Below, in pieces: positions 1 through 64,000 of a DNA stretch of 64,000 nt. The position numbers were made by a program, and so were the translations under genes. The notes beneath the pieces are model-generated. The model searched no databases. It was not told the DNA's origin and worked only from the letters and a program-made list of their open reading frames with translations. Source of the stretch: Parcubacteria group bacterium (GTDB lineage Bacteria; Patescibacteriota; Minisyncoccia; Moranbacterales; UBA2206); contig JBAYUI010000001.1 of the NCBI GenBank assembly GCA_041675165.1, positions 6,901 through 70,900 of the forward strand, written 5' to 3'. Within the stretch, counting starts at the first letter, position 1. Every line of letters begins with the position of its first letter.

Positions 1-213
1 GTCATTTTCTTTCAGTGCTGCATAGGTCAGATCCTTATAGGCCGTGAGCGCGCTGCCTGAGAAAAAATCACTGGCAATCTGGAATTTTCTGGTCACGAAG
101 ATCTTTTCTCCGTTTATGTTTATGCAGAAATAGCCTCTTTCCGGCACGATTTTTTCGATGGTGCCACCCATCTCCTCGACTACCTTTTTAATGATCGGTG
201 GATTTTTAATCAT
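1..213 (-). CDS. Partial CDS (N-terminus only, runs off the window): possible second ATP-grasp-type enzyme
   Basis: ATG on the minus strand at 211-213. The translation MIKNPPIIKKVVEEMGGTIEKIVPERGYFCININGEKIFVTRKFQIAS... is open to the window edge. It sits 4 nt upstream, on the same strand, of the RimK-like gene. The family assignment is tentative. Confidence 0.3.
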   Translation of the reverse strand, partial: MIKNPPIIKKVVEEMGGTIEKIVPERGYFCININGEKIFVTRKFQIASDFFSGSALTAYKDLTYAALKEND

Positions 214-217
214 AGGT

Positions 218-1651
218 TTATTTGTTCACATCAATTAAGAATTTCTTCAAATTGTAACGGCCGATGATGGTGGGGTAGGTCAGATGCGAGCGGTCGACCA
301 AGGTGACTCTAGTGGTGAACAGCGTGTTATTGAGTTGAATAGAAATGTTGATCATTGGCCGATAGGTGAAGCCATGGGAAGAGCGGACGGGAATAGTGGA
401 GGCGATGTCGGGTACGTTTTTGAAGATGTCCCAACGTTGTTCCTTGGTCAGATTTTTGAGTTCATCATAAGGACGTTTCAGTTTCTCGAATTCTTCCACG
501 GTTGCTTCAAAGCCTAATTGTTTGGCTAACTCATCATCAATGGATGACCAGTCGGCTCCTGTGTCGATTTTGGCTTCCACCTCGACAAATTTTTCATCTT
601 TGCCGATCAGCTTCACTTTTTCCACGGTGCCTATAACTTTCTTGCCGGAAATTTCTTCCAGTTCCTCTTCGATTTCTCCGCCGAATAAGTCTTTGCCGAG
701 GCGGATGCCGCGTTCCAATGTTTTGATCTTCAGATCGGAAATTTTTTGCAGCCGTTTTTTGAGGCCCGCCAAATTGGCGATCTGGATGGAGAGTCCTGGG
801 CGGGCGTTGAGCTCCACAATCACCGGGCCACGTTCTTTATCAATAGCAATGTCCGCCCCTAAAAAGCCTAGGCCGGAAATCTCTTGGGCGCGTACGGCCA
901 TTTTCAAAATATCATTCCAATAAGGAATTTTTATTCCGGAGAGCAAAAGCCTGGTGTCTGGAGCATATTCCACCATAGTGCTTTTGCCTTGGACGGCACT
1001 GGTGGTGGTGCCGGTGGCCATATCGATGCCGACGCCGATAGCGCCTTGTTGCAAATTGGCTTTGCCGCCGGACAACTTGGTCGGCAGGCGGAGCATGGCC
1101 ATTACGGGTACTTTATTGAAAATGATGATGCGGATGTCGGGGATGCCTTTGAAAGAATAGGGTTTGAAAAGTTTCAAAAGTTGCAAACGTTCTTCAAAAA
1201 AAGCGATGTCAGGCGTGCCGGACAAAGAGTATGATCCGTCTAAAATATTTCGGATGTGATTTTTCAGATCGTCAACAGTGATGAGGGAGCGGTCCGCTTT
1301 GATCCAGGCGTCTTCACGATTTTTTTTCTTGCCATAGACCACGACGATACCTTCACCGCCAAACCCGCGATTGGGTTTCAGGGCAAAACTGCCGGGCAAT
1401 GTCTGCCAGTCAAAATTTTCCAACTCATCGATCGTTTTTATCTTAGTGATGAGATGCGGCACGGGCAGATCATTTTTAGCTAGCACTTTTTTGCTGAGTA
1501 ACTTGTTGTCGGCTAATTTTTTGGCGCGCGACAAATTGAAAGGCCGGATATATTCCAGATTCCGCGAATTCATCCCCAAGATCTGACGGCTGATCTTGCG
1601 ATAAGCATTAATTTTTCGGAAAAAATCAAACATAATTAAATCATAATGCAA
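218..1651 (-). CDS. RimK-like ATP-grasp ligase (alpha-L-glutamate ligase-related) fused to a C-terminal retropepsin-like domain (putative ATP-dependent zinc protease, DUF785-like)
   Basis: 477-aa ORF. The N-terminal two thirds shows ATP-grasp/RimK-like motifs (FALKPNRGFGGEGIVVV, GIDMATG, VIVELNARPGLSIQIANLAG). The C-terminal ~150 aa (KIDTGADWSSID...VRSSHGFTYRPMINISIQL..TTRVTLVDRSHLTYPTIIGRYNL) resembles the retropepsin-like domain usually associated with RimK. Confidence 0.65.
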   Translation of the reverse strand: MHYDLIMFDFFRKINAYRKISRQILGMNSRNLEYIRPFNLSRAKKLADNKLLSKKVLAKNDLPVPHLITKIKTIDELENFDWQTLPGSFALKPNRGFGGEGIVVVYGKKKNREDAWIKADRSLITVDDLKNHIRNILDGSYSLSGTPDIAFFEERLQLLKLFKPYSFKGIPDIRIIIFNKVPVMAMLRLPTKLSGGKANLQQGAIGVGIDMATGTTTSAVQGKSTMVEYAPDTRLLLSGIKIPYWNDILKMAVRAQEISGLGFLGADIAIDKERGPVIVELNARPGLSIQIANLAGLKKRLQKISDLKIKTLERGIRLGKDLFGGEIEEELEEISGKKVIGTVEKVKLIGKDEKFVEVEAKIDTGADWSSIDDELAKQLGFEATVEEFEKLKRPYDELKNLTKEQRWDIFKNVPDIASTIPVRSSHGFTYRPMINISIQLNNTLFTTRVTLVDRSHLTYPTIIGRYNLKKFLIDVNK

Positions 1652-1680
1652 ATGATGCGAATCTTATGCAAATACGCGAA

Positions 1681-2331
1681 TTAGAGGTGTTTTATAATTT
1701 CTTTGAAGCGCAGATATTCACTCAGGCGCAGCCCCGTCCATTTGCCGATAGCTACGTTGATGGGCACGGTAATAAGGATGAGCCAGGGCGCGCTGGCAAT
1801 GAGACGGATTAATGTTTCGGAACTGGCGATGAAAAAACCGATGATGGAAATGAACAGCGTTTCAGTGGCCAGCAAGATGGCCACGCGCGTGCCTTTTTCT
1901 ATTTGCACGGCCACAAATTTTTCGACGATAGTGATCATAATGAGAATAGGGAAAATGGACACCGCGGCCAGACCCGTGCGGTGTAGATCGCCGCCTAAGG
2001 TCAAAACGCCCAAAGTTAAAATGGCTACGGCCGTGAGCATAATAGCCACGCGTGGCAGATAGAGCAGGCGAAAAGGTTTCAAAATGAAACGCATCAGCAT
2101 CCCAGTCACAATGACTGAAATGAAAATGGTGATGCCATATTTCAAGCCATTGGTGGCGAGAAATGCGAAGGTCACGATGAGTGGGGTGTAGATGCCAAAG
2201 GCCTTCACGCCCACCACTTGGCGGAGGAGCGCGATGAAAGTGGCGATGATTGGAAGCATTAAAAGTAGAATAACTGTTTCAAAAGGCAAACCTTTTTGGA
2301 TGAAGAAAAGAATGATCGGGCTGATGTGCAT
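1681..2331 (-). CDS. Polytopic (about 7 TM) membrane protein, likely the partner of the RimK-like ligase
   Basis: 216-aa highly hydrophobic ORF, same strand and immediately upstream of the ATP-grasp gene (30-nt gap). Its position matches the conserved 7TM component of RimK-like/transglutaminase/7TM cassettes. No transglutaminase-like domain is present. Confidence 0.5.
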   Translation of the reverse strand: MHISPIILFFIQKGLPFETVILLLMLPIIATFIALLRQVVGVKAFGIYTPLIVTFAFLATNGLKYGITIFISVIVTGMLMRFILKPFRLLYLPRVAIMLTAVAILTLGVLTLGGDLHRTGLAAVSIFPILIMITIVEKFVAVQIEKGTRVAILLATETLFISIIGFFIASSETLIRLIASAPWLILITVPINVAIGKWTGLRLSEYLRFKEIIKHL

Positions 2332-2377
2332 AAAGTTAAGTTAAAAGTTAATAAAGTTAGAAAGTTTGTAAAGTTTA

Positions 2378-2866
2378 TTAGTAATGGAAAATATTCATTT
2401 TGCGACTATTGAGGTGACAGAGGGCAATGGCCAAGGCATCCGCCGTGTCATCCGGCTTGGGCAGGGTGGCAAGCTTCATAATATTTTTGGTCATTTCTTG
2501 GATTTGATTTTTGTCCGCCCGCCCGTAACCCGTCAGTGCCTGCTTGACTTGGAGCGGCGTGTAACCACACACCTTAACACCTTTTTCACGCAATGTCAAG
2601 AGAATCGCGCCTCGCGCTTGAGCCACTTGGATGACGGTTTTTTTGTTCTTGAAGAAAAAAAGTTCTTCAATGGCCGCTTCCTGCGGGGCATATTTATCAA
2701 TGATTTTTTTCAGGTCTTGCGAAATTTCCAAAATCCGCTCATCATCCGATTTCTCTTTCTCCGTGCTGATGTGGCCATAGGCCAGCGGGACAAATTCACA
2801 ATTCTTCTCCGTCACAATCGCCCAACCCGTCGTGGCCGTCCCGGGATCGATGCCGAGCACTTTCAT
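2378..2866 (-). CDS. ruvC: Crossover junction endodeoxyribonuclease RuvC
   Basis: MKVLGIDPGTATTGWAIV... is a classic RuvC N-terminus, with a conserved acidic core. The ORF track extends to 2902; the internal Met at 2866 fits the family better. Confidence 0.85.
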   Translation of the reverse strand: MKVLGIDPGTATTGWAIVTEKNCEFVPLAYGHISTEKEKSDDERILEISQDLKKIIDKYAPQEAAIEELFFFKNKKTVIQVAQARGAILLTLREKGVKVCGYTPLQVKQALTGYGRADKNQIQEMTKNIMKLATLPKPDDTADALAIALCHLNSRKMNIFHY

Positions 2867-2964
2867 GCTGTCATTATTTGGTTGGGTAATATTTTTTTTC
2901 ATGCGGTTCTATATACATTATACTCCGAAAGGATGAGTTTAGATAATTTTTTTCAAATAAGAAA

Positions 2965-3768
2965 TCATTTTTCCCAAGTGGTGGGCAGATCATATTTGCC
3001 TTCCAGGTTTTTCCAAGTCAGCTCCACTATTTCTTTTATAGCTAGGGCAAACTTGGGAGATTCGATGATAAGCGTTTCGACGCTTTCAATGAGGCAAATG
3101 CGCACAAATTGATTGTCGCAAGATTCGATGGAAACTTTGGCGCTATAGATTTCCGGCGGCAAAAATTTGGCTTGGATGGATTTCAGTCCATCACCAAAGA
3201 ATTTTTCAAAGGGTTTCAATTGAGGTGTGTCGACAGTTATGCCGCGAACACGCGTGTTGTGAGCTTCTTTGTATTCATTCCATTCCAGGAATACTTGCGT
3301 GACAGCCGGAGAAGCATCTTCGTTGGAGGTGAAAAATCCAACAATTTCTTTTCCATATAAATCTTTCTGTCTATATTTGTAGGCTTGGCGCAAGCCTTCA
3401 ACGCCTTCGAAATACAGGATACTGGGTTTGTTAGTAGTGTTCTTTTGATAGGAGCGTAACTCGGGCAAGATTTTTTTAGCGGCCGAAAGGCGATCTTCTT
3501 GCTCCTCAATGAACGTATCTGGAGTTTTGGCGATGTATAGCTTCTTTTCTTCTCCTGGGATATGCACGATAAGACCTTTTTTGACCAGTTCCTCGGCGAT
3601 AATATAGGCAGTAGGGCGCTTGATGCCGGATTTGATGGCAATTTGATAGGGAGTGGCAGATCCAAGCTGAAGCAGGGCCAAATAGACCAGAACTTCTTTT
3701 TCGGACAAGCCTAAATTTTTTAGCGGTTCAATGAGATGGTTCATAGGAAGAGGAAAGTGGTTATACAT
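2965..3768 (-). CDS. TrmB-family transcriptional regulator (paralog 1)
   Basis: N-terminal wHTH region LGLSEKEVLVYLALLQLGSATPYQIAIKSGIKRPTAYIIAEELVKKGLI is typical of TrmB-like regulators, with a C-terminal effector-type domain. It is divergent from the small-ORF cassette locus. Confidence 0.65.
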   Translation of the reverse strand: MYNHFPLPMNHLIEPLKNLGLSEKEVLVYLALLQLGSATPYQIAIKSGIKRPTAYIIAEELVKKGLIVHIPGEEKKLYIAKTPDTFIEEQEDRLSAAKKILPELRSYQKNTTNKPSILYFEGVEGLRQAYKYRQKDLYGKEIVGFFTSNEDASPAVTQVFLEWNEYKEAHNTRVRGITVDTPQLKPFEKFFGDGLKSIQAKFLPPEIYSAKVSIESCDNQFVRICLIESVETLIIESPKFALAIKEIVELTWKNLEGKYDLPTTWEK

Positions 3769-3794
3769 GGATTATAGCAAGAATAGATTGAATA

Positions 3795-3809
3795 GTCAAT
3801 AAAGTTGAC
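3795..3809. promoter_or_regulatory. Palindrome GTCAAtaaagTTGAC in the TrmB1/cassette divergent intergenic region; candidate operator
   Basis: A perfect 5-bp inverted repeat read from the sequence. Related (A)TTGTCAA...TTGACAAT palindromes lie upstream of the other two TrmB paralogs. Confidence 0.3.
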
Positions 3810-3901
3810 GAATAAATATGTATATTAGTAGATTGTGGCTAATAAAAAGCAATAAATGGATAAAATCAGGGTATGTTTAGATAATAAAGTAGACATAGAT
3901 A

Positions 3902-3930
3902 TTGACTAATTTCCCAAAACGCGCTATACT
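3902..3930 (+). promoter_or_regulatory. Sigma70-like promoter P1 (TTGACT-N17-gcgcTATACT) driving the small-ORF cassette array
   Basis: -35 TTGACT at 3902-3907, 17-nt spacer, -10 TATACT at 3925-3930. Architecture and GCGCTATACT box are near-identical to the promoter at 48569-48597. The downstream leader motif GATGAGTTACGAAAAAAAGA is also shared with locus 2. Confidence 0.55.
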
Positions 3931-4038
3931 GTGTAGTCAAGATGAGTTACGAAAAAAAGACAGTCATCCTGACAACAGTTCATTACAATTTATCACCCCG
4001 CACAATCAAGGGTTCAAAATTTGGAAAGGATAAGTGTT

Positions 4039-4209
4039 ATGAAAAGCGTAACAAAAGTAGATTGGAAAGATAAAAGATTCCACATAGGATGGAGAAGTGA
4101 GGCGGAGTGGTATGCGTATTGTATAAAAATGGGGAAATTGACGATTGATGATGAGAATCTTGATCGCTACCCCCTGCGTCGTGCACTACTATCTGTCAAA
4201 GGACGCTGA
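4039..4209 (+). CDS. Cassette A: small hypothetical protein (56 aa)
   Basis: ATG at 4039 preceded by the conserved GGAAAGGA RBS-bearing header. The track start at 4021 is a TTG inside the header. No recognisable domain. Confidence 0.4.
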   Translation: MKSVTKVDWKDKRFHIGWRSEAEWYAYCIKMGKLTIDDENLDRYPLRRALLSVKGR

Positions 4210-4291
4210 AAAAGCGACGGCGCTGAGTCATCAGCGTAGCAACAGAAGTGAGGCCAATGAGGGTATGCTCATCGCATCACAAATGACAATC

Positions 4292-4424
4292 GGGCAAGGA
4301 GATTTAAAAAATCTTTCTTGCCCTCTCAATTAAGATTTTGAAATAAATTCGAAGTCTTATAGGGAAAAGTTCTTTGTAAAATATTGCCCAAGCAAGGGCT
4401 CAAAATTTGGAAAGGAGAAAGGCC
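4292..4424 (+). repeat. Inter-cassette unit 1: hairpin GGGCAAGGAGAT-N7-ATCTTTCTTGCCC + TCTCAATTAAG + conserved spacer + CAAGGGCTCAAAATTTGGAAAGGAGA header
   Basis: A ~133-bp unit with homologous copies at 5223-5347 and 5903-6004. A degenerate copy lies at 4997-5080, and header-only copies at 3990-4038 and 4861-4882. Confidence 0.7.
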
Positions 4425-4853
4425 ATGAGAAATATTTTTATATTACTCAAAGATTTCGGTGGAATGCTTAGAGTTGTCAACGCATCTTATAAATCATTCA
4501 ACATCAAGCAGAACAATGGTTCGTTGATAGAAATGGAATGTTTAGAAAGCGATTGGGCAATAGAATGGCACGAGCAGTATAAAAGTCGTGAGCCTGGATA
4601 TAATTTTGGTACTGGATCTGAGCTAAGGGCAAAATTATTTCTTTTGCGAAGCATGAATAGCGAAATTCCCCATAATGGTGGATACAGTATGACAAAACTG
4701 TACACCGGCCCCTCAGTGAAGATTGTTATGAATGAAGTGGAATATAGACTGGAGAAAAATTCCTTTTCATTCTGTTATCTGGGTGGGGATACGTATTATG
4801 GGGGAACAAGCATTTTCCCTCTGGCTGAATATTTGAAAAAATATCTCAAATAA
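4425..4853 (+). CDS. Cassette B: hypothetical protein (142 aa)
   Basis: ATG at 4425 directly after the conserved header/RBS (GGAAAGGAGAAAGGCC). No recognisable domain. The track start at 4407 is a TTG inside the header. Confidence 0.45.
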   Translation: MRNIFILLKDFGGMLRVVNASYKSFNIKQNNGSLIEMECLESDWAIEWHEQYKSREPGYNFGTGSELRAKLFLLRSMNSEIPHNGGYSMTKLYTGPSVKIVMNEVEYRLEKNSFSFCYLGGDTYYGGTSIFPLAEYLKKYLK

Positions 4854-4882
4854 AACAGTCCCAAGGGTTACAGGGTAAGTTG

Positions 4883-4996
4883 ATGAAAATAACCTGTGAC
4901 TTTGTGGAAACATTTCACGACGGTAAGGTCAACGCCGATAATGACTATCATCCGACTGATTCACGACACGGATCAAGAAATTGGGAGAAAGACTAG
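4883..4996 (+). CDS. Cassette C: candidate 37-aa peptide behind a truncated header copy
   Basis: The truncated header CAAGGGTTACAGGGTAAGTTG is followed by ATG at 4883, ORF MKITCDFVETFHDGKVNADNDYHPTDSRHGSRNWEKD, stop at 4994-4996. Below the ORF-track size cutoff. Confidence 0.25.
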   Translation: MKITCDFVETFHDGKVNADNDYHPTDSRHGSRNWEKD

Positions 4997-5222
4997 AAAA
5001 CTAATCTTTCTCCTCTCAATTGGAATTTTAAAATTAATTTTTTGAAGTTTCATAGAGACGAAATTCTTTAAGATAGATTTTATTAGCGGGTATTTTTGTT
5101 CCACCAGGGGGGATAGATAGGGCTTTGGCTATAATCCAATGACAATTTCTGTTTTGTGGAACAGAAATACCTATTCTTGGTCCCCTGTCTATGATGACAA
5201 AGGAGGTGATAAATAAGTCTGC

Positions 5223-5347
5223 GGGCAAGAAGATCAACAAATCTTCTTGCCCTCTCAATTAAGGTTTTAAAATTATTCTGAAATCTTATAGGGAAGTGTT
5301 CTTTATAAAATATCGCCCGATCAATGGCTCAAAATTTGGAAAGGAGA
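5223..5347 (+). repeat. Inter-cassette unit 3: perfect hairpin GGGCAAGAAGAT-caacaa-ATCTTCTTGCCC + TCTCAATTAAG + spacer + header
   Basis: 12-bp perfect stem at 5223-5252, then sequence about 85% identical to unit 1 through the RBS. Confidence 0.7.
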
Positions 5348-5896
5348 ATGGCTATGCGTGACATGGAAACTCTTATTGCGTTGTCTAATGGCGGCTTGAA
5401 TTTCAAAATCGGAATGGTTGAATACCCCAAAGAAGTTGACCCATCTTTTCCGAAGATGTTTCTCTATCGAGAAACATCCTATGGCAGAGAAGGTGTGCTA
5501 TGCTGGGTTGCTACACCAGAAAATACTTGTTGCAAAGATAATGTGCTCAATATCGAGAGTCTTTCTTTTGTAAAAGTATGTGGAGAAGCATTAAAATGTA
5601 TTGGTACTTCTTTGATTGAAACAGAGAAGTTAGAGGCGAGGCTTCTTCAGGAAATTCCTTTTGGATCTGCTGCTGGGAGAGATAAGCAGGATCATGATGA
5701 ATATATGGAAATGATCCACGATGCTCTAAATGGATTCTGCCAGCAGGTTGAAAAAGTTTTCTGGGAGAATGTTTATAAGCTCTCTTGCGAGATGAATATT
5801 CAAGAATTGAATATGGTTAGGTGTCATCGTTGGATAAAGATTAAAATTGATAAAGAAATGCAGAATGGAAATCCTGCATTTCAGTGGTATTTGTAA
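5348..5896 (+). CDS. Cassette E: hypothetical Cys-containing protein (about 182 aa)
   Basis: ATG at 5348/5354 after GGAAAGGAGA. The track start at 5324 lies inside the conserved header, where a G>T change creates an ATG. No recognisable domain. Confidence 0.45.
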   Translation: MAMRDMETLIALSNGGLNFKIGMVEYPKEVDPSFPKMFLYRETSYGREGVLCWVATPENTCCKDNVLNIESLSFVKVCGEALKCIGTSLIETEKLEARLLQEIPFGSAAGRDKQDHDEYMEMIHDALNGFCQQVEKVFWENVYKLSCEMNIQELNMVRCHRWIKIKIDKEMQNGNPAFQWYL

Positions 5897-5902
5897 GTGT
5901 AT

Positions 5903-6004
5903 GGGCAAGGAGATGATTCAATCTTCTTGCCCCTTCAATCAAGATTGCAAAAATGTTTTGTGATTTTGTAGAAGAAAAATTGTTCTTTAAATCCAAAAGG
6001 AGAG
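5903..6004 (+). repeat. Inter-cassette unit 4: hairpin GGGCAAGGAGAT-gattca-ATCTTCTTGCCCC + TTCAATCAAG + shortened spacer
   Basis: Homologous to units 1 and 3 but lacks the CAAGGGCTCAAAATTTGG block. It ends in the RBS AAAAGGAGAGATGG. Confidence 0.6.
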
Positions 6005-6286
6005 ATGGATATGAAAAAGATAATCGGTGGATTCGTGTCTGTTATTATTGTGCCTATGTTCCTTGTTTTTTTATGCCAAATTTTTGTGTATGATATGGCG
6101 CTGGAAGCTGTCTGGCCATTTCAAAACAAGGAGTTGGGCGAGTATGTACAAACGCTCCTAGTCAGTAAGGGCATTCCAGTAATATATTTGTATATTGCTG
6201 GAAGAATAGCGGGCGTAGGTTTGCTCGCCATGCTGACAGCCAGCGTCCTTTCTTTCAGGAAAGGAAAAGAGTGCGGAAAAGCTTAA
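6005..6286 (+). CDS. Cassette F: small two-TM membrane protein (93 aa)
   Basis: Two hydrophobic helices, VSVIIVPMFLVFLCQIFV and IAGRIAGVGLLAMLTASVL. It is the last ORF of the array before a strong terminator. Confidence 0.45.
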   Translation: MDMKKIIGGFVSVIIVPMFLVFLCQIFVYDMALEAVWPFQNKELGEYVQTLLVSKGIPVIYLYIAGRIAGVGLLAMLTASVLSFRKGKECGKA

Positions 6287-6304
6287 AAACTTTTCTTGTT
6301 CAAC

Positions 6305-6342
6305 CCCGGCCGTGGAATATTTTTCCTCGGCCGGTTTTTGTT
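6305..6342 (+). terminator. Rho-independent terminator closing the cassette array
   Basis: CCGGCCG-tggaatatttttcct-CGGCCGG followed by TTTTTGTT. Confidence 0.6.
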
Positions 6343-6549
6343 ATCTTTACGAACTACCCGCCTCGACTCGCGGAGACGATCCGCTCGTCGACGCGAGGCG
6401 GGCGGATTAGTACGAATGTACGAATAAAAAAGTACGCGTCATTATTTGTGTAATATATAAATACAATGTGGGATTAATATTGACCGGTGAATATTCACCC
6501 CCTGATAGTGACCTCAGGGTTAAGTGGATGCGCGAATAAAACTTTTGCG

Positions 6550-6578
6550 TTGACTAGTGCTTCTTTTTTAGATAGTAT
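6550..6578 (+). promoter_or_regulatory. Candidate promoter TTGACT-N17-TAGTAT upstream of the DUF4325-like gene
   Basis: Read directly from the sequence. The ATG at 6593 follows with a short, AT-rich leader. Confidence 0.3.
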
Positions 6579-6592
6579 AAAGACTATAAAAT

Positions 6593-6874
6593 ATGCGTAT
6601 TGAAATTAAAAAATTTGGTGAAATTTTAATCTCTCGCCCGGCTGGTAGGGAGGCATACTTAGCAATGTCTGCTTATATTATCAAAGAATTTAACGAAGAT
6701 GAGGTTATTGAAATAGATTTTTCCGGAGTCAAAGTGTTAACTCCTGCCTGGGCGGATGAAGTGATAACGCCACTCGCGCAAAAATTCAAAAGTGTGAAAT
6801 TGCTCAATACGGAAAATTCCTCGGTGCAAGCTACGCTGAAAACTCTGCGGGAATATTCTGATTTGAAGATATAG
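6593..6874 (+). CDS. STAS-like small protein (DUF4325-like)
   Basis: 93 aa. The pattern MRIEIKKFGEILISRPAGREAY...EIDFSGVKVLTPAWADEV matches what I recall of the DUF4325 STAS-like family. Confidence 0.45.
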   Translation: MRIEIKKFGEILISRPAGREAYLAMSAYIIKEFNEDEVIEIDFSGVKVLTPAWADEVITPLAQKFKSVKLLNTENSSVQATLKTLREYSDLKI

Positions 6875-6882
6875 CAGACCTT

Positions 6883-6920
6883 AAAAACAGCGTAGCCTAG
6901 GCGCTATGCTGTTTTTGTTT
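6883..6920 (+). terminator. Rho-independent terminator
   Basis: Imperfect 15-bp stem AAAAACAGCGTAGCC/GGCGCTATGCTGTTTTT followed by a T-run. Confidence 0.5.
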
Positions 6921-6932
6921 AGCTGATATTCT

Positions 6933-6975
6933 TTCCTAAAGCCGAGCTTTAGGAAGATTAGCTTTAGGAAGATTA
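6933..6975. repeat. REP-like hairpin TTCCTAAAGC-cga-GCTTTAGGAA with a tandemly duplicated 3' arm (GCTTTAGGAAGATTA x2); also present at 35598-35622
   Basis: Exact 10-bp arms at both sites. Here it sits between convergent genes (the DUF4325-like gene on + and yebC on -). Confidence 0.5.
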
Positions 6976-7689
6976 TAAATTATCGAAAATCTCATCCACA
7001 TCATCCAGTTCGTCCAAAACTTCTAAGAGTTTTTCGTAAGCTTCTTTGGTGGCAGGATCGATTTCGGCGATGGTTTTGGGCAGATAGGACAGATTAGCCT
7101 CGGCGATTTTTTGGCCGGAGGCTTTCAACTTGTCTTGCACCTTTTGCAGCTCGGTCGGCTCGGTGAAGATAATGAATGCGCCTTCTTCGGTTTTCATATC
7201 TTTCGCACCAGCGTCGATGGCGACCATTTCTAGTTCTTCAAGATTGCTGTTTTCGTCAGTTTCGATGATGATGGCGCCGACTGGGTCAAAGTTCCACATG
7301 GATGAGCCGGCCTCGCCGAATTTGCCGCCGTTTTTGGTGAGAACGGTTTTCACTTCGCCGAGCGTGCGGTTTTTCTTGTCGGTGGTGGCTTTCACTAGCA
7401 TCATGACATTGCCTGGGCCTTTGGCTTCATAGATAACTTCTTCCATCTTGTCGCCTTTCAGTTCTCCGCTTCCGCGTTTCACCGCGCGATCAATGTTGGC
7501 CTTGGGCATGTTATAGGAAAGTGCTTTGTCGATGGCCGCGCGCAACTGAAAATTGGTGTCCGGATTGCCGCCGCCAGCTTGCGCCGCAATGACGATCGGT
7601 TTGGCGAGAACAGTGAAAATCTTGGCGCGCTTGGCGTCATTCACGCCCTTTCTTTGCTTGATTCCAGCCCAATGTGAGTGTCCTGACAT
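6973..7689 (-). CDS. yebC: YebC/PmpR-family DNA-binding regulatory protein
   Basis: MSGHSHWAGIKQRKG... is the canonical YebC N-terminus. The track ORF extends to 7767, but the internal Met at 7689 matches the family start. Confidence 0.85.
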   Translation of the reverse strand: MSGHSHWAGIKQRKGVNDAKRAKIFTVLAKPIVIAAQAGGGNPDTNFQLRAAIDKALSYNMPKANIDRAVKRGSGELKGDKMEEVIYEAKGPGNVMMLVKATTDKKNRTLGEVKTVLTKNGGKFGEAGSSMWNFDPVGAIIIETDENSNLEELEMVAIDAGAKDMKTEEGAFIIFTEPTELQKVQDKLKASGQKIAEANLSYLPKTIAEIDPATKEAYEKLLEVLDELDDVDEIFDNL

Positions 7690-7801
7690 AAAAGATATTG
7701 CTAAATGGTTAAATAGACATACTACTAACGGCCTATTCAGTCTAACAGTTAAAAAAGAGAAGTTCAAGGCGGATATGATCAGGCGGAAAGAAGGTTATTT
7801 T

Positions 7802-9871
7802 TCATATCACATTCAAAACCCGATTGATCCCGGAATTTATTTTCAACCAAAAAGTTTCGGCGAAAGTTATGACCCAATGTTTTTGGGGAATAGCAGAAGT
7901 GAAAGTGTAATAATTTCCATCATAAATAACTATTCTGGCACCGAGGACGTGGGGAGTGGCATTGTTTATAGCCGCGGGAATTTCAAGGGCGGAACTGAAA
8001 GTGGCCAGTTCGATCTGATAGTTTTGTTTTTTCTGCCAGGCCGGATCAAGGGAATATTTTCCCAAATCAGCCGCGGAAATTGTAGGTGCTGGTGTGAATA
8101 TGGCTGGTGGTGCGTCTTGCTTATTTTCGGCGGACGCAAGGCTCGCTCCTTCGGCAGTGGCCGGTTCGGACCATTCCCAATTGCTGCCTTCTTTTTTCTG
8201 GTAAAGTGTTTCTTCTTGGATTGACTTCTTCCCGTGGTCATATTGAATTTTTTGCACGGCCTTGCCAGATGGATCGCGCAGCTCAAGCTTGTCCTTGGCA
8301 TTGGTCAGGGTGAAAGCGCAAATGTCATGGCTTAATTTTTTAGTTTTGTCGGCCTTGATGAAGAAATCTTCGCGGATCGGATGGTTCACGAGATTGTCCC
8401 AGCCGGTGGCAACAGACCAGCCTTTCAAATTCATTTTCTTTTTGGAATTGTTTTGGATTTCAATCCATTCATTTTCAGTGTCACTGCCTTTCGGGTTGGG
8501 GGAGATTTTCATGATCCAGATTTTTGGTGCCACATATTTTTTCACCTCGACCGTGAAAGCATAAAGCGCGTCTTCACCGTTGCCGGTGATTTTGAGACTG
8601 GCGGCATAGTGGCCAGTTTTTTCATACTTATGCTTGGTTTTTTGCAGGTAACTTTTATGCCCGTCGCCGAAATCCCAAGTGAATTTTTGGGCATCGCGGC
8701 CGGCTTTGACTTCGAAATGGGCATAAATATTTTTGTACATCTCATCATCTTTTGAAATTTTTCCATGGAGGATCTTGTCGAATAGGTTTTCCTTTCCGGG
8801 TGTAGTGAGTGAAGTCCAGCGCCAAGCGGTGCCGTCGAAAGCGTAGGCATGACCAGATTTGGGTGAGGCATAGGCGCGGCTGTCTACTAGGGCTTTACTC
8901 GCGTCATACAAGAAAACCGTATCGCCTTTGGAATCGTTGTTGAGAGAAAATGTGCCATAGAAAACATCAAGATTGTCATTTTTGTCCAGACTGGAGATTT
9001 TTTTGCAGCTGCCTTTTTCGCCCTTGTCATTTTCTGTCTTATCCTTCAAACACCACTTCGAAAAATCAATCTCTTGTCCGCTGGAATTTTCAATTTCCAC
9101 AAATTCTTTTTCGCCCGCCGCAGTCAGGGGCGCGGGATAAATCTCGTTGATTTTTACCTGATCAACATAGTAAGATTTTTTAGAAGTGTCGCTGTCGGGG
9201 TCATTGTCAGGGTCTGTGTCGCCATCTCCGCTGGCGCAATCTTTTTCATCGGAATTTTTTTGGCCGGGAGTGCCGCCCAAGACGCAGCTTTCATGCCAAC
9301 CATTTTTTTCGAAATCATTCCGTTCGATGCTTTTCTTATCGGCGGGATTTTTGATTGCGTTTTTGTCAAAATATGCATTGGCTCCAAAACCTAAAAAATC
9401 TAGAACGTTTTCTTTTTTGTTTCCTGATGTGCTGATATAGACCGCGCCATCGGCCACGAGAGAATTTCCAACGGTTGAATAAGTTGCGTCAACAGCGGTA
9501 TCGGTGGTGTTATCGGCATAATCCTTGGAAGATATGAGGAAATAGCCTTTGGCAGGAACGGTTTCATGGATAAAGGTCAGGGTTTTGGAACTGTCGGAGT
9601 TGGCAGAATTTACGAGATGCAATTTCAAAGGCAAGGATTTTAGATTGATATCGGCATCGGTTGGATTGTAAATTTCCAGGAACTCTTCCGCGGCGGAGTT
9701 TCCTCTGGGTAAAACTTCAGAAAGTAATAAGTTATTCTGGACATCATCCGCTCGACATTCTTTTTCCCAATAAAAAACTGCCAACAGAAAAATCGGCAGT
9801 AAAACAAGGAGCCTAAAAACAAAAAACAAACCTTTATTTTTGTCCGCCTCTACGGCGGATAAAGTTCTCAC
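7802..9871 (-). CDS. Secreted/anchored protein with three lamin-tail (LTD) domains and a PKD domain
   Basis: N-terminal hydrophobic anchor. LTD-like segments (LLLSEVLPRGNSAAEEFLEIYNP, VKINEIYPAP..EKEFVEIEN, IWIMKISPNPKGSDTENEWIEIQN). PKD-like FTWDFGDGHKS...GHYAASLKITG. Confidence 0.65.
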   Translation of the reverse strand: MRTLSAVEADKNKGLFFVFRLLVLLPIFLLAVFYWEKECRADDVQNNLLLSEVLPRGNSAAEEFLEIYNPTDADINLKSLPLKLHLVNSANSDSSKTLTFIHETVPAKGYFLISSKDYADNTTDTAVDATYSTVGNSLVADGAVYISTSGNKKENVLDFLGFGANAYFDKNAIKNPADKKSIERNDFEKNGWHESCVLGGTPGQKNSDEKDCASGDGDTDPDNDPDSDTSKKSYYVDQVKINEIYPAPLTAAGEKEFVEIENSSGQEIDFSKWCLKDKTENDKGEKGSCKKISSLDKNDNLDVFYGTFSLNNDSKGDTVFLYDASKALVDSRAYASPKSGHAYAFDGTAWRWTSLTTPGKENLFDKILHGKISKDDEMYKNIYAHFEVKAGRDAQKFTWDFGDGHKSYLQKTKHKYEKTGHYAASLKITGNGEDALYAFTVEVKKYVAPKIWIMKISPNPKGSDTENEWIEIQNNSKKKMNLKGWSVATGWDNLVNHPIREDFFIKADKTKKLSHDICAFTLTNAKDKLELRDPSGKAVQKIQYDHGKKSIQEETLYQKKEGSNWEWSEPATAEGASLASAENKQDAPPAIFTPAPTISAADLGKYSLDPAWQKKQNYQIELATFSSALEIPAAINNATPHVLGARIVIYDGNYYTFTSAIPQKHWVITFAETFWLKINSGINRVLNVI

Positions 9872-9923
9872 CCGATTTTATTTTATAAAAAAGAAGCGGA
9901 CAAGATCCGTTTCAAAATTTTTT

Positions 9924-10520
9924 CTATGCCGCGTCACCATCATGGTGGATTTTTTTGCTGAGCATATCTGTAAACTCCACATCCTCGGTGTGTTCAAATT
10001 TCTTCTGCAGCTTCATGATCAGGTCCTTGACGGCATAGGGGTCGGGGATGTTTCTGAAGAGAAATTTTTCCGTTTCAGCGGCCGTCTGCACCTCGATGTT
10101 GCCATAATTGAGAAAGGTCGGAATGACACCTTTGACGTCGGTAGCGACGTCCTGGATCTTTTCCAGACGAAGCTCACTGGTCTGTCTGGCGAAGAGCCCC
10201 TTTTGTTCGATATTGACGATGCGTTGGCTGGTAATGATCCAGACGTCGAAATAATAATCGATCCAGATGATGAAAAAGGTGATCCAGATGAAGATGAAAA
10301 ATAAATTGCGTAAAAAGGCAAAAAGCATCTGGAAAGATGGGTCGCCAAAATTATTGTAAAAAACAGCAGTCAATCCATAGGAGCCGAAAAGCAAGACGAG
10401 CATGATGAGGATGATGAAAAATTGGCTCAGGATGTCGAACCAATGACGGTGCAAGACGAGCAGGATCTGTTCGTCCGAGCGTTGCCCATCAAAATGATAT
10501 TTGTTGAAAGAATTTTCCAT
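9924..10520 (-). CDS. Membrane protein with a bacterial PH (bPH_2, YdbS/YdbT-like) domain
   Basis: From the internal Met: MENSFNKYHFDGQRSDEQILLVLHRHW, then two TM helices, then ...IITSQRIVNIEQKGLFARQTSELRLEKIQDV. The first 82 codons of the track ORF look non-coding. Confidence 0.5.
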   Translation of the reverse strand: MENSFNKYHFDGQRSDEQILLVLHRHWFDILSQFFIILIMLVLLFGSYGLTAVFYNNFGDPSFQMLFAFLRNLFFIFIWITFFIIWIDYYFDVWIITSQRIVNIEQKGLFARQTSELRLEKIQDVATDVKGVIPTFLNYGNIEVQTAAETEKFLFRNIPDPYAVKDLIMKLQKKFEHTEDVEFTDMLSKKIHHDGDAA

Positions 10521-10525
10521 AATGT

Positions 10526-10750
10526 TTAGCCGATGAAAAATTGTGAAAATATAGCAGTCCATTTGACGGAGAAAAATAGCAGCATATTGGAAAAAAGGAG
10601 AAGAGCGGAGATTATGATGAAGAGTGGTAACAAAATCTTGTTCAAGCTGGCATTGATGGAATATTTGGCCAAGTGGTAGACGATAAAGGCGTACAGAAAA
10701 ACAAAGGTAAGGACGATGATGGCATAAAGAGTGAGGATGAGGTAGAACAT
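10526..10750 (-). CDS. Small hydrophobic protein (two TM), hypothetical
   Basis: 74-aa ORF, strongly hydrophobic, in a different frame from the 5' extension of the bPH gene. Confidence 0.25.
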   Translation of the reverse strand: MFYLILTLYAIIVLTFVFLYAFIVYHLAKYSINASLNKILLPLFIIISALLLFSNMLLFFSVKWTAIFSQFFIG

Positions 10751-10817
10751 AACGAGTAAATTTCAAATTCTAAATTACAAATTTCAAATAAATTTTAAAA
10801 TAAAAAATGTCAAATTT

Positions 10818-11825
10818 TTAAAACAAACTTCCTTCTTTTTTGTCGTATGCTATACCCAAATGGTTGTAGGCGGCTTCTGTGGCCATGCGTCCGCGCGGGG
10901 TGCGAGTGAGGAAACCGATCTGGATGAGGTAAGGTTCGTAGACATCCTCAATAGTTTTGATCTCTTCGGAAGTGGCCGCGGCAATCGTGCCGAGACCGAC
11001 TGGTCCGCCGCCGAATTTCTCAATGATAGTGGTGAGAATATGCTTGTCGGCCGGTTCGAGGCCCAGCGGGTCGACGTCGATCATTTCCAACGCTTCAAGG
11101 GCGACTGCTTCATTAATTATATCATGATTTTTTATCTGCGAAAAATCTCGGACACGTTTCAGCAGTCGATTGGCGACGCGTGGCGTGGCGCGCGCGCAAG
11201 TGGAAATTTTTTGGAGGCCCGAGTCATCGATGTTCACATCCAAGATACGTCCCGAGCGTTCCAGAATTTTTTTGATTTCGTCATTGGTGTAAAATTCCAA
11301 GCGATGGATGGCGCCGAAGCGGTTTCGGAGAGGATTGGAAAGAGAGCCAAGCTTGGTGGTCGCACCGATCAGGGTGAAATGTGGCAGATCCAATTGGATG
11401 GTGCGCGCCGAAGGGCCTTTGCCAATGATGATATCCAGTTTATAGTCTTCCATAGCCGGGTACAAAATTTCCTCAATAGATTTATTCAGGCGATGGATTT
11501 CGTCGATAAACAAAATATCTCCGTCCTGCAGGTTGGTGAGGATGGAACCGAAATCACCCACGCGCTCAATGGCCGGGCCGGAAGTGGTTTTGATATTAAC
11601 GTTGAGTTCTTTGGCGATGATGTTGGCCAAGGTGGTTTTGCCGAGACCCGCCGGGCCATACAAAAGCACGTGCTCAATCGCTTCTTTCCTGAATTTGGCC
11701 GCTTGGATCAGAATATCCAGGTTTTTTTTGACTTTTTCTTGGCCGACATATTCGCCGAAAGTTTGCGGACGAAGGGTGATGTCAAAAGAAGCGTCTTCGG
11801 GTTGTTCGATGGAAGTGGTGATCAT
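10818..11825 (-). CDS. ruvB: Holliday junction branch-migration helicase RuvB
   Basis: [16 protein letters not shown]...[18 protein letters not shown] (Walker A) and the conserved RuvB core and C-terminal winged helix. Confidence 0.9.
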
Positions 11826-11960
11826 AATAAGTTAAAAATGCAAAATTAAAAGCTAAAAACTGCAATTATCAGTTCAAAGTTTATTGAAAAATAAAGCTTT
11901 TAATTTTTAATTGCAACTTTACATTTTGCACTTTGAACTTTCAACTAATTATACCCCCTC

Positions 11961-11990
11961 TTGACAAAAAAACCAAGCTATGCTATGCTC
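11961..11990 (+). promoter_or_regulatory. Candidate promoter TTGACA-N18-TATGCT with a long structured leader before the lipoprotein gene
   Basis: Read from the sequence. The downstream 270 nt contains the stem GGGAAC...GTGTTCC + T6 and the palindrome CATGTTAACATG. Confidence 0.25.
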
Positions 11991-12263
11991 CAGAGTCATC
12001 CGATTTAGCCGATTTTTGGCTGGATAGATGGCTAGCAGTAAATTGCAGGCAATTGGTGACTTCTATCTTTTGTCATCAATATGGGAACTTTTTTCAAGAC
12101 ATGGGCGATTGGGTTTCGGCTCGGTCGTACCTCGATAGTGTTCCTTTTTTCGGGCTCCTAGTTCGAATTCTTGCCTGCAAATTAGTGTCTAGAAAGCATG
12201 TTAACATGATAACATTTTAGCATGTTAGCAAAGGGGAAAAGTTATTTAACAAAGGAGGTGTGT

Positions 12264-12785
12264 ATGAAGAGCTTGAGAGGCTTATTTTTTTTGTTTTTAT
12301 TATTTGCAATGTTTTTTTCCGGATGTGCGACTCAGGAAGCTGCAAACAACAAAACTGTAATCGGTGAAAAATGCCTTGTCGTGCTGGAAAAAGCGATGGA
12401 AGGATCGCCAAAATCAAAGGTCTATAACAAATCATCCAAAGAAGTGCGCCAGGCTGTTACGGATGTTCTTCGGAAGCAAGGCTTTTCTGATTTCAGAAAG
12501 GGTATCCTGCAAGACGAGATAATCACGGAGAAGCTGAAGGTCGAAAATCCGAATCCGGCCGATATCTCAGAGGATGTTTTGAAAGTATTGGCCGCGGAGC
12601 ATATCCAATTTGTTCAGGCCGGAAAGTTGGTGGTTGTGTCTTGTGATGTGTCTTTTTGCAAGATAGTCGGTTCGGCTTATCGCACGAACCAAGACTATCC
12701 CAAAACAGCGGGTAAAATCAGGGGGGATTTTTTCCAGAGACTTGATGCGGAATTGAATATGGAGTTGAGTGAAAACTCCAAATGA
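12264..12785 (+). CDS. Putative lipoprotein, hypothetical
   Basis: MKSLRGLFFLFLLFAMFFSGC... is a signal peptide with a lipobox-like Cys, after RBS AAAGGAGGTG. The track ORF begins 14 codons earlier. Confidence 0.45.
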   Translation: MKSLRGLFFLFLLFAMFFSGCATQEAANNKTVIGEKCLVVLEKAMEGSPKSKVYNKSSKEVRQAVTDVLRKQGFSDFRKGILQDEIITEKLKVENPNPADISEDVLKVLAAEHIQFVQAGKLVVVSCDVSFCKIVGSAYRTNQDYPKTAGKIRGDFFQRLDAELNMELSENSK

Positions 12786-12806
12786 AATTCAACTTCCGTC
12801 TTGCGC

Positions 12807-12845
12807 AAAAAAGGCAGTTCTATTAAATATAGGCTGCCTTTTTAT
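12807..12845 (+). terminator. Rho-independent terminator
   Basis: AAAAAGGCAG-ttctattaaatatagg-CTGCCTTTTT. Confidence 0.55.
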
Positions 12846-13068
12846 AATGACGGCTTTTACTTTTCTTTTTCCGCAAAAGAAAAAATAACAAAAGAAAACT
12901 CTCAGCTTGGCTCCGTGCGCCAATAAATTCTACGCTCGGCGGCTAAATTTATTAACTCTCTCTGAAAAGACCGACTATGAATAAATTCTTAACGCCGCCT
13001 CACTTGAATTTATAGTGGCGCACTACGCAAGGGCTGAATTGGAATACAAAATACAAAAAAAACACCTT

Positions 13069-13096
13069 AAAAGACTCGGCTTAAGCCGAGTCTTTT
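13069..13096 (-). terminator. Terminator hairpin downstream of the pilB-like gene
   Basis: Perfect AAAAGACTCGGC-ttaa-GCCGAGTCTTTT. The flanking A/T runs allow it to act on either strand. Confidence 0.55.
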
Positions 13097-13145
13097 AGAT
13101 TTCATGTGTAATCATGTGTAAATCAGTGAGAATCAGTGGTTCTGA

Positions 13146-16100
13146 CTAGATATCCGTCACTCGTTCCACTTCTTCCAAGCTCGTCTCGCCTTCCAAGACG
13201 CGCAATACACCGTCTTGGGCCATGGTGAGCATGCCGAGGGAGATGGCTTTTTCTTCCAGTTCGCTCGTGATAGCGCCGCGAGTGATGAGATCTTGGATTT
13301 CGCGAGGCAGACAGAAGACTTCGCTGACCGTCATCCGGCCTTTGTAGCCGATATGATTGCAAATTTCACAACCCTTGGGCTTGTAGATGAATTCAATTTT
13401 TTCCGGCAAGTCAACTCCGGCTTTCGGGGATATGCTTTTCAATGCTTGCTCCAGTTTAATTTTTTCTTCTGCAGTCGGTGTCACTTTTTCTTTGCAATCG
13501 CACAGGCGTCGCACTAGTCGTTGCGCGATGAAAGCGTTGACGGAAGTGGCGATGTCTGAAGAGGCAACACCCATATTTTCCATTCTGGCCACGGCTCCCG
13601 CGGCATTATTAGTGTGGATGGTGGACAAGACCAAATGTCCCGTCAGTGCGGCTTGCACCGCCACTTTGGCCGTTTCATCATCGCGGATTTCCCCGATCAT
13701 CATAATGTCCGGATTTTGACGCAGCAGTTGGCGAAGGGCTGTGGCGAAAGTGTAGCCGCCCGTGTCATTGACGGGAGTTTGCAGGATGCCGGGGATCTGA
13801 TATTCGATCGGATCTTCCACGGTGATAATCTTGATCTCCGGCTTGTTCAATCTTTCCAAGATGCTGTAGAGCGTGGTGGTTTTGCCGCTGCCGGTCGGGC
13901 CGGTGTTCAAAATGACACCATTGGGCTTTTCAATTTCGCGCAGGATCTTTTCCAGATTCTGGCGGCGGATGCCGAGTTTTTCCAGATCATACTCCAAAGA
14001 AGATTTGAAAAGGAGTCGCATCACGACAGTTTCTCCATAGCCTCCGAGGATGATGGAAACACGCACATCGATCGACTTTTCCGCAATTTCAGAAATAGCA
14101 TCGTCGAATTTTATGGTGAAGCGGCTGTCGATCACGCCTTGGCGGACTTCGGTCTTGACGCCGGAAAGATCTTTGATCATTCCGAGGAGCGCCGGGTATT
14201 CATTAAGAGGCAATGAAACGACATTTTGCAATATGCCGTCGATGCGGAACCTGATCTTGACGCTATCCGCTTCCGGTTCGATATGGATATCTCCGACGCC
14301 CAGCATTGCGGCGGCTGAGACAATGAGACCGTTCAATTCGGTCGTCTTGGCCGACCTTAAGATCTCTTCCAATTTCTTGAAGTCCCTGATGTCATCTTTT
14401 ATCTTTTGGAAGGAATTTTTCCTGATGATGATCATCCGGCCCAGAGTTTGCGCCATCAATTTTTCATAAATATTTTCCAAAAATTCTCCTTGTCCCGTAA
14501 CATGCTTCACTTCATCAATGGAAGTTATGCCCGCTACGGCTTTCAAAATGCCGTCTTGCAGCATCGTAATCATCCCTGACTCAAGGGAGGCCACTGCCAA
14601 TTCTGTTTCGCCGGCCATATCCAATATCAATTTTTCAATCTCGTCGTGGATGGTGAGGACTTCAAAAATACCGATGCGCCCCTTATAGCCGATGCCGTTG
14701 CATTTAGCACAGCCTTTCGGTCGATAGAGAACGTCTATTTTTTTCGGAATATCCACTTTGGCTTTGGGAGAAATTATGGACAAGACTTTTTTGATCGATT
14801 CGATCGATTCTTCTGCGGGAACGTAGGCCTCTTTGCACTCGCAAAGTTTGCGCACTAAGCGCTGTCCGATAATGGCATTGACGGAGGGGGAGATCAAAGT
14901 TGGCTTTATGCCGAGCTCGATCAGTCGCGGAACGGCTCCCATTGCGTTATTAGTGTGAAGAGAAGAAAGCACCAGATGTCCTGTAAGAGCTGAATTTACG
15001 GCGATATCGGCCGTTTCATCATCACGGATCTCTCCCACCAAAATGATGTCCGGATCTTGACGCACAATGGCTCTGAGTCCATTGGCGAAAGTGTAACCTT
15101 TGGATTTTTCTATCTGTGTCTGGGAAATTCCTATAAGTTCATATTCGATCGGATCTTCGATGGTGATGATCTTTTTATTGGGCGTGTTCAATTTGTTTAT
15201 GATGGCATAGAGCGTGGTGGTTTTTCCGCTGCCTGTCGGACCGGTGTTTAAAATCATGCCATTAGGAGAATCTATCTGTTTTTGAACGGTCTCGTAAGCC
15301 AATCCTTGCAAGCCAAGATCCTCAACGTTTACGCAAATGGAGTCCGGATCCAATAGTCTCATAACGATCGATTCCCCGAAATTTCCAGGAATGACAGAAA
15401 CCCGCAAATTGATCTTTTTTGTCGCTAGATTGATTTCAAACGTGCCATCTTGGGCAATGGCCCGTAGGTTGATCTTCATTCCTGACATAATTTTTATCCG
15501 AGAGAGGATGCCGGTGAAAACTTTGAGCGGCAGAAAAGCAACATCTTGCAATACGCCATCAATACGATAACGCAAGCGGATCTCTTTGTCCTGCGGCTCG
15601 ATGTGGACGTCTGAAGCGCCGAGCTTGTAGGCACCGGCCAGCATAATATCGAGAATTTTTGTAACGGGCAGTTCGGTGATGCGGTTCTTGAGGGTCAAAA
15701 GGTCCTTCATCTCCTTTTCGAATTCTCGCAGGTCTTCATCGCTCATATTCAGGCTCATCTTATCCAAAGCATCCACGAAAACGACCTGTTTGTATTTATC
15801 CCAGATACGTTTCATATTGGTCTTTGAAATCACAAAGAGCTTGATCTTCCAGCCTTGATCATTTTCCAATTTTTTCAAAAATTCACCCATGTCCGCGCGC
15901 GTCGGATCGGTGGCGGCGATGGTCGCCACTTTGCCCTTGTAGTGGATGAGCGCGATGCCCAATTTCCGAGAGTCGTCTTCGCTCAGGAGCCTGACATCAT
16001 CCTTGCTTATCGGAATGAGATTGGTGTCAGCATAAGGCAAGCCCAGTCCGGAGGCGTAGGCTGAGGCGATCTCTTCTTCTTCTCTTTCTCGGAAAGCAGT

Positions 16101-16175
16101 GATAACTTTTTTCGTCCGAGTTTCTTTCTTAAGCTGTTCTCTGTCCGGATTCTTATTCGGAATAACTTTAAGCAT
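13146..16175 (-). CDS. Tandem-fused double PilB/GspE-family secretion ATPase (type IV pilus/T2SS assembly ATPase, two complete ATPase modules in one 1009-aa chain)
   Basis: Two full copies of the catalytic core in one ORF. Walker A GPTGSGKTTTLY appears twice; Asp box IIT(V/I)EDPIEY twice; His box LTGHLVLS(T/S)(I/L)HTNNA twice. A tetracysteine motif follows each module, and there is an N-terminal T2SSE_N-like domain. Confidence 0.8.
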   Translation of the reverse strand: MLKVIPNKNPDREQLKKETRTKKVITAFREREEEEIASAYASGLGLPYADTNLIPISKDDVRLLSEDDSRKLGIALIHYKGKVATIAATDPTRADMGEFLKKLENDQGWKIKLFVISKTNMKRIWDKYKQVVFVDALDKMSLNMSDEDLREFEKEMKDLLTLKNRITELPVTKILDIMLAGAYKLGASDVHIEPQDKEIRLRYRIDGVLQDVAFLPLKVFTGILSRIKIMSGMKINLRAIAQDGTFEINLATKKINLRVSVIPGNFGESIVMRLLDPDSICVNVEDLGLQGLAYETVQKQIDSPNGMILNTGPTGSGKTTTLYAIINKLNTPNKKIITIEDPIEYELIGISQTQIEKSKGYTFANGLRAIVRQDPDIILVGEIRDDETADIAVNSALTGHLVLSSLHTNNAMGAVPRLIELGIKPTLISPSVNAIIGQRLVRKLCECKEAYVPAEESIESIKKVLSIISPKAKVDIPKKIDVLYRPKGCAKCNGIGYKGRIGIFEVLTIHDEIEKLILDMAGETELAVASLESGMITMLQDGILKAVAGITSIDEVKHVTGQGEFLENIYEKLMAQTLGRMIIIRKNSFQKIKDDIRDFKKLEEILRSAKTTELNGLIVSAAAMLGVGDIHIEPEADSVKIRFRIDGILQNVVSLPLNEYPALLGMIKDLSGVKTEVRQGVIDSRFTIKFDDAISEIAEKSIDVRVSIILGGYGETVVMRLLFKSSLEYDLEKLGIRRQNLEKILREIEKPNGVILNTGPTGSGKTTTLYSILERLNKPEIKIITVEDPIEYQIPGILQTPVNDTGGYTFATALRQLLRQNPDIMMIGEIRDDETAKVAVQAALTGHLVLSTIHTNNAAGAVARMENMGVASSDIATSVNAFIAQRLVRRLCDCKEKVTPTAEEKIKLEQALKSISPKAGVDLPEKIEFIYKPKGCEICNHIGYKGRMTVSEVFCLPREIQDLITRGAITSELEEKAISLGMLTMAQDGVLRVLEGETSLEEVERVTDI

Positions 16176-16282
16176 ATTTTTATTTTAAAAATTTATAGGA
16201 AAGGATGAAATTATAATTATATTTTATCACAGAAAGAGGGAATAAAAAAATAAAAATGAAACGGTGGATATTGGCATTTCAC

Positions 16283-16317
16283 AAAAAAACAAGGTTCTTG
16301 CAGAACCTTGTTTTTTT
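16283..16317 (-). terminator. Terminator hairpin downstream of the nrnA-like gene
   Basis: AAAAAAACAAGGTTCT-tgc-AGAACCTTGTTTTTTT. Confidence 0.5.
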
Positions 16318-16331
16318 GAAGAAAGCGCAGC

Positions 16332-17489
16332 TTAGTTTTTCTGTTCCGGAAAAATATCTTCCGCTAGGATGTTCTTTATCTTTTCCATCATCTTCAGGCC
16401 CACTTCGGCCGTGTCAGAGGAATCGATCCTGACCTGCAGGAAGTTGCGGATGATGTCGCCGTCGATCTGGAGACTTATCTTCTGGATGTTTTTCGTGTCG
16501 ACAGTCTTTATCAGGGCTACGGAAGTCTGGGGTGTATCATTGTAGACAAGCATAAAAATGCGTCCCTCGCCGTAATTCTCTTCCAATTTATCCAAAATGA
16601 GCGGCAGGTCACTGGGCGTGGCGCGGCTTTGCACAAAATCCTCTACGGTCAGTTCGGACCATACGATGTGAGCTTCTTTTTCCAGATTGATTTTGGCCAT
16701 CGCTCGGCCCCATAGCTTCAGGATCTGAAGCGGTTGAGTCTTATATAGCCAACGGATGATGGTTTGTTGATCGGCGCCACGGTTCATAAGAGCTGCAGCC
16801 AAGGAGAGAGCCTTCGGAGTGGTATTTTTTTTCTGGAAGCTTTCAGTCGCGCCGATAAGGCCGGTCATAAGGCAGGTGGCTATAGTTTCATCTATGAGAC
16901 TGTCATAGTAGGTTTCAAAAAAACTGGCGCATATTTCAGAAGAAGATGAAGCGGTGATGTCGACCAGATTGATCTGCCCGAAGTTATCATTGCCGCTGTG
17001 GTGGTCTATATTGACGACGGGCACTTCGAAGAACAAGTCGGTGTTGCCGGTATAAATTTTACCCAAGGTTTCCAAGTCGGAACTGTCGATGACGATGACT
17101 AGGTCATATTTGAATTTGGCGAGGATGAAAGAAAAGTCGCGCGGGTCGATGGCGCCTTTTTCGGGCGTGACCATAATATTGAAGCGGCCATCTTTTTCTT
17201 CTTGGCGGATCTGCATAATTTTGTTGCGGGTCGTGTCGAAAGACAGGACGAAATCGCGCGCGCCGGAAATTTCAGCCAATATTTTCGCGGGGCGCGGCAG
17301 AAAGTCGAATTTGGCTGACAGATGGTTGGAGAAAGCGATGGTCGGATTGATATGCTTATTCTCCAGAAAATAGTACAGTGCCCAAGCCGATCCGACGGCA
17401 TCAGCGCTGGGATTTTCCGGAATAAGGATAAGTATGTCCTTGGAGTTTTCCAGGAATTTCTTGAATTGTTCTTGTGAGGAAAGAGACAT
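16332..17489 (-). CDS. nrnA: DHH-family phosphoesterase, NrnA-like (oligoribonuclease/pAp phosphatase)
   Basis: DHH motif region VVNIDHHSGNDNFG, N-terminal DHH and C-terminal DHHA1-like halves (GGGH-like region ...TGLIGATESF...). Confidence 0.65.
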   Translation of the reverse strand: MSLSSQEQFKKFLENSKDILILIPENPSADAVGSAWALYYFLENKHINPTIAFSNHLSAKFDFLPRPAKILAEISGARDFVLSFDTTRNKIMQIRQEEKDGRFNIMVTPEKGAIDPRDFSFILAKFKYDLVIVIDSSDLETLGKIYTGNTDLFFEVPVVNIDHHSGNDNFGQINLVDITASSSSEICASFFETYYDSLIDETIATCLMTGLIGATESFQKKNTTPKALSLAAALMNRGADQQTIIRWLYKTQPLQILKLWGRAMAKINLEKEAHIVWSELTVEDFVQSRATPSDLPLILDKLEENYGEGRIFMLVYNDTPQTSVALIKTVDTKNIQKISLQIDGDIIRNFLQVRIDSSDTAEVGLKMMEKIKNILAEDIFPEQKN

Positions 17490-17605
17490 TGGACTTGAGG
17501 ATAATTATTCAAACTCAGCTTAAAATGCAACAGTCCTATAAGATAGCAGGCCCAAGGAAGGATGTCAAATATAGACAAAAAGAAATGAAATACTGAAGAA
17601 GATGA

Positions 17606-17783
17606 AATGAGTATTGTGCTGACGGGTAATCCCATCATTGGCAAGGAAGAGGAATTGACGCGTTTGGATGGAACTAAGGCTTGGGCATTAGTTACTAAGT
17701 TTCCTTGGATTGACGATGATAGCGGAGAAATAATTGGAATCATTGGTATCGTAAGAGATATTACGGACAGAAAGGAGCGATAA
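17606..17783 (+). pseudogene. Orphan PAS-domain C-terminal fragment, frameshifted in a T4 run
   Basis: Frame A from ATG 17606 gives MSIVLTGNPIIGKEEELTRLDGTKAWALVTKF, then stops. Frame B continues PWIDDDSGEIIGIIGIVRDITDRKER* (PAS-like tail). The two frames join across TTTT at 17699-17702. Confidence 0.3.
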
Positions 17784-17862
17784 AAAAATAAACGACAAAA
17801 AAGGTCTGTGGGAAAAATTTCCTGCAGAATTTTTATTTTTATAATTCAATAAAAAAAGAAAA

Positions 17863-18963
17863 TTATCCCGCCCAATAATTATTGACGAACAGGATGATGT
17901 CTAGAGCTAAAAATAAAATCGAAGAAAAAATCCAGACTTGTTGAAAAGTTTTGTTTTTGACTTTGGCTAGCAGAATGAAGACTGGGAAAAGCACCAAGCT
18001 ATAACGACCGATACTCATAAGGGTGCCGGAAGTGAGGGCCGCCAAAACCGTAAGAGACATAAAAACAGCGTAGAGTGGGGACAAATTTTTGTACGTCAAA
18101 AAAATCATCGTTAAGATAAGAAGCGTGAAAAAAATATCGATGCCCATATTCACGATTGAGGGATGAGAGAAAAGTGAGAAATGTTCCCAGTTGATGGAAA
18201 ACGATCTTCCCCAGGCGCTCTCGATGTTGAAAAACAAAAAAAGACTGTGGAATTTCAGATAGTCGTAAAAAATGAAAGCGAAACTGGCGAGTGGCGCTAG
18301 TGCGACGGGAATAATTTTAGTAGAAAACAGACTTTTCCAGCCATAATTTCTCCATGTTTCCCACAGGATCGGCAGCGCCAAAAAAACGCCATTGCTGTGC
18401 GTGAGGGCGCCAAGCAAGGCGAATACACCGGCCAAATAGAAATTCTTTTTGAAAGTGTAATAGAAAGTAGCGATGGTCAAGAAGAAGAAAAGTGCTTCAG
18501 TGTAGACAATGTTGAAAAAGAAGGCGGTGGGGAAAACCAGCATCAGGATAATAGGCAATTCTGGGTCGATGTCCGGATGGAATTCTTGCAGGAATTTGTA
18601 GAAAAAAGAGCAACCGGCCAGAAGGGCTGACATGCTGATGATCCAGCCGGCCAGCACATAATTGCCAAACAAGAGAGTGCCAAAAATTGTCATTAAAAAC
18701 GGATAGAGCGGGAAAAAAACGACATTGGAAAGCGTGTTGTCATTTTTCAAATAGTATCCGTTTTTTATGATATCGAGGTACCAATACGTGTCCCAATGGT
18801 TGTGCATATTAACGATATCCCAGCTTTGGGCGGTAGGAAAACTACTCGGCGTGATCCAAGTATAAGCCGTGTCGGGCTTAAGATTGAAACGGTTCAAGGC
18901 CACAAATCCGAAAAGATTCACCGCGACAAGCCAAAGTGTAACTAAAAGCAATATCCTTTTCAT
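17863..18963 (-). CDS. Polytopic membrane protein, GT-C-like glycosyltransferase fold (PIG-V/DUF2079-like); tentative
   Basis: 366 aa with about 10 TM helices, an N-terminal loop with aromatic and acidic residues, and no soluble domain. Confidence 0.35.
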   Translation of the reverse strand: MKRILLLVTLWLVAVNLFGFVALNRFNLKPDTAYTWITPSSFPTAQSWDIVNMHNHWDTYWYLDIIKNGYYLKNDNTLSNVVFFPLYPFLMTIFGTLLFGNYVLAGWIISMSALLAGCSFFYKFLQEFHPDIDPELPIILMLVFPTAFFFNIVYTEALFFFLTIATFYYTFKKNFYLAGVFALLGALTHSNGVFLALPILWETWRNYGWKSLFSTKIIPVALAPLASFAFIFYDYLKFHSLFLFFNIESAWGRSFSINWEHFSLFSHPSIVNMGIDIFFTLLILTMIFLTYKNLSPLYAVFMSLTVLAALTSGTLMSIGRYSLVLFPVFILLAKVKNKTFQQVWIFSSILFLALDIILFVNNYWAG

Positions 18964-19153
18964 TTTAATAGGGTTTAAGGTTTATACCGTTATAGTAATT
19001 TGGAAATAGAATTGTGACAAGTCAAAATCGAGTTTTTATATGGCTCTTGATTTTAAAAAAGATTTGTGTAATATTAGTATAGTTAATGAATGAGATGGTT
19101 TCCTTCGCGACTAGCGGGCTTCGCCCGCTGAAAGTCGCTTCGGCGAGACGAAG

Positions 19154-19228
19154 GCGGGTGTCGTATAGTGGCTATTATATCAGCCTTCCAAGCTGAGGAG
19201 GGGGGTTCGATTCCCCCTACCCGCTCCA
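19154..19228 (+). tRNA. tRNA-Gly (anticodon TCC)
   Basis: Manually folded. Acceptor GCGGGTG/TACCCGC (one G-T pair). Anticodon stem TCAGC/GCTGA with loop CTTCCAA. T-arm GGGGG-TTCGATT-CCCCC. Discriminator T and an encoded CCA. Confidence 0.8.
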
Positions 19229-19256
19229 TTAAAACAAACAAGCAAGCGGATTTTCT

Positions 19257-20282
19257 ATGATGAATTTTTTGCGCGGATTTTATTGTGAAAAAAAGCTTTG
19301 GTATGCAGCAGCCTTGATATTGGCGGCTGTTTTGTTTTTTAGCGGATTTTATGCGGGGAAAAGGCAGATGCAAAAAAATGACCAAAATGATGGTCAACTG
19401 CAAGATAAGGAAATCCGTCAGACGGGGTATAAATTTATCAGTCCTCTTTTGGAATGTGAAATCGGGGGATATCCTTTGTTGAAAAATTCAGAGCTGAAAA
19501 TAAAGGAAGCTGTTCAGGGCAGAATAATCGACAAGAATCCTGATGATTTCATCTCTTTGTATTTCAGGGATCTCAATAATGGCCCTTCTTTTGGAATAAG
19601 CGAACAGGAAAGTTTTTCTCCTGCCAGCCTTTTAAAAGTGCCCTTGATGATGGCGTATTATAAATATGCTGAAAATGAGCCTCAAATCCTAGATCGGAGC
19701 GTCAATTACGCGGGGTCTCCCCAGCAATTCCAACAAGCGATTGTTCCGGGAAAACATATTGAGATCGGGAAAAACTATACCATAGAAGAATTGATTGAGG
19801 CGATGATAAAATATAGCGACAACGAAGCCACTAATCTGCTTTTCCAGAACATCAGCCAGGACAAACTAAAAGTAGTTTTTGATGATCTGGGCATAGCTAT
19901 GCCGGATGTTTATGACCCGAACAATGCTATGCCTGTAAAAGACTATGCTTCTTTCTTCCGCATACTCTATAATGCCTCTTATTTGGATCGGGATATGTCA
20001 GAGCGCGCACTCGATCTTCTTTCGACCGTGGAATATAAGGACGGGCTTATCGCGGGCGTGCCCCCCGACGTGGCTATTTCTCATAAATTTGGAGAAAGAG
20101 AGTTGACAGACAAAAAAGGAGGAATAATAAATCAATTGCACGATTGTGGCATTGTCTATTATCCGGAGCATCCATATTTGCTCTGCATTATGACAAAAGG
20201 AAAAAACATCAATAATCTCTCAAGGAGCATTTCGAGCATTTCTAAAATAGTCTACGAAGAGGTCTCTTCAAGAAATAGATGA
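19257..20282 (+). CDS. Class A beta-lactamase-fold serine hydrolase (PenP-like), N-terminal membrane anchor
   Basis: SxxK (SLLK) and SDN (YSDNEATN) motifs are present. The KTG position is degenerate (HKFG), so probably not a canonical lactamase. Confidence 0.55.
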   Translation: MMNFLRGFYCEKKLWYAAALILAAVLFFSGFYAGKRQMQKNDQNDGQLQDKEIRQTGYKFISPLLECEIGGYPLLKNSELKIKEAVQGRIIDKNPDDFISLYFRDLNNGPSFGISEQESFSPASLLKVPLMMAYYKYAENEPQILDRSVNYAGSPQQFQQAIVPGKHIEIGKNYTIEELIEAMIKYSDNEATNLLFQNISQDKLKVVFDDLGIAMPDVYDPNNAMPVKDYASFFRILYNASYLDRDMSERALDLLSTVEYKDGLIAGVPPDVAISHKFGERELTDKKGGIINQLHDCGIVYYPEHPYLLCIMTKGKNINNLSRSISSISKIVYEEVSSRNR

Positions 20283-20625
20283 CCCGCTCGCCCTCCATTT
20301 TAAAAAGGGTATCTTTTTGGACCAAATATTGTCCGATTTTTTGTTTGAAAGCAGGCAGTATGGCGGGAGGACGCTTTGACAAGCTGTGGATAACTTATGG
20401 AAAGAATCACAAAAGACGGTCATTCAAGAAAAAAGAGAATTACTTTTTAACATAACGCAAAAGAGGAAATAATAGAAAAAAGATTGAATAAAAAAACGAA
20501 ACAGAATATGCTCGGAATAATAGGGGGGGGATTGAGTTTTTTAGCTTTATAAAAGCCTAAAAAATCAAAAAGGTCGAGAGCTGTCTGAACCACCCTCTTT
20601 TTTGCTTATCAAAAGCAAAATACTG

Positions 20626-20634
20626 TGGTATAAT
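20626..20634 (+). promoter_or_regulatory. Extended -10 element TGGTATAAT upstream of the giant gene
   Basis: Read from the sequence. The identical TGGTATAAT box also precedes ppsA (56518-56531). Confidence 0.35.
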
Positions 20635-20677
20635 CCATATGGAGTATGTGCTTGGGTGAGGTATCAAACTGTTTATT

Positions 20678-23600
20678 TTGGTATCTCTTTTCATTTTTAG
20701 AATGCTGCAAAACAAAAAAACAAAAAATAAGGAAAAAGAGGTTGAAAAACCGCTTAAAAAATCAATAAAAAAAGCTCTCATTGGAAAAAAGGGGTATTTT
20801 GCTGTCCAAAGAAGAAGGGGAGTGAAAAAAAATGATATTGCTAAAGCTAAAATAATTGAAAAAATAGAAGAATACGACCCTGAAATACTGAAAACGGTCA
20901 AATCTTGGAATTTTTCGGAAAAAAGAAAGGACGAGTTTTTCATAAGACAGACCCTTGAAGAATATGTTTCACTTGACCATACGGACAAGAAAGACTTGGG
21001 GAAAGCTTATTTTTGGAATTTATTCTTAGGAAAATTTGTTTTATCAATAAAACAAATTTTCAGACAAGTTTTTAAAGCGGGATTTAAGTTTTCTTATAGG
21101 GCAATATCCGTTTTGGCTATTGCTTTTTTGGTGTATGGAATTTCGCCGGCGGCTCTTTGCGCTCCCAAATCGGTCGCAATAACTACAAAGGCTGATTGGG
21201 ATCTGGGTCAGTTTTCCGGAGTGACTACACAGAATTCTGTCGATTCGATCCAGATGGAACCAAGTGGGACTTGGACAGCTCGAACTTGGGCATCACCAGA
21301 GGACACCATAGGCTTCGGGCATAGTTCTGTAATGGTGGGCGATTATCTCTATGTTTTCCGAGGTTATTCCGGAGATACTTTTTGGAGATATGATACTATC
21401 AAAAATACTTGGTCAACAATGGCGGGACTGCCACAACCGGCATTCTATGGGGCAGATATGACATATTTGGCCAGTACGGGAAAGATATATGCAATGTTCG
21501 GAGGCTATTCTCAAAAATTTTATAGCTATGATATAGATTCAAATTCTTGGACAAAACTGACTGATATGTTAGATACGCCATGGACAGGCGCGGCGATGGA
21601 AGGGAACGGAACGAGCATTTTTATTGTCAGGGGAAATGCCAGTACTGATTTTTGGGAATATGACACTGTTTCCAGTAGCTGGATAAATCGACCACCGATT
21701 ACGGCGGCTGTCGGAGCCGGGGCGGATATTGTGAATGGACAGGATGGAAATTTATATCTGGTCAGGGGATCTGGAACTCAAACTTTCTATCGGTATGATA
21801 TCGCTGGTCACAGATGGTACGCGACCGTGGCTCAACTCCCTTCGACTTGTGGCGCGGCGGCAAATGCAGCTTGCACTTTTGGAAACGAACAAAAAGGAGT
21901 CTATCGGAATGGAAAATTGTACTTTATGCGTTCTAATGGTACGCAAGATATGTTGCAATATGACATTTCTGGAAATGCTTGGACGGCTCTAACGACAGAT
22001 ATGACTCCTCAAGCGGTCAATTATGGTTCTTTGACTCTGAATACAAATGATAATTTAATATATGCCTTCAGAGCTAATGGCACGACTGATTTTTGGAAAT
22101 TCGATCCCGATGCGGCATCCGGACAAAAGTGGGTCGGACCAAAACAGGTGCAAACAACCGCAGGCGTCCTTTCTACTGTAGGCACAGGCAGTGATTTGGT
22201 TTGGAATCAGAATTATGGCGGAAATAACTACGTGTACGCTATCCAAGGCAGGGGAACGACGGGATTTTTTGTGTATAATGTAGCGAATAATTCTTGGACG
22301 ACCGGTACGGTACTTCCCATCTCTCCGAATAGTGATATGAAAGGAGCGATCAACCCGGCTAATGGAGCGCTTTATTATCCGCGTTCTGGATCGGCTAATA
22401 TCCTCATTTACAGCGGAGGCACTGCCGGTACTTGGGCCAATATGTCGCCGGCACCACCCATAGCACCGGCCGATGGAGCCAGTGTTGCTTTTCAAGGCAC
22501 CAATCTATATTATCGGCCCGGCAATGGAAGTCAGAATATTTATCGATACAATGGCACAAGTTGGTCAGCGGCAATCCCTATGGCAACTGTAGATAGCGGA
22601 ACGACCACGACTTATTATGCCAATACGGGAGGCAGAATGATTTCGGATGGAACTAATGTTTATGCAACACTGGGAGATGGTGAAACAACATTTTTGAAAT
22701 ATGACGGAAGTGCTTGGTTAACATTGTCCGCCACGCCATTCTCGCAATATTATGGGAGTGATATGACGTATGACAGCGTTAATTCAAAAATATATGCCTT
22801 AGCCGGATTATATAAGAATGAGACTTGGGAATATGACATAGCCACTGATGTTTGGAGAAGGTTGCCGAATAACCAGAAATATACTTTTGATAGGGGACCG
22901 TACAATGGTGCTTCGATCGAATATTCCGGCAATACCTCTTTATACGCAACTACAGGCCAAAGCCTTTCTGATATATGGAGTTATACCGTCTCAGCTACAA
23001 ATTTTCCAACTTCCGGAACTTACACTTATGCCAGTCAAATGATCGACCTCGGGCAAGTTTCCAGTGGTTCGGCATTCACTTTCAATGAGGAAAGGCCGGC
23101 CAATACTTCTACGAAGTACGAGCTGTGTACAAATGCGGACGGTGCGGCCTGTTCTTCTTGGCACAATGTAACGGACGGCGTGATCAGCGACCTAACCATT
23201 GGCAGGTATGTCTGGGTGAAAGTCACCTTATCTACGAGTGATGGGGCCAGCACTCCAACAGTGAATGATTATACCATTTCTTATGCTTCAAGCGATACCG
23301 TTCCTTCTTCGCCTACGACAATAGTGGCTAAATCTCAGCAAGTGGACGGGTCAGATATCGTAGCTGACACGGAATACGCATATGAGCACCCCTATTTTTC
23401 TTGGACAGCCGGAGCGGATAATGGCTCAGGAATAGATGGTTATTATGTCTATTGGGGAAAAAACAGCTCCGCGGATCCGGCAAGTGAAGGAAGTTACCAG
23501 GCAACTGGCCACTATACGGTCAACGAGGCGATGAATTATGATACTAGTCCGGTGCATCCCTACGGCACATATTATTTAATCGTGAAGGCTAAAGATAAGA

Positions 23601-26600
23601 ACGGGTTGGTATCAGACGCTTGGTCAGCTTTTACTTACAAATACAAAGGTGTTTCTCCGTCACAAGTATCGAGTAAAACATTACAAAGCGATTTCAATAA
23701 AGCGGGAGCCGACTTTGATGACGGGAAAATATCATACTCGGCTGTTGATGGATCAATGCGCCTGTCAAACACTTCCGGTTTTTGGAATCAGGCTCGATTA
23801 TCAGCTTCACCCTATTATACGCATATAGGGGGTCAGGCAGTGTTGGGGGGATGTAAGACGACTGGGCAATCCCAATTAAGTGGCAATCATTGCGTTTATA
23901 CATTTCAAGGAAACAATCAATTGGTTTTTATGCGGTATGAGATTGAAACGGATACATGGATAAATTCAACCGCTAATATAGCCGAGATAAAACCAGCCTT
24001 GTCAGCGGTTAATAATGGAGGAACGATGGTGGCTGGTCCGGAGGGTTATCTCTATGCGACCAAGGGTGTCACCACGCCAACTTTTTGGCGCTATGACATT
24101 GCTAACGCGGCATGGACACAAATTGATGATGCACCGAAAAATTTCGATTATGGTTCTGTCTTGACGTATGATGACAGTCGATATATCTATGCTATGCCAG
24201 GAAATGACGATGCGACATATCGATATGACACTTGTAACGGTCAAGATGGAAGTTGCAGTCCGCAATGGACCCAACTAACCAATGCCCAATTCGGGAACCC
24301 CAATACGGTTGACGGACAAAAGACCTACGAAGGAGCGGATGGTATTTATGACGGACGGAACAATATGTATGTGATGCAAGGCAACTATTATCCGTATATG
24401 GCTAAATATTCCATTGCTGACGACGAAGGGCGTGGAGAAGTGCATAATACTTGGACATCTCTTTCGGCCGCGCCCGTCGGTTTCTATAACGGAGGCAGTT
24501 TGTCTTTCGACGGGGATCATACAATCTATGCTTTAGCGGGAAATTCTCGTATGAAGTTTATGAAATATGACACCAACACCGACGCATGGTCATTCCTTCC
24601 GGACGCGCCTGCCACAATTTCATATGGAGCTTCTCTCGTTTTTCATAACGGCTATCTCTATGCCACTCGAGGGGGAACTTATACGACGTTCTATCGTTAT
24701 AATACGATTGATAACACGTGGGAGATTCCCAATCATAATTTTTTCGGCAATACGGATGTGACAGGGGCAGTTTATCTCCCTTATTCCAATGGAGCTTCAA
24801 TGGCGGATGACGGAGGCGGAAATATATATATATATAGAGGCGGATTCGATAATACTTTTGGACGATATAATTCTTCGACCGGTGTTTTTACCACCCTATC
24901 CAAGTTACCGATGGGTGCCGGCAACGGAGCGAATATTGTATATAATGGAACGGAGAATGCTATCTACTATGTTTCCGGCAATACCATAAGAACAAGACGG
25001 ACCGGGACGGATACGCAGAACCCATACTTTTTCAAATATGATATAACCAGTAATACTTGGTCACAAATAACCACCGATCGTCCTTTGGCTCAAATATGGC
25101 TGGGATCGTCAATGACCTATGACGGGTCTCAATATATCTATCTGACCCAGGGCAATGGTACATCCACTTGGTGGAAATATGATACGTTGGGGGCTGCCGG
25201 TTCAAGGTGGAGCGCTATGAGTACGGTGGGGAGTTGTTCGAGCGGTGACGGAAGTAAGATTTTGTATGTAAGTGGAACGATTTTCCGGACGCAAGGCGCA
25301 GGATCGACTACGAATTGTAAATTTTCTATTTCTAATGGAACGTGGTCAACATTGGGAGCCCTTTTCTTTGGTGCTAACTCCGGATCAAGTCTGGTAGATG
25401 GCAAGGACGGTTATATTTATTTGGCTCGCGGCGGCAATACTAATAGTTATTATCGTTATAACATTTCCCAAAGCGCTCCGGGGTCATGGGAAAATCTGAC
25501 CGGAGCCAATATTCCGGCTCAAGTGACTACGGGCGGTTGGGGAGTAAATTCTAACAATAGGAACTGGTTTACGTCCGGCGCGGGCGGAGGAATAACTTTT
25601 CCGGACGGATTGTATAGCTATATCGTCGGATCTAGTACGAATGCGACGGGTTTTATTAAGACCGGTACATATACTTCAGAACCGATTGATCTTACTCAGG
25701 CTTATAAATTTGCCAACTTGAGCGTCAGCTATATCTTGCCGATCAACACTGCGCTTGAAATCCAAACCAGAACTTCATCCAACGGGTCGACTTGGGGAGA
25801 TTGGACGGATGTTTCAGAAGATCATTCTTTGGGCGATTCTCATACTTTTTCCATAAATTCTTCCGTAAATGAATATATTCAGATAAGGATGATTTTCAGC
25901 TCTTCCGATCAAGTCTATTCTCCGCGCGTAGATGATTTTGCCATAAACTATTATCAAGATCTTTTCCCGCCTGACAATCCTACTGGTATTTCTGCTTACG
26001 ATACCAGTGTCAAAACCAATATTCTTTCTGACAATACTTGGCATAACTACACAGCTCCGTATTTCGAATGGCCGGTCGCTAACAGCGCGGGCGGAGCGGT
26101 TGACAATCAGGGCGGATCGGGCATCGCGGGCTATTATGTCTGTTTCGGGAATAATACTGATTGCGTGGATCCTTATGTGGACGGTAGTTTCCAGATGGGC
26201 AATAGTTTTGTCCCTACCGGTATGGTTTCCGGACAGGATTATCATTTGAGAATAAAGGCCGTGGATAATGCCGGTATGTTTTTGGGTACGAGTTTTGATG
26301 CCTTCACGTATCGATTCGATGATGTGGCTCCGACTAATCCCAGTGAGATTACAGCCGATCCGATAGGTTATTCTTCAGCAGACGCGTTTATTTTCACGTG
26401 GTCTAATGATGTCGGTGATGCTAATTCCGGCGTAGCCAAATTCCAATATCGCACAGGCGGAGATGCGGCAGACATATGGTATGATATTTCTGACCCATAT
26501 GCCGTATCGCAATCCGTCGCGCCATATCAGGCTAACAAGAACACTTTCTATTTGCGCGCGGTGGACAATGCCGGCAATGTTTCCGCTCCGATGACGATGG

Positions 26601-28462
26601 ATTATTTCTATTCCGGTGGAGCCGCTTCGCCGCCGCAAAATTTGGTTGTTTCGCCGGACACCGTGGACAATCAGACCAACAGCTTCACTTTCACTTGGGA
26701 CGTGCCTACTTCTTACGCGGGGGATGTGGACAAGTTGACCTATTTCTACTCGGTCAATTATCTGCCCACGCCTTTTAATACCATAGAAACTACAGCCAAA
26801 GCCGCCGGTCCGGGGCCGTTTGCGACCCAGTTCGGGAAAAATACTATGTATGTAGTGGCGATGAACGAAGGCGGCACCAAAACTAATCCAAACGATGTGG
26901 ATTGGGATCATCCAGCCTCGGTGGATTTTTATGCCAAGACGACCGCTCCTGGACCGCCGGTCAATATGCAAGTTTTCGACACTTCCGATCGCGAAGCGGA
27001 GGAATATAGCGTGGCGGTCAAATGGAGCGTGCCGCAAAGTTATGATAGTGGAAACTTTGCCGGCTACACGATCTATCGATCGCTCGATGGAACGAATTTT
27101 GTCGAAGCGGCCACGACGACCGGAACGGCGTATGTGGATACGGAATTGGAAAGCAAAGAATATTATTATTATGTCCGCTCTAGAGATAAGACTAATAATC
27201 TTTCCATCGCAACCTCGACACTTTTTTTGACGCCGACCGGGCGCTATACCACTCCGCCGACCATCGTGTCCAAGCCATCGGTTTCAGTGCAATCATTTGC
27301 AGCTTCTTTCGAGTGGTCGACTAACCGATTGGCCAGTTCTTTCGTCGAGTATGGCACGAAGATGTCATTGGGAAAGACGAACGGACAAGTGGACAGCCTG
27401 ACCGCGCACAAAGTCGATATCAATGGCTTGGAAGCGGCCACTAAATATTATTATCGCGTGAAATTTATCGATCCGGACGGGAATATCGGAACTTCTGAAA
27501 TCGGTAATTTTACCACCAATGATCCGCCGACCATTTCGGACGTTTTGGTAGATGGCATAGGATTGGACAGTGCGACTGTTTCTTGGTCGACCAATATGAG
27601 CGGCACTTGCACTTTAAAATATGGAGAAGGTGGCTTTTCAAATTCTATCGAGGAGTCGGGCAGTGGGACGACGCACATCCAGAAAATCACAGGACTTAAA
27701 AATGCTACGCCCTACGCGTATCAGGTGGATTGTGTAGACGCGGATGATAATACATTTGATAGCGATCAATATACTTTCAATACCCTTGAACAGCCGCGGG
27801 TGGAAAATCTGACCGTGCAGAACAAGGAGAATGTCGATATCCCGACCATCGAGTTGAATTATACGACCACCCATCCGACGACTACCTTGGTCAAATTCAA
27901 GGGTCCGGATGAAACGGCTTATCATAACTATCTATTGTCGGATTACGCGACTGATCATAAAGCGACGATCGAAGCGTTGGATCCGGCCATTGAATATGAA
28001 GTGGTTGCGACGGGCATTGATGAAAACGGAGTGGAGGCGGCCAATATGACGGCCAAGGTGACCACCCTGACCGATAGTCGCCCGCCCGCCATAACAGCTA
28101 ATCGCGCAATCGGACGAGTGATCGGGCTCGGAAAAGATGCTAGGGCTAATTTGTATGTTAAGATAGAAACAGATGAACTCACAAAAGTAAAAGTGCTTTT
28201 CGGCAAAGGAACGATTATGGGCAACTTTGAGCAGAGCACGCCGGAAGATCCTTCCAATACATATCATCTAATCACTATCCCCGTCGATCCGGGACAGGTG
28301 TATAGCTATGTCATTGAAGCGGTGGATATGGCGGACAATAAAACTGTTTCCAATCCGGCCACGGTTGTGGTTGAAGGCGCCAAGCAGAATGCGACCGAAA
28401 TCGTGATAAATACGTTCAGCGATAAGTTTGGTTGGATAACTAAGTTATGGATAAAACAATAG
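20678..28462 (+). CDS. Giant (2594 aa) cell-surface protein: basic N-terminal tail, single TM anchor, multiple Kelch-type beta-propeller repeat blocks, beta-sandwich inserts and several C-terminal fibronectin-III-like domains
   Basis: An uninterrupted 7.8-kb ORF. Dozens of repeats of the form (Y/F)x(F/Y)RGxxxxxF(W/Y)xYDxxxNxW (Kelch/galactose-oxidase type). FN3-like units carry WS(T/A)N...YYYRV motifs. The TM segment AISVLAIAFLVYGISPAALCA is at about residue 140. Confidence 0.8.
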   Translation: MVSLFIFRMLQNKKTKNKEKEVEKPLKKSIKKALIGKKGYFAVQRRRGVKKNDIAKAKIIEKIEEYDPEILKTVKSWNFSEKRKDEFFIRQTLEEYVSLDHTDKKDLGKAYFWNLFLGKFVLSIKQIFRQVFKAGFKFSYRAISVLAIAFLVYGISPAALCAPKSVAITTKADWDLGQFSGVTTQNSVDSIQMEPSGTWTARTWASPEDTIGFGHSSVMVGDYLYVFRGYSGDTFWRYDTIKNTWSTMAGLPQPAFYGADMTYLASTGKIYAMFGGYSQKFYSYDIDSNSWTKLTDMLDTPWTGAAMEGNGTSIFIVRGNASTDFWEYDTVSSSWINRPPITAAVGAGADIVNGQDGNLYLVRGSGTQTFYRYDIAGHRWYATVAQLPSTCGAAANAACTFGNEQKGVYRNGKLYFMRSNGTQDMLQYDISGNAWTALTTDMTPQAVNYGSLTLNTNDNLIYAFRANGTTDFWKFDPDAASGQKWVGPKQVQTTAGVLSTVGTGSDLVWNQNYGGNNYVYAIQGRGTTGFFVYNVANNSWTTGTVLPISPNSDMKGAINPANGALYYPRSGSANILIYSGGTAGTWANMSPAPPIAPADGASVAFQGTNLYYRPGNGSQNIYRYNGTSWSAAIPMATVDSGTTTTYYANTGGRMISDGTNVYATLGDGETTFLKYDGSAWLTLSATPFSQYYGSDMTYDSVNSKIYALAGLYKNETWEYDIATDVWRRLPNNQKYTFDRGPYNGASIEYSGNTSLYATTGQSLSDIWSYTVSATNFPTSGTYTYASQMIDLGQVSSGSAFTFNEERPANTSTKYELCTNADGAACSSWHNVTDGVISDLTIGRYVWVKVTLSTSDGASTPTVNDYTISYASSDTVPSSPTTIVAKSQQVDGSDIVADTEYAYEHPYFSWTAGADNGSGIDGYYVYWGKNSSADPASEGSYQATGHYTVNEAMNYDTSPVHPYGTYYLIVKAKDKNGLVSDAWSAFTYKYKGVSPSQVSSKTLQSDFNKAGADFDDGKISYSAVDGSMRLSNTSGFWNQARLSASPYYTHIGGQAVLGGCKTTGQSQLSGNHCVYTFQGNNQLVFMRYEIETDTWINSTANIAEIKPALSAVNNGGTMVAGPEGYLYATKGVTTPTFWRYDIANAAWTQIDDAPKNFDYGSVLTYDDSRYIYAMPGNDDATYRYDTCNGQDGSCSPQWTQLTNAQFGNPNTVDGQKTYEGADGIYDGRNNMYVMQGNYYPYMAKYSIADDEGRGEVHNTWTSLSAAPVGFYNGGSLSFDGDHTIYALAGNSRMKFMKYDTNTDAWSFLPDAPATISYGASLVFHNGYLYATRGGTYTTFYRYNTIDNTWEIPNHNFFGNTDVTGAVYLPYSNGASMADDGGGNIYIYRGGFDNTFGRYNSSTGVFTTLSKLPMGAGNGANIVYNGTENAIYYVSGNTIRTRRTGTDTQNPYFFKYDITSNTWSQITTDRPLAQIWLGSSMTYDGSQYIYLTQGNGTSTWWKYDTLGAAGSRWSAMSTVGSCSSGDGSKILYVSGTIFRTQGAGSTTNCKFSISNGTWSTLGALFFGANSGSSLVDGKDGYIYLARGGNTNSYYRYNISQSAPGSWENLTGANIPAQVTTGGWGVNSNNRNWFTSGAGGGITFPDGLYSYIVGSSTNATGFIKTGTYTSEPIDLTQAYKFANLSVSYILPINTALEIQTRTSSNGSTWGDWTDVSEDHSLGDSHTFSINSSVNEYIQIRMIFSSSDQVYSPRVDDFAINYYQDLFPPDNPTGISAYDTSVKTNILSDNTWHNYTAPYFEWPVANSAGGAVDNQGGSGIAGYYVCFGNNTDCVDPYVDGSFQMGNSFVPTGMVSGQDYHLRIKAVDNAGMFLGTSFDAFTYRFDDVAPTNPSEITADPIGYSSADAFIFTWSNDVGDANSGVAKFQYRTGGDAADIWYDISDPYAVSQSVAPYQANKNTFYLRAVDNAGNVSAPMTMDYFYSGGAASPPQNLVVSPDTVDNQTNSFTFTWDVPTSYAGDVDKLTYFYSVNYLPTPFNTIETTAKAAGPGPFATQFGKNTMYVVAMNEGGTKTNPNDVDWDHPASVDFYAKTTAPGPPVNMQVFDTSDREAEEYSVAVKWSVPQSYDSGNFAGYTIYRSLDGTNFVEAATTTGTAYVDTELESKEYYYYVRSRDKTNNLSIATSTLFLTPTGRYTTPPTIVSKPSVSVQSFAASFEWSTNRLASSFVEYGTKMSLGKTNGQVDSLTAHKVDINGLEAATKYYYRVKFIDPDGNIGTSEIGNFTTNDPPTISDVLVDGIGLDSATVSWSTNMSGTCTLKYGEGGFSNSIEESGSGTTHIQKITGLKNATPYAYQVDCVDADDNTFDSDQYTFNTLEQPRVENLTVQNKENVDIPTIELNYTTTHPTTTLVKFKGPDETAYHNYLLSDYATDHKATIEALDPAIEYEVVATGIDENGVEAANMTAKVTTLTDSRPPAITANRAIGRVIGLGKDARANLYVKIETDELTKVKVLFGKGTIMGNFEQSTPEDPSNTYHLITIPVDPGQVYSYVIEAVDMADNKTVSNPATVVVEGAKQNATEIVINTFSDKFGWITKLWIKQ

Positions 28463-29295
28463 ATCAAATAGACGAGAAGGAGAAAAGAATATTAAAGATG
28501 AATGAAGCTCCCAGTCAGAGTGCTAAAGGAAAAAAAACTTCCGAGTTTTTTCCTGAGTTTGAACATCATTCTCAAAAAGATATTGTAGTCGGTGTCAAGG
28601 ACATTGAGAAAACTTTTGTCTTGGGCACTAATAAGGTGGATATTTTGAAAGGGGTCAACTTCGAAATAAAAAGAGGGGAATTTGTGATGCTAATGGGTCC
28701 TTCCGGTTGCGGAAAATCGACTTTGCTCCACATCGTTTATGGATTGGAAGCTCCGACCAATGGGACGATCTTTGTTGAAGATGAAGATATCTGGGCGCAC
28801 AGCAAGAATTGGCGAGCTTATTTCCGCAATCAATACATCGGTTTTATCCCGCAACAAGCCTTTTGGATAAAGTCGCTTTCAGTCATTGAAAATGTGGCGG
28901 TGCCGGGATTCATCGGCGGTCGGGGTTATCGCGAATCCATCGAAAGAGCGTATAAGACCTTGGAAATTGTCGGAATGAAAGACTGGGCACATTATCGGCC
29001 GTTTGACTTGTCCGGAGGACAGCAGCAGAAAGTAGCTTTTGCCCGTTCACTCCTTCTTAATCCTAAATTCATCATCGCGGATGAACCGACGGGGAACCTT
29101 GACCAGAAATCCGGCGTACAGCTGATGGACCTCATTAAAGAGTTCAACGAATCATTGAATATCACTGTCCTTATGGTGACGCATAATCCTGATCAGATCA
29201 GTTATGCATCGAGAATAGTCAGGATGGTGGACGGAAAAATATTATCAGACACGACTGATAAAGAACAAATTAATATAATCAAAAATGAAGCTTAA
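28447..29295 (+). CDS. ABC transporter ATP-binding protein (MacB/LolD/FtsE-like)
   Basis: Walker A GPSGCGKSTLL, signature LSGGQQQKVAFARSL, Walker B IIADEPTGNLD. The start overlaps the giant gene by 16 nt. Confidence 0.85.
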   Translation: MDKTIDQIDEKEKRILKMNEAPSQSAKGKKTSEFFPEFEHHSQKDIVVGVKDIEKTFVLGTNKVDILKGVNFEIKRGEFVMLMGPSGCGKSTLLHIVYGLEAPTNGTIFVEDEDIWAHSKNWRAYFRNQYIGFIPQQAFWIKSLSVIENVAVPGFIGGRGYRESIERAYKTLEIVGMKDWAHYRPFDLSGGQQQKVAFARSLLLNPKFIIADEPTGNLDQKSGVQLMDLIKEFNESLNITVLMVTHNPDQISYASRIVRMVDGKILSDTTDKEQINIIKNEA

Positions 29296-30613
29296 CTTTT
29301 TTTTAAGAAAGAAAGATGTTTCCTTGGAAAGCGAAGAGGATTATGAAAAGAAACATCATAAAGCCTCCAATCGGCCGAAGGAAACTTGGAAAGAGAAACA
29401 TACGGGTATCAGTTTTTCGATGATTTCCTATATCAGTTGGAAGAACTTGAAGGTCGGGCGGGCCAGATCCATCCTGACTATCGGTGGGGTGGCTTTAGGC
29501 ATCGGGATAATCACTTTCCTTTTGAGCATCGGATTCGGTATGCAGCAAATGATCGTCTCGGAAGTCACCAAAGATAATCCGATAGATGTCATAGATATAA
29601 ATAATGGCAATCTGGACAATTTCGTTTCTTTGAACGAGGATGTGGTCGGCAAGATAAAAAATATTGACGGAGTGAAAAAGATCGAGAGGCGGGTGAATAC
29701 GGGAGGCAAGATAATCCTAGGCGAATCTCAGACGGATGTGATCATTTATGGAGCGACAGTCGAATATCTGGATATGCTTAGGGTCAAATATCAGGATAAC
29801 GGAGGAAATTTTTCCAACGATGGGGATTCGGCTCTGATTTCAGACAGGCTGGCTAATCTTTTGGGCTTTGGCAATCCATATGAGGCTATCGGCAAAAAAA
29901 TCGTATATAATATCGCGTTGTCCAAGGACGTGAGTTCTAAGTTGGATACGGAGAAAGTGACTGAGAATAATGAAATAACCATCTCTGGTATCGTCAATAA
30001 ATCTGACAATACCTATATATATTTGCCATCCAAAATGTTAGAAGATAAATTCGGAGTAGATAGCGCCCAAGAGGGGAAGGTGGTCGTCTCCGATATGACC
30101 AAATTTGACAATGTGAAACAGCAGCTGGAACAAATGGGTTTCGTGACCAGCAGTATCGCGGAACTCATCGCCGGTATTAACAGTTTTTTCAGCACCGTGC
30201 GGATCTTCCTAGTGATTTTCGGGGTGATCATTATGTCGATTTCAGCGATGGGAATGCTTAATACTTTGAGTGTTTCTCTTTTGCAGCGGACCAAAGAAGT
30301 CGGAATTATGAAAGCTTTGGGCACGAAGCGGTTCGATGTTTTCAAAATGTTCATCTTGGAATCGATCATTATCAGTTTTGTCGGAGGCGTTTTGGGATTT
30401 TTCGGGGGCTATGGATTGGCACTTTTTGTGAATAAACTCTTGATAATTTTGGGCAAGAGGATGGGGACAGACCTAGGCTATTTCGTCTATGTCCCGACCG
30501 GTTTCATCTTGGCCATTGCCGGTTTCGTCCTGTTCCTGGGAATCATTACTGGGGTTATGCCGGCATTTCGCGCGTCCAAGATCCATGCCTTGGAGGCCCT
30601 TCGCTACGAATAG
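29285..30613 (+). CDS. ABC transporter permease, FtsX/MacB family (periplasmic core domain plus FtsX 4-TM domain)
   Basis: N-terminal TM with LKVGRARSILTIGGVALGIGIITFL, a large periplasmic domain, and a C-terminal FtsX-like 3-TM bundle ending in RASKIHALEALRYE. It overlaps the ATPase gene, indicating an operon. Confidence 0.7.
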   Translation: MKLNFFLRKKDVSLESEEDYEKKHHKASNRPKETWKEKHTGISFSMISYISWKNLKVGRARSILTIGGVALGIGIITFLLSIGFGMQQMIVSEVTKDNPIDVIDINNGNLDNFVSLNEDVVGKIKNIDGVKKIERRVNTGGKIILGESQTDVIIYGATVEYLDMLRVKYQDNGGNFSNDGDSALISDRLANLLGFGNPYEAIGKKIVYNIALSKDVSSKLDTEKVTENNEITISGIVNKSDNTYIYLPSKMLEDKFGVDSAQEGKVVVSDMTKFDNVKQQLEQMGFVTSSIAELIAGINSFFSTVRIFLVIFGVIIMSISAMGMLNTLSVSLLQRTKEVGIMKALGTKRFDVFKMFILESIIISFVGGVLGFFGGYGLALFVNKLLIILGKRMGTDLGYFVYVPTGFILAIAGFVLFLGIITGVMPAFRASKIHALEALRYE

Positions 30614-30645
30614 TTCTTAAGCAGTTAATAATTATTTTTTCAAAT

Positions 30646-31215
30646 ATGTTGTTCTTAAACGGATTTTTTCCAATGACCCATAAATTTTCCTATGCAGATC
30701 TGCCACAGACGGATGCATTTTTTTTGACAGTGGCCATCTTGGCAGTAATCGTCCCGCCATTCCTGATCTTTTTCTTGGCACCTGCCACGCGGCGAATCAA
30801 GAGTTTTTTTTATTGGATGACTATCTCACCGATTGCGAAATTAAGAAGCGTCAGAAAATATGATAATGATAGGTTTGAAGAATATGAGGAAGCAGAAGCT
30901 GAGGTGTTCAAAGCTAACCCGGGAAACTTTTTGACGCTGTACAGCGGATTGAATATGATACTAAGTCTAGTGGCAGAAAAAGCTATGCGGAAAAAGATCG
31001 AAGAAGGCACCAGCCATGAAGAGATTGTCAAGATGTTATTGAAAACGGGAGTTTTAACACCTGTTGGCGCTAAAAAATTAAGGTTCATAAGATGGGTGGA
31101 AGGTGTGGTGGTTTCCGGCGGAACTGGACTGATTTCGCGAAAGACGATGGAGCTGGCCATCGCGGTACTCTGGAAGACGCAAAAGGAGCTTAATAATTGG
31201 ATTTCCAATAATTAA
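30646..31215 (+). CDS. Hypothetical protein with an N-terminal TM segment
   Basis: 189-aa ORF with no recognisable motifs. Confidence 0.35.
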   Translation: MLFLNGFFPMTHKFSYADLPQTDAFFLTVAILAVIVPPFLIFFLAPATRRIKSFFYWMTISPIAKLRSVRKYDNDRFEEYEEAEAEVFKANPGNFLTLYSGLNMILSLVAEKAMRKKIEEGTSHEEIVKMLLKTGVLTPVGAKKLRFIRWVEGVVVSGGTGLISRKTMELAIAVLWKTQKELNNWISNN

Positions 31216-31374
31216 TCTTGGATAAAACTTAATTCAAAGATTATGAAAGATAAATTATTCTGCCTAGGCATCTCGGCTTTATCAGCTGCTTTGGTCTACG
31301 GCATCTATCTTTTGATAATAGCTTTGCGGGATAAGTTTTTTTGACCTGTTTTGAGGGTGTGCTAAAGTGGATTT

Positions 31375-31881
31375 ATGCAAAAAGAGCTTATTACAACAAC
31401 ATCGGCGCAGACCCAAGAGGCGGGGCGCTTGCTGGCCAAGGAATTTCAAGGGGGAGAAGTTATTTGTTTGTCCGGCGAACTGGGGGCGGGCAAAACGACC
31501 TTCACTCAAGGGCTTCTGGGGGGCTTGGGCCTCGAAGGTCCTTTCACCAGCCCGACTTTTTTGGTGATGAAAGAATACGAGATAAAATATCCAATATCCA
31601 ATATCCAATATCCAATAAAATACCAAAATGTCTATCATATAGATGCCTATCGGGTGGGAACGGAAGATATTTTAGCGCTCGGTTGGGAGGAGATGGTTGC
31701 CAATCCTGAAAATATTATTATAATAGAGTGGGCGGAGCGGGTAAAAGAAATTATTCCGAATAATGCTATTTGGATAAACTTTGAGTGGCTGGATGAAAAT
31801 AGGCGGAAAATAACACTGTCTAATGATCAATGTTCAATGATCAATTCTCAATCAATAATCAATACTTTAATGTTCAATTGA
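31375..31881 (+). CDS. tsaE: tRNA threonylcarbamoyladenosine biosynthesis protein TsaE, carrying an in-frame oligo-repeat insertion
   Basis: P-loop VICLSGELGAGKTTFTQGLLGGLGL and SPTF motif. (ATATCCA)n at 31587-31616 encodes YPISNIQYPI inside the gene. The 3' end runs into a repeat palindrome. Confidence 0.7.
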   Translation: MQKELITTTSAQTQEAGRLLAKEFQGGEVICLSGELGAGKTTFTQGLLGGLGLEGPFTSPTFLVMKEYEIKYPISNIQYPIKYQNVYHIDAYRVGTEDILALGWEEMVANPENIIIIEWAERVKEIIPNNAIWINFEWLDENRRKITLSNDQCSMINSQSIINTLMFN

Positions 31882-31960
31882 ATATTATGATATTGAAAAT
31901 TTATTGAATATTGATTATTGATAATTGAATATTAAAAAACTAACTTTACAATAAAAGTTT

Positions 31961-32728
31961 ATGAAAAAAACATTGGGTGTATGCTTGGTAGTTGGTCTGG
32001 TGATAATTTTCAGCGCTTGTTCCCAAAAAGAAGAGGCTAACAAAACTCCGAATCCCGTGACTGATCCGGGCGGGTATGATAAGAGTATGCTGAACACTAA
32101 GGACAAAGCGGCGCAGGACGTGTCGGCAGCGACCGACCAAGAGAATGGCCGATTAAATGATACGCTAAATAATAATGACAATGCTATGAATGCAAGCGAA
32201 AATGGCTCTGGCGACAACTCGGAGCTAGTGAAAAAATATAACACGGCGATCATGAAAACCAGTCTGGGTGATATCGAATTGAAGCTGGATGCATCTAATG
32301 CGCCGGTGACTGTGGGCAATTTTTTGAAACTGGCCAGTTCGGGATTCTATGATGGTACCAAATTTCACCGAGTTATCAAGGATTTTATGATCCAAGGCGG
32401 TGACCCGTTGAGCAAAGATGATTCACAAAAAGCGAGTTGGGGAACAGGTGACCCGGGATATAAATTTAACGACGAACTTACTGGCAAAGAAACTTACACT
32501 CAGGGCACGCTGGCTATGGCCAATTCCGGCCCGAACACCAATGGTTCTCAATTTTTCATCGTGACCGCCAGTCCAAGTTATCCATTGCCGCCAAGCTATA
32601 CGGTCTTCGGTCATGTGACTAGCGGTTTGGATGTAGCCCTCAAGATTCAAGATGTTCAGACTGATCCTTCCAATAATCAACCGCTCGAAAATGTGACCAT
32701 TAACAGTATACAAGTGCTGGAAAAATAG
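31961..32728 (+). CDS. ppiB: Cyclophilin-type peptidyl-prolyl cis-trans isomerase, lipoprotein
   Basis: Signal peptide plus Cys (VIIFSAC). Cyclophilin core HRVIKDFMIQGGDP...GTLAMANSGPNTNGSQFFIV. Confidence 0.85.
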   Translation: MKKTLGVCLVVGLVIIFSACSQKEEANKTPNPVTDPGGYDKSMLNTKDKAAQDVSAATDQENGRLNDTLNNNDNAMNASENGSGDNSELVKKYNTAIMKTSLGDIELKLDASNAPVTVGNFLKLASSGFYDGTKFHRVIKDFMIQGGDPLSKDDSQKASWGTGDPGYKFNDELTGKETYTQGTLAMANSGPNTNGSQFFIVTASPSYPLPPSYTVFGHVTSGLDVALKIQDVQTDPSNNQPLENVTINSIQVLEK

Positions 32729-32826
32729 GAAAAAATTTTCAAAAAACAGCTCCGACGTTATATCGGAGCTGTTTTTTTTAGTTTGTTTGTAATATACTTG
32801 AGAGAGACTAAAAATAGACCAAAAAT

Positions 32827-35592
32827 ATGGAAAACAAAGCGAAAAAACTCATTCTTATTGATGGCAATGCCATTATTCACCGGGCTTATCATGCTTTGCC
32901 GCCGCTCATGACCAAGTCAGGCGAGCTGGTGAATGCGGTGTATGGTTTCACTTCCACGATGCTCTCGGTGATCGAAAAGTTCCAACCGGACTATATTATT
33001 GCCACTTTTGACTTGGCTGGACCGACTTTCCGGCATAAAGAATTCGCGGAATACAAGGCGCATCGCGTCAAAGCCGATCAGGAATTGTATGACCAGATTC
33101 CGCGCGTCAAAGAAGTGGTGCGGGCCATGGGCATTCCGATTTTGGAACTGGCCGGGTTTGAGGCGGATGATGTCATCGGGACACTGTCGCGCTTGGCTGA
33201 CTCGTCTAGAGAAAATCTCGAGACGATGATTGTGACGGGAGACTTGGACACTTTGCAGTTGGTGAGTGATAAGACGAGTGTGTACACGATGCGCCGAGGT
33301 CTGACTGATTCGGTGTTGTATGGCAAAGACGAAATTATGGCCCGCTATGGCCTAGTGCCGTCTCAACTCATCGATTATAAGGGTTTGCGTGGTGATCCGT
33401 CGGATAACATTCCGGGCGTGAAAGGCATCGGGGAAAAGACGGCCACGGAACTTTTGAAAAAATATGTCACCTTGGAAGGGGTGTATCAAAATATTGCGGA
33501 AATCAAGGGTGCGGTCAAGGATAAATTGGAGCGCGATAAGATGCAAGCAATCCAAAGCAAGCAATTGGCGACCATCGTGAGAAGCGTGCCGGTGGAGTTG
33601 GATTTATCGGCTGCCAAGACACATGAGTTTGATCGCGCGCAGTTGGTGAAGCTTTTTCAAGAGCTGACTTTTTTTTCGCTGATAAAACGGATCCCTGGAA
33701 ATAATAATGCAAATACGCGAATGTATGCGAATGACGCGAATATGCCAGTAGTAGATGATGTGAATGTGTCTGAAGGCGTCAACGATTTTAAATATGAATA
33801 TATTGCAGCGGATAAGGCTGAAGAATTTTTCCAGATGCTTGCTGAACAGAAAGAAGTGGCGTTCTGTTTGAAATCGCACGGTGGGAAAGGTTGGGAGAAA
33901 GAAATTTCGAGCGTGGCTTTTTCTTGGAAAACAGGCCGGGCTGTTTGTATCGCCTTCGGCGAGTTAAAAGGTAAAAAAGAAAAGTTTCCGCTAGAGGCGG
34001 ATCAGCCTTTGGCTGAAAAAGTTAAGAATATTTTTGAAAATAAGGATATCCAAAAAATCGGGTATGATTTGAAAAGTTCCATTGAAACTTTGGGAAAGTA
34101 TGGCATCGGATTGGCAGGTGGATTGTATGATGTGATGGTGGCGGCCTATGTCCTGGATCCTGGCGCTAAGACTGAGCTTGAGCGCTTGGTCCTCAAGGAA
34201 TTGGGCGAAGAGATTGCGCCGGAGGCCAAAAAGGGGCAGCTCGGACTCATGATCGAATCGCCGGAGGAAACATCAGGGGAAGTCTGTCGTGCGGCAGATT
34301 ATGTCTTTAAGCTTAAGCATAATTATGCAGGGAAAATTGCGGCCATCAGCGCGGAGCAAAATCCGACCCATAATTTGCAGACAGTTTTTTCAGATATTGA
34401 AATGCCGCTGGTGAAAATTTTGGCGGAGATGGAAGTGACTGGGGTGCGCTTGAACACAATTATATTCAAAGGCATTTCGGAAAAAATCACCGCTCGGATC
34501 GCTAGCTTGGAAAAAAGCATCTATGATGCTGCGGGCATGCAGTTCAATATCAACTCGCCCAAACAATTAGCCGAAGTGCTTTTTTCTACGATGAAGCTGC
34601 CGACTGTTGACATCAAAAAAGGCAAGACCGGCTATTCCACTGCTTCGTCCGAATTGCAAAAACTGAAAAGCGAGCATAAGATCATTGAGAAGATCGAAGA
34701 ATATCGGGAAATTTTCAAATTGAAAACGACTTACCTTGACGCCTTGCCGCTCTTGGTCGACCAGAATTCACGCATCCATTCGGCCTTCAATCAAACAGTC
34801 ACTGCCACGGGACGTCTGAGTTCCAGTGAACCCAATCTGCAAAACATTCCCATCAGAACTGATCTGGGGCAACTCTTGCGAGTGGCTTTCGAAGCGGAGA
34901 AAGGTTGGAAGTTGGTGGCGGCTGACTATTCACAGATCGATCTGCGGGTGGTGGCGCATGCTTCGCTCGACAAAAAAATGATCGAACTGTTTTGGGCCGG
35001 TGAAGACATCCACACAGCTACGGCGGCGGAAATCAATCAGGTGACCAAAAGCCAAGTGACGCAGAAAATGAGAAGTTCTGCCAAGGCTTTGAATTTCGGA
35101 ATCATTTACGGTATGAGTGTCTTCGGTTTTTCCGCCTCCGCCGGCATCGATCGTGATGAAGCTAAAAAATTCATCGATGCCTATTTTGCCAAGTTCACCG
35201 GTGTGGCCAATTATATGCGCACCACCAAAGAAGAAGCCAAAACCAAGGGTTACGTGGAAACGGAAATGGGCCGCCGCCGCTATGTCCCCGAAATCAACGC
35301 TCCCAATTTCCAAGTGGCCCAAGCGGGCGAGCGCATGGCCATTAATATGCCGATCCAAGGCATGTCGGCCGATATCGTGAAGCTGGCGATGATCAAGGTC
35401 TATGAGGCATATGAAAACAATCCTGACGTCAGAATGATCTTGCAAGTGCACGATGAAATCATTCTGGAAGTGAAAGAAGATTTGGCGGAAGAAGTGGGCA
35501 AGCGTGTGAAAGAAATTATGGAACAAGTTTACAAACTCAAAGTGCCATTGGTGGTGGATGTGAAGGTGGGGGATAATTGGGGAGAAGTGTAA
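32827..35592 (+). CDS. polA: DNA polymerase I
   Basis: 5'-3' exonuclease N-terminus (LILIDGNAIIHRAYHA), 3'-5' exonuclease-like middle, and polymerase motifs (RRxxKxxNFGxxYG-like KALNFGIIYGMS, QVHDEI). Confidence 0.9.
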   Translation: MENKAKKLILIDGNAIIHRAYHALPPLMTKSGELVNAVYGFTSTMLSVIEKFQPDYIIATFDLAGPTFRHKEFAEYKAHRVKADQELYDQIPRVKEVVRAMGIPILELAGFEADDVIGTLSRLADSSRENLETMIVTGDLDTLQLVSDKTSVYTMRRGLTDSVLYGKDEIMARYGLVPSQLIDYKGLRGDPSDNIPGVKGIGEKTATELLKKYVTLEGVYQNIAEIKGAVKDKLERDKMQAIQSKQLATIVRSVPVELDLSAAKTHEFDRAQLVKLFQELTFFSLIKRIPGNNNANTRMYANDANMPVVDDVNVSEGVNDFKYEYIAADKAEEFFQMLAEQKEVAFCLKSHGGKGWEKEISSVAFSWKTGRAVCIAFGELKGKKEKFPLEADQPLAEKVKNIFENKDIQKIGYDLKSSIETLGKYGIGLAGGLYDVMVAAYVLDPGAKTELERLVLKELGEEIAPEAKKGQLGLMIESPEETSGEVCRAADYVFKLKHNYAGKIAAISAEQNPTHNLQTVFSDIEMPLVKILAEMEVTGVRLNTIIFKGISEKITARIASLEKSIYDAAGMQFNINSPKQLAEVLFSTMKLPTVDIKKGKTGYSTASSELQKLKSEHKIIEKIEEYREIFKLKTTYLDALPLLVDQNSRIHSAFNQTVTATGRLSSSEPNLQNIPIRTDLGQLLRVAFEAEKGWKLVAADYSQIDLRVVAHASLDKKMIELFWAGEDIHTATAAEINQVTKSQVTQKMRSSAKALNFGIIYGMSVFGFSASAGIDRDEAKKFIDAYFAKFTGVANYMRTTKEEAKTKGYVETEMGRRRYVPEINAPNFQVAQAGERMAINMPIQGMSADIVKLAMIKVYEAYENNPDVRMILQVHDEIILEVKEDLAEEVGKRVKEIMEQVYKLKVPLVVDVKVGDNWGEV

Positions 35593-35597
35593 TCTTC

Positions 35598-35622
35598 TTT
35601 CCTAAAGCTCGGCTTTAGGAAA
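35598..35622. terminator. Second copy of the REP-like hairpin TTTCCTAAAGC-tcg-GCTTTAGGAAA; terminator after polA
   Basis: Same 10-bp arms as at 6933-6955. A second hairpin (35628-35658, with a G-U pair on the minus strand) serves the convergent minus-strand gene. Confidence 0.5.
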
Positions 35623-35666
35623 AATAAAACCCCAACGGAAACGCGATCCGTCGGGGGCAGGTTATG

Positions 35667-36017
35667 CTATCTAGGATATAACTCCTTGATTCTATCAGCT
35701 CCTTTATAGATTATATAAGGGATAGCTCCTCTATCGATTTCAAGCTCTTTGCTTAAAATATTATAAATAGCTATTTTATGCTCTTTTGTTTTTCCATTGG
35801 AGTAAAAATGGAAAGTTATACCTTCGTAAGTAATACTTATGAAAGTTATCCACTGGGGAAATTTCATGGATATGTTATTAATGCAGTGGTAGCAGTAGCA
35901 GATGATGTCTCCATGATCGGGAAAATTTTTGCTATAAGTACCCTTGGGTTCTCTGATTAACGATTTGCACTCAAAGCAGGTTTGGCCAATAATTTTTTTT
36001 GGTGAAATTTTTTCCAT
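35667..36017 (-). CDS. Small Cys-rich hypothetical protein (CxxC...CxCxxC)
   Basis: From the internal Met: MEKISPKKIIGQTCFECKSL...GDIICYCYHCINN... Possibly a zinc-binding module. The track ORF extends 19 codons upstream. Confidence 0.35.
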   Translation of the reverse strand: MEKISPKKIIGQTCFECKSLIREPKGTYSKNFPDHGDIICYCYHCINNISMKFPQWITFISITYEGITFHFYSNGKTKEHKIAIYNILSKELEIDRGAIPYIIYKGADRIKELYPR

Positions 36018-36089
36018 AGTTATTCTCCCTTGCGTTGTTGGTTGAGAGCTAGTTGTGAATAGGATAGTATTCAATATTTATTGCATCAT

Positions 36090-36179
36090 TCAATTAATAT
36101 TGCCTTCTGGAATTATTTTGTAAAATCCAGGCAAGAATTCTTCCAAAGCAAAATCTTTGATAATTTCAGGTACTTTCAT
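36090..36179 (-). CDS. Candidate 29-aa peptide divergent from TrmB paralog 3
   Basis: MKVPEIIKDFALEEFLPGFYKIIPEGNIN, preceded by GAGAGG 7 nt upstream of the ATG. The longer track ORF (36090..36350) looks non-coding upstream of this Met. Confidence 0.2.
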   Translation of the reverse strand: MKVPEIIKDFALEEFLPGFYKIIPEGNIN

Positions 36180-36267
36180 TTTAGCCTCTCTTGTTAGTTT
36201 TAGTGTGTGCTCGCAGCCTCTTTTTTTAAAAAACAAGTAATAAGATAGTGTATGACATAGGAGAAAT

Positions 36268-36300
36268 ATTGTCAATAATTGTTCAACAAATGTTGACAAT
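36268..36300. promoter_or_regulatory. Inverted repeat ATTGTCAA-N17-TTGACAAT (with nested TTGTTcaACAA) upstream of TrmB paralog 3; candidate operator
   Basis: 8-bp perfect arms read from the sequence, 13 nt before the TrmB3 start. Confidence 0.35.
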
Positions 36301-36312
36301 ATATTAACAACA

Positions 36313-37113
36313 GTGTACGATAGGCATATGTTAGCCAGTAACACTCTCAAAAAATTGGGTCTAAATGAGAAAGAAACGCGAGTCTATCTGGCGCTACTTC
36401 GGCATGGACAAGCTAAACCGGCGGAACTGGCGAAACTCACTAAACTTAATCGGGCAACGCTTTATCATACTGCCAAAAGCTTGGTTTCATCCGGAATTAT
36501 TGCTGAAGACTTGAGTGGCAAGGCTTTGCAATATGTGATTTTGCCGATTGATAATATGAAAAATATTCTAGAATCAGACAAGAGAGAATTAAAAGAAAAA
36601 GAGAAGCTGGTCAAGCAGGCAGTGGGAGAATTGCAGATGATCAGTTCAGAAAAATCATATCCGGTGCCCAAAATTAGATTCATAGAAGAAAATGATTTGG
36701 AAAAATTCTTGTTCGATAATTTAGTGAAATGGCAAAAAGAGGTTATTGCATCTGATGGACACTGGTGGGGCTTTCAGGATCATACTTTTGTGGAAAATTA
36801 TCCTGCTTGGATTGAGAAGAGTTGGAAAACTAAAGAAAGCCAACGTGGAAACTATTCGCCGCAAATATTTACTAATGATTCAAAGACCGAGCGGAAATTG
36901 AAAGGAAAATATCAGCCGAAGCGGCAGGTGAAATTTTTAGCGGATACTAATTTCACGGCTACAACCTGGGTTTGTGGGGATTATCTAGTAATGATTTATA
37001 CTCGCCAGGTCCCATATTATATTATTGAAATTCACGATGAGATGATGGCGCTCAATATGCGCGAGATTTTTAGGAGGTTGTGGAGAAATCCGGTTGGACA
37101 AAAAGTTGATTAG
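36313..37113 (+). CDS. TrmB-family transcriptional regulator (paralog 3)
   Basis: LGLNEKETRVYLALLRHGQAKPAELAKLTKLNRATLYHTAKSLVSSGII wHTH, similar to paralogs 1 and 2. Confidence 0.6.
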   Translation: MYDRHMLASNTLKKLGLNEKETRVYLALLRHGQAKPAELAKLTKLNRATLYHTAKSLVSSGIIAEDLSGKALQYVILPIDNMKNILESDKRELKEKEKLVKQAVGELQMISSEKSYPVPKIRFIEENDLEKFLFDNLVKWQKEVIASDGHWWGFQDHTFVENYPAWIEKSWKTKESQRGNYSPQIFTNDSKTERKLKGKYQPKRQVKFLADTNFTATTWVCGDYLVMIYTRQVPYYIIEIHDEMMALNMREIFRRLWRNPVGQKVD

Positions 37114-37234
37114 TTGAAATATAGATTAACAACTTGTATAATTCTCATGTAATAGGCAAAGGCATGGACGGGCTTAAATCGTAAAAACATGCTTTATATA
37201 AAGCAAAATCTAATGTAATAGTCATGTAATAATT

Positions 37235-38683
37235 ATGAATAATATAGAAAAGGAAGCTTTAATATGGCTTGAAAAAAGCCTTAAACCATTTCCTCAAGAA
37301 TTGAATGAAATCGATTGGAAATGCCAGCTTTCGACAAAAACCGATCGACTCGCTCAGCACATTTCAGCCTTCTCAAACTATAACGGCGGCGGATTTTTGG
37401 TTTTCGGAATTGACAATGATGGTGATATTTTAGGAATCAATAATAGTGATTGCGATGAGATACTAAAGAAATTAGGAAACATTGCGCGTCAAAATCTTTT
37501 GCCGCCAGTTGTAATTGATCATGCTGTCGCTAATTATCAAGGAAAGGATTTGTTATTTGTTAGAATAAATGAAGCACAGGAAAAGCCAATTCATTTGAGA
37601 AATGGGTCGATATACGATTCGTATATTCGCTCAGCAGGGCAAACAAGAAGAATGGAAAAGATGGAAGTGGCGGCTTTGATTTCACAATCACAAGGGCTAC
37701 AATTTGAGGACGGTATCTCCGCTACAGGCTTATCTGCAGAAGAAGTTTTAAAGAAAATTGATTTCACTTCGTATTTTGATTTAGCGGTGCGACCTATGCC
37801 GGATGGAAATGAGGCTATCCTTGAAAATCTTATCTTCGAAAAATTAGTCAGAAAAAATGGAGATCTTTTTGATATTACAAATTTGGGCGCCATCTTGTTT
37901 GCAAAAAATATTGAAGAATTTGAAAACCTAAAAAGAAAAGCCGTTCGTGTGATTATTTACGAAGAAAAAGACAGGCTAAAAACAGTTAAAGAGCTGGAAG
38001 GAAGGAGGGGTTACGCGTCTGGCTTTGAATCACTCATAGAATATGTTGAAAATTTATTACCAGCGAATGAAGTTATCAAGACTGCGCTGCGTCAAGATGT
38101 TAAAATGTATCCAGAAGTTGCTATTCGTGAACTTATTGCCAATGCTTTGATACATCAAGATTTTAATATGACGGGCACTGGTCCGATGATTGAGATTTTT
38201 TCTGACAGAATAGAGATTACAAATCCAGGTCAGCCGCTTATTGACACCCTACGCCTTTTAGACTCTCCTCCGCAATCTCGCAATGAAAAACTAGCAGGTA
38301 TTATGCGAAGATTTAAGGTTTGCGAGGAAAGAGGAAGTGGTATTGATAAGATTGTATATCTAACAGAAATATACCAGCTGCCAGCACCAGATTTTATAAA
38401 AAGTGAAAATCATTTTAGGGCAATTCTTTTCGCACATAAGGCGTTATCAAATATGAATAAAAAGGATAAAGTTAGAGCTTGTTATTTGCATTGCTGTTTG
38501 AAACATGTAGCAGGAGATAAAATGAATAATACCTCGCTGAGAGAAAGATTTCAGATAGCGGAGGCCAACTATCCGATCGCTTCAAATATTATAAGTGACA
38601 CGATTGATTCGGGATTAATCAAACCCTATGATCCTAGTAATAAATCTAAACGGTATATGGCATACGTTCCTTTCTGGGCTTAG
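37235..38683 (+). CDS. Schlafen/AlbA_2 DNA-binding domain plus HATPase_c_4 (RecG-C-like ATPase) putative regulator
   Basis: N-terminal AlbA_2-like region (HISAFSNYNGGGFLVFGIDNDGDILGI). C-terminal region VAIRELIANALIHQDF...IEIFSDRIEITNPGQPL is typical of HATPase_c_4. Confidence 0.55.
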   Translation: MNNIEKEALIWLEKSLKPFPQELNEIDWKCQLSTKTDRLAQHISAFSNYNGGGFLVFGIDNDGDILGINNSDCDEILKKLGNIARQNLLPPVVIDHAVANYQGKDLLFVRINEAQEKPIHLRNGSIYDSYIRSAGQTRRMEKMEVAALISQSQGLQFEDGISATGLSAEEVLKKIDFTSYFDLAVRPMPDGNEAILENLIFEKLVRKNGDLFDITNLGAILFAKNIEEFENLKRKAVRVIIYEEKDRLKTVKELEGRRGYASGFESLIEYVENLLPANEVIKTALRQDVKMYPEVAIRELIANALIHQDFNMTGTGPMIEIFSDRIEITNPGQPLIDTLRLLDSPPQSRNEKLAGIMRRFKVCEERGSGIDKIVYLTEIYQLPAPDFIKSENHFRAILFAHKALSNMNKKDKVRACYLHCCLKHVAGDKMNNTSLRERFQIAEANYPIASNIISDTIDSGLIKPYDPSNKSKRYMAYVPFWA

Positions 38684-38722
38684 TTTTAAGTTAATATAAT
38701 AAAATAGATAAGCAGTAATCTT

Positions 38723-39631
38723 ATGCCAGAACTTCCAGAAGTCCAAACCGTAGTGAATGATCTGAATGAAAAAATCAGAGGCGACAAAGTCGTTTCTTTT
38801 TGGAGTGAGTGGCCGAAGGCGATCAAAAATAAAAAACTTAAAGATTTCCAAAAAGAAATAATTGGGCGGAAAGTTTTGGGCGTAAGGAGGGTTGGGAAGA
38901 ATATTTTTATAGATTTAAACGGTGATAAGACGCTGTATATACATTTGAAGATGACAGGACATCTTTTGGTGAAATTTCAAAATCCAAATGACAAATTACA
39001 AATAAAATCCAAAATCAAAAATCTAAAAAATACAAAACCGGATTATTTCAGTGACAGGGTTAATCAATATATCAGGCATAAATGGACATTAAAAGATAAA
39101 AAAGGCAAATTAAAGACCATTGAGTTTTCGGATATGCGCAAATTTGCCAAGATTGTGTTGGATGATACGGAGAAAATAAAAAACTTAAAAGAAATAAAGG
39201 CCTTGGGAGTGGATGCGCTCAGTGCGGAGTTCACTTTCCAGAAATTTCAAGAAATACTTTCCAAAAAACCGAAAGGGCAGATTGGGATAATTCTTTTGGA
39301 TCAAAATTTGATCGCCGGCATCGGCAACATCTACCGCAGTGAGATCCTGTTTGAAGCGGGCATTTTGCCGGATAGGCCAATTGAAAAAATTACACTACCG
39401 GAACGCAAGAAGCTTTATGCTGCCATCGGTAAAATCCTCAAAAAAGCGGTGAAATTGCGGGGCACTTCTGATTCGGATTATCGTGATACTTCTGGCGCGC
39501 CCGGAGGATTCCAAAAAGTGCTCAAAGTCTATCGCAAGGAAAAGCAAAAATGTCAAAAATGTGGTACAATGGTGCAAAGAAAAACTTTGGGGCAAAGAAG
39601 TGTTTTCTTTTGTCCTGAATGTCAAAAATAA
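38723..39631 (+). CDS. mutM: Formamidopyrimidine-DNA glycosylase
   Basis: MPELPEVQTVVNDL N-terminus (catalytic Pro2, Glu3), H2TH region, and C-terminal zinc finger CQKCG...CPECQ. Confidence 0.85.
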   Translation: MPELPEVQTVVNDLNEKIRGDKVVSFWSEWPKAIKNKKLKDFQKEIIGRKVLGVRRVGKNIFIDLNGDKTLYIHLKMTGHLLVKFQNPNDKLQIKSKIKNLKNTKPDYFSDRVNQYIRHKWTLKDKKGKLKTIEFSDMRKFAKIVLDDTEKIKNLKEIKALGVDALSAEFTFQKFQEILSKKPKGQIGIILLDQNLIAGIGNIYRSEILFEAGILPDRPIEKITLPERKKLYAAIGKILKKAVKLRGTSDSDYRDTSGAPGGFQKVLKVYRKEKQKCQKCGTMVQRKTLGQRSVFFCPECQK

Positions 39632-39804
39632 TTTTTTCAATAAGGTGTGTCATCCCGCAGCCAATTCCAAAAAAGCTTTGAGGTTATATTTGGATTGATG
39701 TGCGTGGTCGCCTGCGGCTTAGATATTTTTAAATAACTAGTTTTATTGGCGAATTGGTGCGGGATGCTCATTTTTGTTCCTGCTCGCTTCGCTCACAGAC
39801 AAAA

Positions 39805-40974
39805 ATGGCAAACAGTAAAAAAATAATCAGTGCAGTCATTATCCTGGCTCTGGTCGGGGGCGGGATATATTTCATAAAAAAGTCAAAAACTAGCAATGTC
39901 AAACAGATCGATCTGAACAAAAAAACCGCGCAGAATTCCGGCCCGGCCAATACCGGACCGGTCAGCCCCATTTCCGGCCTGAGCTGTGACAATTGGAATA
40001 AACGTCCGATTGCGGTGATGCAACCGGCTGATCCGACGGCGCGTCCCGCCGCTGGTTTTTCCGACGCGGATATGGTTTTTGAAATGCCGGTCTTCACCAA
40101 TTCGAACACGCGCCTGATGGGAGTGTACCTCTGCAATCTTCCCAATGAAGTCGGCTCGATTAGGAGCGGCCGCCATGATTACATTCCGCTGGCCAAGGGA
40201 CTGGACGCAGTGTACATCCACTGGGGATATTCCATTTTTGCCGAGAGCCTGCTCAAACAAAAAATTATTGATAACATCAATTGTTTAACGACTTCTTATT
40301 GTGCTCGCTGGCCGAAGACCGGCGTGATGCAGCTGGAGGATACGGGACACATTACCAAAGACAAGATTGAACAAGCTATGAAGGATTACAATTATCACAC
40401 TGATGATAAATTTGCAGGGTATCCTCATCAGGATGAAGCCGGAATCGATCAGCGTCCGAACGGCGGGGGCTTGCGCTTGGCTTACCCGGGGAAATATGGC
40501 GTTAATTTTGATTACGACAAAGAATCAAATACGTATCCGCGCACCTGGGACGGCACGCCAGATATTGACAAAAACAATGGCAAACGTGTGGCGCCGAAAA
40601 ACATCGCTGTGCTTTATGCGGCTGATGCTCAGATAAAATTGGCGGATGAGCAGAACTATATCAACAGCGGACTCATGGATCCATGGTCGCTGGTGCCGAA
40701 AGAAGATCAGGCGGGGATTGATTATAACGGCGTGGGGCGCTACAACAATTTGCAACTCGGCGATCCATGGTTCGATACGACCGACAGTGGTGATGCCTAT
40801 TACTATTTCAACGGCCAACAAGTCAAGGGCACCTGGAAAAAAGATAAGAGCAGTCTGGACAGTAAACTTTTCTTCTATGATGAAAGCGGGGCGGAAATCA
40901 AATTCGTACCGGGTCAGATCTGGGTGGATGTGATGGAGCCGGGCCAGGGCATGAAATGGACACCCGCTAGCTAA
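39805..40974 (+). CDS. DUF3048-domain protein (YerB-like), membrane-anchored
   Basis: TM anchor IISAVIILALVGGGIYFI, then RPIAVMQPADPTARPAAGFSDADMVFEMPV...TRLMGVY, typical of the DUF3048 N-terminus. The internal Met at 39805 is preferred over the track start. Confidence 0.55.
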   Translation: MANSKKIISAVIILALVGGGIYFIKKSKTSNVKQIDLNKKTAQNSGPANTGPVSPISGLSCDNWNKRPIAVMQPADPTARPAAGFSDADMVFEMPVFTNSNTRLMGVYLCNLPNEVGSIRSGRHDYIPLAKGLDAVYIHWGYSIFAESLLKQKIIDNINCLTTSYCARWPKTGVMQLEDTGHITKDKIEQAMKDYNYHTDDKFAGYPHQDEAGIDQRPNGGGLRLAYPGKYGVNFDYDKESNTYPRTWDGTPDIDKNNGKRVAPKNIAVLYAADAQIKLADEQNYINSGLMDPWSLVPKEDQAGIDYNGVGRYNNLQLGDPWFDTTDSGDAYYYFNGQQVKGTWKKDKSSLDSKLFFYDESGAEIKFVPGQIWVDVMEPGQGMKWTPAS

Positions 40975-41037
40975 AGCTAGAATGTTCAATACTCAATATC
41001 CAATAATCAATAGAACAGAAGTTGGTGATTTTAAAAT

Positions 41038-42018
41038 ATGATACTATTTTTATACGGCGAGGATGCATTTTCTTCTAAACGCAAGGTCGCTGAAATAAAA
41101 CAAAAATATCTCAATTCTGATAAGTCCGGTTCCGGCTTATCAGTTTTTGATTGTGACCACGCCTCCGTAGCAGATAAAGTTAATGTAAAAAATATAGTCA
41201 GCGTGATCAATACGCCTAATCTCTTGGCGCCTAAAAGACTGCTAATTATTAAGGATTTTGTTTCAGCGACACTGGCCGAGGAGCAAAAAGAATTATTGAC
41301 TTTTCTCAAGAAAAAAGACCGAAATTTAGGCGAAGACAGTGATGTGGTCGTAGTTTTTTGGGAAGGAAGTCAGCCGAAAAAATCCGGGGCGTTGTATAAA
41401 TTTTTGGAGAAAAATGCCAAGAGCCAACATTTTGAAAAATTAAGCGGCGTGAAGTTGCAACAATGGGTCTTGAAAAATTTAGTGAACGTTGATCCGACAG
41501 CCAAAATTTCCAAGTCTGCCTTGGAGAAATTGATCGCCTATTGCGGCGAGGATAATTTTATTTTGTTTTCCGAGATGCAAAAATTGGCCAGCTATGCGAA
41601 CGGTCAGATGATTGAAGAGAAAGACGTGGAAAAATTAGTGCGAGCTAAAATAGATGGTAATATATTCGCCATGGTAGACGCGATTGGCGCTAATAACAAA
41701 AAACAGGCGCTCGGAATGCTACACAAACACCTGGAAAAAGGCGATGATCCTTTCTATATCCTCTCCATGTTTTTCTATCAATTCCGCAATATGTTGAAAG
41801 TGGCTGATCTTAAGGAGCAAGGGATGCCAGAACATGAAATCGCGCGTGCGACTAAGTTGCATCCGTTCGTGGTGAAAAAAAGCCTCTCGCAAGTTTCCCG
41901 GTTGCCTCTTGCAAAATTAAAAACCATCTATCAAAAGTTGGGCGAACTGGATACAGAGGTGAAGACTGGGAAAATCGAAATTAAGTTGGGGTTGGACAAG
42001 TTTGTGGTGGAGTTGTGA
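41038..42018 (+). CDS. holA: DNA polymerase III delta subunit
   Basis: MILFLYGEDAFSSKRKVAEIKQKY delta-type N-terminus, about 326 aa, alpha-helical C-terminal domain. Confidence 0.7.
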   Translation: MILFLYGEDAFSSKRKVAEIKQKYLNSDKSGSGLSVFDCDHASVADKVNVKNIVSVINTPNLLAPKRLLIIKDFVSATLAEEQKELLTFLKKKDRNLGEDSDVVVVFWEGSQPKKSGALYKFLEKNAKSQHFEKLSGVKLQQWVLKNLVNVDPTAKISKSALEKLIAYCGEDNFILFSEMQKLASYANGQMIEEKDVEKLVRAKIDGNIFAMVDAIGANNKKQALGMLHKHLEKGDDPFYILSMFFYQFRNMLKVADLKEQGMPEHEIARATKLHPFVVKKSLSQVSRLPLAKLKTIYQKLGELDTEVKTGKIEIKLGLDKFVVEL

Positions 42019-42038
42019 TTTCTTAATGAGATATAATC

Positions 42039-42803
42039 ATGATCAAAAGACAAATTATAGTAGATAATTTGAATATTCAATTTTATCAAAGTGACTGTAT
42101 TGGCAAAGAAAAATTGGTGATATTATTGCATGGCTGGAATTCTCGGGCAAAACATTTAAAAATCATCTTCCAAGAGATGGATAATTTTATCGCCCTGGAT
42201 CTTCCCGGTTTTGGAGAAAGCGATTTGCCGCCTGTTGTTTGGGGGGTAGCTGAATATGCTAATTTTTTGCGAAGATTTCTTGAGAAGCTGGAAATTGAAA
42301 AACCTATTCTAGCTGGACATTCTTTTGGGGGCAGTGTCATTTTGAAGTATCTAGCCAATGGTGGCAGAGCAGAAAAGATTATCCTAGTTTCTCCTTCCGG
42401 CATAAGGAAAAGAGGAATGAAGATATGGTTCTATAAGATTGTGGCCAAAATAGCAAAAAGCATATTGAGTCTTCCCGGCGCATCCTTTTTTAGGGATAAA
42501 ATCAGAATAAAAGCGTATAAGATGATAGATTCAGAGGATTATATCGAAGCTGGAGCGTTGACCGAAAGTTATAAAAAAATTATTCGGGAAGATTTGAGCG
42601 AAGATATGAAGAAGATCCAAATCAAAACTATTTTAATCTGGGGCGAAAAGGATGTTGCGACTCCGCTTGCTCAGGGCGAACTTATGCAGAAGTTTATCAA
42701 AAATTCTAAATTGTATATCATCAAAACAGCTGGCCACTTTTCTTTTGTTGATCAGCCGGAGGAATTTAAGAAAATATTTTTAAGAGAAATCAATGCTGAT
42801 TAG
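42039..42803 (+). CDS. Alpha/beta-fold hydrolase
   Basis: HGWNS oxyanion-region motif, nucleophile elbow GHSFGG, and a C-terminal His region (TAGHF). Confidence 0.7.
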   Translation: MIKRQIIVDNLNIQFYQSDCIGKEKLVILLHGWNSRAKHLKIIFQEMDNFIALDLPGFGESDLPPVVWGVAEYANFLRRFLEKLEIEKPILAGHSFGGSVILKYLANGGRAEKIILVSPSGIRKRGMKIWFYKIVAKIAKSILSLPGASFFRDKIRIKAYKMIDSEDYIEAGALTESYKKIIREDLSEDMKKIQIKTILIWGEKDVATPLAQGELMQKFIKNSKLYIIKTAGHFSFVDQPEEFKKIFLREINAD

Positions 42804-44166
42804 AAATTTGATCTATATCTTGCAACTAAATCTTTATGATATAGGGAGCTTCTTGAAATTTGCCTATACACATCCGGCGTGGTGGCGGTTGGAAAAGAGA
42901 GCAACTATTACTTGGACAAAAAAGGCTAAGTTGGTCTATGTCGTTACAATATTTTTTCTTATAGCAATCATAGGCTGCGCTTATTTCCAACTGGGCTTCT
43001 CCGGCTTAGGTGTCATATTTTTTGAAATTATCATGTTACCTGCCATTATTAGTTTTGCAACTGTGAGCGTTTATCCGATAGACAAATATCTGAAAGGGAG
43101 ACTGGTTAAAAAAGCCAAACTGATTTTGCGGCGATATGTCCAGGGCGTTACGGTCATTGGCATTACCGGCAGTTATGGCAAAACTTCGACGCGAGAAATT
43201 CTCGCTAGCATCCTGGGTGAAAAATTTCGCGTGTTTAAATTAGAAGAGAACATTAACACAGACATCGGGATTGCTGATTATATCGTGAAAAATCCTGACT
43301 TTTTAGAGAGTAAGGAAGTATTCATCGTGGAAATGGGAGCGTATAAAAAAGGGGATATCAAGGATCTTTGCGACTTGGTCAGTCCTGATTATTCTATTTT
43401 GACGGGCATCAACGAATCGCATTTGGAGCGATTCGGCAGTTTGGAAAATACTATCCAAGCTAAGTTCGAATTGCCACTGGCAACAAAAAAAATGGCAGTT
43501 TTAAATTTTAAGGATGAGAATGTAAAAAATAATTTTTCAAAATTTGATTTAAAAAACTCAGTCGGCGTGACTGATGAAGCGGCGCAAGAAATCAAAATCC
43601 TGGATAATTTTCTTGGTCTTGAATTCAAGCTGAATGATAGAATCTTCAAAACAAAACTTTTGGCAGGGCATAATATTCCCCTCATTCTTCTGTGTTTGGA
43701 AATAGCCGGTGCATTAGGGATGGATTCTGAGGCTATGGCAAAAGGTGTGGAAAAAATCTCATATATTCCCCATAGGTTAGAGCCGATCTATAATGATAAG
43801 ACGGATGTTTGGGTGATCGATGACAGTTATAACGGGAATTTCAATGGAATCATCAGTGGCTTGGAAGTGCTTGGCCGCGCGCGCGGCCGACGGATCGTTC
43901 TGACGCCCGGCCTCGTCGAGCTGGGCAAAAAAACGGAAAAAGTGCATAATAATATCGGTCAGTTATATGCGGATCAGGGGGTAGATTTAGTACTGCTGAT
44001 CAAAAATAAAGCTACCAAATATATTGTTTCCGGATTGAAGGAAAGGGGCTTTGAAAACTATAAGATATTTGATTCGTCCAATCAAGCCCATGCAGCCCTG
44101 CCTGAAATCATTCAGCGCGGCGATACGATCATTTTTCAAAATGATCTGCCAGATAATTATTTTTAA
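42793..44166 (+). CDS. murF: Mur ligase, MurF-like, with an N-terminal membrane region
   Basis: GITGSYGKTSTREIL P-loop and DDSYNGN C-terminal-domain motif. Adjacent to ddl. Confidence 0.7.
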   Translation: MLIRNLIYILQLNLYDIGSFLKFAYTHPAWWRLEKRATITWTKKAKLVYVVTIFFLIAIIGCAYFQLGFSGLGVIFFEIIMLPAIISFATVSVYPIDKYLKGRLVKKAKLILRRYVQGVTVIGITGSYGKTSTREILASILGEKFRVFKLEENINTDIGIADYIVKNPDFLESKEVFIVEMGAYKKGDIKDLCDLVSPDYSILTGINESHLERFGSLENTIQAKFELPLATKKMAVLNFKDENVKNNFSKFDLKNSVGVTDEAAQEIKILDNFLGLEFKLNDRIFKTKLLAGHNIPLILLCLEIAGALGMDSEAMAKGVEKISYIPHRLEPIYNDKTDVWVIDDSYNGNFNGIISGLEVLGRARGRRIVLTPGLVELGKKTEKVHNNIGQLYADQGVDLVLLIKNKATKYIVSGLKERGFENYKIFDSSNQAHAALPEIIQRGDTIIFQNDLPDNYF

Positions 44167-44175
44167 TAAACTATT

Positions 44176-45342
44176 ATGAACATTGGGGTATTTTTTGGCG
44201 GGAAAAGTCCGGAACATGACGTCTCGATCATTACGGGTCAACTTATCATTTCGGAATTGAAAAAGATGGGGAGATTGTTCACTCCGGTATATCTAGGGAA
44301 AAACGGGGAGTGGTATATCGGAGAAGAGCTGGATGACTTGAAATTTTTTATGGATAAACAGCGGGAGCAGAAATTGCCAAGCCTGGATAACTATTCGCTC
44401 AGCCTTAAGGAATCTAAAAGACGATTGGTTTTTGAAAAGAAAGGGCTGTTGTCTAAAAAAGTTATCATTGATCTGGCTTTTCCATGTTTTCATGGTTCGA
44501 ACGGTGAAGACGGCACGATACAGGGACTTTTTGAAATGTTTAATGTGCCCTATGTCGGTTGCGACGTAGCTTCCTCGGCCGTAGCTTTTGATAAGGTACT
44601 CACTAAGCTCTTGTATCAAAGCCTAAACATCCCGACAGCCAAGTTTATCCATTTTAGCGGTCAAGATTGGATGGGTAAAAAGGAGGAAATTATTTCAGAA
44701 ATAAAGAGGCATCTGCGCTTCCCGCTTTTTGTGAAACCGCCTAAACTTGGATCATCCATCGGCATCACGCGAGCTAAAGACGAGAATGAGCTGGAATCTG
44801 GCATTGAGTTGGCACTGCATTATGGAGAAAAAGTTCTCGTGGAGGAGGGAGTGGAAAATTTGGCGGACATCACTTGTTGTGTCATTGGAAATGATGAATT
44901 GACAGCTTCGCTCGTCCAAGAGTCAATTTTTGACAGTGACCTTTTCAATTTCGAAGAAAAATATTTGAAAGACGGCGGGGCACAGACGGGGAGCGCTAAA
45001 GACCGAATAATAATTCCTGCGCGATTGGATGAAAAAACTACGACAAATGTGCAGGCAATGGCTAAACAGATTTACAAAAGTATCGGCTCTAGTGGCATTG
45101 CCCGCGTGGATTTCCTTTTTGATAAGCAGGCAGATAAATTATATGCTAATGAGATTAATCCACTGCCCGGCAACATCTATTTCCATCTATGGGAGGAGAG
45201 CGGATTAGGATTGGATGAGCTCTTGGAAAAACTTTTGCAATTTGCGATTGAACGTCACACAGCCAAGAACAAAATAACTTACACTTTCAAGACAGACCTG
45301 ATGGACTTTGCGAATTCGGTGAAGTTAAAAATGAAAAAATAA
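44176..45342 (+). CDS. ddl: D-alanine--D-alanine ligase
   Basis: MNIGVFFGGKSPEHDVSIITG N-terminus and ATP-grasp core (GEDGTIQGLFE, ...ARVDFLF...ANEINPLPG). Confidence 0.85.
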   Translation: MNIGVFFGGKSPEHDVSIITGQLIISELKKMGRLFTPVYLGKNGEWYIGEELDDLKFFMDKQREQKLPSLDNYSLSLKESKRRLVFEKKGLLSKKVIIDLAFPCFHGSNGEDGTIQGLFEMFNVPYVGCDVASSAVAFDKVLTKLLYQSLNIPTAKFIHFSGQDWMGKKEEIISEIKRHLRFPLFVKPPKLGSSIGITRAKDENELESGIELALHYGEKVLVEEGVENLADITCCVIGNDELTASLVQESIFDSDLFNFEEKYLKDGGAQTGSAKDRIIIPARLDEKTTTNVQAMAKQIYKSIGSSGIARVDFLFDKQADKLYANEINPLPGNIYFHLWEESGLGLDELLEKLLQFAIERHTAKNKITYTFKTDLMDFANSVKLKMKK

Positions 45343-45404
45343 TAATGTTTTCTGTAACAAAAAAACCACTCCGATGTACATCGGAGTGGTTTTCATTTGC
45401 AAGA

Positions 45405-45677
45405 TTATTTCTTCAGCGCGGCAGCTTTCACGGTTTTGTTCAGGCGGGATTTCATGCGGGCAGCGGTATTTTTGTGTAGGACATTCTTTTGAGCGGCTTT
45501 GTCCAAGGCTTTCATCGATTTCTTCAGATATTCCTGAGCTTTGGCAACATCGTTTTTGGCCAGAGATTCCTTGGTCGCTTTTATCGCGCTCTTGAAAGAT
45601 CCTTTAATCTTACGGTTCTTCTCCGTCTTTCTTTCGGTGACCCGCATATATTTCTTAGCGGCTTCTTTGATCGGCAT
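45405..45677 (-). CDS. rpsT: 30S ribosomal protein S20
   Basis: MPIKEAAKKYMRVTERKTEKNRKIK...; basic and helical, about 90 aa, S20-like. The internal Met is preferred over the track start. Confidence 0.8.
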   Translation of the reverse strand: MPIKEAAKKYMRVTERKTEKNRKIKGSFKSAIKATKESLAKNDVAKAQEYLKKSMKALDKAAQKNVLHKNTAARMKSRLNKTVKAAALKK

Positions 45678-45934
45678 GTTCGTTTTACTCAAGTTAAAAA
45701 TGCAAAATTAAAAATGCAAAATTGAACTCGAAAAATTAAATTTTAAAATAGTAAAAAGTAAATCCCAGCACCATGACTTAGAAAGTAAAGGTTTCTAAGA
45801 TATTCCACGAATTGCATATCAGAAAGACAATTGTAACCAGCTTGGAAATGGTGCGGGATAAAGGTTTTTACTTATCATTTGTATCATAAGCTGGGATTTT
45901 TGGCAAGTCTTGGTTTAAATGATAGAATTGAAAC

Positions 45935-46507
45935 ATGATTGCCAAACTAACGGGAAAAATTGAATATCTGAAAAGCACCTACGCTGTCATTGATGTGCAC
46001 GGCGTGGGATATAAGGTGCATCTCAGCGCCTACACTTTTGGAAAAGTGGCTGGCACGGCCGAAATCAGCCTGTTCATCCACACTTATGTGCGCGAAGACA
46101 CTTTGGCGCTCTATGGTTTTTTAGTGCCGGAAGAATTGGAAATGTTCGAGCTTTTGATTTCCATTTCCGGCATCGGTCCGAAAGCTGGCATGAGTATTCT
46201 TTCCATTGCTACGCCAAAAACGATCAAGACCGCCATCTTGAACGAAGACCCGTCCATTCTGACCAAAGTTTCCGGCATCGGCAAAAAAACCGCCGAGCGG
46301 GTGATCTTGGAATTGCAAAACAAGGTAGCTGATTTGAGTGTGGGCGACAAAGAAGAAGCAGTGACGGACGTGGATTCGATTGAAGCCTTAATGACCATGG
46401 GCTATTCCAACGCCGAAGCCCGCGACGCCTTGAAAAGCGTGCCGGCGGATGTGAAAGATGTCGGGCAAAGGATCAAGACGGCGCTCAAGAATTTGGGGAG
46501 AAGGTAG
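45935..46507 (+). CDS. ruvA: Holliday junction DNA helicase RuvA
   Basis: MIAKLTGKIEYLKSTYAVIDVHGVGYKV OB-fold N-terminus and tandem HhH motifs (ISGIGPK, VSGIGKKTAERV). Confidence 0.85.
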   Translation: MIAKLTGKIEYLKSTYAVIDVHGVGYKVHLSAYTFGKVAGTAEISLFIHTYVREDTLALYGFLVPEELEMFELLISISGIGPKAGMSILSIATPKTIKTAILNEDPSILTKVSGIGKKTAERVILELQNKVADLSVGDKEEAVTDVDSIEALMTMGYSNAEARDALKSVPADVKDVGQRIKTALKNLGRR

Positions 46508-46634
46508 GATGATAATTAAATAACTTGTAAGGTTTCATTAAAAAATTCTTTTTCGTGGAGAATTTTTTTGTTATGGCGGATAGACTGTTCAAAACTTTTA
46601 TTGTATGATTAAGGTATAAAATAAAAAAATAAAA

Positions 46635-47504
46635 ATGAAAAAAATCCCGATCTATTTAAAACTAGCAGTCGTTTTTGTCCTTGTGATATTGTCAGCCGCG
46701 GCTATTAAGGGCGGCAATGGATCTTTTGACTTTTCCCAGATAATCGCCTACGTGATTTTGATCATCGCGGTTTTCAGCTTTGGGTTGTTTATGATGTTTT
46801 CCTTGGAGAATCGCAAAGAAAGGATTAACTCCATCAAAGATTCACTGCGCAAGCAAGACGCTCATTTGCTCAACATCTACCAGTTTTCCAAATTTTTCGC
46901 GCCGAGCGTGACGGAAAAAATAATCAATCACATCGACAGCTATTTGATAACCCAGATCGATTATCGGATCGAGGATACCGATAGGTCGAGCGAGAGCCTG
47001 GCCGATTTTTTTGATTTAGCGAGACAGATCAAGGCTTCCACCGAAGAGCAGCGGGCGGTGAAAATGAGGATCATGAATAACTTGGAAGAGATCAGTTTGA
47101 TCTTGAAAGAAGTTTCTTTCAAGGCGACTGACCGGATGAGCGGTTATGAATGGATAAGTCTTCTGGCGCTGTTCTTCGTGATCGTCTTTGGGCTGTTCTA
47201 TGAGAATACTAATTCACTGGTGTGCATTTTCATCATTTCCATCATCGCCACGGCTCTGGCTCTTTTGCTGTTCATCCTGAGAGAACTGGACAGATTACAT
47301 TGGCAAGAACAATATTGGGTCTGGAATCCATTGGTGAATCTGTTCAAGGAGTTAGGTCTGGTGCCATATTTTCCGGAAATAATTTTCAAAACAAACCGAG
47401 TGGCCATCAAAAAGATCCGCGGCCTGACCAAAGCCCGGATCGCCATCTACAAATATCCCTACCCGAATTTCAAAGGTAAGAAGATTAAGATTGTGAAGGT
47501 GTAG
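46635..47504 (+). CDS. Hypothetical membrane protein
   Basis: 289 aa, N-terminal and C-terminal TM pairs with a helical middle; no recognisable motifs. Confidence 0.4.
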   Translation: MKKIPIYLKLAVVFVLVILSAAAIKGGNGSFDFSQIIAYVILIIAVFSFGLFMMFSLENRKERINSIKDSLRKQDAHLLNIYQFSKFFAPSVTEKIINHIDSYLITQIDYRIEDTDRSSESLADFFDLARQIKASTEEQRAVKMRIMNNLEEISLILKEVSFKATDRMSGYEWISLLALFFVIVFGLFYENTNSLVCIFIISIIATALALLLFILRELDRLHWQEQYWVWNPLVNLFKELGLVPYFPEIIFKTNRVAIKKIRGLTKARIAIYKYPYPNFKGKKIKIVKV

Positions 47505-47534
47505 GAATGAAATGTAAAAAGAAATTTTAAAAAT

Positions 47535-47559
47535 ACGACCGTGGTGGTCGTGTTTTTTT
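47535..47559. terminator. Bidirectional terminator hairpin ACGACC-gtggt-GGTCGT + T7
   Basis: Lies between convergent genes (the hypothetical membrane gene on + and TrmB2 on -). Confidence 0.5.
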
Positions 47560-48346
47560 ATCCCCACGGGTTTTCGGCTTTCTTGGCAAAAGTGAAAATG
47601 GTTTCGAAGAGGGTGTCGATGAGGCGAAAGAGGGCGGGGTGTCGGATGGTGATGGTGAGCGCCACATCAGGGAAGAGAAAAGAAATTTTGTTATTATACA
47701 ATACGACCAGACCCTTGATCGGCAAATTGGCTTCTGGGAGGGTGCGGATGTTCCACATCCGGTCACTGAGAATGCGATAGTTCTCAGGTGTGATGGATTT
47801 TTTGATATCAAACAAGATTTCTTCAGTGAAAATGGCCTTGGTCAGGATTTTCCTTTCCGCAACTTGGGTGAAGAAGAAATCCCAATATTTATTATCTAGC
47901 AGTTTCAATTCCGCTTCGGCCCCTTTTTTATCTTCAATAACTTTGAAAGTTGAGCCGACCGGCATGTGGATCACTTCGTCATATATTTTTTTGAAAGCGG
48001 CGTTGGATTCCATGATTTCGATCTGGGGCATTTCGCTTTCGGCATCATGCATTGATTCCAATTGGGGGAGTAGGGTTTTGAAATCCCCGACGCTTTGTTG
48101 CAATCTTTCGGCCAATTCAGCGGGGGCAATCGGGGAGATGAGTAATTTCTTACCTTTTTTCGTTTCCGTCAGGACTTTTTTCTTTAGGAGGCTTTTAATG
48201 TGAAAATAGGCCACGGTGCGCCCAATTCCGGCCTTTTCAGCGATTTCCGCAATGCCGGACTTTCCCAGCTTTAGGCACGCGGTATAAATCTCCGATTCCG
48301 CCTCAGAAAAAGCGAAGTTTTTCAGGATGTCGTTGATTTTTTCCAT
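47558..48346 (-). CDS. TrmB-family transcriptional regulator (paralog 2)
   Basis: From the internal Met: MEKINDILKNFAFSEAESEIYTACLKLGKSGIAEIAEKAGIGRTVAYFHIKSLLKKKVL wHTH. Divergent from cassette locus 2. Confidence 0.6.
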   Translation of the reverse strand: MEKINDILKNFAFSEAESEIYTACLKLGKSGIAEIAEKAGIGRTVAYFHIKSLLKKKVLTETKKGKKLLISPIAPAELAERLQQSVGDFKTLLPQLESMHDAESEMPQIEIMESNAAFKKIYDEVIHMPVGSTFKVIEDKKGAEAELKLLDNKYWDFFFTQVAERKILTKAIFTEEILFDIKKSITPENYRILSDRMWNIRTLPEANLPIKGLVVLYNNKISFLFPDVALTITIRHPALFRLIDTLFETIFTFAKKAENPWG

Positions 48347-48568
48347 AAGGTTATATGTTTTGTCATTCCTGCGCAGGCAGGAATCTAGTCGCAAATTATT
48401 AAGTTTCTACATTGGATCCCCGCATGCGCAAGGATGACAGGGAAGATATTAACTCCATCTTAGCACCTTTTCCGTATATTGTCAACAAAATTATTCATCA
48501 AAATATAATAAAATAATGCTTAAAATAAAGGATAATAATATAATATACCAATGATTTGACTATAATTA

Positions 48569-48597
48569 TTGACGTTTGCTTGAAATTGCGCTATACT
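48569..48597 (+). promoter_or_regulatory. Sigma70-like promoter P2 (TTGACG-N17-gcgcTATACT), paralogous to P1
   Basis: -35 at 48569-48574, -10 at 48592-48597. The downstream leader GATGAGAAACGAAAAAAACA matches the P1 leader. Confidence 0.55.
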
Positions 48598-48702
48598 ACG
48601 TTGTTACGATGAGAAACGAAAAAAACATCGCAACACAGTACATCGAAATCACCTCACAAAATTCGCTCAATATTGAGCAAAATATTTCACAAGGAGAAAG
48701 TT

Positions 48703-48927
48703 ATGATAGTTTTTATACTAACCTCGAACAAGCCATGCAAGAGTATTGAGGGAGTTTATCTTAAAGAGAGCACTGCAATTGCTGAGGATAATAGAGTATG
48801 TCCAGGATGGCAGGAGCGGGAAAGGGCAGAAATGAAAAAAAGGGAAGGCAAAAATATTTCCGAAATAGGATATTATATGTATTCACCTGAAATAAGTATC
48901 TATGAAAGAGAGGTGATTGAAAAATAG
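48703..48927 (+). CDS. Cassette G: small hypothetical protein (74 aa)
   Basis: ATG after RBS CAAGGAGAAAG. The stop codon overlaps the GGGCAACGAGAG...CGTTGCCTCTCTCATTGAG boundary hairpin, which is homologous to the locus 1 hairpins. Confidence 0.4.
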   Translation: MIVFILTSNKPCKSIEGVYLKESTAIAEDNRVCPGWQERERAEMKKREGKNISEIGYYMYSPEISIYEREVIEK

Positions 48928-49060
48928 GGCAACGAGAGAACAACAATTCATCGTTGCCTCTCTCATTGAGATCATTTGTGAAATGGTTTCATAGGGGAAA
49001 AGTACGTTGAAAATTGAATAGCCTGATAATGGGCGAAATATTATATCAAGGAGAAAGATC

Positions 49061-49456
49061 ATGGAGATAGTATTCGATATGGAGTTTATCAAGAGTGAAG
49101 CTGACAAGATGAAAAAAAGAAGCCTAGCTGTTGACAAACAAATCCTAAAAAGATCGAAAGCAAAAATCAGGCCATCTGTAATTAAATCTTTAGAAACGCA
49201 GGGTTTTGATGAGAAAATGCATATAGTTTCTGACCGCATATTGGAGATTTTTGCAGAAGATTGCAAGCACAGAGATAGCTGTATCGGTTGTAATGAAAAA
49301 GCAAGTGAAGTGGTAGCCGTCATGCTGAGAGATTTTATTCCTGATGATGGTAACCCTCCTAGGTTTTCGCGCTGTTGCAGTTTATCAGAGCTTTATAATG
49401 TGATAGTAGGTATGAATGTTGATAGATTCATATGGATTCCTTTTCGTAACTGGTGA
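49061..49456 (+). CDS. Cassette H: hypothetical Cys-containing protein (131 aa)
   Basis: Preceded by a spacer homologous to the locus 1 inter-cassette spacer (TCATAGGGGAAAAGT..TTGAAAATTG vs CTTATAGGGAAAAGTTCTTTGTAAAATATTG) and RBS CAAGGAGAAAG. Confidence 0.45.
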   Translation: MEIVFDMEFIKSEADKMKKRSLAVDKQILKRSKAKIRPSVIKSLETQGFDEKMHIVSDRILEIFAEDCKHRDSCIGCNEKASEVVAVMLRDFIPDDGNPPRFSRCCSLSELYNVIVGMNVDRFIWIPFRNW

Positions 49457-49463
49457 GTACTTA

Positions 49464-49500
49464 CCCCAGATAACAATTCGTTATCTGGGGTTTTTGTTTT
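49464..49500 (+). terminator. Rho-independent terminator closing cassette locus 2
   Basis: CCCCAGATAAC-aattc-GTTATCTGGGG + TTTTTGTTTT. Confidence 0.65.
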
Positions 49501-49548
49501 AGGTGATATAAAATAGACTACTTGTCCCTTTTATTATATGATTGAGCT

Positions 49549-50784
49549 ATGCTAGATAACCCGGAAAAATTCATTCGAGATAATTCGCCGGACGGCGGTT
49601 TTTTGCAGTCATCCGAGTGGAGGAAGTTTCAGGAGAAGGTGGGGAGGAAAACTCATGCCATTACCGGCGAGAGTTTTAATGCGTCTATTGTGAGTCATAA
49701 GCTTCCATTAGTTGGAACTTATTTTTATGTGCCAAGAGGGCCGGTGATGGAAATATCCAATATCCAATATCCAATATCCAATAAAATCCCAAATTCAAAA
49801 TCCCAAATTCAAGACGGAGTAGTTGAAATGATAAAATTAGCGGAGAAAGAAAATGCAGGATGGATTAGGATCGACCCAGCATCAGAAGATGTTTTGGAAA
49901 TGATTAAAGGTATTGTAGGGACAGACCTTGTGTCTGTCCTGGATGAGCAGGTACATCGTTCTGGGCGGACACAAGGTCCGCCCCTACGGAAATATAAAAT
50001 TACTAAGGCGCCGCATAATGTGCAGCCGAGAGAGGTTTTTATTATTGATATTACGAAAACTGAAGAAGAGCTTTTGGCGGAGATGAAATCTAAGACAAGA
50101 TATAATGTTAGGCTGGCGGAGAAGAAGGGAGTTAGTGTGAAGGCAATAACCAATAATCAAGAAACAAGGAACAAACAAATTTCAAATGACAAAATCCAAA
50201 TTTCAAATAAAATCCCAAATCCAAATGAACAAAATACGGAAAAATATATTGCGGAATTTTTAAGACTAGTGAAGATTACGGCGAGGCGGGATGGAATCAC
50301 TTCTCATCCGGAAAGCTATTATCGCCAGATGCTAGAAATCATTCCTAGTGATATTTTAAAACTATACGTAGCAGAATACGAAGGCAAGGTGATTGCAGCC
50401 AATCTAGTGTTGTTTTATGGTGAGACTTGCACGTATATGCACGGGGCGTCGGATGATGAATATCGAAATGTCATGGCGCCGTATTTGCTGCAGTGGCAGC
50501 AGATCAAGGATGCTAAGAAGGCAGGGTGCAAGAGGTATGATTTTGGAGGCGTCAGCGTTCAACCCCTCCGCACATTATTCACAACCCCTCCGTCCCAATT
50601 ACGGGACACCTCCCCTGAGTACAGGGGAGGGGGCAATTCGTGGAGTGGGATTACGCGGTTCAAGACCGGATTTTCGCCGAAGACGGCGTCGACTATTTTT
50701 CCCGGTAGTTATGATATAATTATAAACCCAAGGATGTATTGGTTATATAGAGGAATCCAGAAAGTTAAGAGTCTTATGAAATAA
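49549..50784 (+). CDS. FemAB-family peptidoglycan interpeptide-bridge aminoacyltransferase, with three in-frame low-complexity/repeat insertions
   Basis: FemAB/FemX-like blocks: DGGFLQSSEW, TRYNVRLAEKKGV, LYVAEYEGKVIAANLVLFYGETCTYMHGASDDEY, YDFGG...ITRFKTGF. Inserts: ISNIQYPISNKIPNSKSQIQ at 49753-49815, NKQISNDKIQISNKIPNPNEQ at about 50160-50235, and a GC-rich hairpin-bearing insert at 50560-50640. Confidence 0.65.
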   Translation: MLDNPEKFIRDNSPDGGFLQSSEWRKFQEKVGRKTHAITGESFNASIVSHKLPLVGTYFYVPRGPVMEISNIQYPISNKIPNSKSQIQDGVVEMIKLAEKENAGWIRIDPASEDVLEMIKGIVGTDLVSVLDEQVHRSGRTQGPPLRKYKITKAPHNVQPREVFIIDITKTEEELLAEMKSKTRYNVRLAEKKGVSVKAITNNQETRNKQISNDKIQISNKIPNPNEQNTEKYIAEFLRLVKITARRDGITSHPESYYRQMLEIIPSDILKLYVAEYEGKVIAANLVLFYGETCTYMHGASDDEYRNVMAPYLLQWQQIKDAKKAGCKRYDFGGVSVQPLRTLFTTPPSQLRDTSPEYRGGGNSWSGITRFKTGFSPKTASTIFPGSYDIIINPRMYWLYRGIQKVKSLMK

Positions 50785-50792
50785 GAGGAAAT

Positions 50793-52118
50793 ATGAAGAA
50801 ATTCATCCCGCAAAAATTGAAAAACTATTATCACTTGTTGCAAGCTATTTTGGCTAATGTTTGGTATGGCTTTCCCTCGCGGCATATCAAAATTATTGGA
50901 GTGACTGGGACGAATGGCAAGACGACCACGACGCAAATGATCGGACGCATTTTGGAAGAGGCGGGACATTGCACCGCGGTAGCATCGACCATCAATTTCA
51001 AGATTGGTCAAAAAGAGTGGGTGAACAAAACTAAATTTACGACACTCTCTAGCTTCGCAGTACAAAAATTCATTAGGCAAGCGGTGGACGCCAAATGCGA
51101 ATATGCCGTTTTGGAAACTTCTTCGCACGCTCTTGATCAAAATCGGGTGTGGGGCGTTGCGTATGACACAGCGGTCATGACCAATGTGACGCGGGAACAT
51201 TTGGACTATCACAAAAACATGGAGCAATACCGCATTGCGAAACTGAAACTTTTCGCGCGCATCAAAAAGGCGGTGGTGAATTTCGACATGGAAGACGCGG
51301 AGGATTATCTGGACGCGCCAGCCTCAAAAAAATATGCCTTTACCACCAAGGCTGAAGCGGAAATCGAAAATGAGGATGATGACAGGGACAAAATAAAACT
51401 TATAAAGGCGATGGATGTCGAATTGGAAATCAATCAGTCGCGTTTCAAGGTAGGAGGGGTGCAATTTGAACTGAAAATGCCCGGGCTTTTCAATGTGGAG
51501 AATGCTTTAGCGGCCATTTGTGTGGGTGTGTCAGTCGGCGTGCCTTTGGAAAAAATGAGCGTGGCTCTCGCTAAAATGACGGGCGTGCCGGGACGTATGG
51601 AACATATCCAAAACGACCGCGGTATCAATATCATCGTCGACTACGCCGTGACGCCGGACAGTTTGGAAAAACTCTACACGTTAATTTCTCAAATTAAGCA
51701 CGGCCCGAAGCGCACAATGGAACTCAGCGAGGCGGTGATTTCTAATAAGGTTATCGCCGTGTTCGGTTCGTGCGGCGACCGTGACCGCGGCAAGCGGCCG
51801 CTGATGGGAGCGATTGTTGATAAAAATTCTGACTATGCCATCGTCACCAATGAAGATCCATACACCGAAGATCCGCAACAAATTATTGACGAAGTGGCGG
51901 CGGGCATCATTGAGAAAAAAGAGAATGAAAATTTTTGGAAGATTATGGATCGGCGTGCGGCGATCCGCAAGGCTTTGCAGCTGGCTGCGTCGGGCGATGT
52001 CATCGTGGTCACCGGCAAAGGGGCGGAAGAAACGATGATGGTTGGGGACAAACAAATTCCGTGGAATGATAAGAAAGTGATTTTGGAGGAATTGTCCGAA
52101 CCACTGATTCGCACGTGA
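50793..52118 (+). CDS. murE: UDP-N-acetylmuramoyl-tripeptide synthetase, MurE-like
   Basis: IIGVTGTNGKTTTTQMIGRIL P-loop, Mur ligase middle domain, and DYAVTPDS (DYAHTP-like) C-terminal motif. Confidence 0.75.
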   Translation: MKKFIPQKLKNYYHLLQAILANVWYGFPSRHIKIIGVTGTNGKTTTTQMIGRILEEAGHCTAVASTINFKIGQKEWVNKTKFTTLSSFAVQKFIRQAVDAKCEYAVLETSSHALDQNRVWGVAYDTAVMTNVTREHLDYHKNMEQYRIAKLKLFARIKKAVVNFDMEDAEDYLDAPASKKYAFTTKAEAEIENEDDDRDKIKLIKAMDVELEINQSRFKVGGVQFELKMPGLFNVENALAAICVGVSVGVPLEKMSVALAKMTGVPGRMEHIQNDRGINIIVDYAVTPDSLEKLYTLISQIKHGPKRTMELSEAVISNKVIAVFGSCGDRDRGKRPLMGAIVDKNSDYAIVTNEDPYTEDPQQIIDEVAAGIIEKKENENFWKIMDRRAAIRKALQLAASGDVIVVTGKGAEETMMVGDKQIPWNDKKVILEELSEPLIRT

Positions 52119-52145
52119 GCTCACTGATTACACTGATAAAAAAAC

Positions 52146-52180
52146 AGGAACGGGTTTGTTATCCGTTCCTTTTGATTTTT
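52146..52180. terminator. Bidirectional terminator AGGAACGG-gtttgttat-CCGTTCCT + TTTGATTTTTG
   Basis: Lies between convergent murE (+) and the DUF212 gene (-). Confidence 0.5.
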
Positions 52181-52193
52181 GAAAAAAATATTT

Positions 52194-52634
52194 TTACCCT
52201 AACACTTTCGCCAAAACTAAAGTCAGAATGAACCCATAAATCCCGCCGATGATGACTTCACTGACGCGGTGACCCATGCGTTCTTTGAGGCGCGGGAATT
52301 GGTCATCGCTGATATTCAACTGGCGGATGAGCATATTTAAGTAGCGGCCTTGATCGCCCATGTAGACTCGCAGACGGGCGGCGTCGTCGATGACGATGAT
52401 GGCCAGAGCCACCGCCACGCAAAAAGCGCCACTGGCCATGCCTTCATAGTAGCCGACCGAAGTGACAAGTGAGACGATGAAACCGGTGTGGGCCGAGGGC
52501 ATGTGGCCGTGAGTCATGGCGTAGCGCCAATCCCAGCCGTGTTTGGTGCAAAAAACCACGAATTTTGTCATTTGCACGACAAAACCGACGAAGATCGGGA
52601 TAAGGAAGATGTAATAAGGTGAGATATCGAACAT
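52194..52634 (-). CDS. Divergent PAP2-family membrane protein (DUF212)
   Basis: HGHMPSAHTGFIVSLVTSVG and GGIYGFILTLV motifs typical of the DUF212 acid-phosphatase-related family. Confidence 0.65.
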   Translation of the reverse strand: MFDISPYYIFLIPIFVGFVVQMTKFVVFCTKHGWDWRYAMTHGHMPSAHTGFIVSLVTSVGYYEGMASGAFCVAVALAIIVIDDAARLRVYMGDQGRYLNMLIRQLNISDDQFPRLKERMGHRVSEVIIGGIYGFILTLVLAKVLG

Positions 52635-52759
52635 AGTTGTTTGTATTAATTTTTACCTTTCAATTAAATTATAACACATTTTAGGCAGTTTTACATACGG
52701 GTAGAAAGTTGTTAGAATAGAGACGTAATTAATCAAGCTAATAAATAAAACTAAAAAAT

Positions 52760-53305
52760 ATGGGAATAATTCTCTTGATCATTCTAGTGGTCATCGTCTT
52801 GGCGGTCGTTGGGATGTATAACGGTTTGGTGCGATCAAAAAATCGCGTCGATGAAGCGTGGAGCGACATCGATGTGCAGCTGAAACGTCGGCATGATCTG
52901 ATTCCGAATCTGATTGCCACAGTGAAGGGTTACGCGGCGCACGAAAAAGAAGTGTTTGAAAAAGTGACGGCGGCAAGAACAGCGGCCATTTCGGCCGGTT
53001 CGACCGGGGACAAGGTGCAAGCGGAGAATATGTTGTCCGGTGCCTTGAAGTCTTTGTTCGCAGTGGCCGAAAGCTATCCTGATCTGAAAGCTAATCAAAA
53101 CTTTTTGGAATTGCAACGAGAGCTGACTGATACGGAAGACAAAATTATGGCTTCCCGAAGATTTTACAATGGCAATGTCCGCGACTTCAACACTAAATTG
53201 CAAGTCTTCCCGACCAATCTGATGGCCTCAACATTGGGCTTCACCGCGCGGGAATTTTTCGAAGCGGCGGAAGGAGAGAAGGAGAATGTGAAAGTGGAAT
53301 TCTAG
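52760..53305 (+). CDS. lemA: LemA-family protein
   Basis: N-terminal TM plus GLVRSKNRVDEAWSDIDVQLKRRHDLIPNL, a conserved LemA block. Confidence 0.8.
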   Translation: MGIILLIILVVIVLAVVGMYNGLVRSKNRVDEAWSDIDVQLKRRHDLIPNLIATVKGYAAHEKEVFEKVTAARTAAISAGSTGDKVQAENMLSGALKSLFAVAESYPDLKANQNFLELQRELTDTEDKIMASRRFYNGNVRDFNTKLQVFPTNLMASTLGFTAREFFEAAEGEKENVKVEF

Positions 53306-53433
53306 TTTAATAAAATTTCAAAATCCAAAATCCAAATGCCAAATCAAATCCAAAATTCAAATGACAAAACCTTTGGATTTTGGGCTTTGAGCTTTATTTG
53401 ACATTTGATATTTCGATTTTGGATTTCAATGAA

Positions 53434-54327
53434 ATGACCCTATATACTCAATCCGATAAAAACGTCCGTCTCACTTGGGCCTACATCACCGGCTTTTTGG
53501 TTTTTGTGATGGCCGTCGGCTATGTTTTTGCCGGAGCGATGGGCAACAGTGTGATCTTGTATATCGCCGTGGCATTTTCTATTATCATGAGCTTTGCCTC
53601 CTATTGGTGGAGCGATAAGATAGTTCTTTCAATGTCTAAGGCCAAACTGATTGATCACGCAGCCAATCCTGAAATTTATCACTTAGTAGAAAATTTGTGC
53701 ATCACGGCCGGCTTGCCGGTGCCTAAAATATATATTATTGAAGACAGCTCGCCGAACGCTTTCGCGACGGGCAGGGATCCCGAACATGGCGTAGTGTGTC
53801 TTACGACGGGGATAATCGCTAAACTGGAAAAAATAGAACTGGAAGGAGTTATCGCGCATGAATTGTCGCACATCGGGAACCGCGACATCTTGCTTTCCAC
53901 AGTTGTCGTGGTTCTGGTGGGATTTGTGACACTCTTGGCTGATTGGTTCCGCAACTGGGCATTTTTCGGCGGGCGAGGGCGGAGTGATGATAATGAAAAT
54001 GGACAATTGCGTTTGATCCTCATTGTCATGGCGGTCATTCTTTCTGTCCTGGCACCGATTGCGGCCCTTATGATGCAGATGGCTATCTCGCGTAAGCGCG
54101 AATTCTTAGCGGATGCCAATGGAGCGCTGCTCACGCGTTATCCGGAAGGCTTGGCGCGAGCTCTTGAAAAAATATCAGCCGATCCGGCACCCCTCAAAGA
54201 AGCTAATCGCGCCACCGCCCACCTGTTTATCAGCAATCCTTTCCGTGGCAAGAATGTATCGAAACTTTTCATGACCCATCCACCGATTGAGGAGCGGGTA
54301 AAGATCTTGCGGAAAATGTCGATCTGA
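53434..54327 (+). CDS. htpX: HtpX-like M48 zinc metalloprotease
   Basis: HEXXH motif HELSHIGNRD, 4-TM topology, C-terminal FMTHPPIEERV. The start is set at MTLYTQ because the track extension overlaps the intergenic palindrome. Confidence 0.8.
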   Translation: MTLYTQSDKNVRLTWAYITGFLVFVMAVGYVFAGAMGNSVILYIAVAFSIIMSFASYWWSDKIVLSMSKAKLIDHAANPEIYHLVENLCITAGLPVPKIYIIEDSSPNAFATGRDPEHGVVCLTTGIIAKLEKIELEGVIAHELSHIGNRDILLSTVVVVLVGFVTLLADWFRNWAFFGGRGRSDDNENGQLRLILIVMAVILSVLAPIAALMMQMAISRKREFLADANGALLTRYPEGLARALEKISADPAPLKEANRATAHLFISNPFRGKNVSKLFMTHPPIEERVKILRKMSI

Positions 54328-54464
54328 TCGCGGCGCATATTTTTCCAAATAGTAGGATGGATATAGGAGGAACTTAGGGGATAATAATAGCTAAGAAGTG
54401 ATATATATGCTAGACTAAGGATAGAGAAAAAATAAAATCACTTAAAATAGAACGGAGGTGTAAT

Positions 54465-54848
54465 ATGGAAGAACAAAAAAATCAGGAACAAAACCAAGCG
54501 TCAAATCCAGCTTCAGTAGCGGGTGCGCCAGAAAGCAGTGACGCGGAAAAGAACAAATTGATGGCGATTGTGGGATATATTTTGCCTATTCTTTTCTTTG
54601 TCCCCCTCATCAATGAGGCATCGAAGAACAGTCCTTTCGCCAAGTTCCACGCCAATCAACAATTAGTCCTTCTTATTGCCGCCATAGTTGTGGATATTGT
54701 CGGCAGCATCATCCCGCTTATCGGTTGGTTCATAATCTTGCCGCTCGGTACTGTAGCTATCGTAGTGTTGGCAATTCTCGGAATTGTTAGCGCCTCTAAA
54801 GGTGAAACAAAACCTTTGCCAATGATCGGTGGATTCAAAATCATCTAG
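54465..54848 (+). CDS. DUF4870-like small membrane protein with an N-terminal low-complexity tail
   Basis: KNKLMAIVGYILPILFFVPL...FHANQ(Q)L, typical of DUF4870. RBS GGAGGTG. Confidence 0.45.
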   Translation: MEEQKNQEQNQASNPASVAGAPESSDAEKNKLMAIVGYILPILFFVPLINEASKNSPFAKFHANQQLVLLIAAIVVDIVGSIIPLIGWFIILPLGTVAIVVLAILGIVSASKGETKPLPMIGGFKII

Positions 54849-54870
54849 TTGCAAGTTTCCTTATCTGAAA

Positions 54871-54900
54871 ACAGCCCTGTTGTAAGCGGGGCTGTTTTTG
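54871..54900 (+). terminator. Rho-independent terminator
   Basis: ACAGCCC-tgttgtaagcg-GGGCTGT + TTTTG. Confidence 0.5.
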
Positions 54901-54959
54901 TTTCGCTCGGATGTGATATAATAGGACTGAACGAATATAAAAAATTTAGAAAATAATAT

Positions 54960-56444
54960 TTGAATATGATGAAAAGAACAAAAATTGTTGCAACTATCGG
55001 TCCGGCCACGGCTTCTAAGGAAAAAATAAGGCAATTAATCGAAGCCGGTATGAATGTGGCGAGGATCAATTTTTCCCATGGCGACCATACTTCAAACGGT
55101 TTGATCATAAGCCATATAAAACAGATACGGCAAGAGATGGGCGTGCCGGTCGGCATTATGGCGGACCTGCAAGGGCCGAGGATCCGGACGGTGGTCGGGG
55201 CGGACGTAGAAATAGAAAAAGGAAAACGTGTCATAGTTGTCGATGGACTGAATAGTGATCAGATCATAAATCCGCGATTTTTGGTGGCCAAACAGATATC
55301 GGAGTCTGAATTGAAAAAATGTCAGGTGATAGGTCTGGATTGGAAAGGTATTACGGCTGACATTGAGATGGGTAATGAGATCCTGATCGAAGACGGACTG
55401 ATGAAGGTCATTGTAGTGGAGAAATACAAAGACTATCTGGTGGCGCGCGTGAAAGATGGCGGCATCGTCAAGAATCATAAAGGCGTTAACATTCCGGATG
55501 CTAAGCTGAATGTCGGCGTGGTGACGGAAAAAGATGAGTGTGATCTGAAATTTGCCTTGCAACAGGATGTAGATTTCATCGCCTTGTCTTTCGTCAGCAA
55601 CGCGGAGGAGATTTTGGAAGTGAAAGAAAAAATAAAAAAAATCTTGGGCTCGTCGGCGCATCCACCCTTGATTGTTTCCAAAATCGAAAGGAAAGAAGCT
55701 ATTAAGAATATCCTGGAGATTATCCGCGCCACGGATATCATTATGGTGGCGCGCGGAGATCTGGGTATTGAAATGGAAGAAAGCCGCGTGGTCATCTATC
55801 AAAAAGAGATTACGGCCAGATGTCTGCGCTCTGCTACGCCGGTTATTGTAGCCACGCAGATGCTCAATTCGATGATTGAAAATCCGCGTCCGACGCGGGC
55901 AGAAGTGAGTGATGTTTCGAACGCGGTCATCGATCATACTGATTCAGTGATGCTTTCCGGTGAAACGGCCAACGGTAAATATCCGATCGAGTCCGTCAAA
56001 ATAATGAAAGAAATCATTATGAACACGGAAAAATCACCTTTCGATTTTCTGGTGCATGGGTTTTTGAAAGATGAGGAATCTTCGGTTTCGGCCGCCATTG
56101 CCCACAGTGCCCACGAGCTTTCCAAAGACACACACGCGGTGGCTATCGTGGCAGCCAGTGTGAGTGGTTTTACGGCGCGGATGATTACGCGTCATCGGCC
56201 GAATAATTCAGTCTTTGTCATCACGAACAATATCAAGACCCATCATCAGCTGAGCTTGGTGTGGGGTGTGGAAAGTTTCGTCCTGCCAGAATGCAAGGAT
56301 TTGGATGAATTGATCGATCGCTCGGTAGAGGCTTTGGAAAAAAATAAAAAAGTTAAATCCAAAGATAAATTAATTATGGTGGCCGGCCGCCCAGGGATCG
56401 CCAAGGAGCATATGAGCCTGATAAAAGTGGAAGAAGTTAAATGA
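54960..56444 (+). CDS. pyk: Pyruvate kinase
   Basis: TKIVATIGPA...MNVARINFSHGDH and MVARGDLGIE motifs; about 490 aa. Confidence 0.9.
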   Translation: MNMMKRTKIVATIGPATASKEKIRQLIEAGMNVARINFSHGDHTSNGLIISHIKQIRQEMGVPVGIMADLQGPRIRTVVGADVEIEKGKRVIVVDGLNSDQIINPRFLVAKQISESELKKCQVIGLDWKGITADIEMGNEILIEDGLMKVIVVEKYKDYLVARVKDGGIVKNHKGVNIPDAKLNVGVVTEKDECDLKFALQQDVDFIALSFVSNAEEILEVKEKIKKILGSSAHPPLIVSKIERKEAIKNILEIIRATDIIMVARGDLGIEMEESRVVIYQKEITARCLRSATPVIVATQMLNSMIENPRPTRAEVSDVSNAVIDHTDSVMLSGETANGKYPIESVKIMKEIIMNTEKSPFDFLVHGFLKDEESSVSAAIAHSAHELSKDTHAVAIVAASVSGFTARMITRHRPNNSVFVITNNIKTHHQLSLVWGVESFVLPECKDLDELIDRSVEALEKNKKVKSKDKLIMVAGRPGIAKEHMSLIKVEEVK

Positions 56445-56470
56445 TAGCTTTGGAAAAATGGATATGTACG

Positions 56471-56514
56471 GTAAGGCCGGGGCATTGTCTTGGCCTTACT
56501 GCTTTTTATTTTGT
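56471..56514 (+). terminator. Rho-independent terminator after pyk
   Basis: GTAAGGCC-ggggcattgtctt-GGCCTTAC + tgcTTTTTATTTTG. Confidence 0.55.
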
Positions 56515-56627
56515 ATTTTTGTGGTATAATAAGAAAACAAAATACAAGGTTAACATTTTAGCATTTTAACATATAAATTTTTTAAATAAATAAAAAATAA
56601 AAATATAATAAAAAATAAATAAAAAAT

Positions 56628-59090
56628 ATGGCTATCGTCAAAAAAATAAAAAGCCGGAAGAACCAATTCATACTCTGGTTCAACGAAACAGGAATCAAGG
56701 ACATCGAACTGGTGGGCGGCAAGAATGCTTCACTTGGTGAGATGTATTCCAATTTGCGAAAAAAAGGCATTCGGGTGCCGGACGGGTTTGCCGTGACGAG
56801 CAAGGCTTATCGCTATTTCATCGCGGAAAACGGGCTGGATGCCAAGATCCAAAAAATTCTAAAAGGCTTGGATACGGGCAATATGGCCAACTTGGCCAAG
56901 CGCGGTTATCAGATCCGGGAAGCTATTCTTTTGGCTCAATTTCCCAATGATCTGCGGAATGAAATCGTGGAAAATTATGCCAAACTTTCCCGTGAATATA
57001 TCCGGCATAAAGATTTCCGGATTACTTGGGAAAAAGATGATCATACCAATCATTTCGCCGGCGGCGTGGACACGGCGGTGCGATCCAGCGCGACAGCGGA
57101 AGATTTAGTGGACGCTTCTTTTGCCGGACAGCAGGAGTCATATTTGAATGTCATTGGCGAATATCAGTTGCTCGAATCTATCAAGAAATGTTTTTCTTCA
57201 CTTTTCACTGACCGCGCGATATCATATCGTGTAGACAAGGGCTTCGACCATTTTGCCATCGCTCTTTCAGTGGGGGTGCAGAAAATGGTACGTTCAGATG
57301 AAGCGGCCAGTGGCGTGATGTTCACGATCGACACTGAATCCGGTTTTCAAGATGCCGTCGTGATCAACAGTTCTTGGGGCTTGGGGGAGAATATTGTAAA
57401 AGGCAAGGTTACGCCGGATGAATTTATCGTGCACAAACCGACCTTGAAAGCCGGTTTCGAATCGATAATAGAAAGAAAGATGGGCAGCAAGGCGAACAAG
57501 CTGATTTACAGCGTAGGCGGAAATTCTTCCACGCAGAATGTGAGCGTGCCATCGGAAGATCGCAAGAAATTCTCTCTTACCGATAGTGAAATAATCGATC
57601 TGGCCAAGTGGGGGATGCAGATCGAAGAGCATTACAAAAAACCGATGGATATCGAGTGGGCGAAAGACGGTCGTACCAAGGAGCTTTTTATCGTGCAGGC
57701 CAGACCGGAAACCGTACAATCGCAAAAAGATGTGCAAGTATTGGAAGAATATGTCCTGAAGAATAAAGGGAAAGGAAAAATATTGACTAGTGGATCAGCA
57801 GTGGGGAACAAGATCGGCAGCGGCAAGGCGAATGTCATCAAAAATGTGGCCAAGATCGCTCAGTTCAAAAAAGGTGAAGTGTTGGTGACTGAAATGACCG
57901 ATCCGGATTGGGAGCCGATTATGAAGATTGCTAGCGCGATTGTGACCAATTCCGGCGGGAGGACTTCTCATGCGGCCATAGTGAGCCGAGAACTCGGCAT
58001 TCCCTGTGTAGTGGGCGCGGGCAATGCCACGCGAGTCATTAGGGACGGCCAAGCCGTGACTGTCAGTTGCGCGGAAGGGGAAGCGGGCGTGGTCTATGAT
58101 GGCCTGTTGGATTTTGCGATCAAAACGACCAATCTCAAGGTGCTCAAAAAGACCAAAACAAAAATAATGTTGAACGTCGGCAATCCCGAACAGGCTTTCG
58201 ATTTGTCCTTCATTCCCAATGATGGCGTGGGCTTGGCGCGGGAAGAGTTCATCATTACGGAATATATCAAGATCCATCCGATGGCGCTCAAACATTACGC
58301 GAAAATAACCGACAAGGAAGTGAGGAAAAAGATTGATGATCTGACCGTGGGATATCCCGACAAAGAAGAGTTTTTCGTTTCCAAGCTGGCGGAAGGTATC
58401 GGTCGGATCGGGGCGGCCTTCTATCCGAAAGACGTAATCGTGAGGCTTTCCGATTTCAAGACGAACGAATATTCCACCTTGATCGGCGGCAAAGATTTTG
58501 AACCGAAAGAAGAGAATCCGATGATCGGCTGGCGCGGAGCTTCGCGCTATTACGATCCTGATTATATGGAAGGATTCGAGCTGGAATGCAAGGCTTTCAA
58601 AAAGGTGCGAGAAGTGATGGGGCTTAAGAACGTGAAGATTATGGTGCCATTCTGCCGTACGATCAAAGAAGGGGAGGCGGTTCTGGCTCAGATGAAACGT
58701 CATGGATTGGAGCGTGGTAAGAACGGCTTAGAAGTGTATGTGATGTGTGAGATTCCGGCCAATGTCATCTTGGCGAATGAATTTTCCGCCATCTTCGATG
58801 GATTTTCCATCGGATCGAACGACCTCACCCAGCTCACACTGGGAGTGGATCGCGATAGTGCCAAAGTGGCGCATGTCTACGACGAGAGGAATGAAGCAGT
58901 GAAAGAACTCATCCGCCAAGTGATCCACAAGGCGCACAAATGTAATCGTAAAGTTGGCATCTGCGGCCAAGCCCCTTCTGATTTTCTCGATTTTGCCACG
59001 TTTTTGGTGGAGGAGGGCATTGATTCCATCTCCCTTAACCCCGATACGGTCATTAAGACTTCCATCGCCATTGCAAAGATTGAGAAATAG
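56628..59090 (+). CDS. ppsA: Phosphoenolpyruvate synthase (pyruvate, water dikinase)
   Basis: ATP-grasp N-terminus (GGKNASLGEM), phosphohistidine domain (GGRTSHAAIVSRELGIPCVVG), and PEP-utilising C-terminal TIM-barrel motifs (GSNDLTQ). Confidence 0.9.
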   Translation: MAIVKKIKSRKNQFILWFNETGIKDIELVGGKNASLGEMYSNLRKKGIRVPDGFAVTSKAYRYFIAENGLDAKIQKILKGLDTGNMANLAKRGYQIREAILLAQFPNDLRNEIVENYAKLSREYIRHKDFRITWEKDDHTNHFAGGVDTAVRSSATAEDLVDASFAGQQESYLNVIGEYQLLESIKKCFSSLFTDRAISYRVDKGFDHFAIALSVGVQKMVRSDEAASGVMFTIDTESGFQDAVVINSSWGLGENIVKGKVTPDEFIVHKPTLKAGFESIIERKMGSKANKLIYSVGGNSSTQNVSVPSEDRKKFSLTDSEIIDLAKWGMQIEEHYKKPMDIEWAKDGRTKELFIVQARPETVQSQKDVQVLEEYVLKNKGKGKILTSGSAVGNKIGSGKANVIKNVAKIAQFKKGEVLVTEMTDPDWEPIMKIASAIVTNSGGRTSHAAIVSRELGIPCVVGAGNATRVIRDGQAVTVSCAEGEAGVVYDGLLDFAIKTTNLKVLKKTKTKIMLNVGNPEQAFDLSFIPNDGVGLAREEFIITEYIKIHPMALKHYAKITDKEVRKKIDDLTVGYPDKEEFFVSKLAEGIGRIGAAFYPKDVIVRLSDFKTNEYSTLIGGKDFEPKEENPMIGWRGASRYYDPDYMEGFELECKAFKKVREVMGLKNVKIMVPFCRTIKEGEAVLAQMKRHGLERGKNGLEVYVMCEIPANVILANEFSAIFDGFSIGSNDLTQLTLGVDRDSAKVAHVYDERNEAVKELIRQVIHKAHKCNRKVGICGQAPSDFLDFATFLVEEGIDSISLNPDTVIKTSIAIAKIEK

Positions 59091-59176
59091 AAAAATACTG
59101 TAGAGACGCGATTTATCGCGTCTTGAGGGGGACGCAAGCCAGAGGTTGAAATTATTTTCATTTATTGCTAGGATAT

Positions 59177-59204
59177 AAAGCGAGGCTGAATCAGGCCTCG
59201 CTTT
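59177..59204 (+). terminator. Perfect 10-bp hairpin AAAGCGAGGC-tgaatcag-GCCTCGCTTT between ppsA and tRNA-Ser
   Basis: Read from the sequence. It could terminate ppsA or be part of the tRNA precursor. Confidence 0.4.
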
Positions 59205-59218
59205 AAGTATAAAAATAC

Positions 59219-59304
59219 GGAGAGTTCGCATAGTTGGTCTAGTGCGCACGCTTGGAAAGCGTGTGTGTCGCAAGGCACCGAGGGTTCGAATCCCTCACTC
59301 TCCG
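59219..59304 (+). tRNA. tRNA-Ser (anticodon GGA), class II long variable arm
   Basis: Acceptor GGAGAGT/ACTCTCC. Anticodon stem CACGC/GCGTG with loop TTGGAAA. Long variable arm. T-arm GAGGG-TTCGAAT-CCCTC. Discriminator G. Confidence 0.8.
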
Positions 59305-59306
59305 CC

Positions 59307-59540
59307 TTTGCTCGCCGTAGCGAGCTACGGTCGTGTGTCGCCATAGCTTTAGCGACGGCACACGGACAAAGTCCGCAAGTAGCTTGTGAAGGCGAGTTTC
59401 GTCCGCATAAAAAAGACAAGGTCCGCTGAAGTTCGCGAAGGCGAAATTCGCCTGCGGTCGCGGACTTCGATCGCATACGGCCATATTTTTGGCGACGGTG
59501 CACTAGGAAAAGCCGCTCTTATGCGGTTTGTTTTTTTATG
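59307..59540 (+). ncRNA. Candidate structured GC-rich RNA or element downstream of tRNA-Ser; family unknown
   Basis: About 230 nt, much more GC-rich than the surroundings. Many local hairpins (CCGTAG-cgag-CTACGG; GGCGAAATTCGCC), a tandem imperfect ~45-nt direct repeat (GACAARGTCCGC...GAAGGCGA...), and 5'/3' complementarity (GTGTGTCGCC...GGCGACGGTGCAC). It ends with a weak stem plus T7 at 59518-59538. No coding frame is plausible. Confidence 0.25.
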
Positions 59541-59572
59541 GTATAATAATCTCATAAGAAGTAAAAAAAAAT

Positions 59573-59782
59573 ATGTCTGATATAAAAGAAGACAGCCTGA
59601 AAGTAATTGAAAAACATTTCGGTCAAAAAATTTCAGAATTGTACAAGGCTAATTTTGAGGATAAAGAGGACAAGGTAGTCTTGATAATGATGCGAGAACT
59701 CCTGTTGGATTATCTGGGGGAAGAGCAGGCCCAAAAAGAGCTATTGGAAATAAATAATTCATCCAATCAAAATGAAAAATAA
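59573..59782 (+). CDS. Small acidic hypothetical protein (69 aa)
   Basis: ORF only. Its stop overlaps the start of the next gene (ATGAAAAATAA). Confidence 0.3.
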   Translation: MSDIKEDSLKVIEKHFGQKISELYKANFEDKEDKVVLIMMRELLLDYLGEEQAQKELLEINNSSNQNEK

Positions 59783-60593
59783 TATAATCGTCAAAATGCT
59801 TCTGGCTGTAATTTTTTTTGTCATCACTATTGAGTATATCTTGGGTGATCCGATGTCTTTGCTCAGTGCGACCATTTATCTGGCGGCTCCATTGGTCTAT
59901 ATGGCAAGCAGTTTTTATGTTGCTCGGCTCTATGGGCATGGCAATAAGACCGGAGAAGCATTATTCTTCGTCTTTCTGGGTGCTTCCTTTTGGTTTTTGG
60001 GCGAGGTGATTTGGTATATATTGAAGTTTTTTATGCACGCGGAGCCATTTCCTTCCATAGCGGACGTCTTTTTCCTCTTGGCCTATCCGTTGTTCTTCGT
60101 GGCTATCTACAAGGGATTAGGACACGTGAAAGATGATTGGAAGAAGATAAAAAAATCGACCATTATCTTCAATGTCATACTGGCGATATTTTTGACAGGT
60201 GTTGTTTCGTATTGGGGGATCTATAGCGCCTATGATCCGGAACTTGGAATTTCAGAAAATATATTCGCTATGAGTTATGGAGTGGGCGATCTGTTCCTTG
60301 TTTTCGGGCTGCTGTGGGCCGTTTCTCTGGTGAGCATTTATGGGAAAGGAAAATTGGGCAGATTCTGGAATATTATGACGGGTGGCGTGCTACTATATCT
60401 GGTCGCGGACATATTGTTCGCTATGTTCCAAAGTGAATATCTGGGCGGCTTCCAATTATACGGTTATATCGACATCATCTGGATGGCCAGTTATTTCGTT
60501 CTGGCCTATGGCTTATTGGAAAACGCGCTCGTAGTCAATGCGATCCAAGAAAAGATGGAAAAAAGCCCACTAGCGGCCGAAAATTTGAAATAA
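59772..60593 (+). CDS. Hypothetical polytopic membrane protein
   Basis: 273 aa, about 7 predicted TM helices, no soluble domain. Confidence 0.4.
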   Translation: MKNNIIVKMLLAVIFFVITIEYILGDPMSLLSATIYLAAPLVYMASSFYVARLYGHGNKTGEALFFVFLGASFWFLGEVIWYILKFFMHAEPFPSIADVFFLLAYPLFFVAIYKGLGHVKDDWKKIKKSTIIFNVILAIFLTGVVSYWGIYSAYDPELGISENIFAMSYGVGDLFLVFGLLWAVSLVSIYGKGKLGRFWNIMTGGVLLYLVADILFAMFQSEYLGGFQLYGYIDIIWMASYFVLAYGLLENALVVNAIQEKMEKSPLAAENLK

Positions 60594-60611
60594 GCATAAA
60601 ATATTTTCAGC

Positions 60612-60845
60612 ATGGAAAAAATCGTGAAAGAAGGTGTTTCTAGAAGAGTAAAAATTTTTTTGGGTATGGAAGAGTTGAAAGTTTTTGTTTTCTTCTTGAA
60701 CATCTTGATCTTAAGCTGGCCTTTCGTGACTTATGCGGGTAATCGGACCGTGCATTTTCCTTTCGTTTATTTTTTTTCAGTGTGGTTAGCACTGATATTT
60801 TTTCTTCTTATTTCTCACTTGGGGAACGATAAGCCTAAAGATTAA
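60612..60845 (+). CDS. Small membrane protein, hypothetical
   Basis: 77-aa ORF with two hydrophobic helices, 6 nt before the next gene. Confidence 0.25.
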   Translation: MEKIVKEGVSRRVKIFLGMEELKVFVFFLNILILSWPFVTYAGNRTVHFPFVYFFSVWLALIFFLLISHLGNDKPKD

Positions 60846-60850
60846 AAATT

Positions 60851-63016
60851 ATGATCAGCCCAGCAGTTGTAATCGAAGCTACGACTATATATTTAATCGT
60901 TTTGTTCCTAGTGGCTTATTTTGTCGAAATCAAATTTGGAAAGGGAAAAAACTTGGCTGATAATCCCGTCATCTACACCCTAGCTCTGGCCATCTATTGT
61001 ACGGCGTGGACATTTTATGGAAATGTGGGTTTGGCTACTACGACTGGTTATTTATTTTTGGGCGTGTATCTTGGACCATCATTGCTCTTCCTTTTTTCCT
61101 GGGCGATGATCCGCCAGATGGTCAGGATAAGAAATGAATATAATGTCACTAGCATTGCTGATTTCATCTCGACTCGTTACGGAAAATCATCTGTCGTGGC
61201 CGCTCTAGTTTCGCTGATCGCTCTGGTCGGCATCATTCCCTATCTATCGTTGCAGCTCAAGGCTATTTTCAGCTCATATTCTTTCATAACCACAGGAAGG
61301 GACGTGGTTACCGGCAATGGTTGGATCGATTTGTTCGTCCTTCTATTCATAATTATTTTCACTATCATATTCGGTCTGCGCCGATTGGATCAATCGGAGA
61401 AACATCCAGGGATGGTTATGATCATTGCTATCCAGTCGATTGTCAAAATAATTGCTTTTCTGGCTGTGGGCATATTTGTGACTTATTTTATGCATCACGG
61501 TTTTCGAGAAATTTTTTCCAAAATGGCAAGTTCTCCTGATATTTCTGCTACGCAGATAGCCGGCCAGCCATCCTTTTCTCTTTTTTTCGCTTACATAACA
61601 TTGTCTTTTTTCGCGATTTTTCTTCTGCCGCGGCAATTCCATATGACCGTGGTGGAGAATACCGATGAAAAACATATCCGCACGGCAGCATGGCTTTTGC
61701 CTTTGTATTTTATCTGTATTTCAATCTTTGTCATTCCGATCGCTATGGTGGGAATAATTGAAGGAAACGATAAGAATCTGGCTGATTTTTTCATTTTGCT
61801 TTTACCGCTCCACGCCGGAAAATTATGGCTATCCCTCCTAGTGTTTATTGGAGGATTTTCAGCGGCTATCAGTATGATTATGATTTCAGCTATGACGATA
61901 ACCACGATGACAGCCAATCATTTGGTGTTGCCTTTTTTTGAAAAAATGAAAATATCAGGATCTTTACGGAAAAATTTATTGCCATTGCGCTGGACAATTG
62001 TTACATTATTGATGATTGTGGCGTATATTTTTGAAGTTAAAATCGGATCATCATATGTCTTGGTCAAGATAGGGATGATTTCTTTCGCCGCTGTTTTGCA
62101 ATTCGCTCCCGTGTTCATTGGTGCTTTGTTTTGGAGAAAAGGCAATCGGGCGGGAGCCATAATGGGGATGATAGCCGGTTTTTTGCTTTGGATATATACT
62201 TCTCTTTTACCGGCGTTCATAAGGAGCGGCTGGATAAGCGAATCGCTATTGACACAAGGACCTTTTAATATCGGATATCTGCGCCCGGAAAACCTTTTTG
62301 GGGTAACGGGCCTTGACCCGTTGTTTCTGGTGATTCTTTTCAGTATGGTTTTCAATGTCGGGTTCTATGTCTTGGGTTCATTGATTTTCGGCCAAAATGA
62401 AGAAGAAAGCAGAGTGGCGGAAAAATTTTATGGCAATGCAGGAAGAAAGTTTTCTGTTGGCGGTGGTTTTCCATTACAAGGCGCATCCATTGAATTAGAC
62501 AAGAAAAGAAGGATCATTAGAATAATTCTGGGTAAATATTTGGATGATTCCGCGGCGGAGGCGACTTGTAAGTTGTGCATAAGAAAGGCGGATTTGGATG
62601 GCAAGGAAAAAATTACCATCAACGAATTGGTCCATCTGAACAGCATAGTCGAAAAAACCATAGCCAGTTTTATCGGGGCGTCTTCGGCCAAGGAAATCCT
62701 TGTGAATAACAGTTTGTTTACCGAAGAAGAGACGGAGAGCTTGAGTGGAGCTTATATCAAAATGGCGACCGATTTGAAGCTTACGCCCAAGGAGCTGAGT
62801 GAAAAAATAAATTATTTTGAAGAGCGAGGTAATCTCTTGGATAAGCAGAAAGAAGAGCTGGAGATGATGGTCAGGAAAAGAACGGAAGAGCTGGAGGAAA
62901 AAAATGCCGAATTGGAAAAGTTTAACGCTCTGTCCGTAGGAAGAGAATTGAAGATGGCTGAGTTGAAAGATAAGATACGCAAGTTGGAGCACGATACCGA
63001 GAAGGGCGCCGCTTAA
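60851..63016 (+). CDS. Sodium:solute-symporter (SSS)-like multi-TM domain protein with a C-terminal coiled-coil (signal-transduction-type architecture)
   Basis: N-terminal ~500 aa with about 13 TM helices and SSS-like motifs (YTLALAIYCTAWTFYGNVG). The C-terminal ~130 aa is heptad-rich (KQKEELEMMVRKRTEELEEKNAELEKFNALSVGRELKMAELKDKIRKLE). No kinase domain is present. Confidence 0.55.
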   Translation: MISPAVVIEATTIYLIVLFLVAYFVEIKFGKGKNLADNPVIYTLALAIYCTAWTFYGNVGLATTTGYLFLGVYLGPSLLFLFSWAMIRQMVRIRNEYNVTSIADFISTRYGKSSVVAALVSLIALVGIIPYLSLQLKAIFSSYSFITTGRDVVTGNGWIDLFVLLFIIIFTIIFGLRRLDQSEKHPGMVMIIAIQSIVKIIAFLAVGIFVTYFMHHGFREIFSKMASSPDISATQIAGQPSFSLFFAYITLSFFAIFLLPRQFHMTVVENTDEKHIRTAAWLLPLYFICISIFVIPIAMVGIIEGNDKNLADFFILLLPLHAGKLWLSLLVFIGGFSAAISMIMISAMTITTMTANHLVLPFFEKMKISGSLRKNLLPLRWTIVTLLMIVAYIFEVKIGSSYVLVKIGMISFAAVLQFAPVFIGALFWRKGNRAGAIMGMIAGFLLWIYTSLLPAFIRSGWISESLLTQGPFNIGYLRPENLFGVTGLDPLFLVILFSMVFNVGFYVLGSLIFGQNEEESRVAEKFYGNAGRKFSVGGGFPLQGASIELDKKRRIIRIILGKYLDDSAAEATCKLCIRKADLDGKEKITINELVHLNSIVEKTIASFIGASSAKEILVNNSLFTEEETESLSGAYIKMATDLKLTPKELSEKINYFEERGNLLDKQKEELEMMVRKRTEELEEKNAELEKFNALSVGRELKMAELKDKIRKLEHDTEKGAA

Positions 63017-63031
63017 AAGAGTCGTTATATT

Positions 63032-64000
63032 ATGAAAATATCCGCTAAAATATTTATTGTTATCGGTTTGGGTTCAGCCCTCATTTTGGTCGTGGTCGGA
63101 TTCCAATCATACAACTACAACAGGGATGTTTTAGAAAAGAATACGATCAGTGATTATGAGCGAGATGCTGTGGGCGATATGGAAGCGCTCGACCAAGTAT
63201 TGAGCGAGCAATACCGAAATATTAAATTGACAGCGACTAGGATAAAAGTAAGGACTTTTTTGAGCGGTCAGAACAGCGAAGAAGATAGAACTGTTCTCGG
63301 AAAGGGATTGAATGACAATATGGCCATCTACTCGGGGTTAAATATCATTGATATTCTTGATACGGCCGGAAAAATAGTGGCTTCTTCTTCTGGAGAGCGG
63401 ATCGGTGGCACAGTTTCCGATAAGGGAGAAATTTTTGGTAATCTGTTCGAGAGGACTCTGAGTGGCCAAAATGGGTATTCTGACGTTGTCTTATCCCATA
63501 ATTCTTCCAACAGGATGGAGATATATTTTATGTCCCCAGTGTTTTCCCAAGACGGTCAGGAAATCATCGGCGTGGCGGCCGGAAGCGTCGATTGGGGAGC
63601 GTCTATGAAAAGCTTGGACAATATCAATGGTTCGGTCGTCCGTCTTTATAACAAGACAGGGGAGCTGATCGGTTCCAAAGATTGGCGGGATGAGATGGCT
63701 TTTTCTCTTGAAGATAGGGATAAGTCGGTCCTAGGGGAAGCCCTCAAAGACGATCCCCGATCCGGAGTGATGGCTGATATATTGAATAATTCGGAGGCGC
63801 TTACCTCCATCGCTAAAGAAAGGGGCGTGGAAGATTACGCGGGCAATGATTGGGTCTTAGTGGCGCAGATTCCGTCAACGGTCGCATTTTCCGGTGCTGT
63901 CAAAAGCGCCATCTTCCTCTTGGTTTTGCTGGTGCCTGTCATAATAATATTAGGCATAATAATAGCTGTCATTATTGATCGTTTTATCGGTATGCCGCTG
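63032..64000 (+). CDS. Partial CDS (continues past the window): membrane-anchored Cache-like extracytoplasmic sensor domain protein
   Basis: ATG at 63032, open to the window end (323 codons). There is an N-terminal TM helix, a ~280-aa periplasmic-type domain, and a second TM helix at the end (AIFLLVLLVPVIIILGIIIAVII). Confidence 0.5.
   Translation, partial: MKISAKIFIVIGLGSALILVVVGFQSYNYNRDVLEKNTISDYERDAVGDMEALDQVLSEQYRNIKLTATRIKVRTFLSGQNSEEDRTVLGKGLNDNMAIYSGLNIIDILDTAGKIVASSSGERIGGTVSDKGEIFGNLFERTLSGQNGYSDVVLSHNSSNRMEIYFMSPVFSQDGQEIIGVAAGSVDWGASMKSLDNINGSVVRLYNKTGELIGSKDWRDEMAFSLEDRDKSVLGEALKDDPRSGVMADILNNSEALTSIAKERGVEDYAGNDWVLVAQIPSTVAFSGAVKSAIFLLVLLVPVIIILGIIIAVIIDRFIGMPL

What the first reader, a model, noticed from the sequence alone, without database searches (positions are those of the whole stretch)
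1..2331. RimK-like ATP-grasp fused to a retropepsin-like protease domain, with a 7TM partner and a second upstream ATP-grasp-like gene
The gene order on the minus strand is 7TM membrane protein, then ATP-grasp::retropepsin fusion, then another ATP-grasp-like gene that runs off the window. RimK-type ligases associated with a retropepsin-like ATP-dependent zinc protease and a 7TM (inactive transglutaminase) protein have been predicted from comparative genomics to form a peptide-tagging or peptide-modification system (Iyer and co-workers' amidoligase analyses). Here the protease domain is fused C-terminally to the ligase, and the 7TM protein lacks a transglutaminase domain. That is a compact variant with a likely tandem second ligase.
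Basis: partly seen in the sequence, partly recalled or inferred. Interest (0 to 1): 0.6.

Follow-up and report, generated by a model that had tools for sequence, protein, structure and literature searches.

The report
Fused Rlo-type ligase-protease operon
A candidate-phylum (Moranbacteria) bacterium carries a stripped-down version of the recently described Pseudomonas "Rlo" envelope-stress system, in which the peptide ligase and the retrovirus-like protease are one protein, paired with a small membrane protein and followed by a fast-changing set of extra ligase genes.

Summary
On the minus strand lie a 216-aa 7TM protein (PF14402, no transglutaminase domain), a 471-aa ATPgrasp_ST/TIGR02291 ligase fused C-terminally to a PF05618 retropepsin domain, and the first 71 codons of another ATP-grasp gene.

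Two contigs 100% identical to the window over the shared 2.5 kb continue past its edge. They show four further, mutually divergent ATP-grasp genes and then a class A PBP.

The module is a distant variant of the rloABC operon of P. aeruginosa (mBio 2025):
- The ligase is 42% identical to a canonical RloC.
- The 7TM protein is 30% identical to the membrane half of RloB.
- The protease is 26% identical to RloA and keeps DTGA plus three of the four pseudosymmetric Glu-contact residues, including the two whose mutation abolishes RloA function.

It differs in three ways: no ectodomain, a cytoplasmic fused protease instead of a secreted one, and ligase-then-protease order, opposite to the published RimBK hybrid.

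The 7TM+fusion pair is present in 76/76 informative Moraniibacteriota loci. The interval between it and PBP1A is a variable cassette of 0-4 ligases, glycosyltransferases and MATCAP peptidases.

The most likely function is membrane-coupled synthesis and trimming of an acidic peptide. This is inferred, not shown.

Verdict: a new variant of a known kind, of moderate interest.

The parts
1681..2331 (-). 7TM membrane protein (216 aa), homologous to the membrane half of RloB and lacking any ectodomain. Predicted topology is N-terminus outside, C-terminus inside.
   Evidence: PF14402, E 1.8e-29. NF052267 RloB positions 309-507 of 508 only. 30% identity to residues 310-505 of Legionella RloB, E 3e-21. 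K+R count is 13 inside against 4 outside, and cytoplasmic loops 3 and 5 are among the most conserved segments. Found directly upstream of the fusion gene in 76/76 loci.
218..1633 (-). Fusion gene (471 aa from the ATG at 1633; an in-frame TTG at 1651 would give 477 aa): RloC-type ATP-grasp ligase joined to a retropepsin domain.
   Evidence: The identical protein P0001 is in NCBI as a Parcubacteria MAG protein. AF2 model has mean pLDDT 88.
683..1633 (-). Ligase domain (residues 1-317), ATPgrasp_ST / TIGR02291 family, with catalytic residues intact.
   Evidence: PF14397, E 8.8e-70. TIGR02291 scores 287.7 bits against a cut-off of 314.2. 42% identity over 304 aa to a canonical RloC, which ends exactly at the position of F317. 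Invariant K86, D261, E274 and N276. Foldseek finds ArgX/LysX, RimK and CphA1.
638..682 (-). Inter-domain acidic linker GGEIEEELEEISGKK (residues 318-332). It is near-invariant yet predicted flexible. Its function is unexplained.
   Evidence: Conservation in 80 species: G318/G319/E326/G330 80/80, E320 79, E322 76. Absent from stand-alone RloC. pLDDT below 50 at residues 321-324.
218..637 (-). Retropepsin-like aspartic protease domain (residues 333-471, plus the stop codon). DTGA is at 554..565.
   Evidence: PF05618, E 1.7e-11. RloA3/RloA/RloA2 models hit weakly. PDB 9g58/9g59, E about 8e-5. 26% identity to Legionella RloA. D357-T-G-A, R425 and R448 are 80/80; K355 is K or R in 80/80.
1..213 (-). 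First 71 codons of accessory ligase G2 (318 aa in full), a stand-alone ATP-grasp resembling the cyanophycin synthetase G domain. The gene runs off the window.
   Evidence: Translation. Full gene at L001 2313-3269. TIGR02068 positions 211-472, E 1.9e-52. PDB CphA1 7wac/7lg5, E about 1e-31. The gap to the fusion gene is 4 bp.

Best explanation
This is the Patescibacteria (Moraniibacteriota) form of the Rlo module, a membrane-coupled pair that builds and trims a peptide.

Shown by homology:
- A 7TM protein equivalent to the membrane half of RloB sits in the membrane with its N-terminus outside. It presents highly conserved, basic cytoplasmic loops.
- Its partner is a cytoplasmic, catalytically intact RloC-type ATP-grasp amino-acid ligase.
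- The same polypeptide carries a catalytically intact RloA/RimB-type retropepsin domain.

Inferred:
- The ligase uses ATP to add amino acids, most likely glutamate or other acidic residues, in alpha-linkage to a carboxylate acceptor at the membrane.
- The retropepsin domains of two fusion subunits dimerise. They cut the acidic chains, which limits their length, and may stimulate the ligase as RimB does RimK.
- The 7TM protein hands the product to, or couples synthesis with, the cell envelope.
- The downstream ligases (four here: one like the cyanophycin synthetase G domain, two RimK-like, one of unclear type) extend or diversify the peptide. They belong to a rapidly changing cassette.

Unlike the Pseudomonas system, the protease must act on the cytoplasmic side.
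For: Family assignments and pairwise identities to a canonical, annotated rloABC operon on a Legionella plasmid (L089): ligase 42%, 7TM 30%, protease 26%.

Catalytic integrity:
- The ATP-grasp K/D/E/N residues are invariant.
- DTGA is 80/80. The equivalents of RloA K46, R114 and R137 are conserved: K355 (K or R in 80/80), R425 and R448 (80/80). The paper models all three as glutamate contacts. R114A and R137A had the strongest effect on cleavage and failed to rescue the mutant (PMC12239564).

Nothing in the fusion's sequence or AF2 model suggests a signal peptide or membrane-spanning segment; no dedicated predictor was run.

Operon structure: gaps of 4-47 bp.

Obligate pairing:
- 7TM directly upstream in 76/76 loci.
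- Independent 7TM::ATPgrasp_ST gene fusions exist (P0256, P0260).

Precedents:
- RimB binds RimK, raises its ATPase about fourfold and is needed for poly-alpha-glutamate synthesis. An active RimB-RimK hybrid exists (PMC11957791).
- Deleting rloB or rloC suppresses the loss of the RloA proteases, which places ligase and 7TM upstream of the protease.

The cassette genes in related loci are all amide-bond ligases or C-terminal peptidases: RimK-like, CphA G-like and CphA M-like ligases, and MATCAP/DUF1704. That fits a peptide product with a free C-terminus.
Against: - No biochemical data exist for any RloC or RloB, so the amino acid added and the acceptor are unknown even in Pseudomonas.
- The ligase and protease score below NCBIfam's curated cut-offs for the Rlo models.
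- The protease here carries a helical insert (residues 367-404) and lacks the basic flap residues of RloA: R92 is Ile, and K95/K97/R99 are not conserved. Acidic specificity is therefore only partly supported.
- The 7TM model is mediocre (pLDDT 67) and has no solved structural relative. A transport role is a guess.
- Some related cassettes contain glycosyltransferases, which points to a glycan rather than a pure peptide context.
- PBP1A adjacency may be mere conserved synteny near the origin. It has its own promoter-like site.
Confidence: 0.55

Rival explanations
1. A purely cytoplasmic RimK/RimB-type system. [quoted passage not shown] The 7TM protein is only a regulator or anchor.
For: The ligase-protease fusion parallels the active RimBK hybrid. 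The protease is cytoplasmic like RimB. Two accessory ligases (G3, G5) are RimK-family-like.
Against: The fused ligase scores 44.5 bits on the RimK family model (cut-off 143.4) but 287.7 bits on TIGR02291, and is 42% identical to RloC. The 7TM partner is present in 76/76 loci, and rim loci have none. G3 and G5 are absent from most genomes. No rpsF gene and no acidic-tailed ORF lies in the window.
Confidence: 0.1
2. A peptidoglycan-directed system. The ligases add amino acids to the stem peptide, build a cross-bridge, or modify a wall synthase. The neighbouring class A PBP then uses the product, and the cassette sets a species-specific wall chemotype.
For: PBP1A follows on the same strand in 54/57 loci and in a distant lineage (L086). 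Rlo mutants in Pseudomonas have cell-shape, beta-lactam and hypo-osmotic phenotypes. An RloB mutant of Shewanella over-produces vesicles. One related cassette carries a Mur-ligase-fold protein. From general knowledge, ATP-grasp ligases such as D-aspartate ligase build cross-bridges.
Against: PBP1A has its own promoter-like site, and the whole RuvB-YebC-RuvC ... DciA-DnaN-DnaA neighbourhood is syntenic. Adjacency may therefore be historical. The Mur-like protein matches the cyanophycin synthetase M domain far better than MurE (E 7e-49 against 2e-22). No Mur or Fem genes are in the block.
Confidence: 0.15
3. Amino-acid decoration of a surface glycopolymer. The ligase amidates a sugar acid of a polysaccharide or a lipid-linked precursor, as the Pfam name 'sugar-transfer associated ATP-grasp' implies. 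The 7TM protein binds the lipid-linked intermediate.
For: The Pfam family name. GT4, GT2 and GT8 glycosyltransferases occur in the variable interval of several related loci. The hypervariability resembles that of surface-polysaccharide loci.
Against: The window's own cassette has no glycosyltransferase. A fused endopeptidase, and in relatives a MATCAP carboxypeptidase, argues for a peptide chain rather than a single amidated residue. The closest structural relatives all ligate onto peptide or protein carboxylates.
Confidence: 0.1
4. A graspetide or other RiPP pathway, in which the ATP-grasp enzymes macrocyclise a ribosomal precursor peptide and the retropepsin removes the leader.
For: Weak hits of G3 and G5 to ATP-grasp RiPP maturase models (E about 1e-4). 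PsnB appears among the Foldseek matches.
Against: There is no room for a precursor ORF: intergenic gaps are 4-47 bp. The hits lie far below cut-offs. The fused ligase clearly belongs to the RloC family.
Confidence: 0.02

Closest known systems
rloABC operon of Pseudomonas aeruginosa (Lormand et al., mBio 2025, PMC12239564); a canonical copy is annotated on Legionella adelaidensis plasmid 5 (L089)
   Same: The same three protein families sit in one operon: a TIGR02291/ATPgrasp_ST ligase (42% identity), the 7TM domain of RloB (30%) and a PF05618 retropepsin (26%). The retropepsin keeps DTG and the K46/R114/R137 equivalents.
   Different: The 7TM protein lacks the periplasmic inactive transglutaminase domain. 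The protease has no signal peptide and is fused to the C-terminus of the cytoplasmic ligase, so it works in a different compartment. Gene order is B-C::A rather than A-B-C. Up to four extra ligases follow. The host is a Patescibacterium, whereas the paper reports 96% of RloB hits in Proteobacteria. All three proteins score below the NCBIfam Rlo cut-offs.
RimBK hybrid and the RimB-RimK pair (Little et al., JBC 2025, PMC11957791)
   Same: A retropepsin-like endopeptidase is physically joined to an ATP-grasp alpha-L-glutamate-type ligase in the cytoplasm. It sets a precedent that the protease both trims poly-Glu and stimulates the ligase.
   Different: Domain order is reversed: RimB is N-terminal in RimBK. 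The ligase here is RloC-type, not RimK (44.5 bits against a cut-off of 143). Rim loci have no 7TM partner. RimBK is found in Flavobacteriales and Rhodobacterales.
Cyanophycin synthetase CphA1 (PDB 7lg5, 7wac)
   Same: Accessory ligase G2 matches the G (ATP-grasp) domain, E 1.9e-52. In a close relative (L092) a separate protein matches the M (Mur-like) domain, E 7e-49. Both systems make non-ribosomal polyamide chains with ATP-dependent ligases.
   Different: The domains are split into separate proteins. No N domain is present. No M-domain gene lies in this genome's block as far as L001 extends. G2 is present in only part of the related genomes.
Eukaryotic tubulin-tail code (TTL/TTLL ligases, MATCAP and CCP peptidases). 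This is an analogy only.
   Same: ATP-grasp ligases that add amino acids to an acidic C-terminal tail are paired with dedicated peptidases. MATCAP-family (PF08014) domains are fused to or encoded next to the ligase in related loci, and G4 has a weak TTL hit.
   Different: No acceptor protein has been identified, and there is no evidence of tubulin or FtsZ involvement. The window's own locus has no MATCAP gene.

Membership tests
Rlo system (RloA/RloB/RloC) | RloC: cytoplasmic ATP-grasp of the TIGR02291 / PF14397 family | tested here: met
   PF14397 scores 235.5 bits against a cut-off of 31.4. 42% identity over 304 aa to RloC of a canonical operon, E 3e-76. Caveat: TIGR02291 scores 287.7 bits, just under its cut-off of 314.2.
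Rlo system (RloA/RloB/RloC) | [quoted passage not shown] | tested here: not met
   Only the 7TM half is present: PF14402 positions 58-247 and NF052267 positions 309-507 of 508, at 82 bits against a cut-off of 900. All 120 top homologues are 7TM-only.
Rlo system (RloA/RloB/RloC) | RloA: secreted retropepsin-like protease with an N-terminal signal peptide | tested here: not met
   The retropepsin domain is present (PF05618, 44.6 bits against 27; DTGA). It is fused behind the cytoplasmic ligase and has no signal peptide. The RloA, RloA2 and RloA3 models score 32-46 bits against cut-offs of 210-280.
Rlo system (RloA/RloB/RloC) | The three functions are encoded together in one operon | tested here: met
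   The 7TM gene lies directly upstream of the fusion in the window, with a 47-bp gap, and in 76/76 related loci.
Rlo system (RloA/RloB/RloC) | Role in hypo-osmotic tolerance, cell shape and beta-lactam resistance; loss of rloB or rloC suppresses loss of rloA | not testable with these tools
   Genetic phenotypes are known only from P. aeruginosa. Moranbacteria are uncultured.
RimBK hybrid / RimK family | Ligase belongs to the RimK family (TIGR00768) | tested here: not met
   44.5 bits against a cut-off of 143.4.
RimBK hybrid / RimK family | RimB domain lies N-terminal to RimK | tested here: not met
   The order here is ligase (residues 1-317) then protease (333-471). RimBK has RimB at residues 1-163.
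RimBK hybrid / RimK family | Acts on the C-terminal glutamates of ribosomal protein S6 | not testable with these tools
   No rpsF gene in the window. No genome-wide data were available.
Clan AA retropepsins (PF05618 subgroup) | Catalytic Asp-Thr/Ser-Gly motif and a fold matching solved RloA structures | tested here: met
   DTGA is 80/80. phmmer hits 9g58/9g59. The AF2 domain has pLDDT of about 88-96. The obligatory homodimer could not be modelled.
ATP-grasp superfamily | ATP-binding Lys, Gly-rich loop, and the Mg-binding Asp/Glu/Asn triad | tested here: met
   K86, G90/G93/G95, D261, E274 and N276 are invariant in 47 sequences. Foldseek probability is 1.00 to ArgX, RimK and CphA1.
Cyanophycin synthetase (for the gene at window 1-213) | N, G (ATP-grasp) and M (Mur-like) domains in one protein | tested here: not met
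   G2 covers only TIGR02068 positions 211-472, scoring 178 bits against a cut-off of 850. It has no N or M domain.
Anti-phage defence systems (PADLOC) | Any protein of the block matches a defence model | tested here: not met
   0 hits for all six proteins.

The most novel reading that the evidence does not exclude
The locus is a bacterial 'tail-code' machine. A membrane-docked ligase/protease core, together with a fast-evolving cassette of ligases, carboxypeptidases and glycosyltransferases, writes and edits a species-specific peptide on an envelope-associated acceptor. This would give these episymbiotic, small-genome bacteria a variable surface or wall chemistry. The invariant acidic linker (GGEIEEExEEISGKK) would act as a built-in control element: a pseudo-substrate, a docking helix for the 7TM loops, or a self-processing or priming site.
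Probability: 0.15. Interest if true: 0.75.

Novelty: new variant of a known kind. Interest (0 to 1): 0.5.

Why it matters
The biochemical function of the Rlo system is still unknown, even though it affects antibiotic tolerance, biofilm formation and cell shape in Pseudomonas. This natural minimal version narrows the question in four ways:
- The transglutaminase ectodomain is dispensable for the core partnership.
- The ligase and protease can work as one cytoplasmic polypeptide, so they share a substrate.
- The conserved face of the 7TM protein is cytoplasmic.
- The accessory genes that travel with it are all amide-bond ligases or C-terminal peptidases, which points to a peptide product.

The system is near-universal in Moraniibacteriota and is also seen in Jacksonbacteria-type MAGs, lineages with about 1-Mb genomes and few spare genes. 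It is therefore likely to matter for their envelope. The fusion protein and its 216-aa partner would be a compact pair for reconstitution.

Tried and rejected
- **Exact-protein look-up of the ATG-start form** found nothing. The TTG-start form did.
- **A full-text search for the Pfam and TIGRFAM identifiers** returned no papers.
- **Defence-system reading** rejected: no PADLOC hits.
- **RiPP/graspetide reading** rejected: no space for a precursor ORF, and only marginal hits.
- **Recent tandem duplication of ligases** rejected: the five ATP-grasps are barely alignable with each other. The best pair, G3-G5, is 28% identical.
- **Linker as a poly-Glu cleavage site under published rules** considered unlikely. 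It has only three contiguous Glu, whereas RimB needs at least 6 and RloA at least 8.
- **Search for an acceptor in the window** (rpsF, or ORFs with acidic tails) found nothing relevant.
- **G4** has no sequence relative in the PDB.
Full report
**1. What is in the window**

Three co-directional genes lie on the minus strand.

- The first gene, at 2331..1681, encodes a 216-aa membrane protein.
- The second is a 471-aa protein, counting from the ATG at 1633. An in-frame TTG at 1651 would give 477 aa. The database copy P0001 uses the ATG.
- The third begins at an ATG at 213 and opens an ORF that leaves the window after 71 codons.

Pfam assignments:

| Gene | Family | Region | E-value |
|---|---|---|---|
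| Membrane protein | PF14402 7TM_transglut | profile positions 58-247 only | 1.8e-29 |
| Second gene, N-terminal part | PF14397 ATPgrasp_ST | residues 30-305 | 8.8e-70 |
| Second gene, C-terminal part | PF05618 (Zn_protease / RimB-like) | residues 339-476 | 1.7e-11 |

The membrane protein has no transglutaminase domain. The second gene has a DTGA motif at 565..554. The one exception is that the third gene is downstream, not upstream, in the direction of transcription.

**2. Beyond the window edge**

Two public contigs, L001 and L002, are 100% identical to the window over 2.5 kb. They continue past its end and show the order:

7TM, fusion, then four further ATP-grasp genes of 318, 304, 315 and 293 aa (here called G2 to G5), then a class A penicillin-binding protein of 860 aa, then DciA on the other strand.

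- Gaps between the six genes are 4-47 bp.
- The five ligases are not recent duplicates. Only G3 and G5 align well (28% identity), and the rest are barely detectable.
- G2 matches the ATP-grasp G domain of cyanophycin synthetase. It hits TIGR02068 positions 211-472 with E 1.9e-52, and PDB entries 7wac and 7lg5 with E about 1e-31.
- G3 and G5 are RimK-like but score below the family cut-off.
- G4 has only weak RimK, ATPgrasp_ST and TTL hits and no sequence relative in the PDB.

**3. Which known system it belongs to**

NCBIfam points to the Rlo system:

- The ligase scores 287.7 bits on TIGR02291 (cut-off 314.2).
- The protease hits the RloA3, RloA and RloA2 models weakly.
- The 7TM protein hits the RloB model only at positions 309-507 of 508.

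The rloABC operon was described in 2025 in P. aeruginosa (PMC12239564):

- RloA is a secreted retropepsin that cuts runs of at least 8 Glu.
- RloB is an inactive transglutaminase fused to 7 TM helices.
- RloC is a cytoplasmic ATP-grasp protein.
- Loss of the three RloA paralogues causes hypo-osmotic death, shape defects and beta-lactam sensitivity. Deleting rloB or rloC suppresses these defects.

I found a canonical, annotated rloABC operon on a Legionella plasmid (L089) and compared it directly:

| Window protein | Canonical partner | Identity | E-value |
|---|---|---|---|
| Ligase | RloC | 42% over 304 aa | 3e-76 |
| 7TM protein | RloB residues 310-505 | 30% | 3e-21 |
| Protease | RloA | 26% | 4e-10 |

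RloC ends exactly where the window protein has F317. Residues 318-332 (GGEIEEELEEISGKK) are therefore the fusion linker, and the RloA-like domain starts at K332-V-I-G.

Against the solved RloA structure 9g58, the window protein keeps K46, D48, R114 and R137 as K355, D357, R425 and R448. These include the two positions (R114, R137) whose mutation abolishes RloA function. It does not keep R92 or the flap lysines. The AF2 model of the protease domain also shows a helical insert at residues 367-404.

**4. Differences from the known systems**

- There is no ectodomain on the 7TM protein.
- The protease is fused behind a cytoplasmic ligase, and neither the sequence nor the AF2 model suggests a signal peptide or TM segment (no dedicated predictor was run). 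It must therefore act in the cytoplasm, unlike secreted RloA.
- The only published ligase-retropepsin hybrid, RimBK, has the opposite domain order and a true RimK ligase (PMC11957791). The window ligase scores only 44.5 bits on the RimK family model. This is an independent fusion within the Rlo branch.
- Four extra ligases follow.
- The host is a Patescibacterium. The identical protein is deposited as a Parcubacteria-group MAG protein, and the best hits are Candidatus Moranbacteria. The mBio paper reports 96% of RloB hits in Proteobacteria.

**5. Conservation**

- A scan of one genome per species found at least 562 genomes with a relative. The best 80 loci all carry the same Moraniibacteriota-type locus; most are titled Moraniibacteriota/Moranbacteria or Parcubacteria and the rest appear mislabelled.
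- The 7TM gene sits directly upstream of the fusion in 76/76 loci with enough sequence.
- RuvC precedes it in 71/74 loci.
- PBP1A follows on the same strand in 54/57 loci.
- Across 80 species, DTGA, R425 and R448 are 80/80, and the ATP-grasp catalytic residues are invariant.
- The 7TM protein is very conserved, with mean column identity of 77% in 31 sequences. The positive-inside count is 13 against 4, giving an N-out, C-in topology. Its cytoplasmic loops RFILKPFRLLYLPR and EKFVAVQIEKG are among its most conserved segments, together with TM2 and TM5.
- The fused architecture also occurs in Jacksonbacteria and other Parcubacteria.
- Wider searches show related architectures:
  - ligase::retropepsin::MATCAP triple fusions of about 790 aa;
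  - 7TM::ligase fusions;
  - a 7TM protein with a PKD ectodomain.

**6. The variable cassette**

Between the fusion gene and PBP1A, the 66 scored loci carry 0, 1, 2, 3 or 4 recognised accessory ATP-grasp domains, in 8, 23, 23, 11 and 1 loci respectively. The window's genome has the maximum of four. The types occur in many orders.

The interval also holds several other kinds of gene:

- glycosyltransferases (GT4, GT2, GT8);
- stand-alone MATCAP/DUF1704 proteins;
- other ATP-grasp types;
- unknown proteins.

Close relatives differ sharply:

| Locus | Core fusion identity | Cassette content |
|---|---|---|
| L091 | 93% | G2 at 90%, G5 at 81%, G4 at only 62%, no G3 |
| L092 | 90% | G2 at 74%, two different RimK-like genes, and a Mur-fold protein matching the cyanophycin synthetase M domain (E 7e-49) |
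| L093 | 80% | Four other ligases |

The cassette therefore turns over much faster than its flanks.

**7. Mechanism**

Shown by homology: there is an intact ATP-grasp ligase, an intact retropepsin and a 7TM partner of the Rlo type in one operon.

Inferred from the Rim and Rlo literature and from the company these genes keep:

- The ligase builds alpha-linked, probably acidic, peptide chains at the membrane.
- The fused retropepsin dimerises between subunits, trims the chains and may stimulate the ligase.
- The 7TM protein couples this to the envelope.
- The accessory ligases diversify the product.

The structural neighbours of the ligase (ArgX/LysX, RimK, CphA1) all ligate onto peptide or protein carboxylates.

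Still open:

- The acceptor is unknown.
- The role of PBP1A adjacency is unclear. PBP1A has its own promoter-like site, and the whole origin-proximal neighbourhood is syntenic.
- The meaning of the linker is unresolved. It is as conserved as the active sites, absent from stand-alone RloC and predicted flexible. With only three contiguous Glu, it does not fit the published cleavage rules.

**8. Verdict**

The finding is a previously undescribed variant of a recently characterised but biochemically unsolved system. It is widespread in one candidate phylum, and its proteins are already in databases under generic names. Interest is moderate (0.5). It is useful as a minimal natural form of Rlo and for its hypervariable ligase cassette, but no new principle has been demonstrated.

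Noticed in passing
L001 2313-6065; L091, L092, L093; L006-L085 (interval between the fusion gene and PBP1A): This interval is a hypervariable cassette. It holds 0-4 accessory ATP-grasp ligases in varying order, and sometimes glycosyltransferases, MATCAP/DUF1704 peptidases or unknown proteins. Genomes whose core fusion is 90-93% identical carry different cassettes.
   Followed up: partly
L092 10421-11377 and 13229-14491: A split cyanophycin-synthetase-like pair. One is a stand-alone G-domain ATP-grasp (74% identical to the window's G2). The other is a separate 420-aa protein matching the CphA M (Mur-like) domain at TIGR02068 positions 481-859, E 7e-49. No N domain is present.
   Followed up: partly
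window 638-682 (minus strand; protein residues 318-332): The acidic inter-domain linker GGEIEEELEEISGKK is near-invariant across 80 species. It is absent from stand-alone RloC and predicted disordered. Its function is unexplained.
   Followed up: partly
P0128, P0138, P0146 and similar proteins; L086 3474-5876: Triple fusions of about 790-800 aa, ATPgrasp_ST::retropepsin::MATCAP(DUF1704), form many 50%-identity clusters. In L086 the partner 7TM protein carries an N-terminal PKD domain instead of a transglutaminase domain. The same YebC-RuvC ... PBP1A synteny holds.
   Followed up: partly
window 3769-6972: A 3.2-kb stretch of lower G+C (0.37-0.39, against about 0.45 nearby). It holds orphan plus-strand ORFs at 4407-4853 and 5324-5896 with no Pfam hits. 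It lies between YebC (7767..6973) and the TrmB-like regulator/RuvC. Relatives L003 and L092 have YebC directly next to RuvC, so it looks like an insertion.
   Followed up: partly
window 3771-3799 (minus strand) and L001 6055-6083: The best sigma-70-like matches (11/12) lie upstream of the TrmB-like gene and upstream of PBP1A. The only long-stem (11-pair) terminator-like hairpin follows PBP1A; weaker matches (5-6 pairs) occur inside the block. This hints at a long TrmB-RuvC-7TM-ligase transcript and a separate PBP1A transcript. These are consensus matches only.
   Followed up: no
window 20678-28462 and 13146-16175: A 2594-aa protein with Kelch, fn3 and PhoD_N-like domains, and a 1009-aa protein with two T2SSE (PilB-like) ATPase stretches.
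   Followed up: no
L009, L011, L016, L057, L064, L075 and other loci (record titles): Many third-party MAG records carry this Moranbacteria-type locus (60-70% identical fusion, same synteny). Their titles read 'uncultured Bdellovibrionales', 'Micavibrio', 'Bathyarchaeia archaeon' or 'Fimivivens'. These are probably taxonomic mislabels.
   Followed up: no
L089 2960-3472: The annotated start of the RloA-like gene on Legionella adelaidensis plasmid 5 (WP_232048481.1, named 'RimK/LysX family protein') omits an in-frame upstream stretch, MRLVLFFIFSWTFLCGST, that looks like a signal peptide.
   Followed up: partly
window 19154-19225 and 59219-59304: Two tRNA genes on the plus strand. They are the only Rfam matches in the window.
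   Followed up: no

Follow-up and report, generated by a model that had tools for sequence, protein, structure and literature searches.

Paralog-specific candidate operators overlapping the -35 boxes of back-to-back promoters at TrmB-family loci of a Moraniibacteriota genome

TrmB-family proteins that have been characterised recognise palindromes, TATCAC-N5-GTGATA being one example, and some of them autoregulate (PMC4158304). TrmBL1/Tgr of Thermococcales has this sequence as its TGM operator, which overlies core promoter elements, and is proposed to regulate its own gene (PMC4158304). TrmBL2 is described as chromatin-like, and its binding to DNA, coding as well as intergenic, follows no defined motif (PMC4158304). 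Next to nothing has been learned of how bacteria of the candidate phyla radiation (CPR) regulate transcription, and our full-text searches for TrmB regulators or leaderless promoters in this group returned no paper. Here we compare these systems with three TrmB paralogs (T1, T2 and T3 for paralogs 1, 2 and 3) encoded in one 64-kb stretch of DNA, hereafter the window, from an uncultured member of Candidatus Moraniibacteriota/Parcubacteria, a CPR lineage. The comparison drew on ~160 related loci overall, with 80 loci carrying T1 relatives, taken from species-representative genomes, 80 metagenome-derived loci for T3, and six T2-orthologue contexts, one of them (P0296) as gene context only.

The three TrmB-family regulators reported in an earlier note on this DNA are borne out, as the PF01978 wHTH domain scores above the Pfam gathering cut-off of 25.6 bits in all three (57.5 bits in T1, 47.0 in T3 and 36.2 in T2). 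T1 lies on the minus strand at 2965-3744 (259 aa; its open reading frame (ORF) extends to 3768, and the true start was set at 3744 by the lengths of homologues, 259 aa). T3 lies on the plus strand at 36328-37113 (261 aa; ORF from 36313, with the true start set at 36328 by the 100% identical 261-aa protein P0121), and T2 on the minus strand at 47558-48346 (262 aa, matched by P0241 at 100% identity over 262 aa). Their pairwise identity is only 24-29%, which marks them as old paralogs. T1 has a TrmBL2-like architecture of wHTH, long helix and PLD-like C-terminal domain; its AlphaFold model (pLDDT 86) places the helix, which in the TrmB family serves dimerisation, at residues 75-99, followed by an alpha/beta domain, and the best fold match is TrmBL2 (5bqt/5bpd, E 2.6e-12, full-length), with TrmB next. 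Also like TrmBL2 (5bqt, 5bpd, 5box) are the length of ~260 aa and the lack of a sugar subdomain, and of the proteins with a solved structure TrmBL2 is also the closest in sequence, at an identity of only 17-19%. Searched with Pfam, T1, T2 and T3 show no PF11495, the sugar-binding domain that the archaeal TrmBL1/Tgr proteins carry. The NCBIfam equivalogs for TrmB, TrmBL1 and TrmBL2 score 16-30 bits against cut-offs of 500-650, MarR Pfam models fall below their cut-offs for these proteins, and the PADLOC and Pfam comparisons added only weak wHTH matches to Csa3/CasR. T1-T3 stand outside every characterised TrmB subfamily. The predicted recognition helices also differ, reading KRPTAYII in T1, NRATLYHT in T3 (TK(L/I)NRAT(L/V)Y across its clade) and GRTVAYFH in T2. 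In the TrmB family the recognition helix has a DNA-contacting tyrosine (Y50 in both TrmB and TrmBL2) and, directly after it, an acidic residue. The tyrosine is invariant across T1-T3 and aligns with Tyr50 of TrmBL2, and the residue after it is I/V (T1), H (T3) or F (T2) in place of Asp/Glu.

All three paralogs face opposite-strand ORFs without Pfam matches, which agrees with the divergent pairing described earlier. T1 faces cassette locus 1 (4039-6286, plus strand; ORFs 4039-4209, 4425-4853, 5354-5896 and 6011-6286), where the sole domain-bearing ORF lies downstream at 6593-6874 (DUF4325). T2 faces cassette locus 2 (48599-49456, plus strand), with a leader at 48599-48705, an ORF at 48703-48927, a weak leader at 48991-49062 and an ORF at 49061-49456. 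T3 faces a 29-aa ORF (36090-36179) and a 117-aa Cys-rich ORF (35667-36020), which together occupy 35667-36179 on the minus strand. Neither the cassette ORFs nor the T3 partners have a Pfam or PADLOC match. The pairing is conserved in relatives, namely in 6/6 T2 contexts and in most T1 and T3 orthologues; among scorable TrmB genes in the fetched loci, 123/182 (68%) have a divergent upstream neighbour, compared with ~16 of the 54 window genes (30%), a background taken from a crude gene list. Contrary to what had been proposed, the regulators face no dedicated group of small orphan cassettes: partners in orthologous loci are non-homologous, with substrate-binding proteins, ParA-like ATPases, receiver domains and enzymes among them. 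The partners of T3 orthologues are equally heterogeneous and not homologous to one another, and in each of the six T2-orthologue contexts the divergent side holds either a receiver-domain gene or a series of small ORFs lacking Pfam matches. A defence-system reading was dropped because Pfam and PADLOC searches were empty for the cassette ORFs and the TrmB proteins gave only the weak Csa3/CasR matches.

The anatomy of the control regions is promoter-like. In a consensus scan, the TTGAC(A) copies named in the earlier note are the -35 hexamers of sigma-70-type sites, with 17-18-nt spacers and TAnnnT -10 elements. The T1 promoter (minus strand, 3799 to 3771) reads TTGACT-17-(TG)TATAAT, with 11/12 consensus matches and an extended -10, and a weak promoter-like site on the plus strand (3805 to 3834), to which no gene is assigned, reads TTGACG-18-TAGATT (9/12). 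The T3 promoter (plus strand, 36293-36321, TTGACA-17-TACGAT) stands opposite the promoter of the small ORFs that face it (minus strand, 36275 to 36247, TTGACA-17-TACACT), and the T2 promoter (minus strand, 48485 to 48457) reads TTGACA-17-(TG)TAAGAT. Both cassette promoters are on the plus strand: the first (3878-3930, with -35/-10 at 3902-3930) reads TAGAT-N7-TAGAC-N7-TTGACT-17-TATACT and the second (48556-48597, with -35/-10 at 48569-48597) TTGAC-N8-TTGACG-17-TATACT. Unrelated genes of the window have the same promoter type, for example at 17568 (minus strand), 45900, 52690 and 56581 (all plus strand), and 14 of the 29 promoter-like sites with at least 10/12 matches are intergenic, in a sequence of which 12% is intergenic. 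Since TTGAC belongs to the -35 consensus, it is by itself no evidence for an operator, and the earlier suggestion that TTGAC(A) forms a common operator half-site loses its footing. Where an organism's promoters are of the canonical sigma-70 type, two -35 boxes are the default reading of a TTGAC palindrome that lies between divergent genes. GTCAA-Nk-TTGAC is expected by chance ~0.075 times per spacing in the window, where six pairs occur in either arm order over 26 spacings, so the window alone gives no overall enrichment, and from it alone the null explanation is back-to-back -35 boxes. Palindrome placement and cross-genome conservation are above chance, and it is comparative evidence only that tells promoter from operator here.

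At T1, GTCAA-N5-TTGAC occurs as GTCAAtaaagTTGAC at exactly 3795-3809, the position given earlier. One arm (3795-3799) is the -35 box of T1 and the other (3805-3809) is a non-promoter arm; the half-site centres are 10 bp apart, one helical turn, which suits a wHTH dimer. The palindrome is perfect in 32/43 T1-orthologous loci, has one mismatch in 5 more, and is kept at protein identities of 42-90% to T1. DNA upstream of T1 orthologues has diverged, yet (C/T)GTCAA-N5-TTGACTAT is retained. In 1.16 Mb of related loci, 46 perfect copies were observed against 1.2 expected; ~42 of these 46 are found at most 350 nt upstream of the anchoring TrmB gene, and two others precede operons whose last gene is TrmB. 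The outcome that had been named as contrary to a regulatory pairing, TrmB genes lacking a partner and palindromes not enriched near them, is not what the relatives present, as palindromes are strongly enriched beside orthologous TrmB genes.

If the palindromes were only back-to-back -35 boxes with no regulator bound, both arms should behave as promoter elements. A correctly spaced -10 follows the T1-promoter arm in all 47 N5 palindromes examined, and a -10-like hexamer follows the second arm in only 11/47, which matches the 22% background rate of TTGAC in general. Although invariant, this second arm is thus no promoter element. The N5 palindrome also strictly co-occurs with the recognition helix KRPT(A/T/V)Y(V/I)(I/V) and is absent from other TrmB clades. 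We conclude that GTCAA-N5-TTGAC is, on this comparative evidence, a probable real operator overlapping the -35 box of T1, with T1 itself, from the co-occurrence, as its putative binder. The nearest structural relative, TrmBL2, does not predict such a specific operator, given its non-specific binding, and T1-type proteins differ from it in being tied by co-occurrence to a precise, deeply conserved palindrome. The likeness to TrmBL1/Tgr is one of layout, with a PF01978 wHTH bearing the helix tyrosine, an inverted repeat with a 5-nt spacer and overlap with the core promoter; the half-site is another one, and bacterial -35/-10 elements stand here in contrast to archaeal TATA/BRE promoters. A matrix built for the T1 site finds one strong match in the 64-kb window, at 3790 (31.8 bits, runner-up 14.6), and no site at the T2 or T3 control regions. 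Its scan of the window yielded no further convincing T1 sites, those at 59815 and 3887 being within or near the shuffled range, so no T1 regulon is proposed. The candidate operator is centred near -39, where class-II-type activation could equally occur in place of repression. A central imperfect palindrome, GGCTAATAAAAAGC, lies between the T1 and cassette promoters at 3837-3850; in most T1-type loci, elements of this type sit at a fixed distance of ~42-56 nt from the T1 palindrome, with arms that differ by lineage and complementarity that is kept, and a similar element occurs at 48518-48531 and in the regions of paralog-2 orthologues.

The T3 control region (36247-36321) holds two promoters, an inner palindrome and a spacer box. 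Its outer palindrome, ATTGTCAA-N17-TTGACAAT, is again exactly where it had been placed (36268-36300), the inner palindrome TTGTTCAACAA lies at 36279-36289, and the spacer box TTAACAACAG at 36304-36313. The 33-bp composite thus consists of back-to-back -35 boxes flanking an inner TTGT-N3-ACAA, plus a CTGACAACA box in the promoter spacer, and the consensus of 31 T3-type sequences reads atTGTCAA.a.TTGTt.gACAa.TGTTGACAAa...CTGACAACAg..TA..aT. In 0.34 Mb, GTCAA-N17-TTGAC was observed 30 times against 0.4 expected, and other spacings from 12 to 22 give 0-1. Promoters alone account for both outer arms: the left arm has a -10 in 18/33 sites against a background of 22%, so it is often a divergent -35 box, and the divergent promoter is conserved at T3-type loci. 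They do not account for the inner TTGT-N3-ACAA and the CTGACAACA box, which reach 1.2-2.0 bits in the T3-type alignment. Conserved without a promoter role, these two elements are T3 operator candidates. The T3 -10 (36316-36321) ends 6 nt before the ATG, and at T3-type loci the start codon often lies 6-8 nt past the -10, so the T3 mRNA is probably leaderless; transcription starts and leaderless mRNAs are predictions from the promoter consensus throughout.

At T2, the ATTGTCAAcaa that the earlier note had put at about 48462 lies ~16 nt away, at 48478-48488, and is a single arm. The T2 region (48457-48499, minus strand) has one TTGACA without a second TTGAC arm, and TTGACA-17-TGCTAAAAT is kept together with an upstream GATGAA box (48499 to 48494) in 6/6 T2-orthologue regions, six sequences being too few to define a T2 operator. 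The 5' untranslated region of T2 contains a MITE-like insertion (48361-48439) with 25-nt inverted ends, and similar insertions extend the 5' untranslated regions of some T1 and T2 orthologues. The T2 motif is accounted for fully by promoters. Across the three regions we nevertheless regard an explanation by promoters alone as unlikely, given the invariant second arm at T1, the inner palindrome and spacer box at T3, and a palindrome type that tracks the recognition helix.

Equally improbable, in our judgement, is that TTGAC(A) serves as the common half-site of one dedicated TrmB family controlling small-ORF cassettes. TTGAC or GTCAA is present in every conserved element, the helix tyrosine is invariant across paralogs, and T1, T2 and one further paralog type face a ATTATTGAC-17-TATACT promoter followed by the same structured leader. 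However, TTGAC is always placed as a -35 box, and, contrary to what had been suggested, no single operator is common to the three control regions, which have an N5 palindrome (T1), an N17-spaced 33-bp composite (T3) and a lone TTGACA with GATGAA (T2), so arm spacing and accessory elements differ. Operator type co-varies with the recognition helix, which differs between paralogs; the T1 matrix has no match in the T2 and T3 regions; and the T3 divergent transcript has no cassette-type leader and the divergent cargo is heterogeneous. That another protein, such as a global regulator, nucleoid protein or DNA-damage repressor, binds the palindromes with TrmB genes as mere targets seems very improbable: T1 lies just upstream of ruvC in Moraniibacteriota synteny and extra factors are hinted at by the lineage-variable central palindrome of that intergenic region, but the N5 palindrome follows the KRPTxYVI clade even without a ruvC neighbour (L028-L047, more distant paralogs), is unique in the 64-kb window, unlike the site of a global regulator, and to our knowledge is unlike known LexA boxes.

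The divergent transcripts of T1-type and T2-type loci start with a leader of ~100 nt that is conserved in orthologous loci. Leader units, located by an nhmmer profile, occur within the window at the two cassette loci only and are repeated there before successive ORFs. Unit 1 (3932-4041, plus strand) comprises a 5' hairpin, P1 (3936-3973), an AGTTC box, a second hairpin and a ribosome-binding site; further units at 4321-4427, 5250-5356 and 5930-6013, each with a GC-rich hairpin, precede the three downstream ORFs of locus 1, and the inter-ORF repeats of the cassette loci are copies of the 5' leader plus GC hairpin. An integron-like array would have a tyrosine-recombinase integrase beside it and attC-type sites separating its cassettes. 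P1 is 93% paired, with a covariation of 0.455 against 0.189 in shuffles (0/500 as high), a signal lost when the pairing partners are slid. RNAalifold recovered only this first hairpin from the leader, and the downstream hairpins were not recovered because the MAFFT alignment mixes two sub-types. Immediately downstream of the cassette -10 stands a GTCAAG, which forms the 5' arm of P1 and is no operator half-site. Rfam 15 matched only tRNAs in the window, in locus 1 at a relaxed E-value and in 11 related loci. The ORFs downstream of the leader are wholly different between relatives, even at 90% T1 identity.

The geometry of these promoter pairs is fixed. TAGAC-N7-TTGAC(A)-17-TATACT is conserved in 30 T1 loci, where its -35 starts 105-108 nt from the start of the T1 palindrome. 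The offset from -35 to -35 is exactly 88 nt in 6/6 T2 loci and 80 nt in 2/2 loci of another paralog type. That the spacing is so constant in hosts this divergent may point to a higher-order complex. The two halves of TAGAC-N7-TTGAC are arranged as a direct and not an inverted repeat, and with the T1 matrix the element reaches 10.3 bits, inside the shuffled range, so that control of the cassette promoter by T1 has little backing. The arrangement resembles the autorepressed MarR-type wHTH dimers and lambda cI/cro, in which a regulator is divergent from its target and a palindromic operator lies over the -35; unlike in MarR-type and lambda switches, the promoters are kept 80-108 bp apart and the candidate operators are not shared. 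The lambda cI mRNA from PRM is leaderless, as is predicted for the regulator mRNA here. A prophage immunity region was rejected: unlike at lambda cI/cro, the neighbourhood is free of phage genes and of integrase, the called genes up to 10 kb from T1 including none of the latter, and chromosomal synteny is conserved (in Moraniibacteriota, yebC, variable ORFs, T1, ruvC, a 7TM protein and a RimK-like protein).

We infer that the TrmB loci probably carry paralog-specific operators overlapping the -35 boxes of back-to-back promoters, with autorepression at T1; because such operators would overlap -35 boxes, all of them would contain TTGAC. Autorepression is the most likely function suggested by this arrangement, and the regulator may also control the divergent transcript. 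A T1 dimer would bind GTCAA-N5-TTGAC through its wHTH and block RNA polymerase, causing autorepression, and its PLD-like C-terminal domain may tune binding to some signal. T1, or a higher T1 oligomer, could also control the divergent transcript through TAGAC-N7-TTGAC, 105-108 bp (~10 helical turns) away, and T3 binding at its 33-bp composite would shut both promoters.

Tentatively, and with low probability, a broader conserved module may exist in Paceibacteria-type CPR genomes, in which a regulator from a TrmB clade, together with its palindromic operator, a divergent promoter locked in phase and a repeated ~100-nt leader, would form a dedicated expression platform for rapidly exchanged, lineage-specific ORFs. 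Such cassettes would be integrase-free, with leader and hairpin units as processing or recombination joints and one island gated per TrmB paralog. The analysis yields predictions testable in vitro, first a 15-bp operator for a TrmB clade spanning Moraniibacteriota, Paceibacterota and related groups, and second a composite operator for a different TrmB clade. It further predicts likely leaderless regulator mRNAs, fixed-distance promoter pairs and an as yet undescribed structured leader ahead of fast-evolving ORFs in a radiation whose gene regulation has hardly been described.

Successive ORFs in both cassette loci, the ORF sets divergent from the TrmB paralogs T1 (2965-3744, minus strand) and T2 (47558-48346, minus strand), are each preceded by a structured leader unit of ~100 nt, in which a 5' hairpin is followed by an AGTTC box, another hairpin and a ribosome-binding site. 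Copies lie at 3932-4041, 4321-4427, 5250-5356, 5930-6013 and 48599-48705, with weak copies at 5012-5068 and 48991-49062, and within the window the unit is confined to these two loci. It is conserved in related genomes, with covariation in the 5' hairpin, and a comparison with Rfam returned no match. Immediately 5' of each internal leader unit is a GC-rich hairpin (GGGCAAGRAGAT...ATCTTCTTGCCC; 4291-4322, 5223-5252 and 5903-5932, with a degenerate copy at 4984-5013). These hairpins lack a T-run; they may serve in RNA processing or stability, or act as joints for recombination. Cassette locus 1 ends with a DUF4325 (STAS-like) ORF (6593-6874) that has its own promoter-like site, TTGACT-17-TAGTAT (6550-6578).

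Between the divergent promoters lies an imperfect palindrome (3837-3850 and 48518-48531), whose position is fixed in most related T1-type loci. Its arms are lineage-variable yet complementary (GCTTTA..TAAAGC, CCTTG..CAAGG and GGCTA..TAGCC). A further TrmB paralog type, found in two related loci (L164, 5241-5996; L165, from 6305 onward), carries a tandem pair of CTGTTGACAA repeats at the -35 box of its own promoter and has the same cassette-type divergent promoter, the TTGAC-type promoter that faces T1- and T2-type regulators, 80 nt away.

In the third paralog, T3 (36328-37113, plus strand), and in many T1 orthologues, only 6-8 nt separate the -10 box from the start codon (36316-36330 in T3), and this short distance predicts leaderless mRNAs for these regulators. 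The 5' untranslated region of T2 carries a MITE-like insertion (48361-48439) with inverted ends of 25 nt (TGTCATTCCTGCGCAGGCAGGAATC / GATCCCCGCATGCGCAAGGATGACA), and several T1 and T2 orthologues have 5' untranslated regions lengthened by inserts resembling this element.

Elsewhere in the window, a very large plus-strand ORF of 2,594 aa occupies 20678-28462. Several CPR loci (for example, L050 and L080) encode 3-5 TrmB paralogs inside 12 kb. T1 and the island of variable ORFs together seem to interrupt the yebC-ruvC neighbourhood (218-11825), in which ruvC (2378-2902), yebC (6973-7767) and ruvB (10818-11825) all lie on the minus strand; among Moraniibacteriota, the size of this island ranges from ~2 to 5 kb.

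Follow-up and report, generated by a model that had tools for sequence, protein, structure and literature searches.

The genome of an uncultured member of the Parcubacteria (Moranbacteria) contains, beside the gene of a TrmB-type regulator, a series of small orphan genes whose make-up differs among strains. Within the 64-kb stretch of DNA analyzed here (the window), it raises the question of how a conserved non-coding spacer can recur between genes that have nothing in common. The repeats that a first-pass annotation had described are indeed present: the motif CTTGCCCTCTCAATTAAG occurs three times, compared to 0.05 occurrences expected by chance, and a 26-nt header likewise three times, with 0 expected. 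The five open reading frames (ORFs) A–E are mutually unrelated, as had been proposed, and thus are not paralogs (best pairwise blastp E of about 0.6 in a database of the five sequences). The answer starts with the spacer unit itself, which is a previously uncatalogued RNA element consisting of two hairpins on the sense strand, and not a simple hairpin followed by a linker.

The first hairpin (HP1) is GC-rich, comprises 9–13 bp, and starts 0–10 nt past most upstream stop codons, whereas in unit 1 it sits about 80 nt past ORF A. The second (HP2) begins one nucleotide after HP1, is AU-rich, and has 13–17 bp with an internal loop. What had been read as a separate linker TCTCAATTAAGRTTTT and a spacer containing ..CTTATAGGGA are the two strands of this long hairpin, in which the TCTCAATTAAG and CTTATAGGGA blocks of that annotation pair with each other. 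For 19 units, RNAalifold recovered HP1 plus the long HP2 with compensatory changes at 14 of the 21 pairs; 95.7% of the cells were paired, versus 45–55% with the partners slid, and none of 500 shuffles reached any of the measures. With 32 units from 14 loci, including 13 that were not used in model building, 96.2% of the cells were paired and 18 of 21 pairs were compensatory, but these latter figures lean towards the structure because the alignment was fitted to the model. About 70 of the 659 cells are G.U pairs, mostly in HP2, which the opposite strand would present as A.C mismatches; the fold therefore is specific for the sense strand. Folding z-scores of the units in the window range from −2.7 to −5.1. 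The covariance model, R1, scored unit 1 with 87.4 bits over 4292–4386 (MFE −46 kcal/mol, z = −4.5), unit 3 with 87.7 bits over 5223–5315 (z = −3.3), and unit 4 with 82 bits (z = −5.1). The segment 4984–5079, formerly taken for a degenerate copy, turned out to be a full unit (unit 2, 71.1 bits) with a covaried HP1 (GGAGAAAGAYTAG / CTAATCTTTCTCC), a variant shared with L002, L010, L012, and L021 (L numbers denote related strains or contigs). No match at E ≤ 1 was found in Rfam 15 for 3000–7500, a region covering the four units and the leader, and ARAGORN detected no tRNA or tRNA-like punctuation in 3000–7000.

In locus 1, four full units (starting at 4292, 4984, 5223, and 5903) as well as a copy in the 5′ leader that consists of the header alone lie within 3,995–6,010. 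The winged-helix regulator of the TrmB family (2965–3768, reverse strand; Pfam PF01978, E = 1.3e-15) is encoded divergently from the array, and its orthologs (54–90% identity) adjoin equivalent arrays in L010–L012, L015, and L018–L022. A promoter scan placed the regulator's promoter at 3799–3771 on the reverse strand, and its −35 element is overlapped by the palindrome TAGTCAA-N5-TTGAC (3793–3809). This putative operator, to which TrmB probably binds, is present between the divergently transcribed genes in the window as well as in L002, L011, and L018–L022. Downstream, on the forward strand like all array features that follow, lies the array promoter TTGACT-17-TATACT (3902–3930; 10 of 12 consensus matches), and the pattern ATTATTGAC-N17-TATACT is kept in L002, L010–L012, L018, L019, L021, and a second locus of the window. 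The predicted 5′ end of the transcript carries a leader stem-loop (3936–3973, GTCAAGATG...CATCCTGAC) that is present in the MFE fold, and its pairing is kept between loci despite sequence change (GTCATGAT/ATCGTGAC, GTTACGATG/CATCGCAAC, and GTTAAG/CTTAAC), with some of the pairs being G.U.

The array proper opens with a translation-initiation module with the header CAAGGGTTCAAAATTTGGAAAGGATA (3995–4038; nhmmer E = 2.7e-5 against the unit profile), which precedes the orphan ORF A (4039–4209, 56 aa). A conserved block (4217–4286) with 82% nucleotide identity to positions 284–352 of L017 and to L019 leads to unit 1 (4292–4424), a long form made up of HP1, HP2, GTTCTTT, a mini-hairpin GCCC..GGGC, and a Shine-Dalgarno sequence, and then to ORF B (4425–4853, 142 aa). 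The following conserved C block (4861–4996), the start of which (4861–4882) had been mistaken for a unit fragment, holds micro-ORF C (4883–4996, 37 aa, motif DGKVNADNDYH), whose stop codon falls within HP1 of unit 2 (4984–5079, stem GGAGAAAGACTAG / CTAATCTTTCTCC). As both supposedly truncated copies were misread, they do not serve as evidence of turnover. Next come a near-empty cassette (5080–5222), whose sole ORF has 25 codons (5140–5217), the long-form unit 3 (5223–5353), ORF D (5354–5896, 180 aa), the short-form unit 4 without header (5903–6010), and ORF E (6011–6286, 91 aa), whose hydrophobic segments, as judged from its sequence, suggest a small membrane peptide. The strong terminator noted behind this last cassette was confirmed as an intrinsic one closing the array (6305–6342), with the GC-rich stem CCCGGCCG..CGGCCGG and then TTTTTGTT. 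The claim that a full unit precedes every ORF does not hold for A (leader with the 3′ header only), C (no unit), or E (short form, no header). Genes for an ATP-grasp protein, a 7TM protein, RuvC, and TrmB adjoin the locus on one side, and those for DUF4325, YebC, an LTD/PKD protein, a bPH protein, and RuvB on the other; the position between ruvC and yebC is the same in the window, L010, L016, and L018–L020. The GC content of the array is 37–39%, versus 44–49% in the flanking genes.

None of the cargo ORFs of locus 1 has a match in Pfam, PHROG, PADLOC, or the PDB. ORF A is missing from L002 and L010, as is ORF E, which also lacks a family match. ORF B is a strict orphan without any family match or any homolog other than itself among 5.8 billion (5.8e9) proteins. 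ORF D has only two relatives in 1.84e9 representative proteins; with a dN/dS of 0.21–0.30 versus L002 and L010, it is a real gene of a very narrow family.

In the sequence searched, the units are restricted to this kind of locus. All 32 confident covariance-model hits in the 170 kb searched lie within small-ORF arrays and on the array strand, those in the 64-kb window being confined to two TrmB-linked arrays, and wherever upstream sequence exists the unit-bearing arrays run divergent from a TrmB-family regulator. L017, which was retrieved via homology to protein D rather than via the DNA motif, has four units among six small ORFs. Furthermore, five TrmB orthologs, chosen on no criterion other than 54–74% identity to the protein in the window, all had divergent small-ORF arrays, and four of the five arrays contained confident units. 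The second array in the window, locus 2 (47558–49500), has the same architecture in a more diverged form. It consists of a TrmB paralog (47558–48394, reverse strand; Pfam PF01978, E = 5.5e-9; also found by tblastn), a forward promoter TTGACG-17-TATACT and leader with the shared GATGAGAAACGAAAAAA stem-loop (48569–48702), two forward orphan ORFs without a Pfam match (48703–48927 and 49061–49456; together 48703–49456), a diverged unit between them (48927–49018, R1 59.6 bits), and a forward intrinsic terminator (49464–49499, CCCCAGATAAC..GTTATCTGGGG then TTTTTG). A bestrophin-like protein and TrmB are encoded on one side of it, and FemAB and a Mur ligase on the other.

This distribution bears on the notion of a selfish miniature repeat of the REP, MITE, or Correia type that has spread between genes, for which the repeated, palindromic nature of an element of about 100 bp would speak. 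REP/BIME and Correia-type repeats are palindromic, are co-transcribed with genes, and can stabilize mRNA or act as weak terminators. However, they are dispersed genome-wide in both orientations, whereas the unit belongs to one locus type, is fused to a translation-initiation module, and has one orientation in 32 of 32 hits, all in TrmB-linked arrays between stop and start codons. It is absent from about 130 kb of other sequence, lacks unit-spanning terminal inverted repeats and target-site duplications, and has been kept in genomes with no more than 54–74% identity between their TrmB proteins. We therefore consider a selfish repeat highly improbable, and the possibility of a genome-wide REP element, raised in the first-pass annotation, has not been borne out in the 170 kb searched.

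How, then, is the array expressed? The only good promoter found by a scan of the locus 1 array is the one at 3902–3930, and no unit contains a match to the TTGAC-N17-TATACT pattern of the array promoters. At all three array ends that close with HP1 (L002, L018, and L019) an immediate U-tract follows this hairpin, while about 30 internal units all lack it; there, HP1 is followed by YYUC. Each unit could nevertheless be an autonomous terminator plus promoter, the latter in its 3′ half around TATAAAAT, which would make every gene its own transcription unit, as in phage morons. The role of HP1 as a genuine terminator where arrays end would fit this model, as would the TAAAAT/TATAAA in long-form units and the complete TTGACT-N17-TATACT promoter that, together with a leader-like hairpin, stands behind the unit L011:2689; owing to the latter, some arrays are not single transcripts. 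Yet internal HP1 never carries the U-tract of the genome's real terminators, the promoter scan was empty for units 1, 3, and 4, and there is no TTGAC-like −35 element 16–18 nt upstream of TAAAAT. The segment with TAAAAT shows homology to transcribed leader sequence and none to the promoter, and it is wholly missing from the short forms (5903, L011:2244, and L013:2403), in which about 40 nt from HP2 to the ATG leave too little space for a promoter and a leader. Promoters in each unit, as had been envisaged at the outset, thus find no counterpart in the sequence, and we regard this model as rather unlikely.

Instead, we favor, with a confidence that is about evenly balanced, a hypervariable island of small, mostly orphan genes with one regulated promoter, a polycistronic RNA, terminator-derived hairpin punctuation, a standard ribosome-binding module, and swapping via the flanks. 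A single sigma-70-type promoter would transcribe the array under the control of the divergent TrmB-family regulator. HP1 would correspond to the array's own terminator hairpin, equipped with a U-tract at array ends; in internal units the 5′ strand of HP2 appears to take the place of the U-tract, so that RNA polymerase would read through. HP1–HP2 may then act as a 3′-end module of the upstream cistron, by blocking 3′ exonucleases, by serving as a processing signal, or both. HP2 is followed by GTTCTTT, the optional GCCC..GGGC mini-hairpin, and AAAGGAGA, a module that is shared with the promoter leader, whose header has its homolog in the 3′ part of long-form units; translation of the next cistron probably starts from this standard module.

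A processing signal of this kind would resemble those at which RNase III acts between genes of phage T7, the enzyme cutting such a signal at one definite position of a helix of about 20 bp. These signals and the 3′ stabilizer hairpins of operons are similar in that hairpins with internal loops are repeated between the cistrons of one long transcript, and cleavage of a single strand can leave a 3′ hairpin that stabilizes the upstream mRNA (PMC3867540). In the arrays, by contrast, two hairpins are adjacent and one derives from the operon terminator, neither helix reaches two helical turns, and the cargo is hypervariable. It also argues against processing that HP2, with 13–17 bp interrupted by a loop, falls short of the ideal E. 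coli RNase III substrate of 22 bp (PMC3867540).

Alternatively, the unit might act in cis as a regulatory RNA, either an operator bound by a protein or a sensor of a ligand, through which one common signal adjusts the downstream gene's translation or stability. The heptamer GUUCUUU, which hardly varies, is complementary to AAAGGA of the Shine-Dalgarno sequence, and one possible route would be its alternative pairing with the latter or with the purine-rich 3′ strand of HP2. The pairing with the Shine-Dalgarno sequence, weak and seen in one MFE fold (unit 1), could mean that the unit regulates translation rather than marks 3′ ends, but both partners are invariant and the proposed switch helix thus is beyond the reach of covariation. 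Conservation together with covariation in the internal loop of HP2 (AAU/UA 21 times, UAU/UC six times) suggests a specific protein partner, and the same module is present in the promoter-proximal leader. Known riboswitches, however, control coherent regulons and not unrelated orphans, HP1 alone is the terminator at array ends, and HP1 and HP2 stay with the upstream gene at breakpoints (window versus L010). A cis-regulatory role of the unit seems unlikely.

The comparison of strains agrees with a conserved scaffold and variable cargo, as originally proposed: L002, L010, L017, L019, and others retain units with differing ORFs. The window and L010 are colinear over 4860–5988 (92.6% identity) and homology ends directly after the GTTCTTT of unit 4; in addition, L010 has one 120-aa ORF in place of A, unit 1, and B. 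The near-empty cassette 5080–5222 is 98% identical in L010 and replaced in L002 by an 82-aa gene. The L002 unit before D is a chimera that joins the 5′ half of unit 4 to the 3′ half of unit 3. Strain breakpoints vary, lying in the translation module of the leader, where the C block begins, after GTTCTTT, or inside HP2, and some fall outside units. These breakpoints point to homologous recombination at the common flanks, by which cassettes would be swapped, deleted, or added; since every cassette has the same flanks, such recombination can exchange cassettes, and it would explain the differing cargo and chimeric units. It accounts for the shuffling of existing cassettes, however, and not for how new orphan ORFs gain the standard flanks.

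Turnover could also reflect folded single-stranded DNA sites of the attC or IS200/IS605-end type, at which a recombinase encoded elsewhere captures and excises cassettes. Structure is kept while stem sequence varies, as in attC, cargo is turned over, chimeric units and empty or near-empty cassettes (5080–5222; L012 4097–4287) exist, and the array has a lower GC content than its flanks. As in integron arrays, above all those of sedentary chromosomal integrons whose attC sites are uniform (for example, the Vibrio VCRs), co-oriented and strain-variable small ORFs of mostly unknown function alternate with a conserved imperfect palindrome of about 100 bp whose structure is kept more than its sequence, behind a single upstream promoter and at a GC content below the surroundings; variable cassettes with conserved inter-cassette sites were found in the window, L010, L002, L017, and L019. 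Yet no IntI tyrosine recombinase adjoins locus 1 or locus 2, no recombinase was called within 7 kb in L018–L022, and integrase or transposase genes are absent within about 5 kb or more of roughly 12 arrays. There is also no attI and there are no R/L boxes, and the inverse core RYYYAAC and core GTTRRRY are missing from the hairpin feet, the nearest string, GTTCTTT, being unpaired in the consensus structure. The near-perfect stems lack the extrahelical bases typical of attC, and several breakpoint positions, partly outside units, do not fit a specific site. Moreover, the unit always is fused to the Shine-Dalgarno sequence of the next gene, between stop and start codons, and the many G.U pairs on the coding strand fit an RNA better than DNA. 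Without integrase and attC signature the array is not an integron, despite the likeness first noted, and we deem recombination at single-stranded DNA sites distinctly unlikely. A further candidate was rAID-1 (recombinase-associated acquired interbacterial defence) of the Bacteroidales, which its authors called reminiscent of integrons and which is defined by an XerD-like tyrosine recombinase and immunity-gene homologs (bioRxiv 10.1101/471110). Like the arrays described here, it comprises small diverged genes with repetitive sequences between them, has a skewed GC content, and retains one conserved gene at the 5′ end; this gene, however, is a TrmB-family regulator and not a recombinase in the present arrays, their cargo has no PADLOC or Pfam match, and no RNA structure is reported for the rAID-1 repeats.

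More tentatively, and at well below even likelihood, the arrays might represent a lineage-specific gene-cassette platform without dedicated integrase, in which the terminator-derived two-hairpin RNA and the standard ribosome-binding module would form a universal socket. Any sequence between two sockets would become expressed, insulated, and exchangeable, and the island would be both nursery and marketplace for orphan genes in bacteria with reduced genomes, a functional parallel to integrons built on RNA punctuation and homologous recombination. The C block, which also occurs in L010, L017, and L021, is 95% identical in L002, whereas ORF D is only 79% identical there, and the motif of micro-ORF C differs from that in L021 at three positions, all of them synonymous third-position changes.

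The array at locus 1 of the window comprises five small ORFs on the plus strand, A (4039–4209, 56 aa), B (4425–4853, 142 aa), the micro-ORF C (4883–4996, 37 aa), D (5354–5896, 180 aa), and E (6011–6286, 91 aa), and is closed by a strong terminator on the same strand (6305–6342). The description of this locus as conserved blocks alternating with small ORFs was confirmed by repeat finding and motif searches: CTTGCCCTCTCAATTAAG occurs three times in the window (at 4317, 5246, and 5926; 0.05 copies expected), as does the 26-nt translation-initiation module, or header (at 4007, 4393, and 5322; 0 expected). The five ORFs are mutually unrelated, as the first-pass annotation had stated, with no similarity of any one to another, and family and sequence searches gave no match to any of them in Pfam, PHROGs, PADLOC, or any PDB sequence. 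A possible distant relationship between A and B and a 123-aa protein on the related contig L002 was rejected, because the blastp E-values of 0.03–0.05, obtained with a tiny database, were too weak. ORF D is a real gene, with dN/dS ratios of 0.21–0.30 and a dS of 0.78 against L002. In 1.84 billion proteins, just two further members of its family were identified, and for B a search of 5.8 billion proteins gave no homolog at all. An AlphaFold2 model of D built from a two-sequence alignment had a mean pLDDT of 44 and was unusable. Between ORF A and the first unit lies a block of about 70 nt (4217–4286) with 82% conservation in two further genomes (L017, 284–352; L019, array strand, just upstream of the unit at 5190–5282); it could represent either another RNA element or the terminal part of a small ORF that overlaps it (4148–4333). 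Downstream, between the array terminator and yebC, a gene with its own promoter-like site encodes a 93-aa DUF4325 (STAS-like) protein (6593–6874; Pfam E = 1e-8) and may be part of the same variable island.

The units that separate these ORFs consist of two hairpins, HP1 and HP2, rather than of one hairpin and a linker, as RNAalifold revealed for an alignment of 19 distinct copies from the window and related contigs. The GC-rich HP1 stem is as the first-pass annotation had described it, but the linker and spacer assigned to the remainder pair with each other. HP2 starts one nucleotide past HP1, and its strands are the former linker (YYTC-AAT-TYAAGATTKY) and the former spacer (RRWYTTR-TA-GARR), the two sequence flavors of which are compensatory forms of one helix (TCTC..GAGA vs. 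CTTC..GAAG and TTAAG..CTTA vs. TCAAG..TTTG). In the 19 units, 95.7% of the cells are paired, compared to 45–55% when the partners are slid by one to three columns, changes on both sides affect 14 of the 21 pairs, and none of 500 shuffles matched any of the pairing measures. A covariance model of the unit recovered 32 copies at 14 loci, in which pairing extends to 96.2% of the cells and compensatory changes are seen in 18 of 21 pairs; these values lean towards structure since this larger alignment was fitted to the model. G·U pairs, mostly located in HP2, account for roughly one tenth of the cells. Because they would be A·C mismatches if read on the opposite strand, the structure belongs to the sense strand and points to an RNA; on these grounds, and because the stems covary, a reading of HP1 and HP2 as double-stranded DNA operators was rejected. 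Folding z-scores of the units in the window range from -2.7 to -5.1, and even the copy at 4984–5079, previously regarded as degenerate, is a full unit that scores 71 bits and has a covaried HP1 stem. Rfam 15 contains no match to the unit at E ≤ 1. We consider it very probable that the unit is a structured RNA of the sense strand and specific to arrays of this kind. As a candidate for a new RNA family, it has unusually clean covariation and comes from a phylum-level group whose RNA biology has hardly been studied by experiment.

Other readings of single features were discarded. tRNA-like punctuation was rejected, as ARAGORN found no tRNA-like gene in 3000–7000. An IS200/IS605-like "TCAA" cleavage site after HP1 was rejected, as many units have TCTCTATT or TCTCCATT at that place and the bases are part of helix P2a and its internal loop. 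Upstream of HP1, several units show a conserved "KGGDK" peptide or the Shine-Dalgarno-like AAGGAGGTGA, but not consistently. The near-perfect Shine-Dalgarno-like sequence AAGGAGG(T/C)GA(T/C)AA is found 5–20 nt upstream of HP1 in several units (window, 5198–5222; L013, ~2365–2402; L014, ~340–368; L018, ~6148–6175, array strand; L002, ~1745–1768); depending on the unit, it lies within the terminal part of the preceding ORF or in sequence that appears to be non-coding. In the HP2 internal loop the unpaired bases covary (AAU/UA in 21 units, UAU/UC in six, and CAU/UC in one), a hint that they may form a non-canonical pair or contact a protein.

Within the window, the covariance model matched only the four units of locus 1 (4292, 4984, 5223, and 5903) and one at 48927. 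A first nhmmer profile made from three locus 1 units had been too narrow and missed the last of these, and was replaced by a diverse profile and the covariance model. The 170 kb of contig sequence searched contained no confident match outside the arrays or on the other strand; a genome-wide REP element, which would have undermined the cassette interpretation, is therefore not what the units represent in this material, and their origin from a MITE or REP sequence is unlikely. A scan of JGI metagenome contigs for the unit motif yielded nine loci, eight of them true relatives. As the retrieval pattern fixes GGGCAA..TTGCCC, conservation of the HP1 ends in these loci is partly built in; the HP1 interior, all of HP2, and the loci retrieved via proteins are free of this bias. 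Viral contigs gave no match to the unit motif, and the leader motif TATACTN{9,13}GATGAGNNACGAAAAA had five matches in GTDB species genomes, which is chance level, none of them in CPR bacteria. Independently of any DNA motif, a remote homolog of protein D led to L017, a contig with six small ORFs and four units between them. Furthermore, five TrmB orthologs were selected with identity to the window protein (74, 71, 69, 66, and 54%) as the sole criterion, and all five are flanked by divergent arrays of Pfam-less small ORFs, four with confident units and the fifth with HP1 as terminator. The lineage is named in the sources as either Parcubacteria group or Candidatus Moraniibacteriota. The island is situated between yebC and ruvC in the window, L010, L016, and L018–L020, and its GC content of 37–39% contrasts with 44–49% in the flanks. 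The combination of TrmB regulator, leader, and punctuated orphan-gene array thus recurs in the relatives examined and marks where these small genomes concentrate strain-specific genes, and the covariance model can be used to flag such islands in metagenome bins.

Every contig with enough upstream sequence has a common layout: a divergent TrmB-family gene, the promoter ATTATTGAC-N17-TATACT, a leader hairpin whose stem covaries between contigs, and small ORFs separated by units. Locus 2 of the window (47558–49500) follows the same plan, with a TrmB paralog on the minus strand (47558–48394), a divergent plus-strand promoter TTGACG-17-TATACT (48569–48597), the same leader stem-loop GATGAGAAACGAAAAAA as at locus 1, two orphan ORFs with one diverged unit (48927) between them, and a terminator at the end. 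The palindrome TAGTCAA-N5-TTGAC(A) (TAGTCAATAAAGTTGAC) at 3793–3809, between the divergent promoters of locus 1, shares bases with the -35 element in the promoter of the TrmB gene itself, is conserved in the equivalent intergenic regions of L002, L011, and L018–L022, and is probably the operator of the TrmB regulator. A third TrmB-family paralog (36313–37113, plus strand) with small divergent ORFs on the minus strand (35667–36074 and ~36090–36180) has neither the leader motif nor the unit.

HP1 and the hairpin of the terminal terminator are one and the same. The three arrays ending in HP1 (L002, L018, and L019) all have a U-tract directly after it and are terminated by canonical intrinsic terminators, and the terminal HP1 of L019 is nearly identical to that of unit 4 in the window. 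U-tracts are likewise present in the genome's other terminators. In none of about 30 internal units, in contrast, does a U-tract follow HP1; the 5' strand of HP2 takes its place. The promoter scan of the locus 1 array identified one good plus-strand promoter (3902–3930) and none in units 1, 3, and 4. The units lack the TTGAC -35 element common to all array promoters, short units leave only about 40 nt from HP2 to the ATG, and the 3' part of long units, GTTCTTT..GCCC..GGGC..AAATTTGGAAAGGAGA, has its homolog in the transcribed 3' portion of the leader, not in the promoter. That each unit combines a terminator with a promoter remains a rival reading, which draws on the shared hairpin and has these missing elements against it. 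The sole exception is on L011 (array strand, 2689–2860), where a complete TTGACT-N17-TATACT promoter, together with a leader-like hairpin, lies downstream of one unit; an array can thus be split into more than one transcription unit. The translation-initiation module is common to units and leader, and a cis-regulatory RNA that controls translation of the downstream ORF is another, less likely reading of the unit.

Comparison of related strains substantiated the proposal that the cargo varies while the units are conserved. The window and L010 are colinear over 4860–5988 with 92.6% identity, and homology stops right after the GTTCTTT of unit 4; A, unit 1, and B of the window correspond to one 120-aa ORF in L010. 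L002 has 123-aa and 82-aa ORFs in place of A and B and of the near-empty stretch 5080–5222, and its unit in front of D is a chimera of a unit-4-type 5' half and a unit-3-type 3' half. Cargo is thus replaced, and the junctions in these three strains place the breakpoints within several conserved flanks instead of at one fixed position. Single-stranded DNA recombination sites are a further, less likely alternative for the units. At the other loci, too, the cargo is almost entirely without Pfam matches, and the few families common to several loci are D, micro-ORF C, and a 45–47-aa membrane peptide. These arrays would provide a tangible setting for studies of the origin and testing of orphan genes. 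No piece of the arrays is more conserved than micro-ORF C, which contains the motif DGKVNADNDYH (95% identity to L002, where D has 79%); in L021, where it precedes the unit at 5531–5626 (minus strand), the motif differs only by three synonymous third-position changes. Its block spans 4861–4996 in the window, 1282–1397 in L002, 4152–4275 in L010 (array strand), and 693–801 in L017. A small hairpin with a covarying stem (GTTACAGG/CCTGTGAC) has the start of C in its loop, and the stop codon is inside HP1 of the next unit.

We propose that the TrmB protein would control the single array promoter via the palindrome TAGTCAA-N5-TTGAC and that RNA polymerase would read through the internal units. HP1-HP2 might then provide each cistron with a protected or processed 3' end and would resemble the intercistronic RNase III signals of T7, in which an internal loop is cleaved and a stabilizing 3' hairpin stays behind (PMC3867540). 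The uniform flanks could permit cassette exchange through homologous recombination. For this scheme in full, we regard the chances of its being right or wrong as evenly balanced; the terminator-plus-promoter, cis-regulatory, and single-stranded DNA alternatives each make distinct predictions for the mapping of transcript ends or breakpoints.

The known systems closest to this locus in the way it works are integron arrays and Bacteroidales rAID-1 clusters, which also contain variable co-oriented small genes and conserved structured spacers and are driven from one end. However, the resemblance to integron attC cassettes noted in the first-pass annotation does not extend to the defining features, as neither a recombinase nor an attC core is present at these arrays, and recombinase and immunity-gene homologs of the rAID-1 type are missing as well. 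At the RNA level the units are similar to intercistronic processing or stabilizer hairpins, but here a two-hairpin, terminator-derived module is tied to a hypervariable island. In the literature, no earlier description of such arrays or units in Parcubacteria, CPR, or Patescibacteria was found. If the units indeed make cassettes interchangeable without a recombinase, they would amount to a second way, independent of integrons, of achieving what integrons achieve. Beside the arrays of L012 (1281–2671), L016 (4346–5736), and L014 (676–2033; all three in array-strand coordinates), pairs of genes for proteins of ~195–205 and ~245–255 aa appear, judged by eye, to resemble AbiEi/AbiEii-type toxin–antitoxin pairs. 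At their distal ends, the arrays of L020 (~5080–5260) and L022 (~4620–4800, both array strand) share a conserved GC-rich non-coding block, ..CTGCGG..GGTGGTCA.CTCGAGGACCTGCACA.., which may be another structured RNA.
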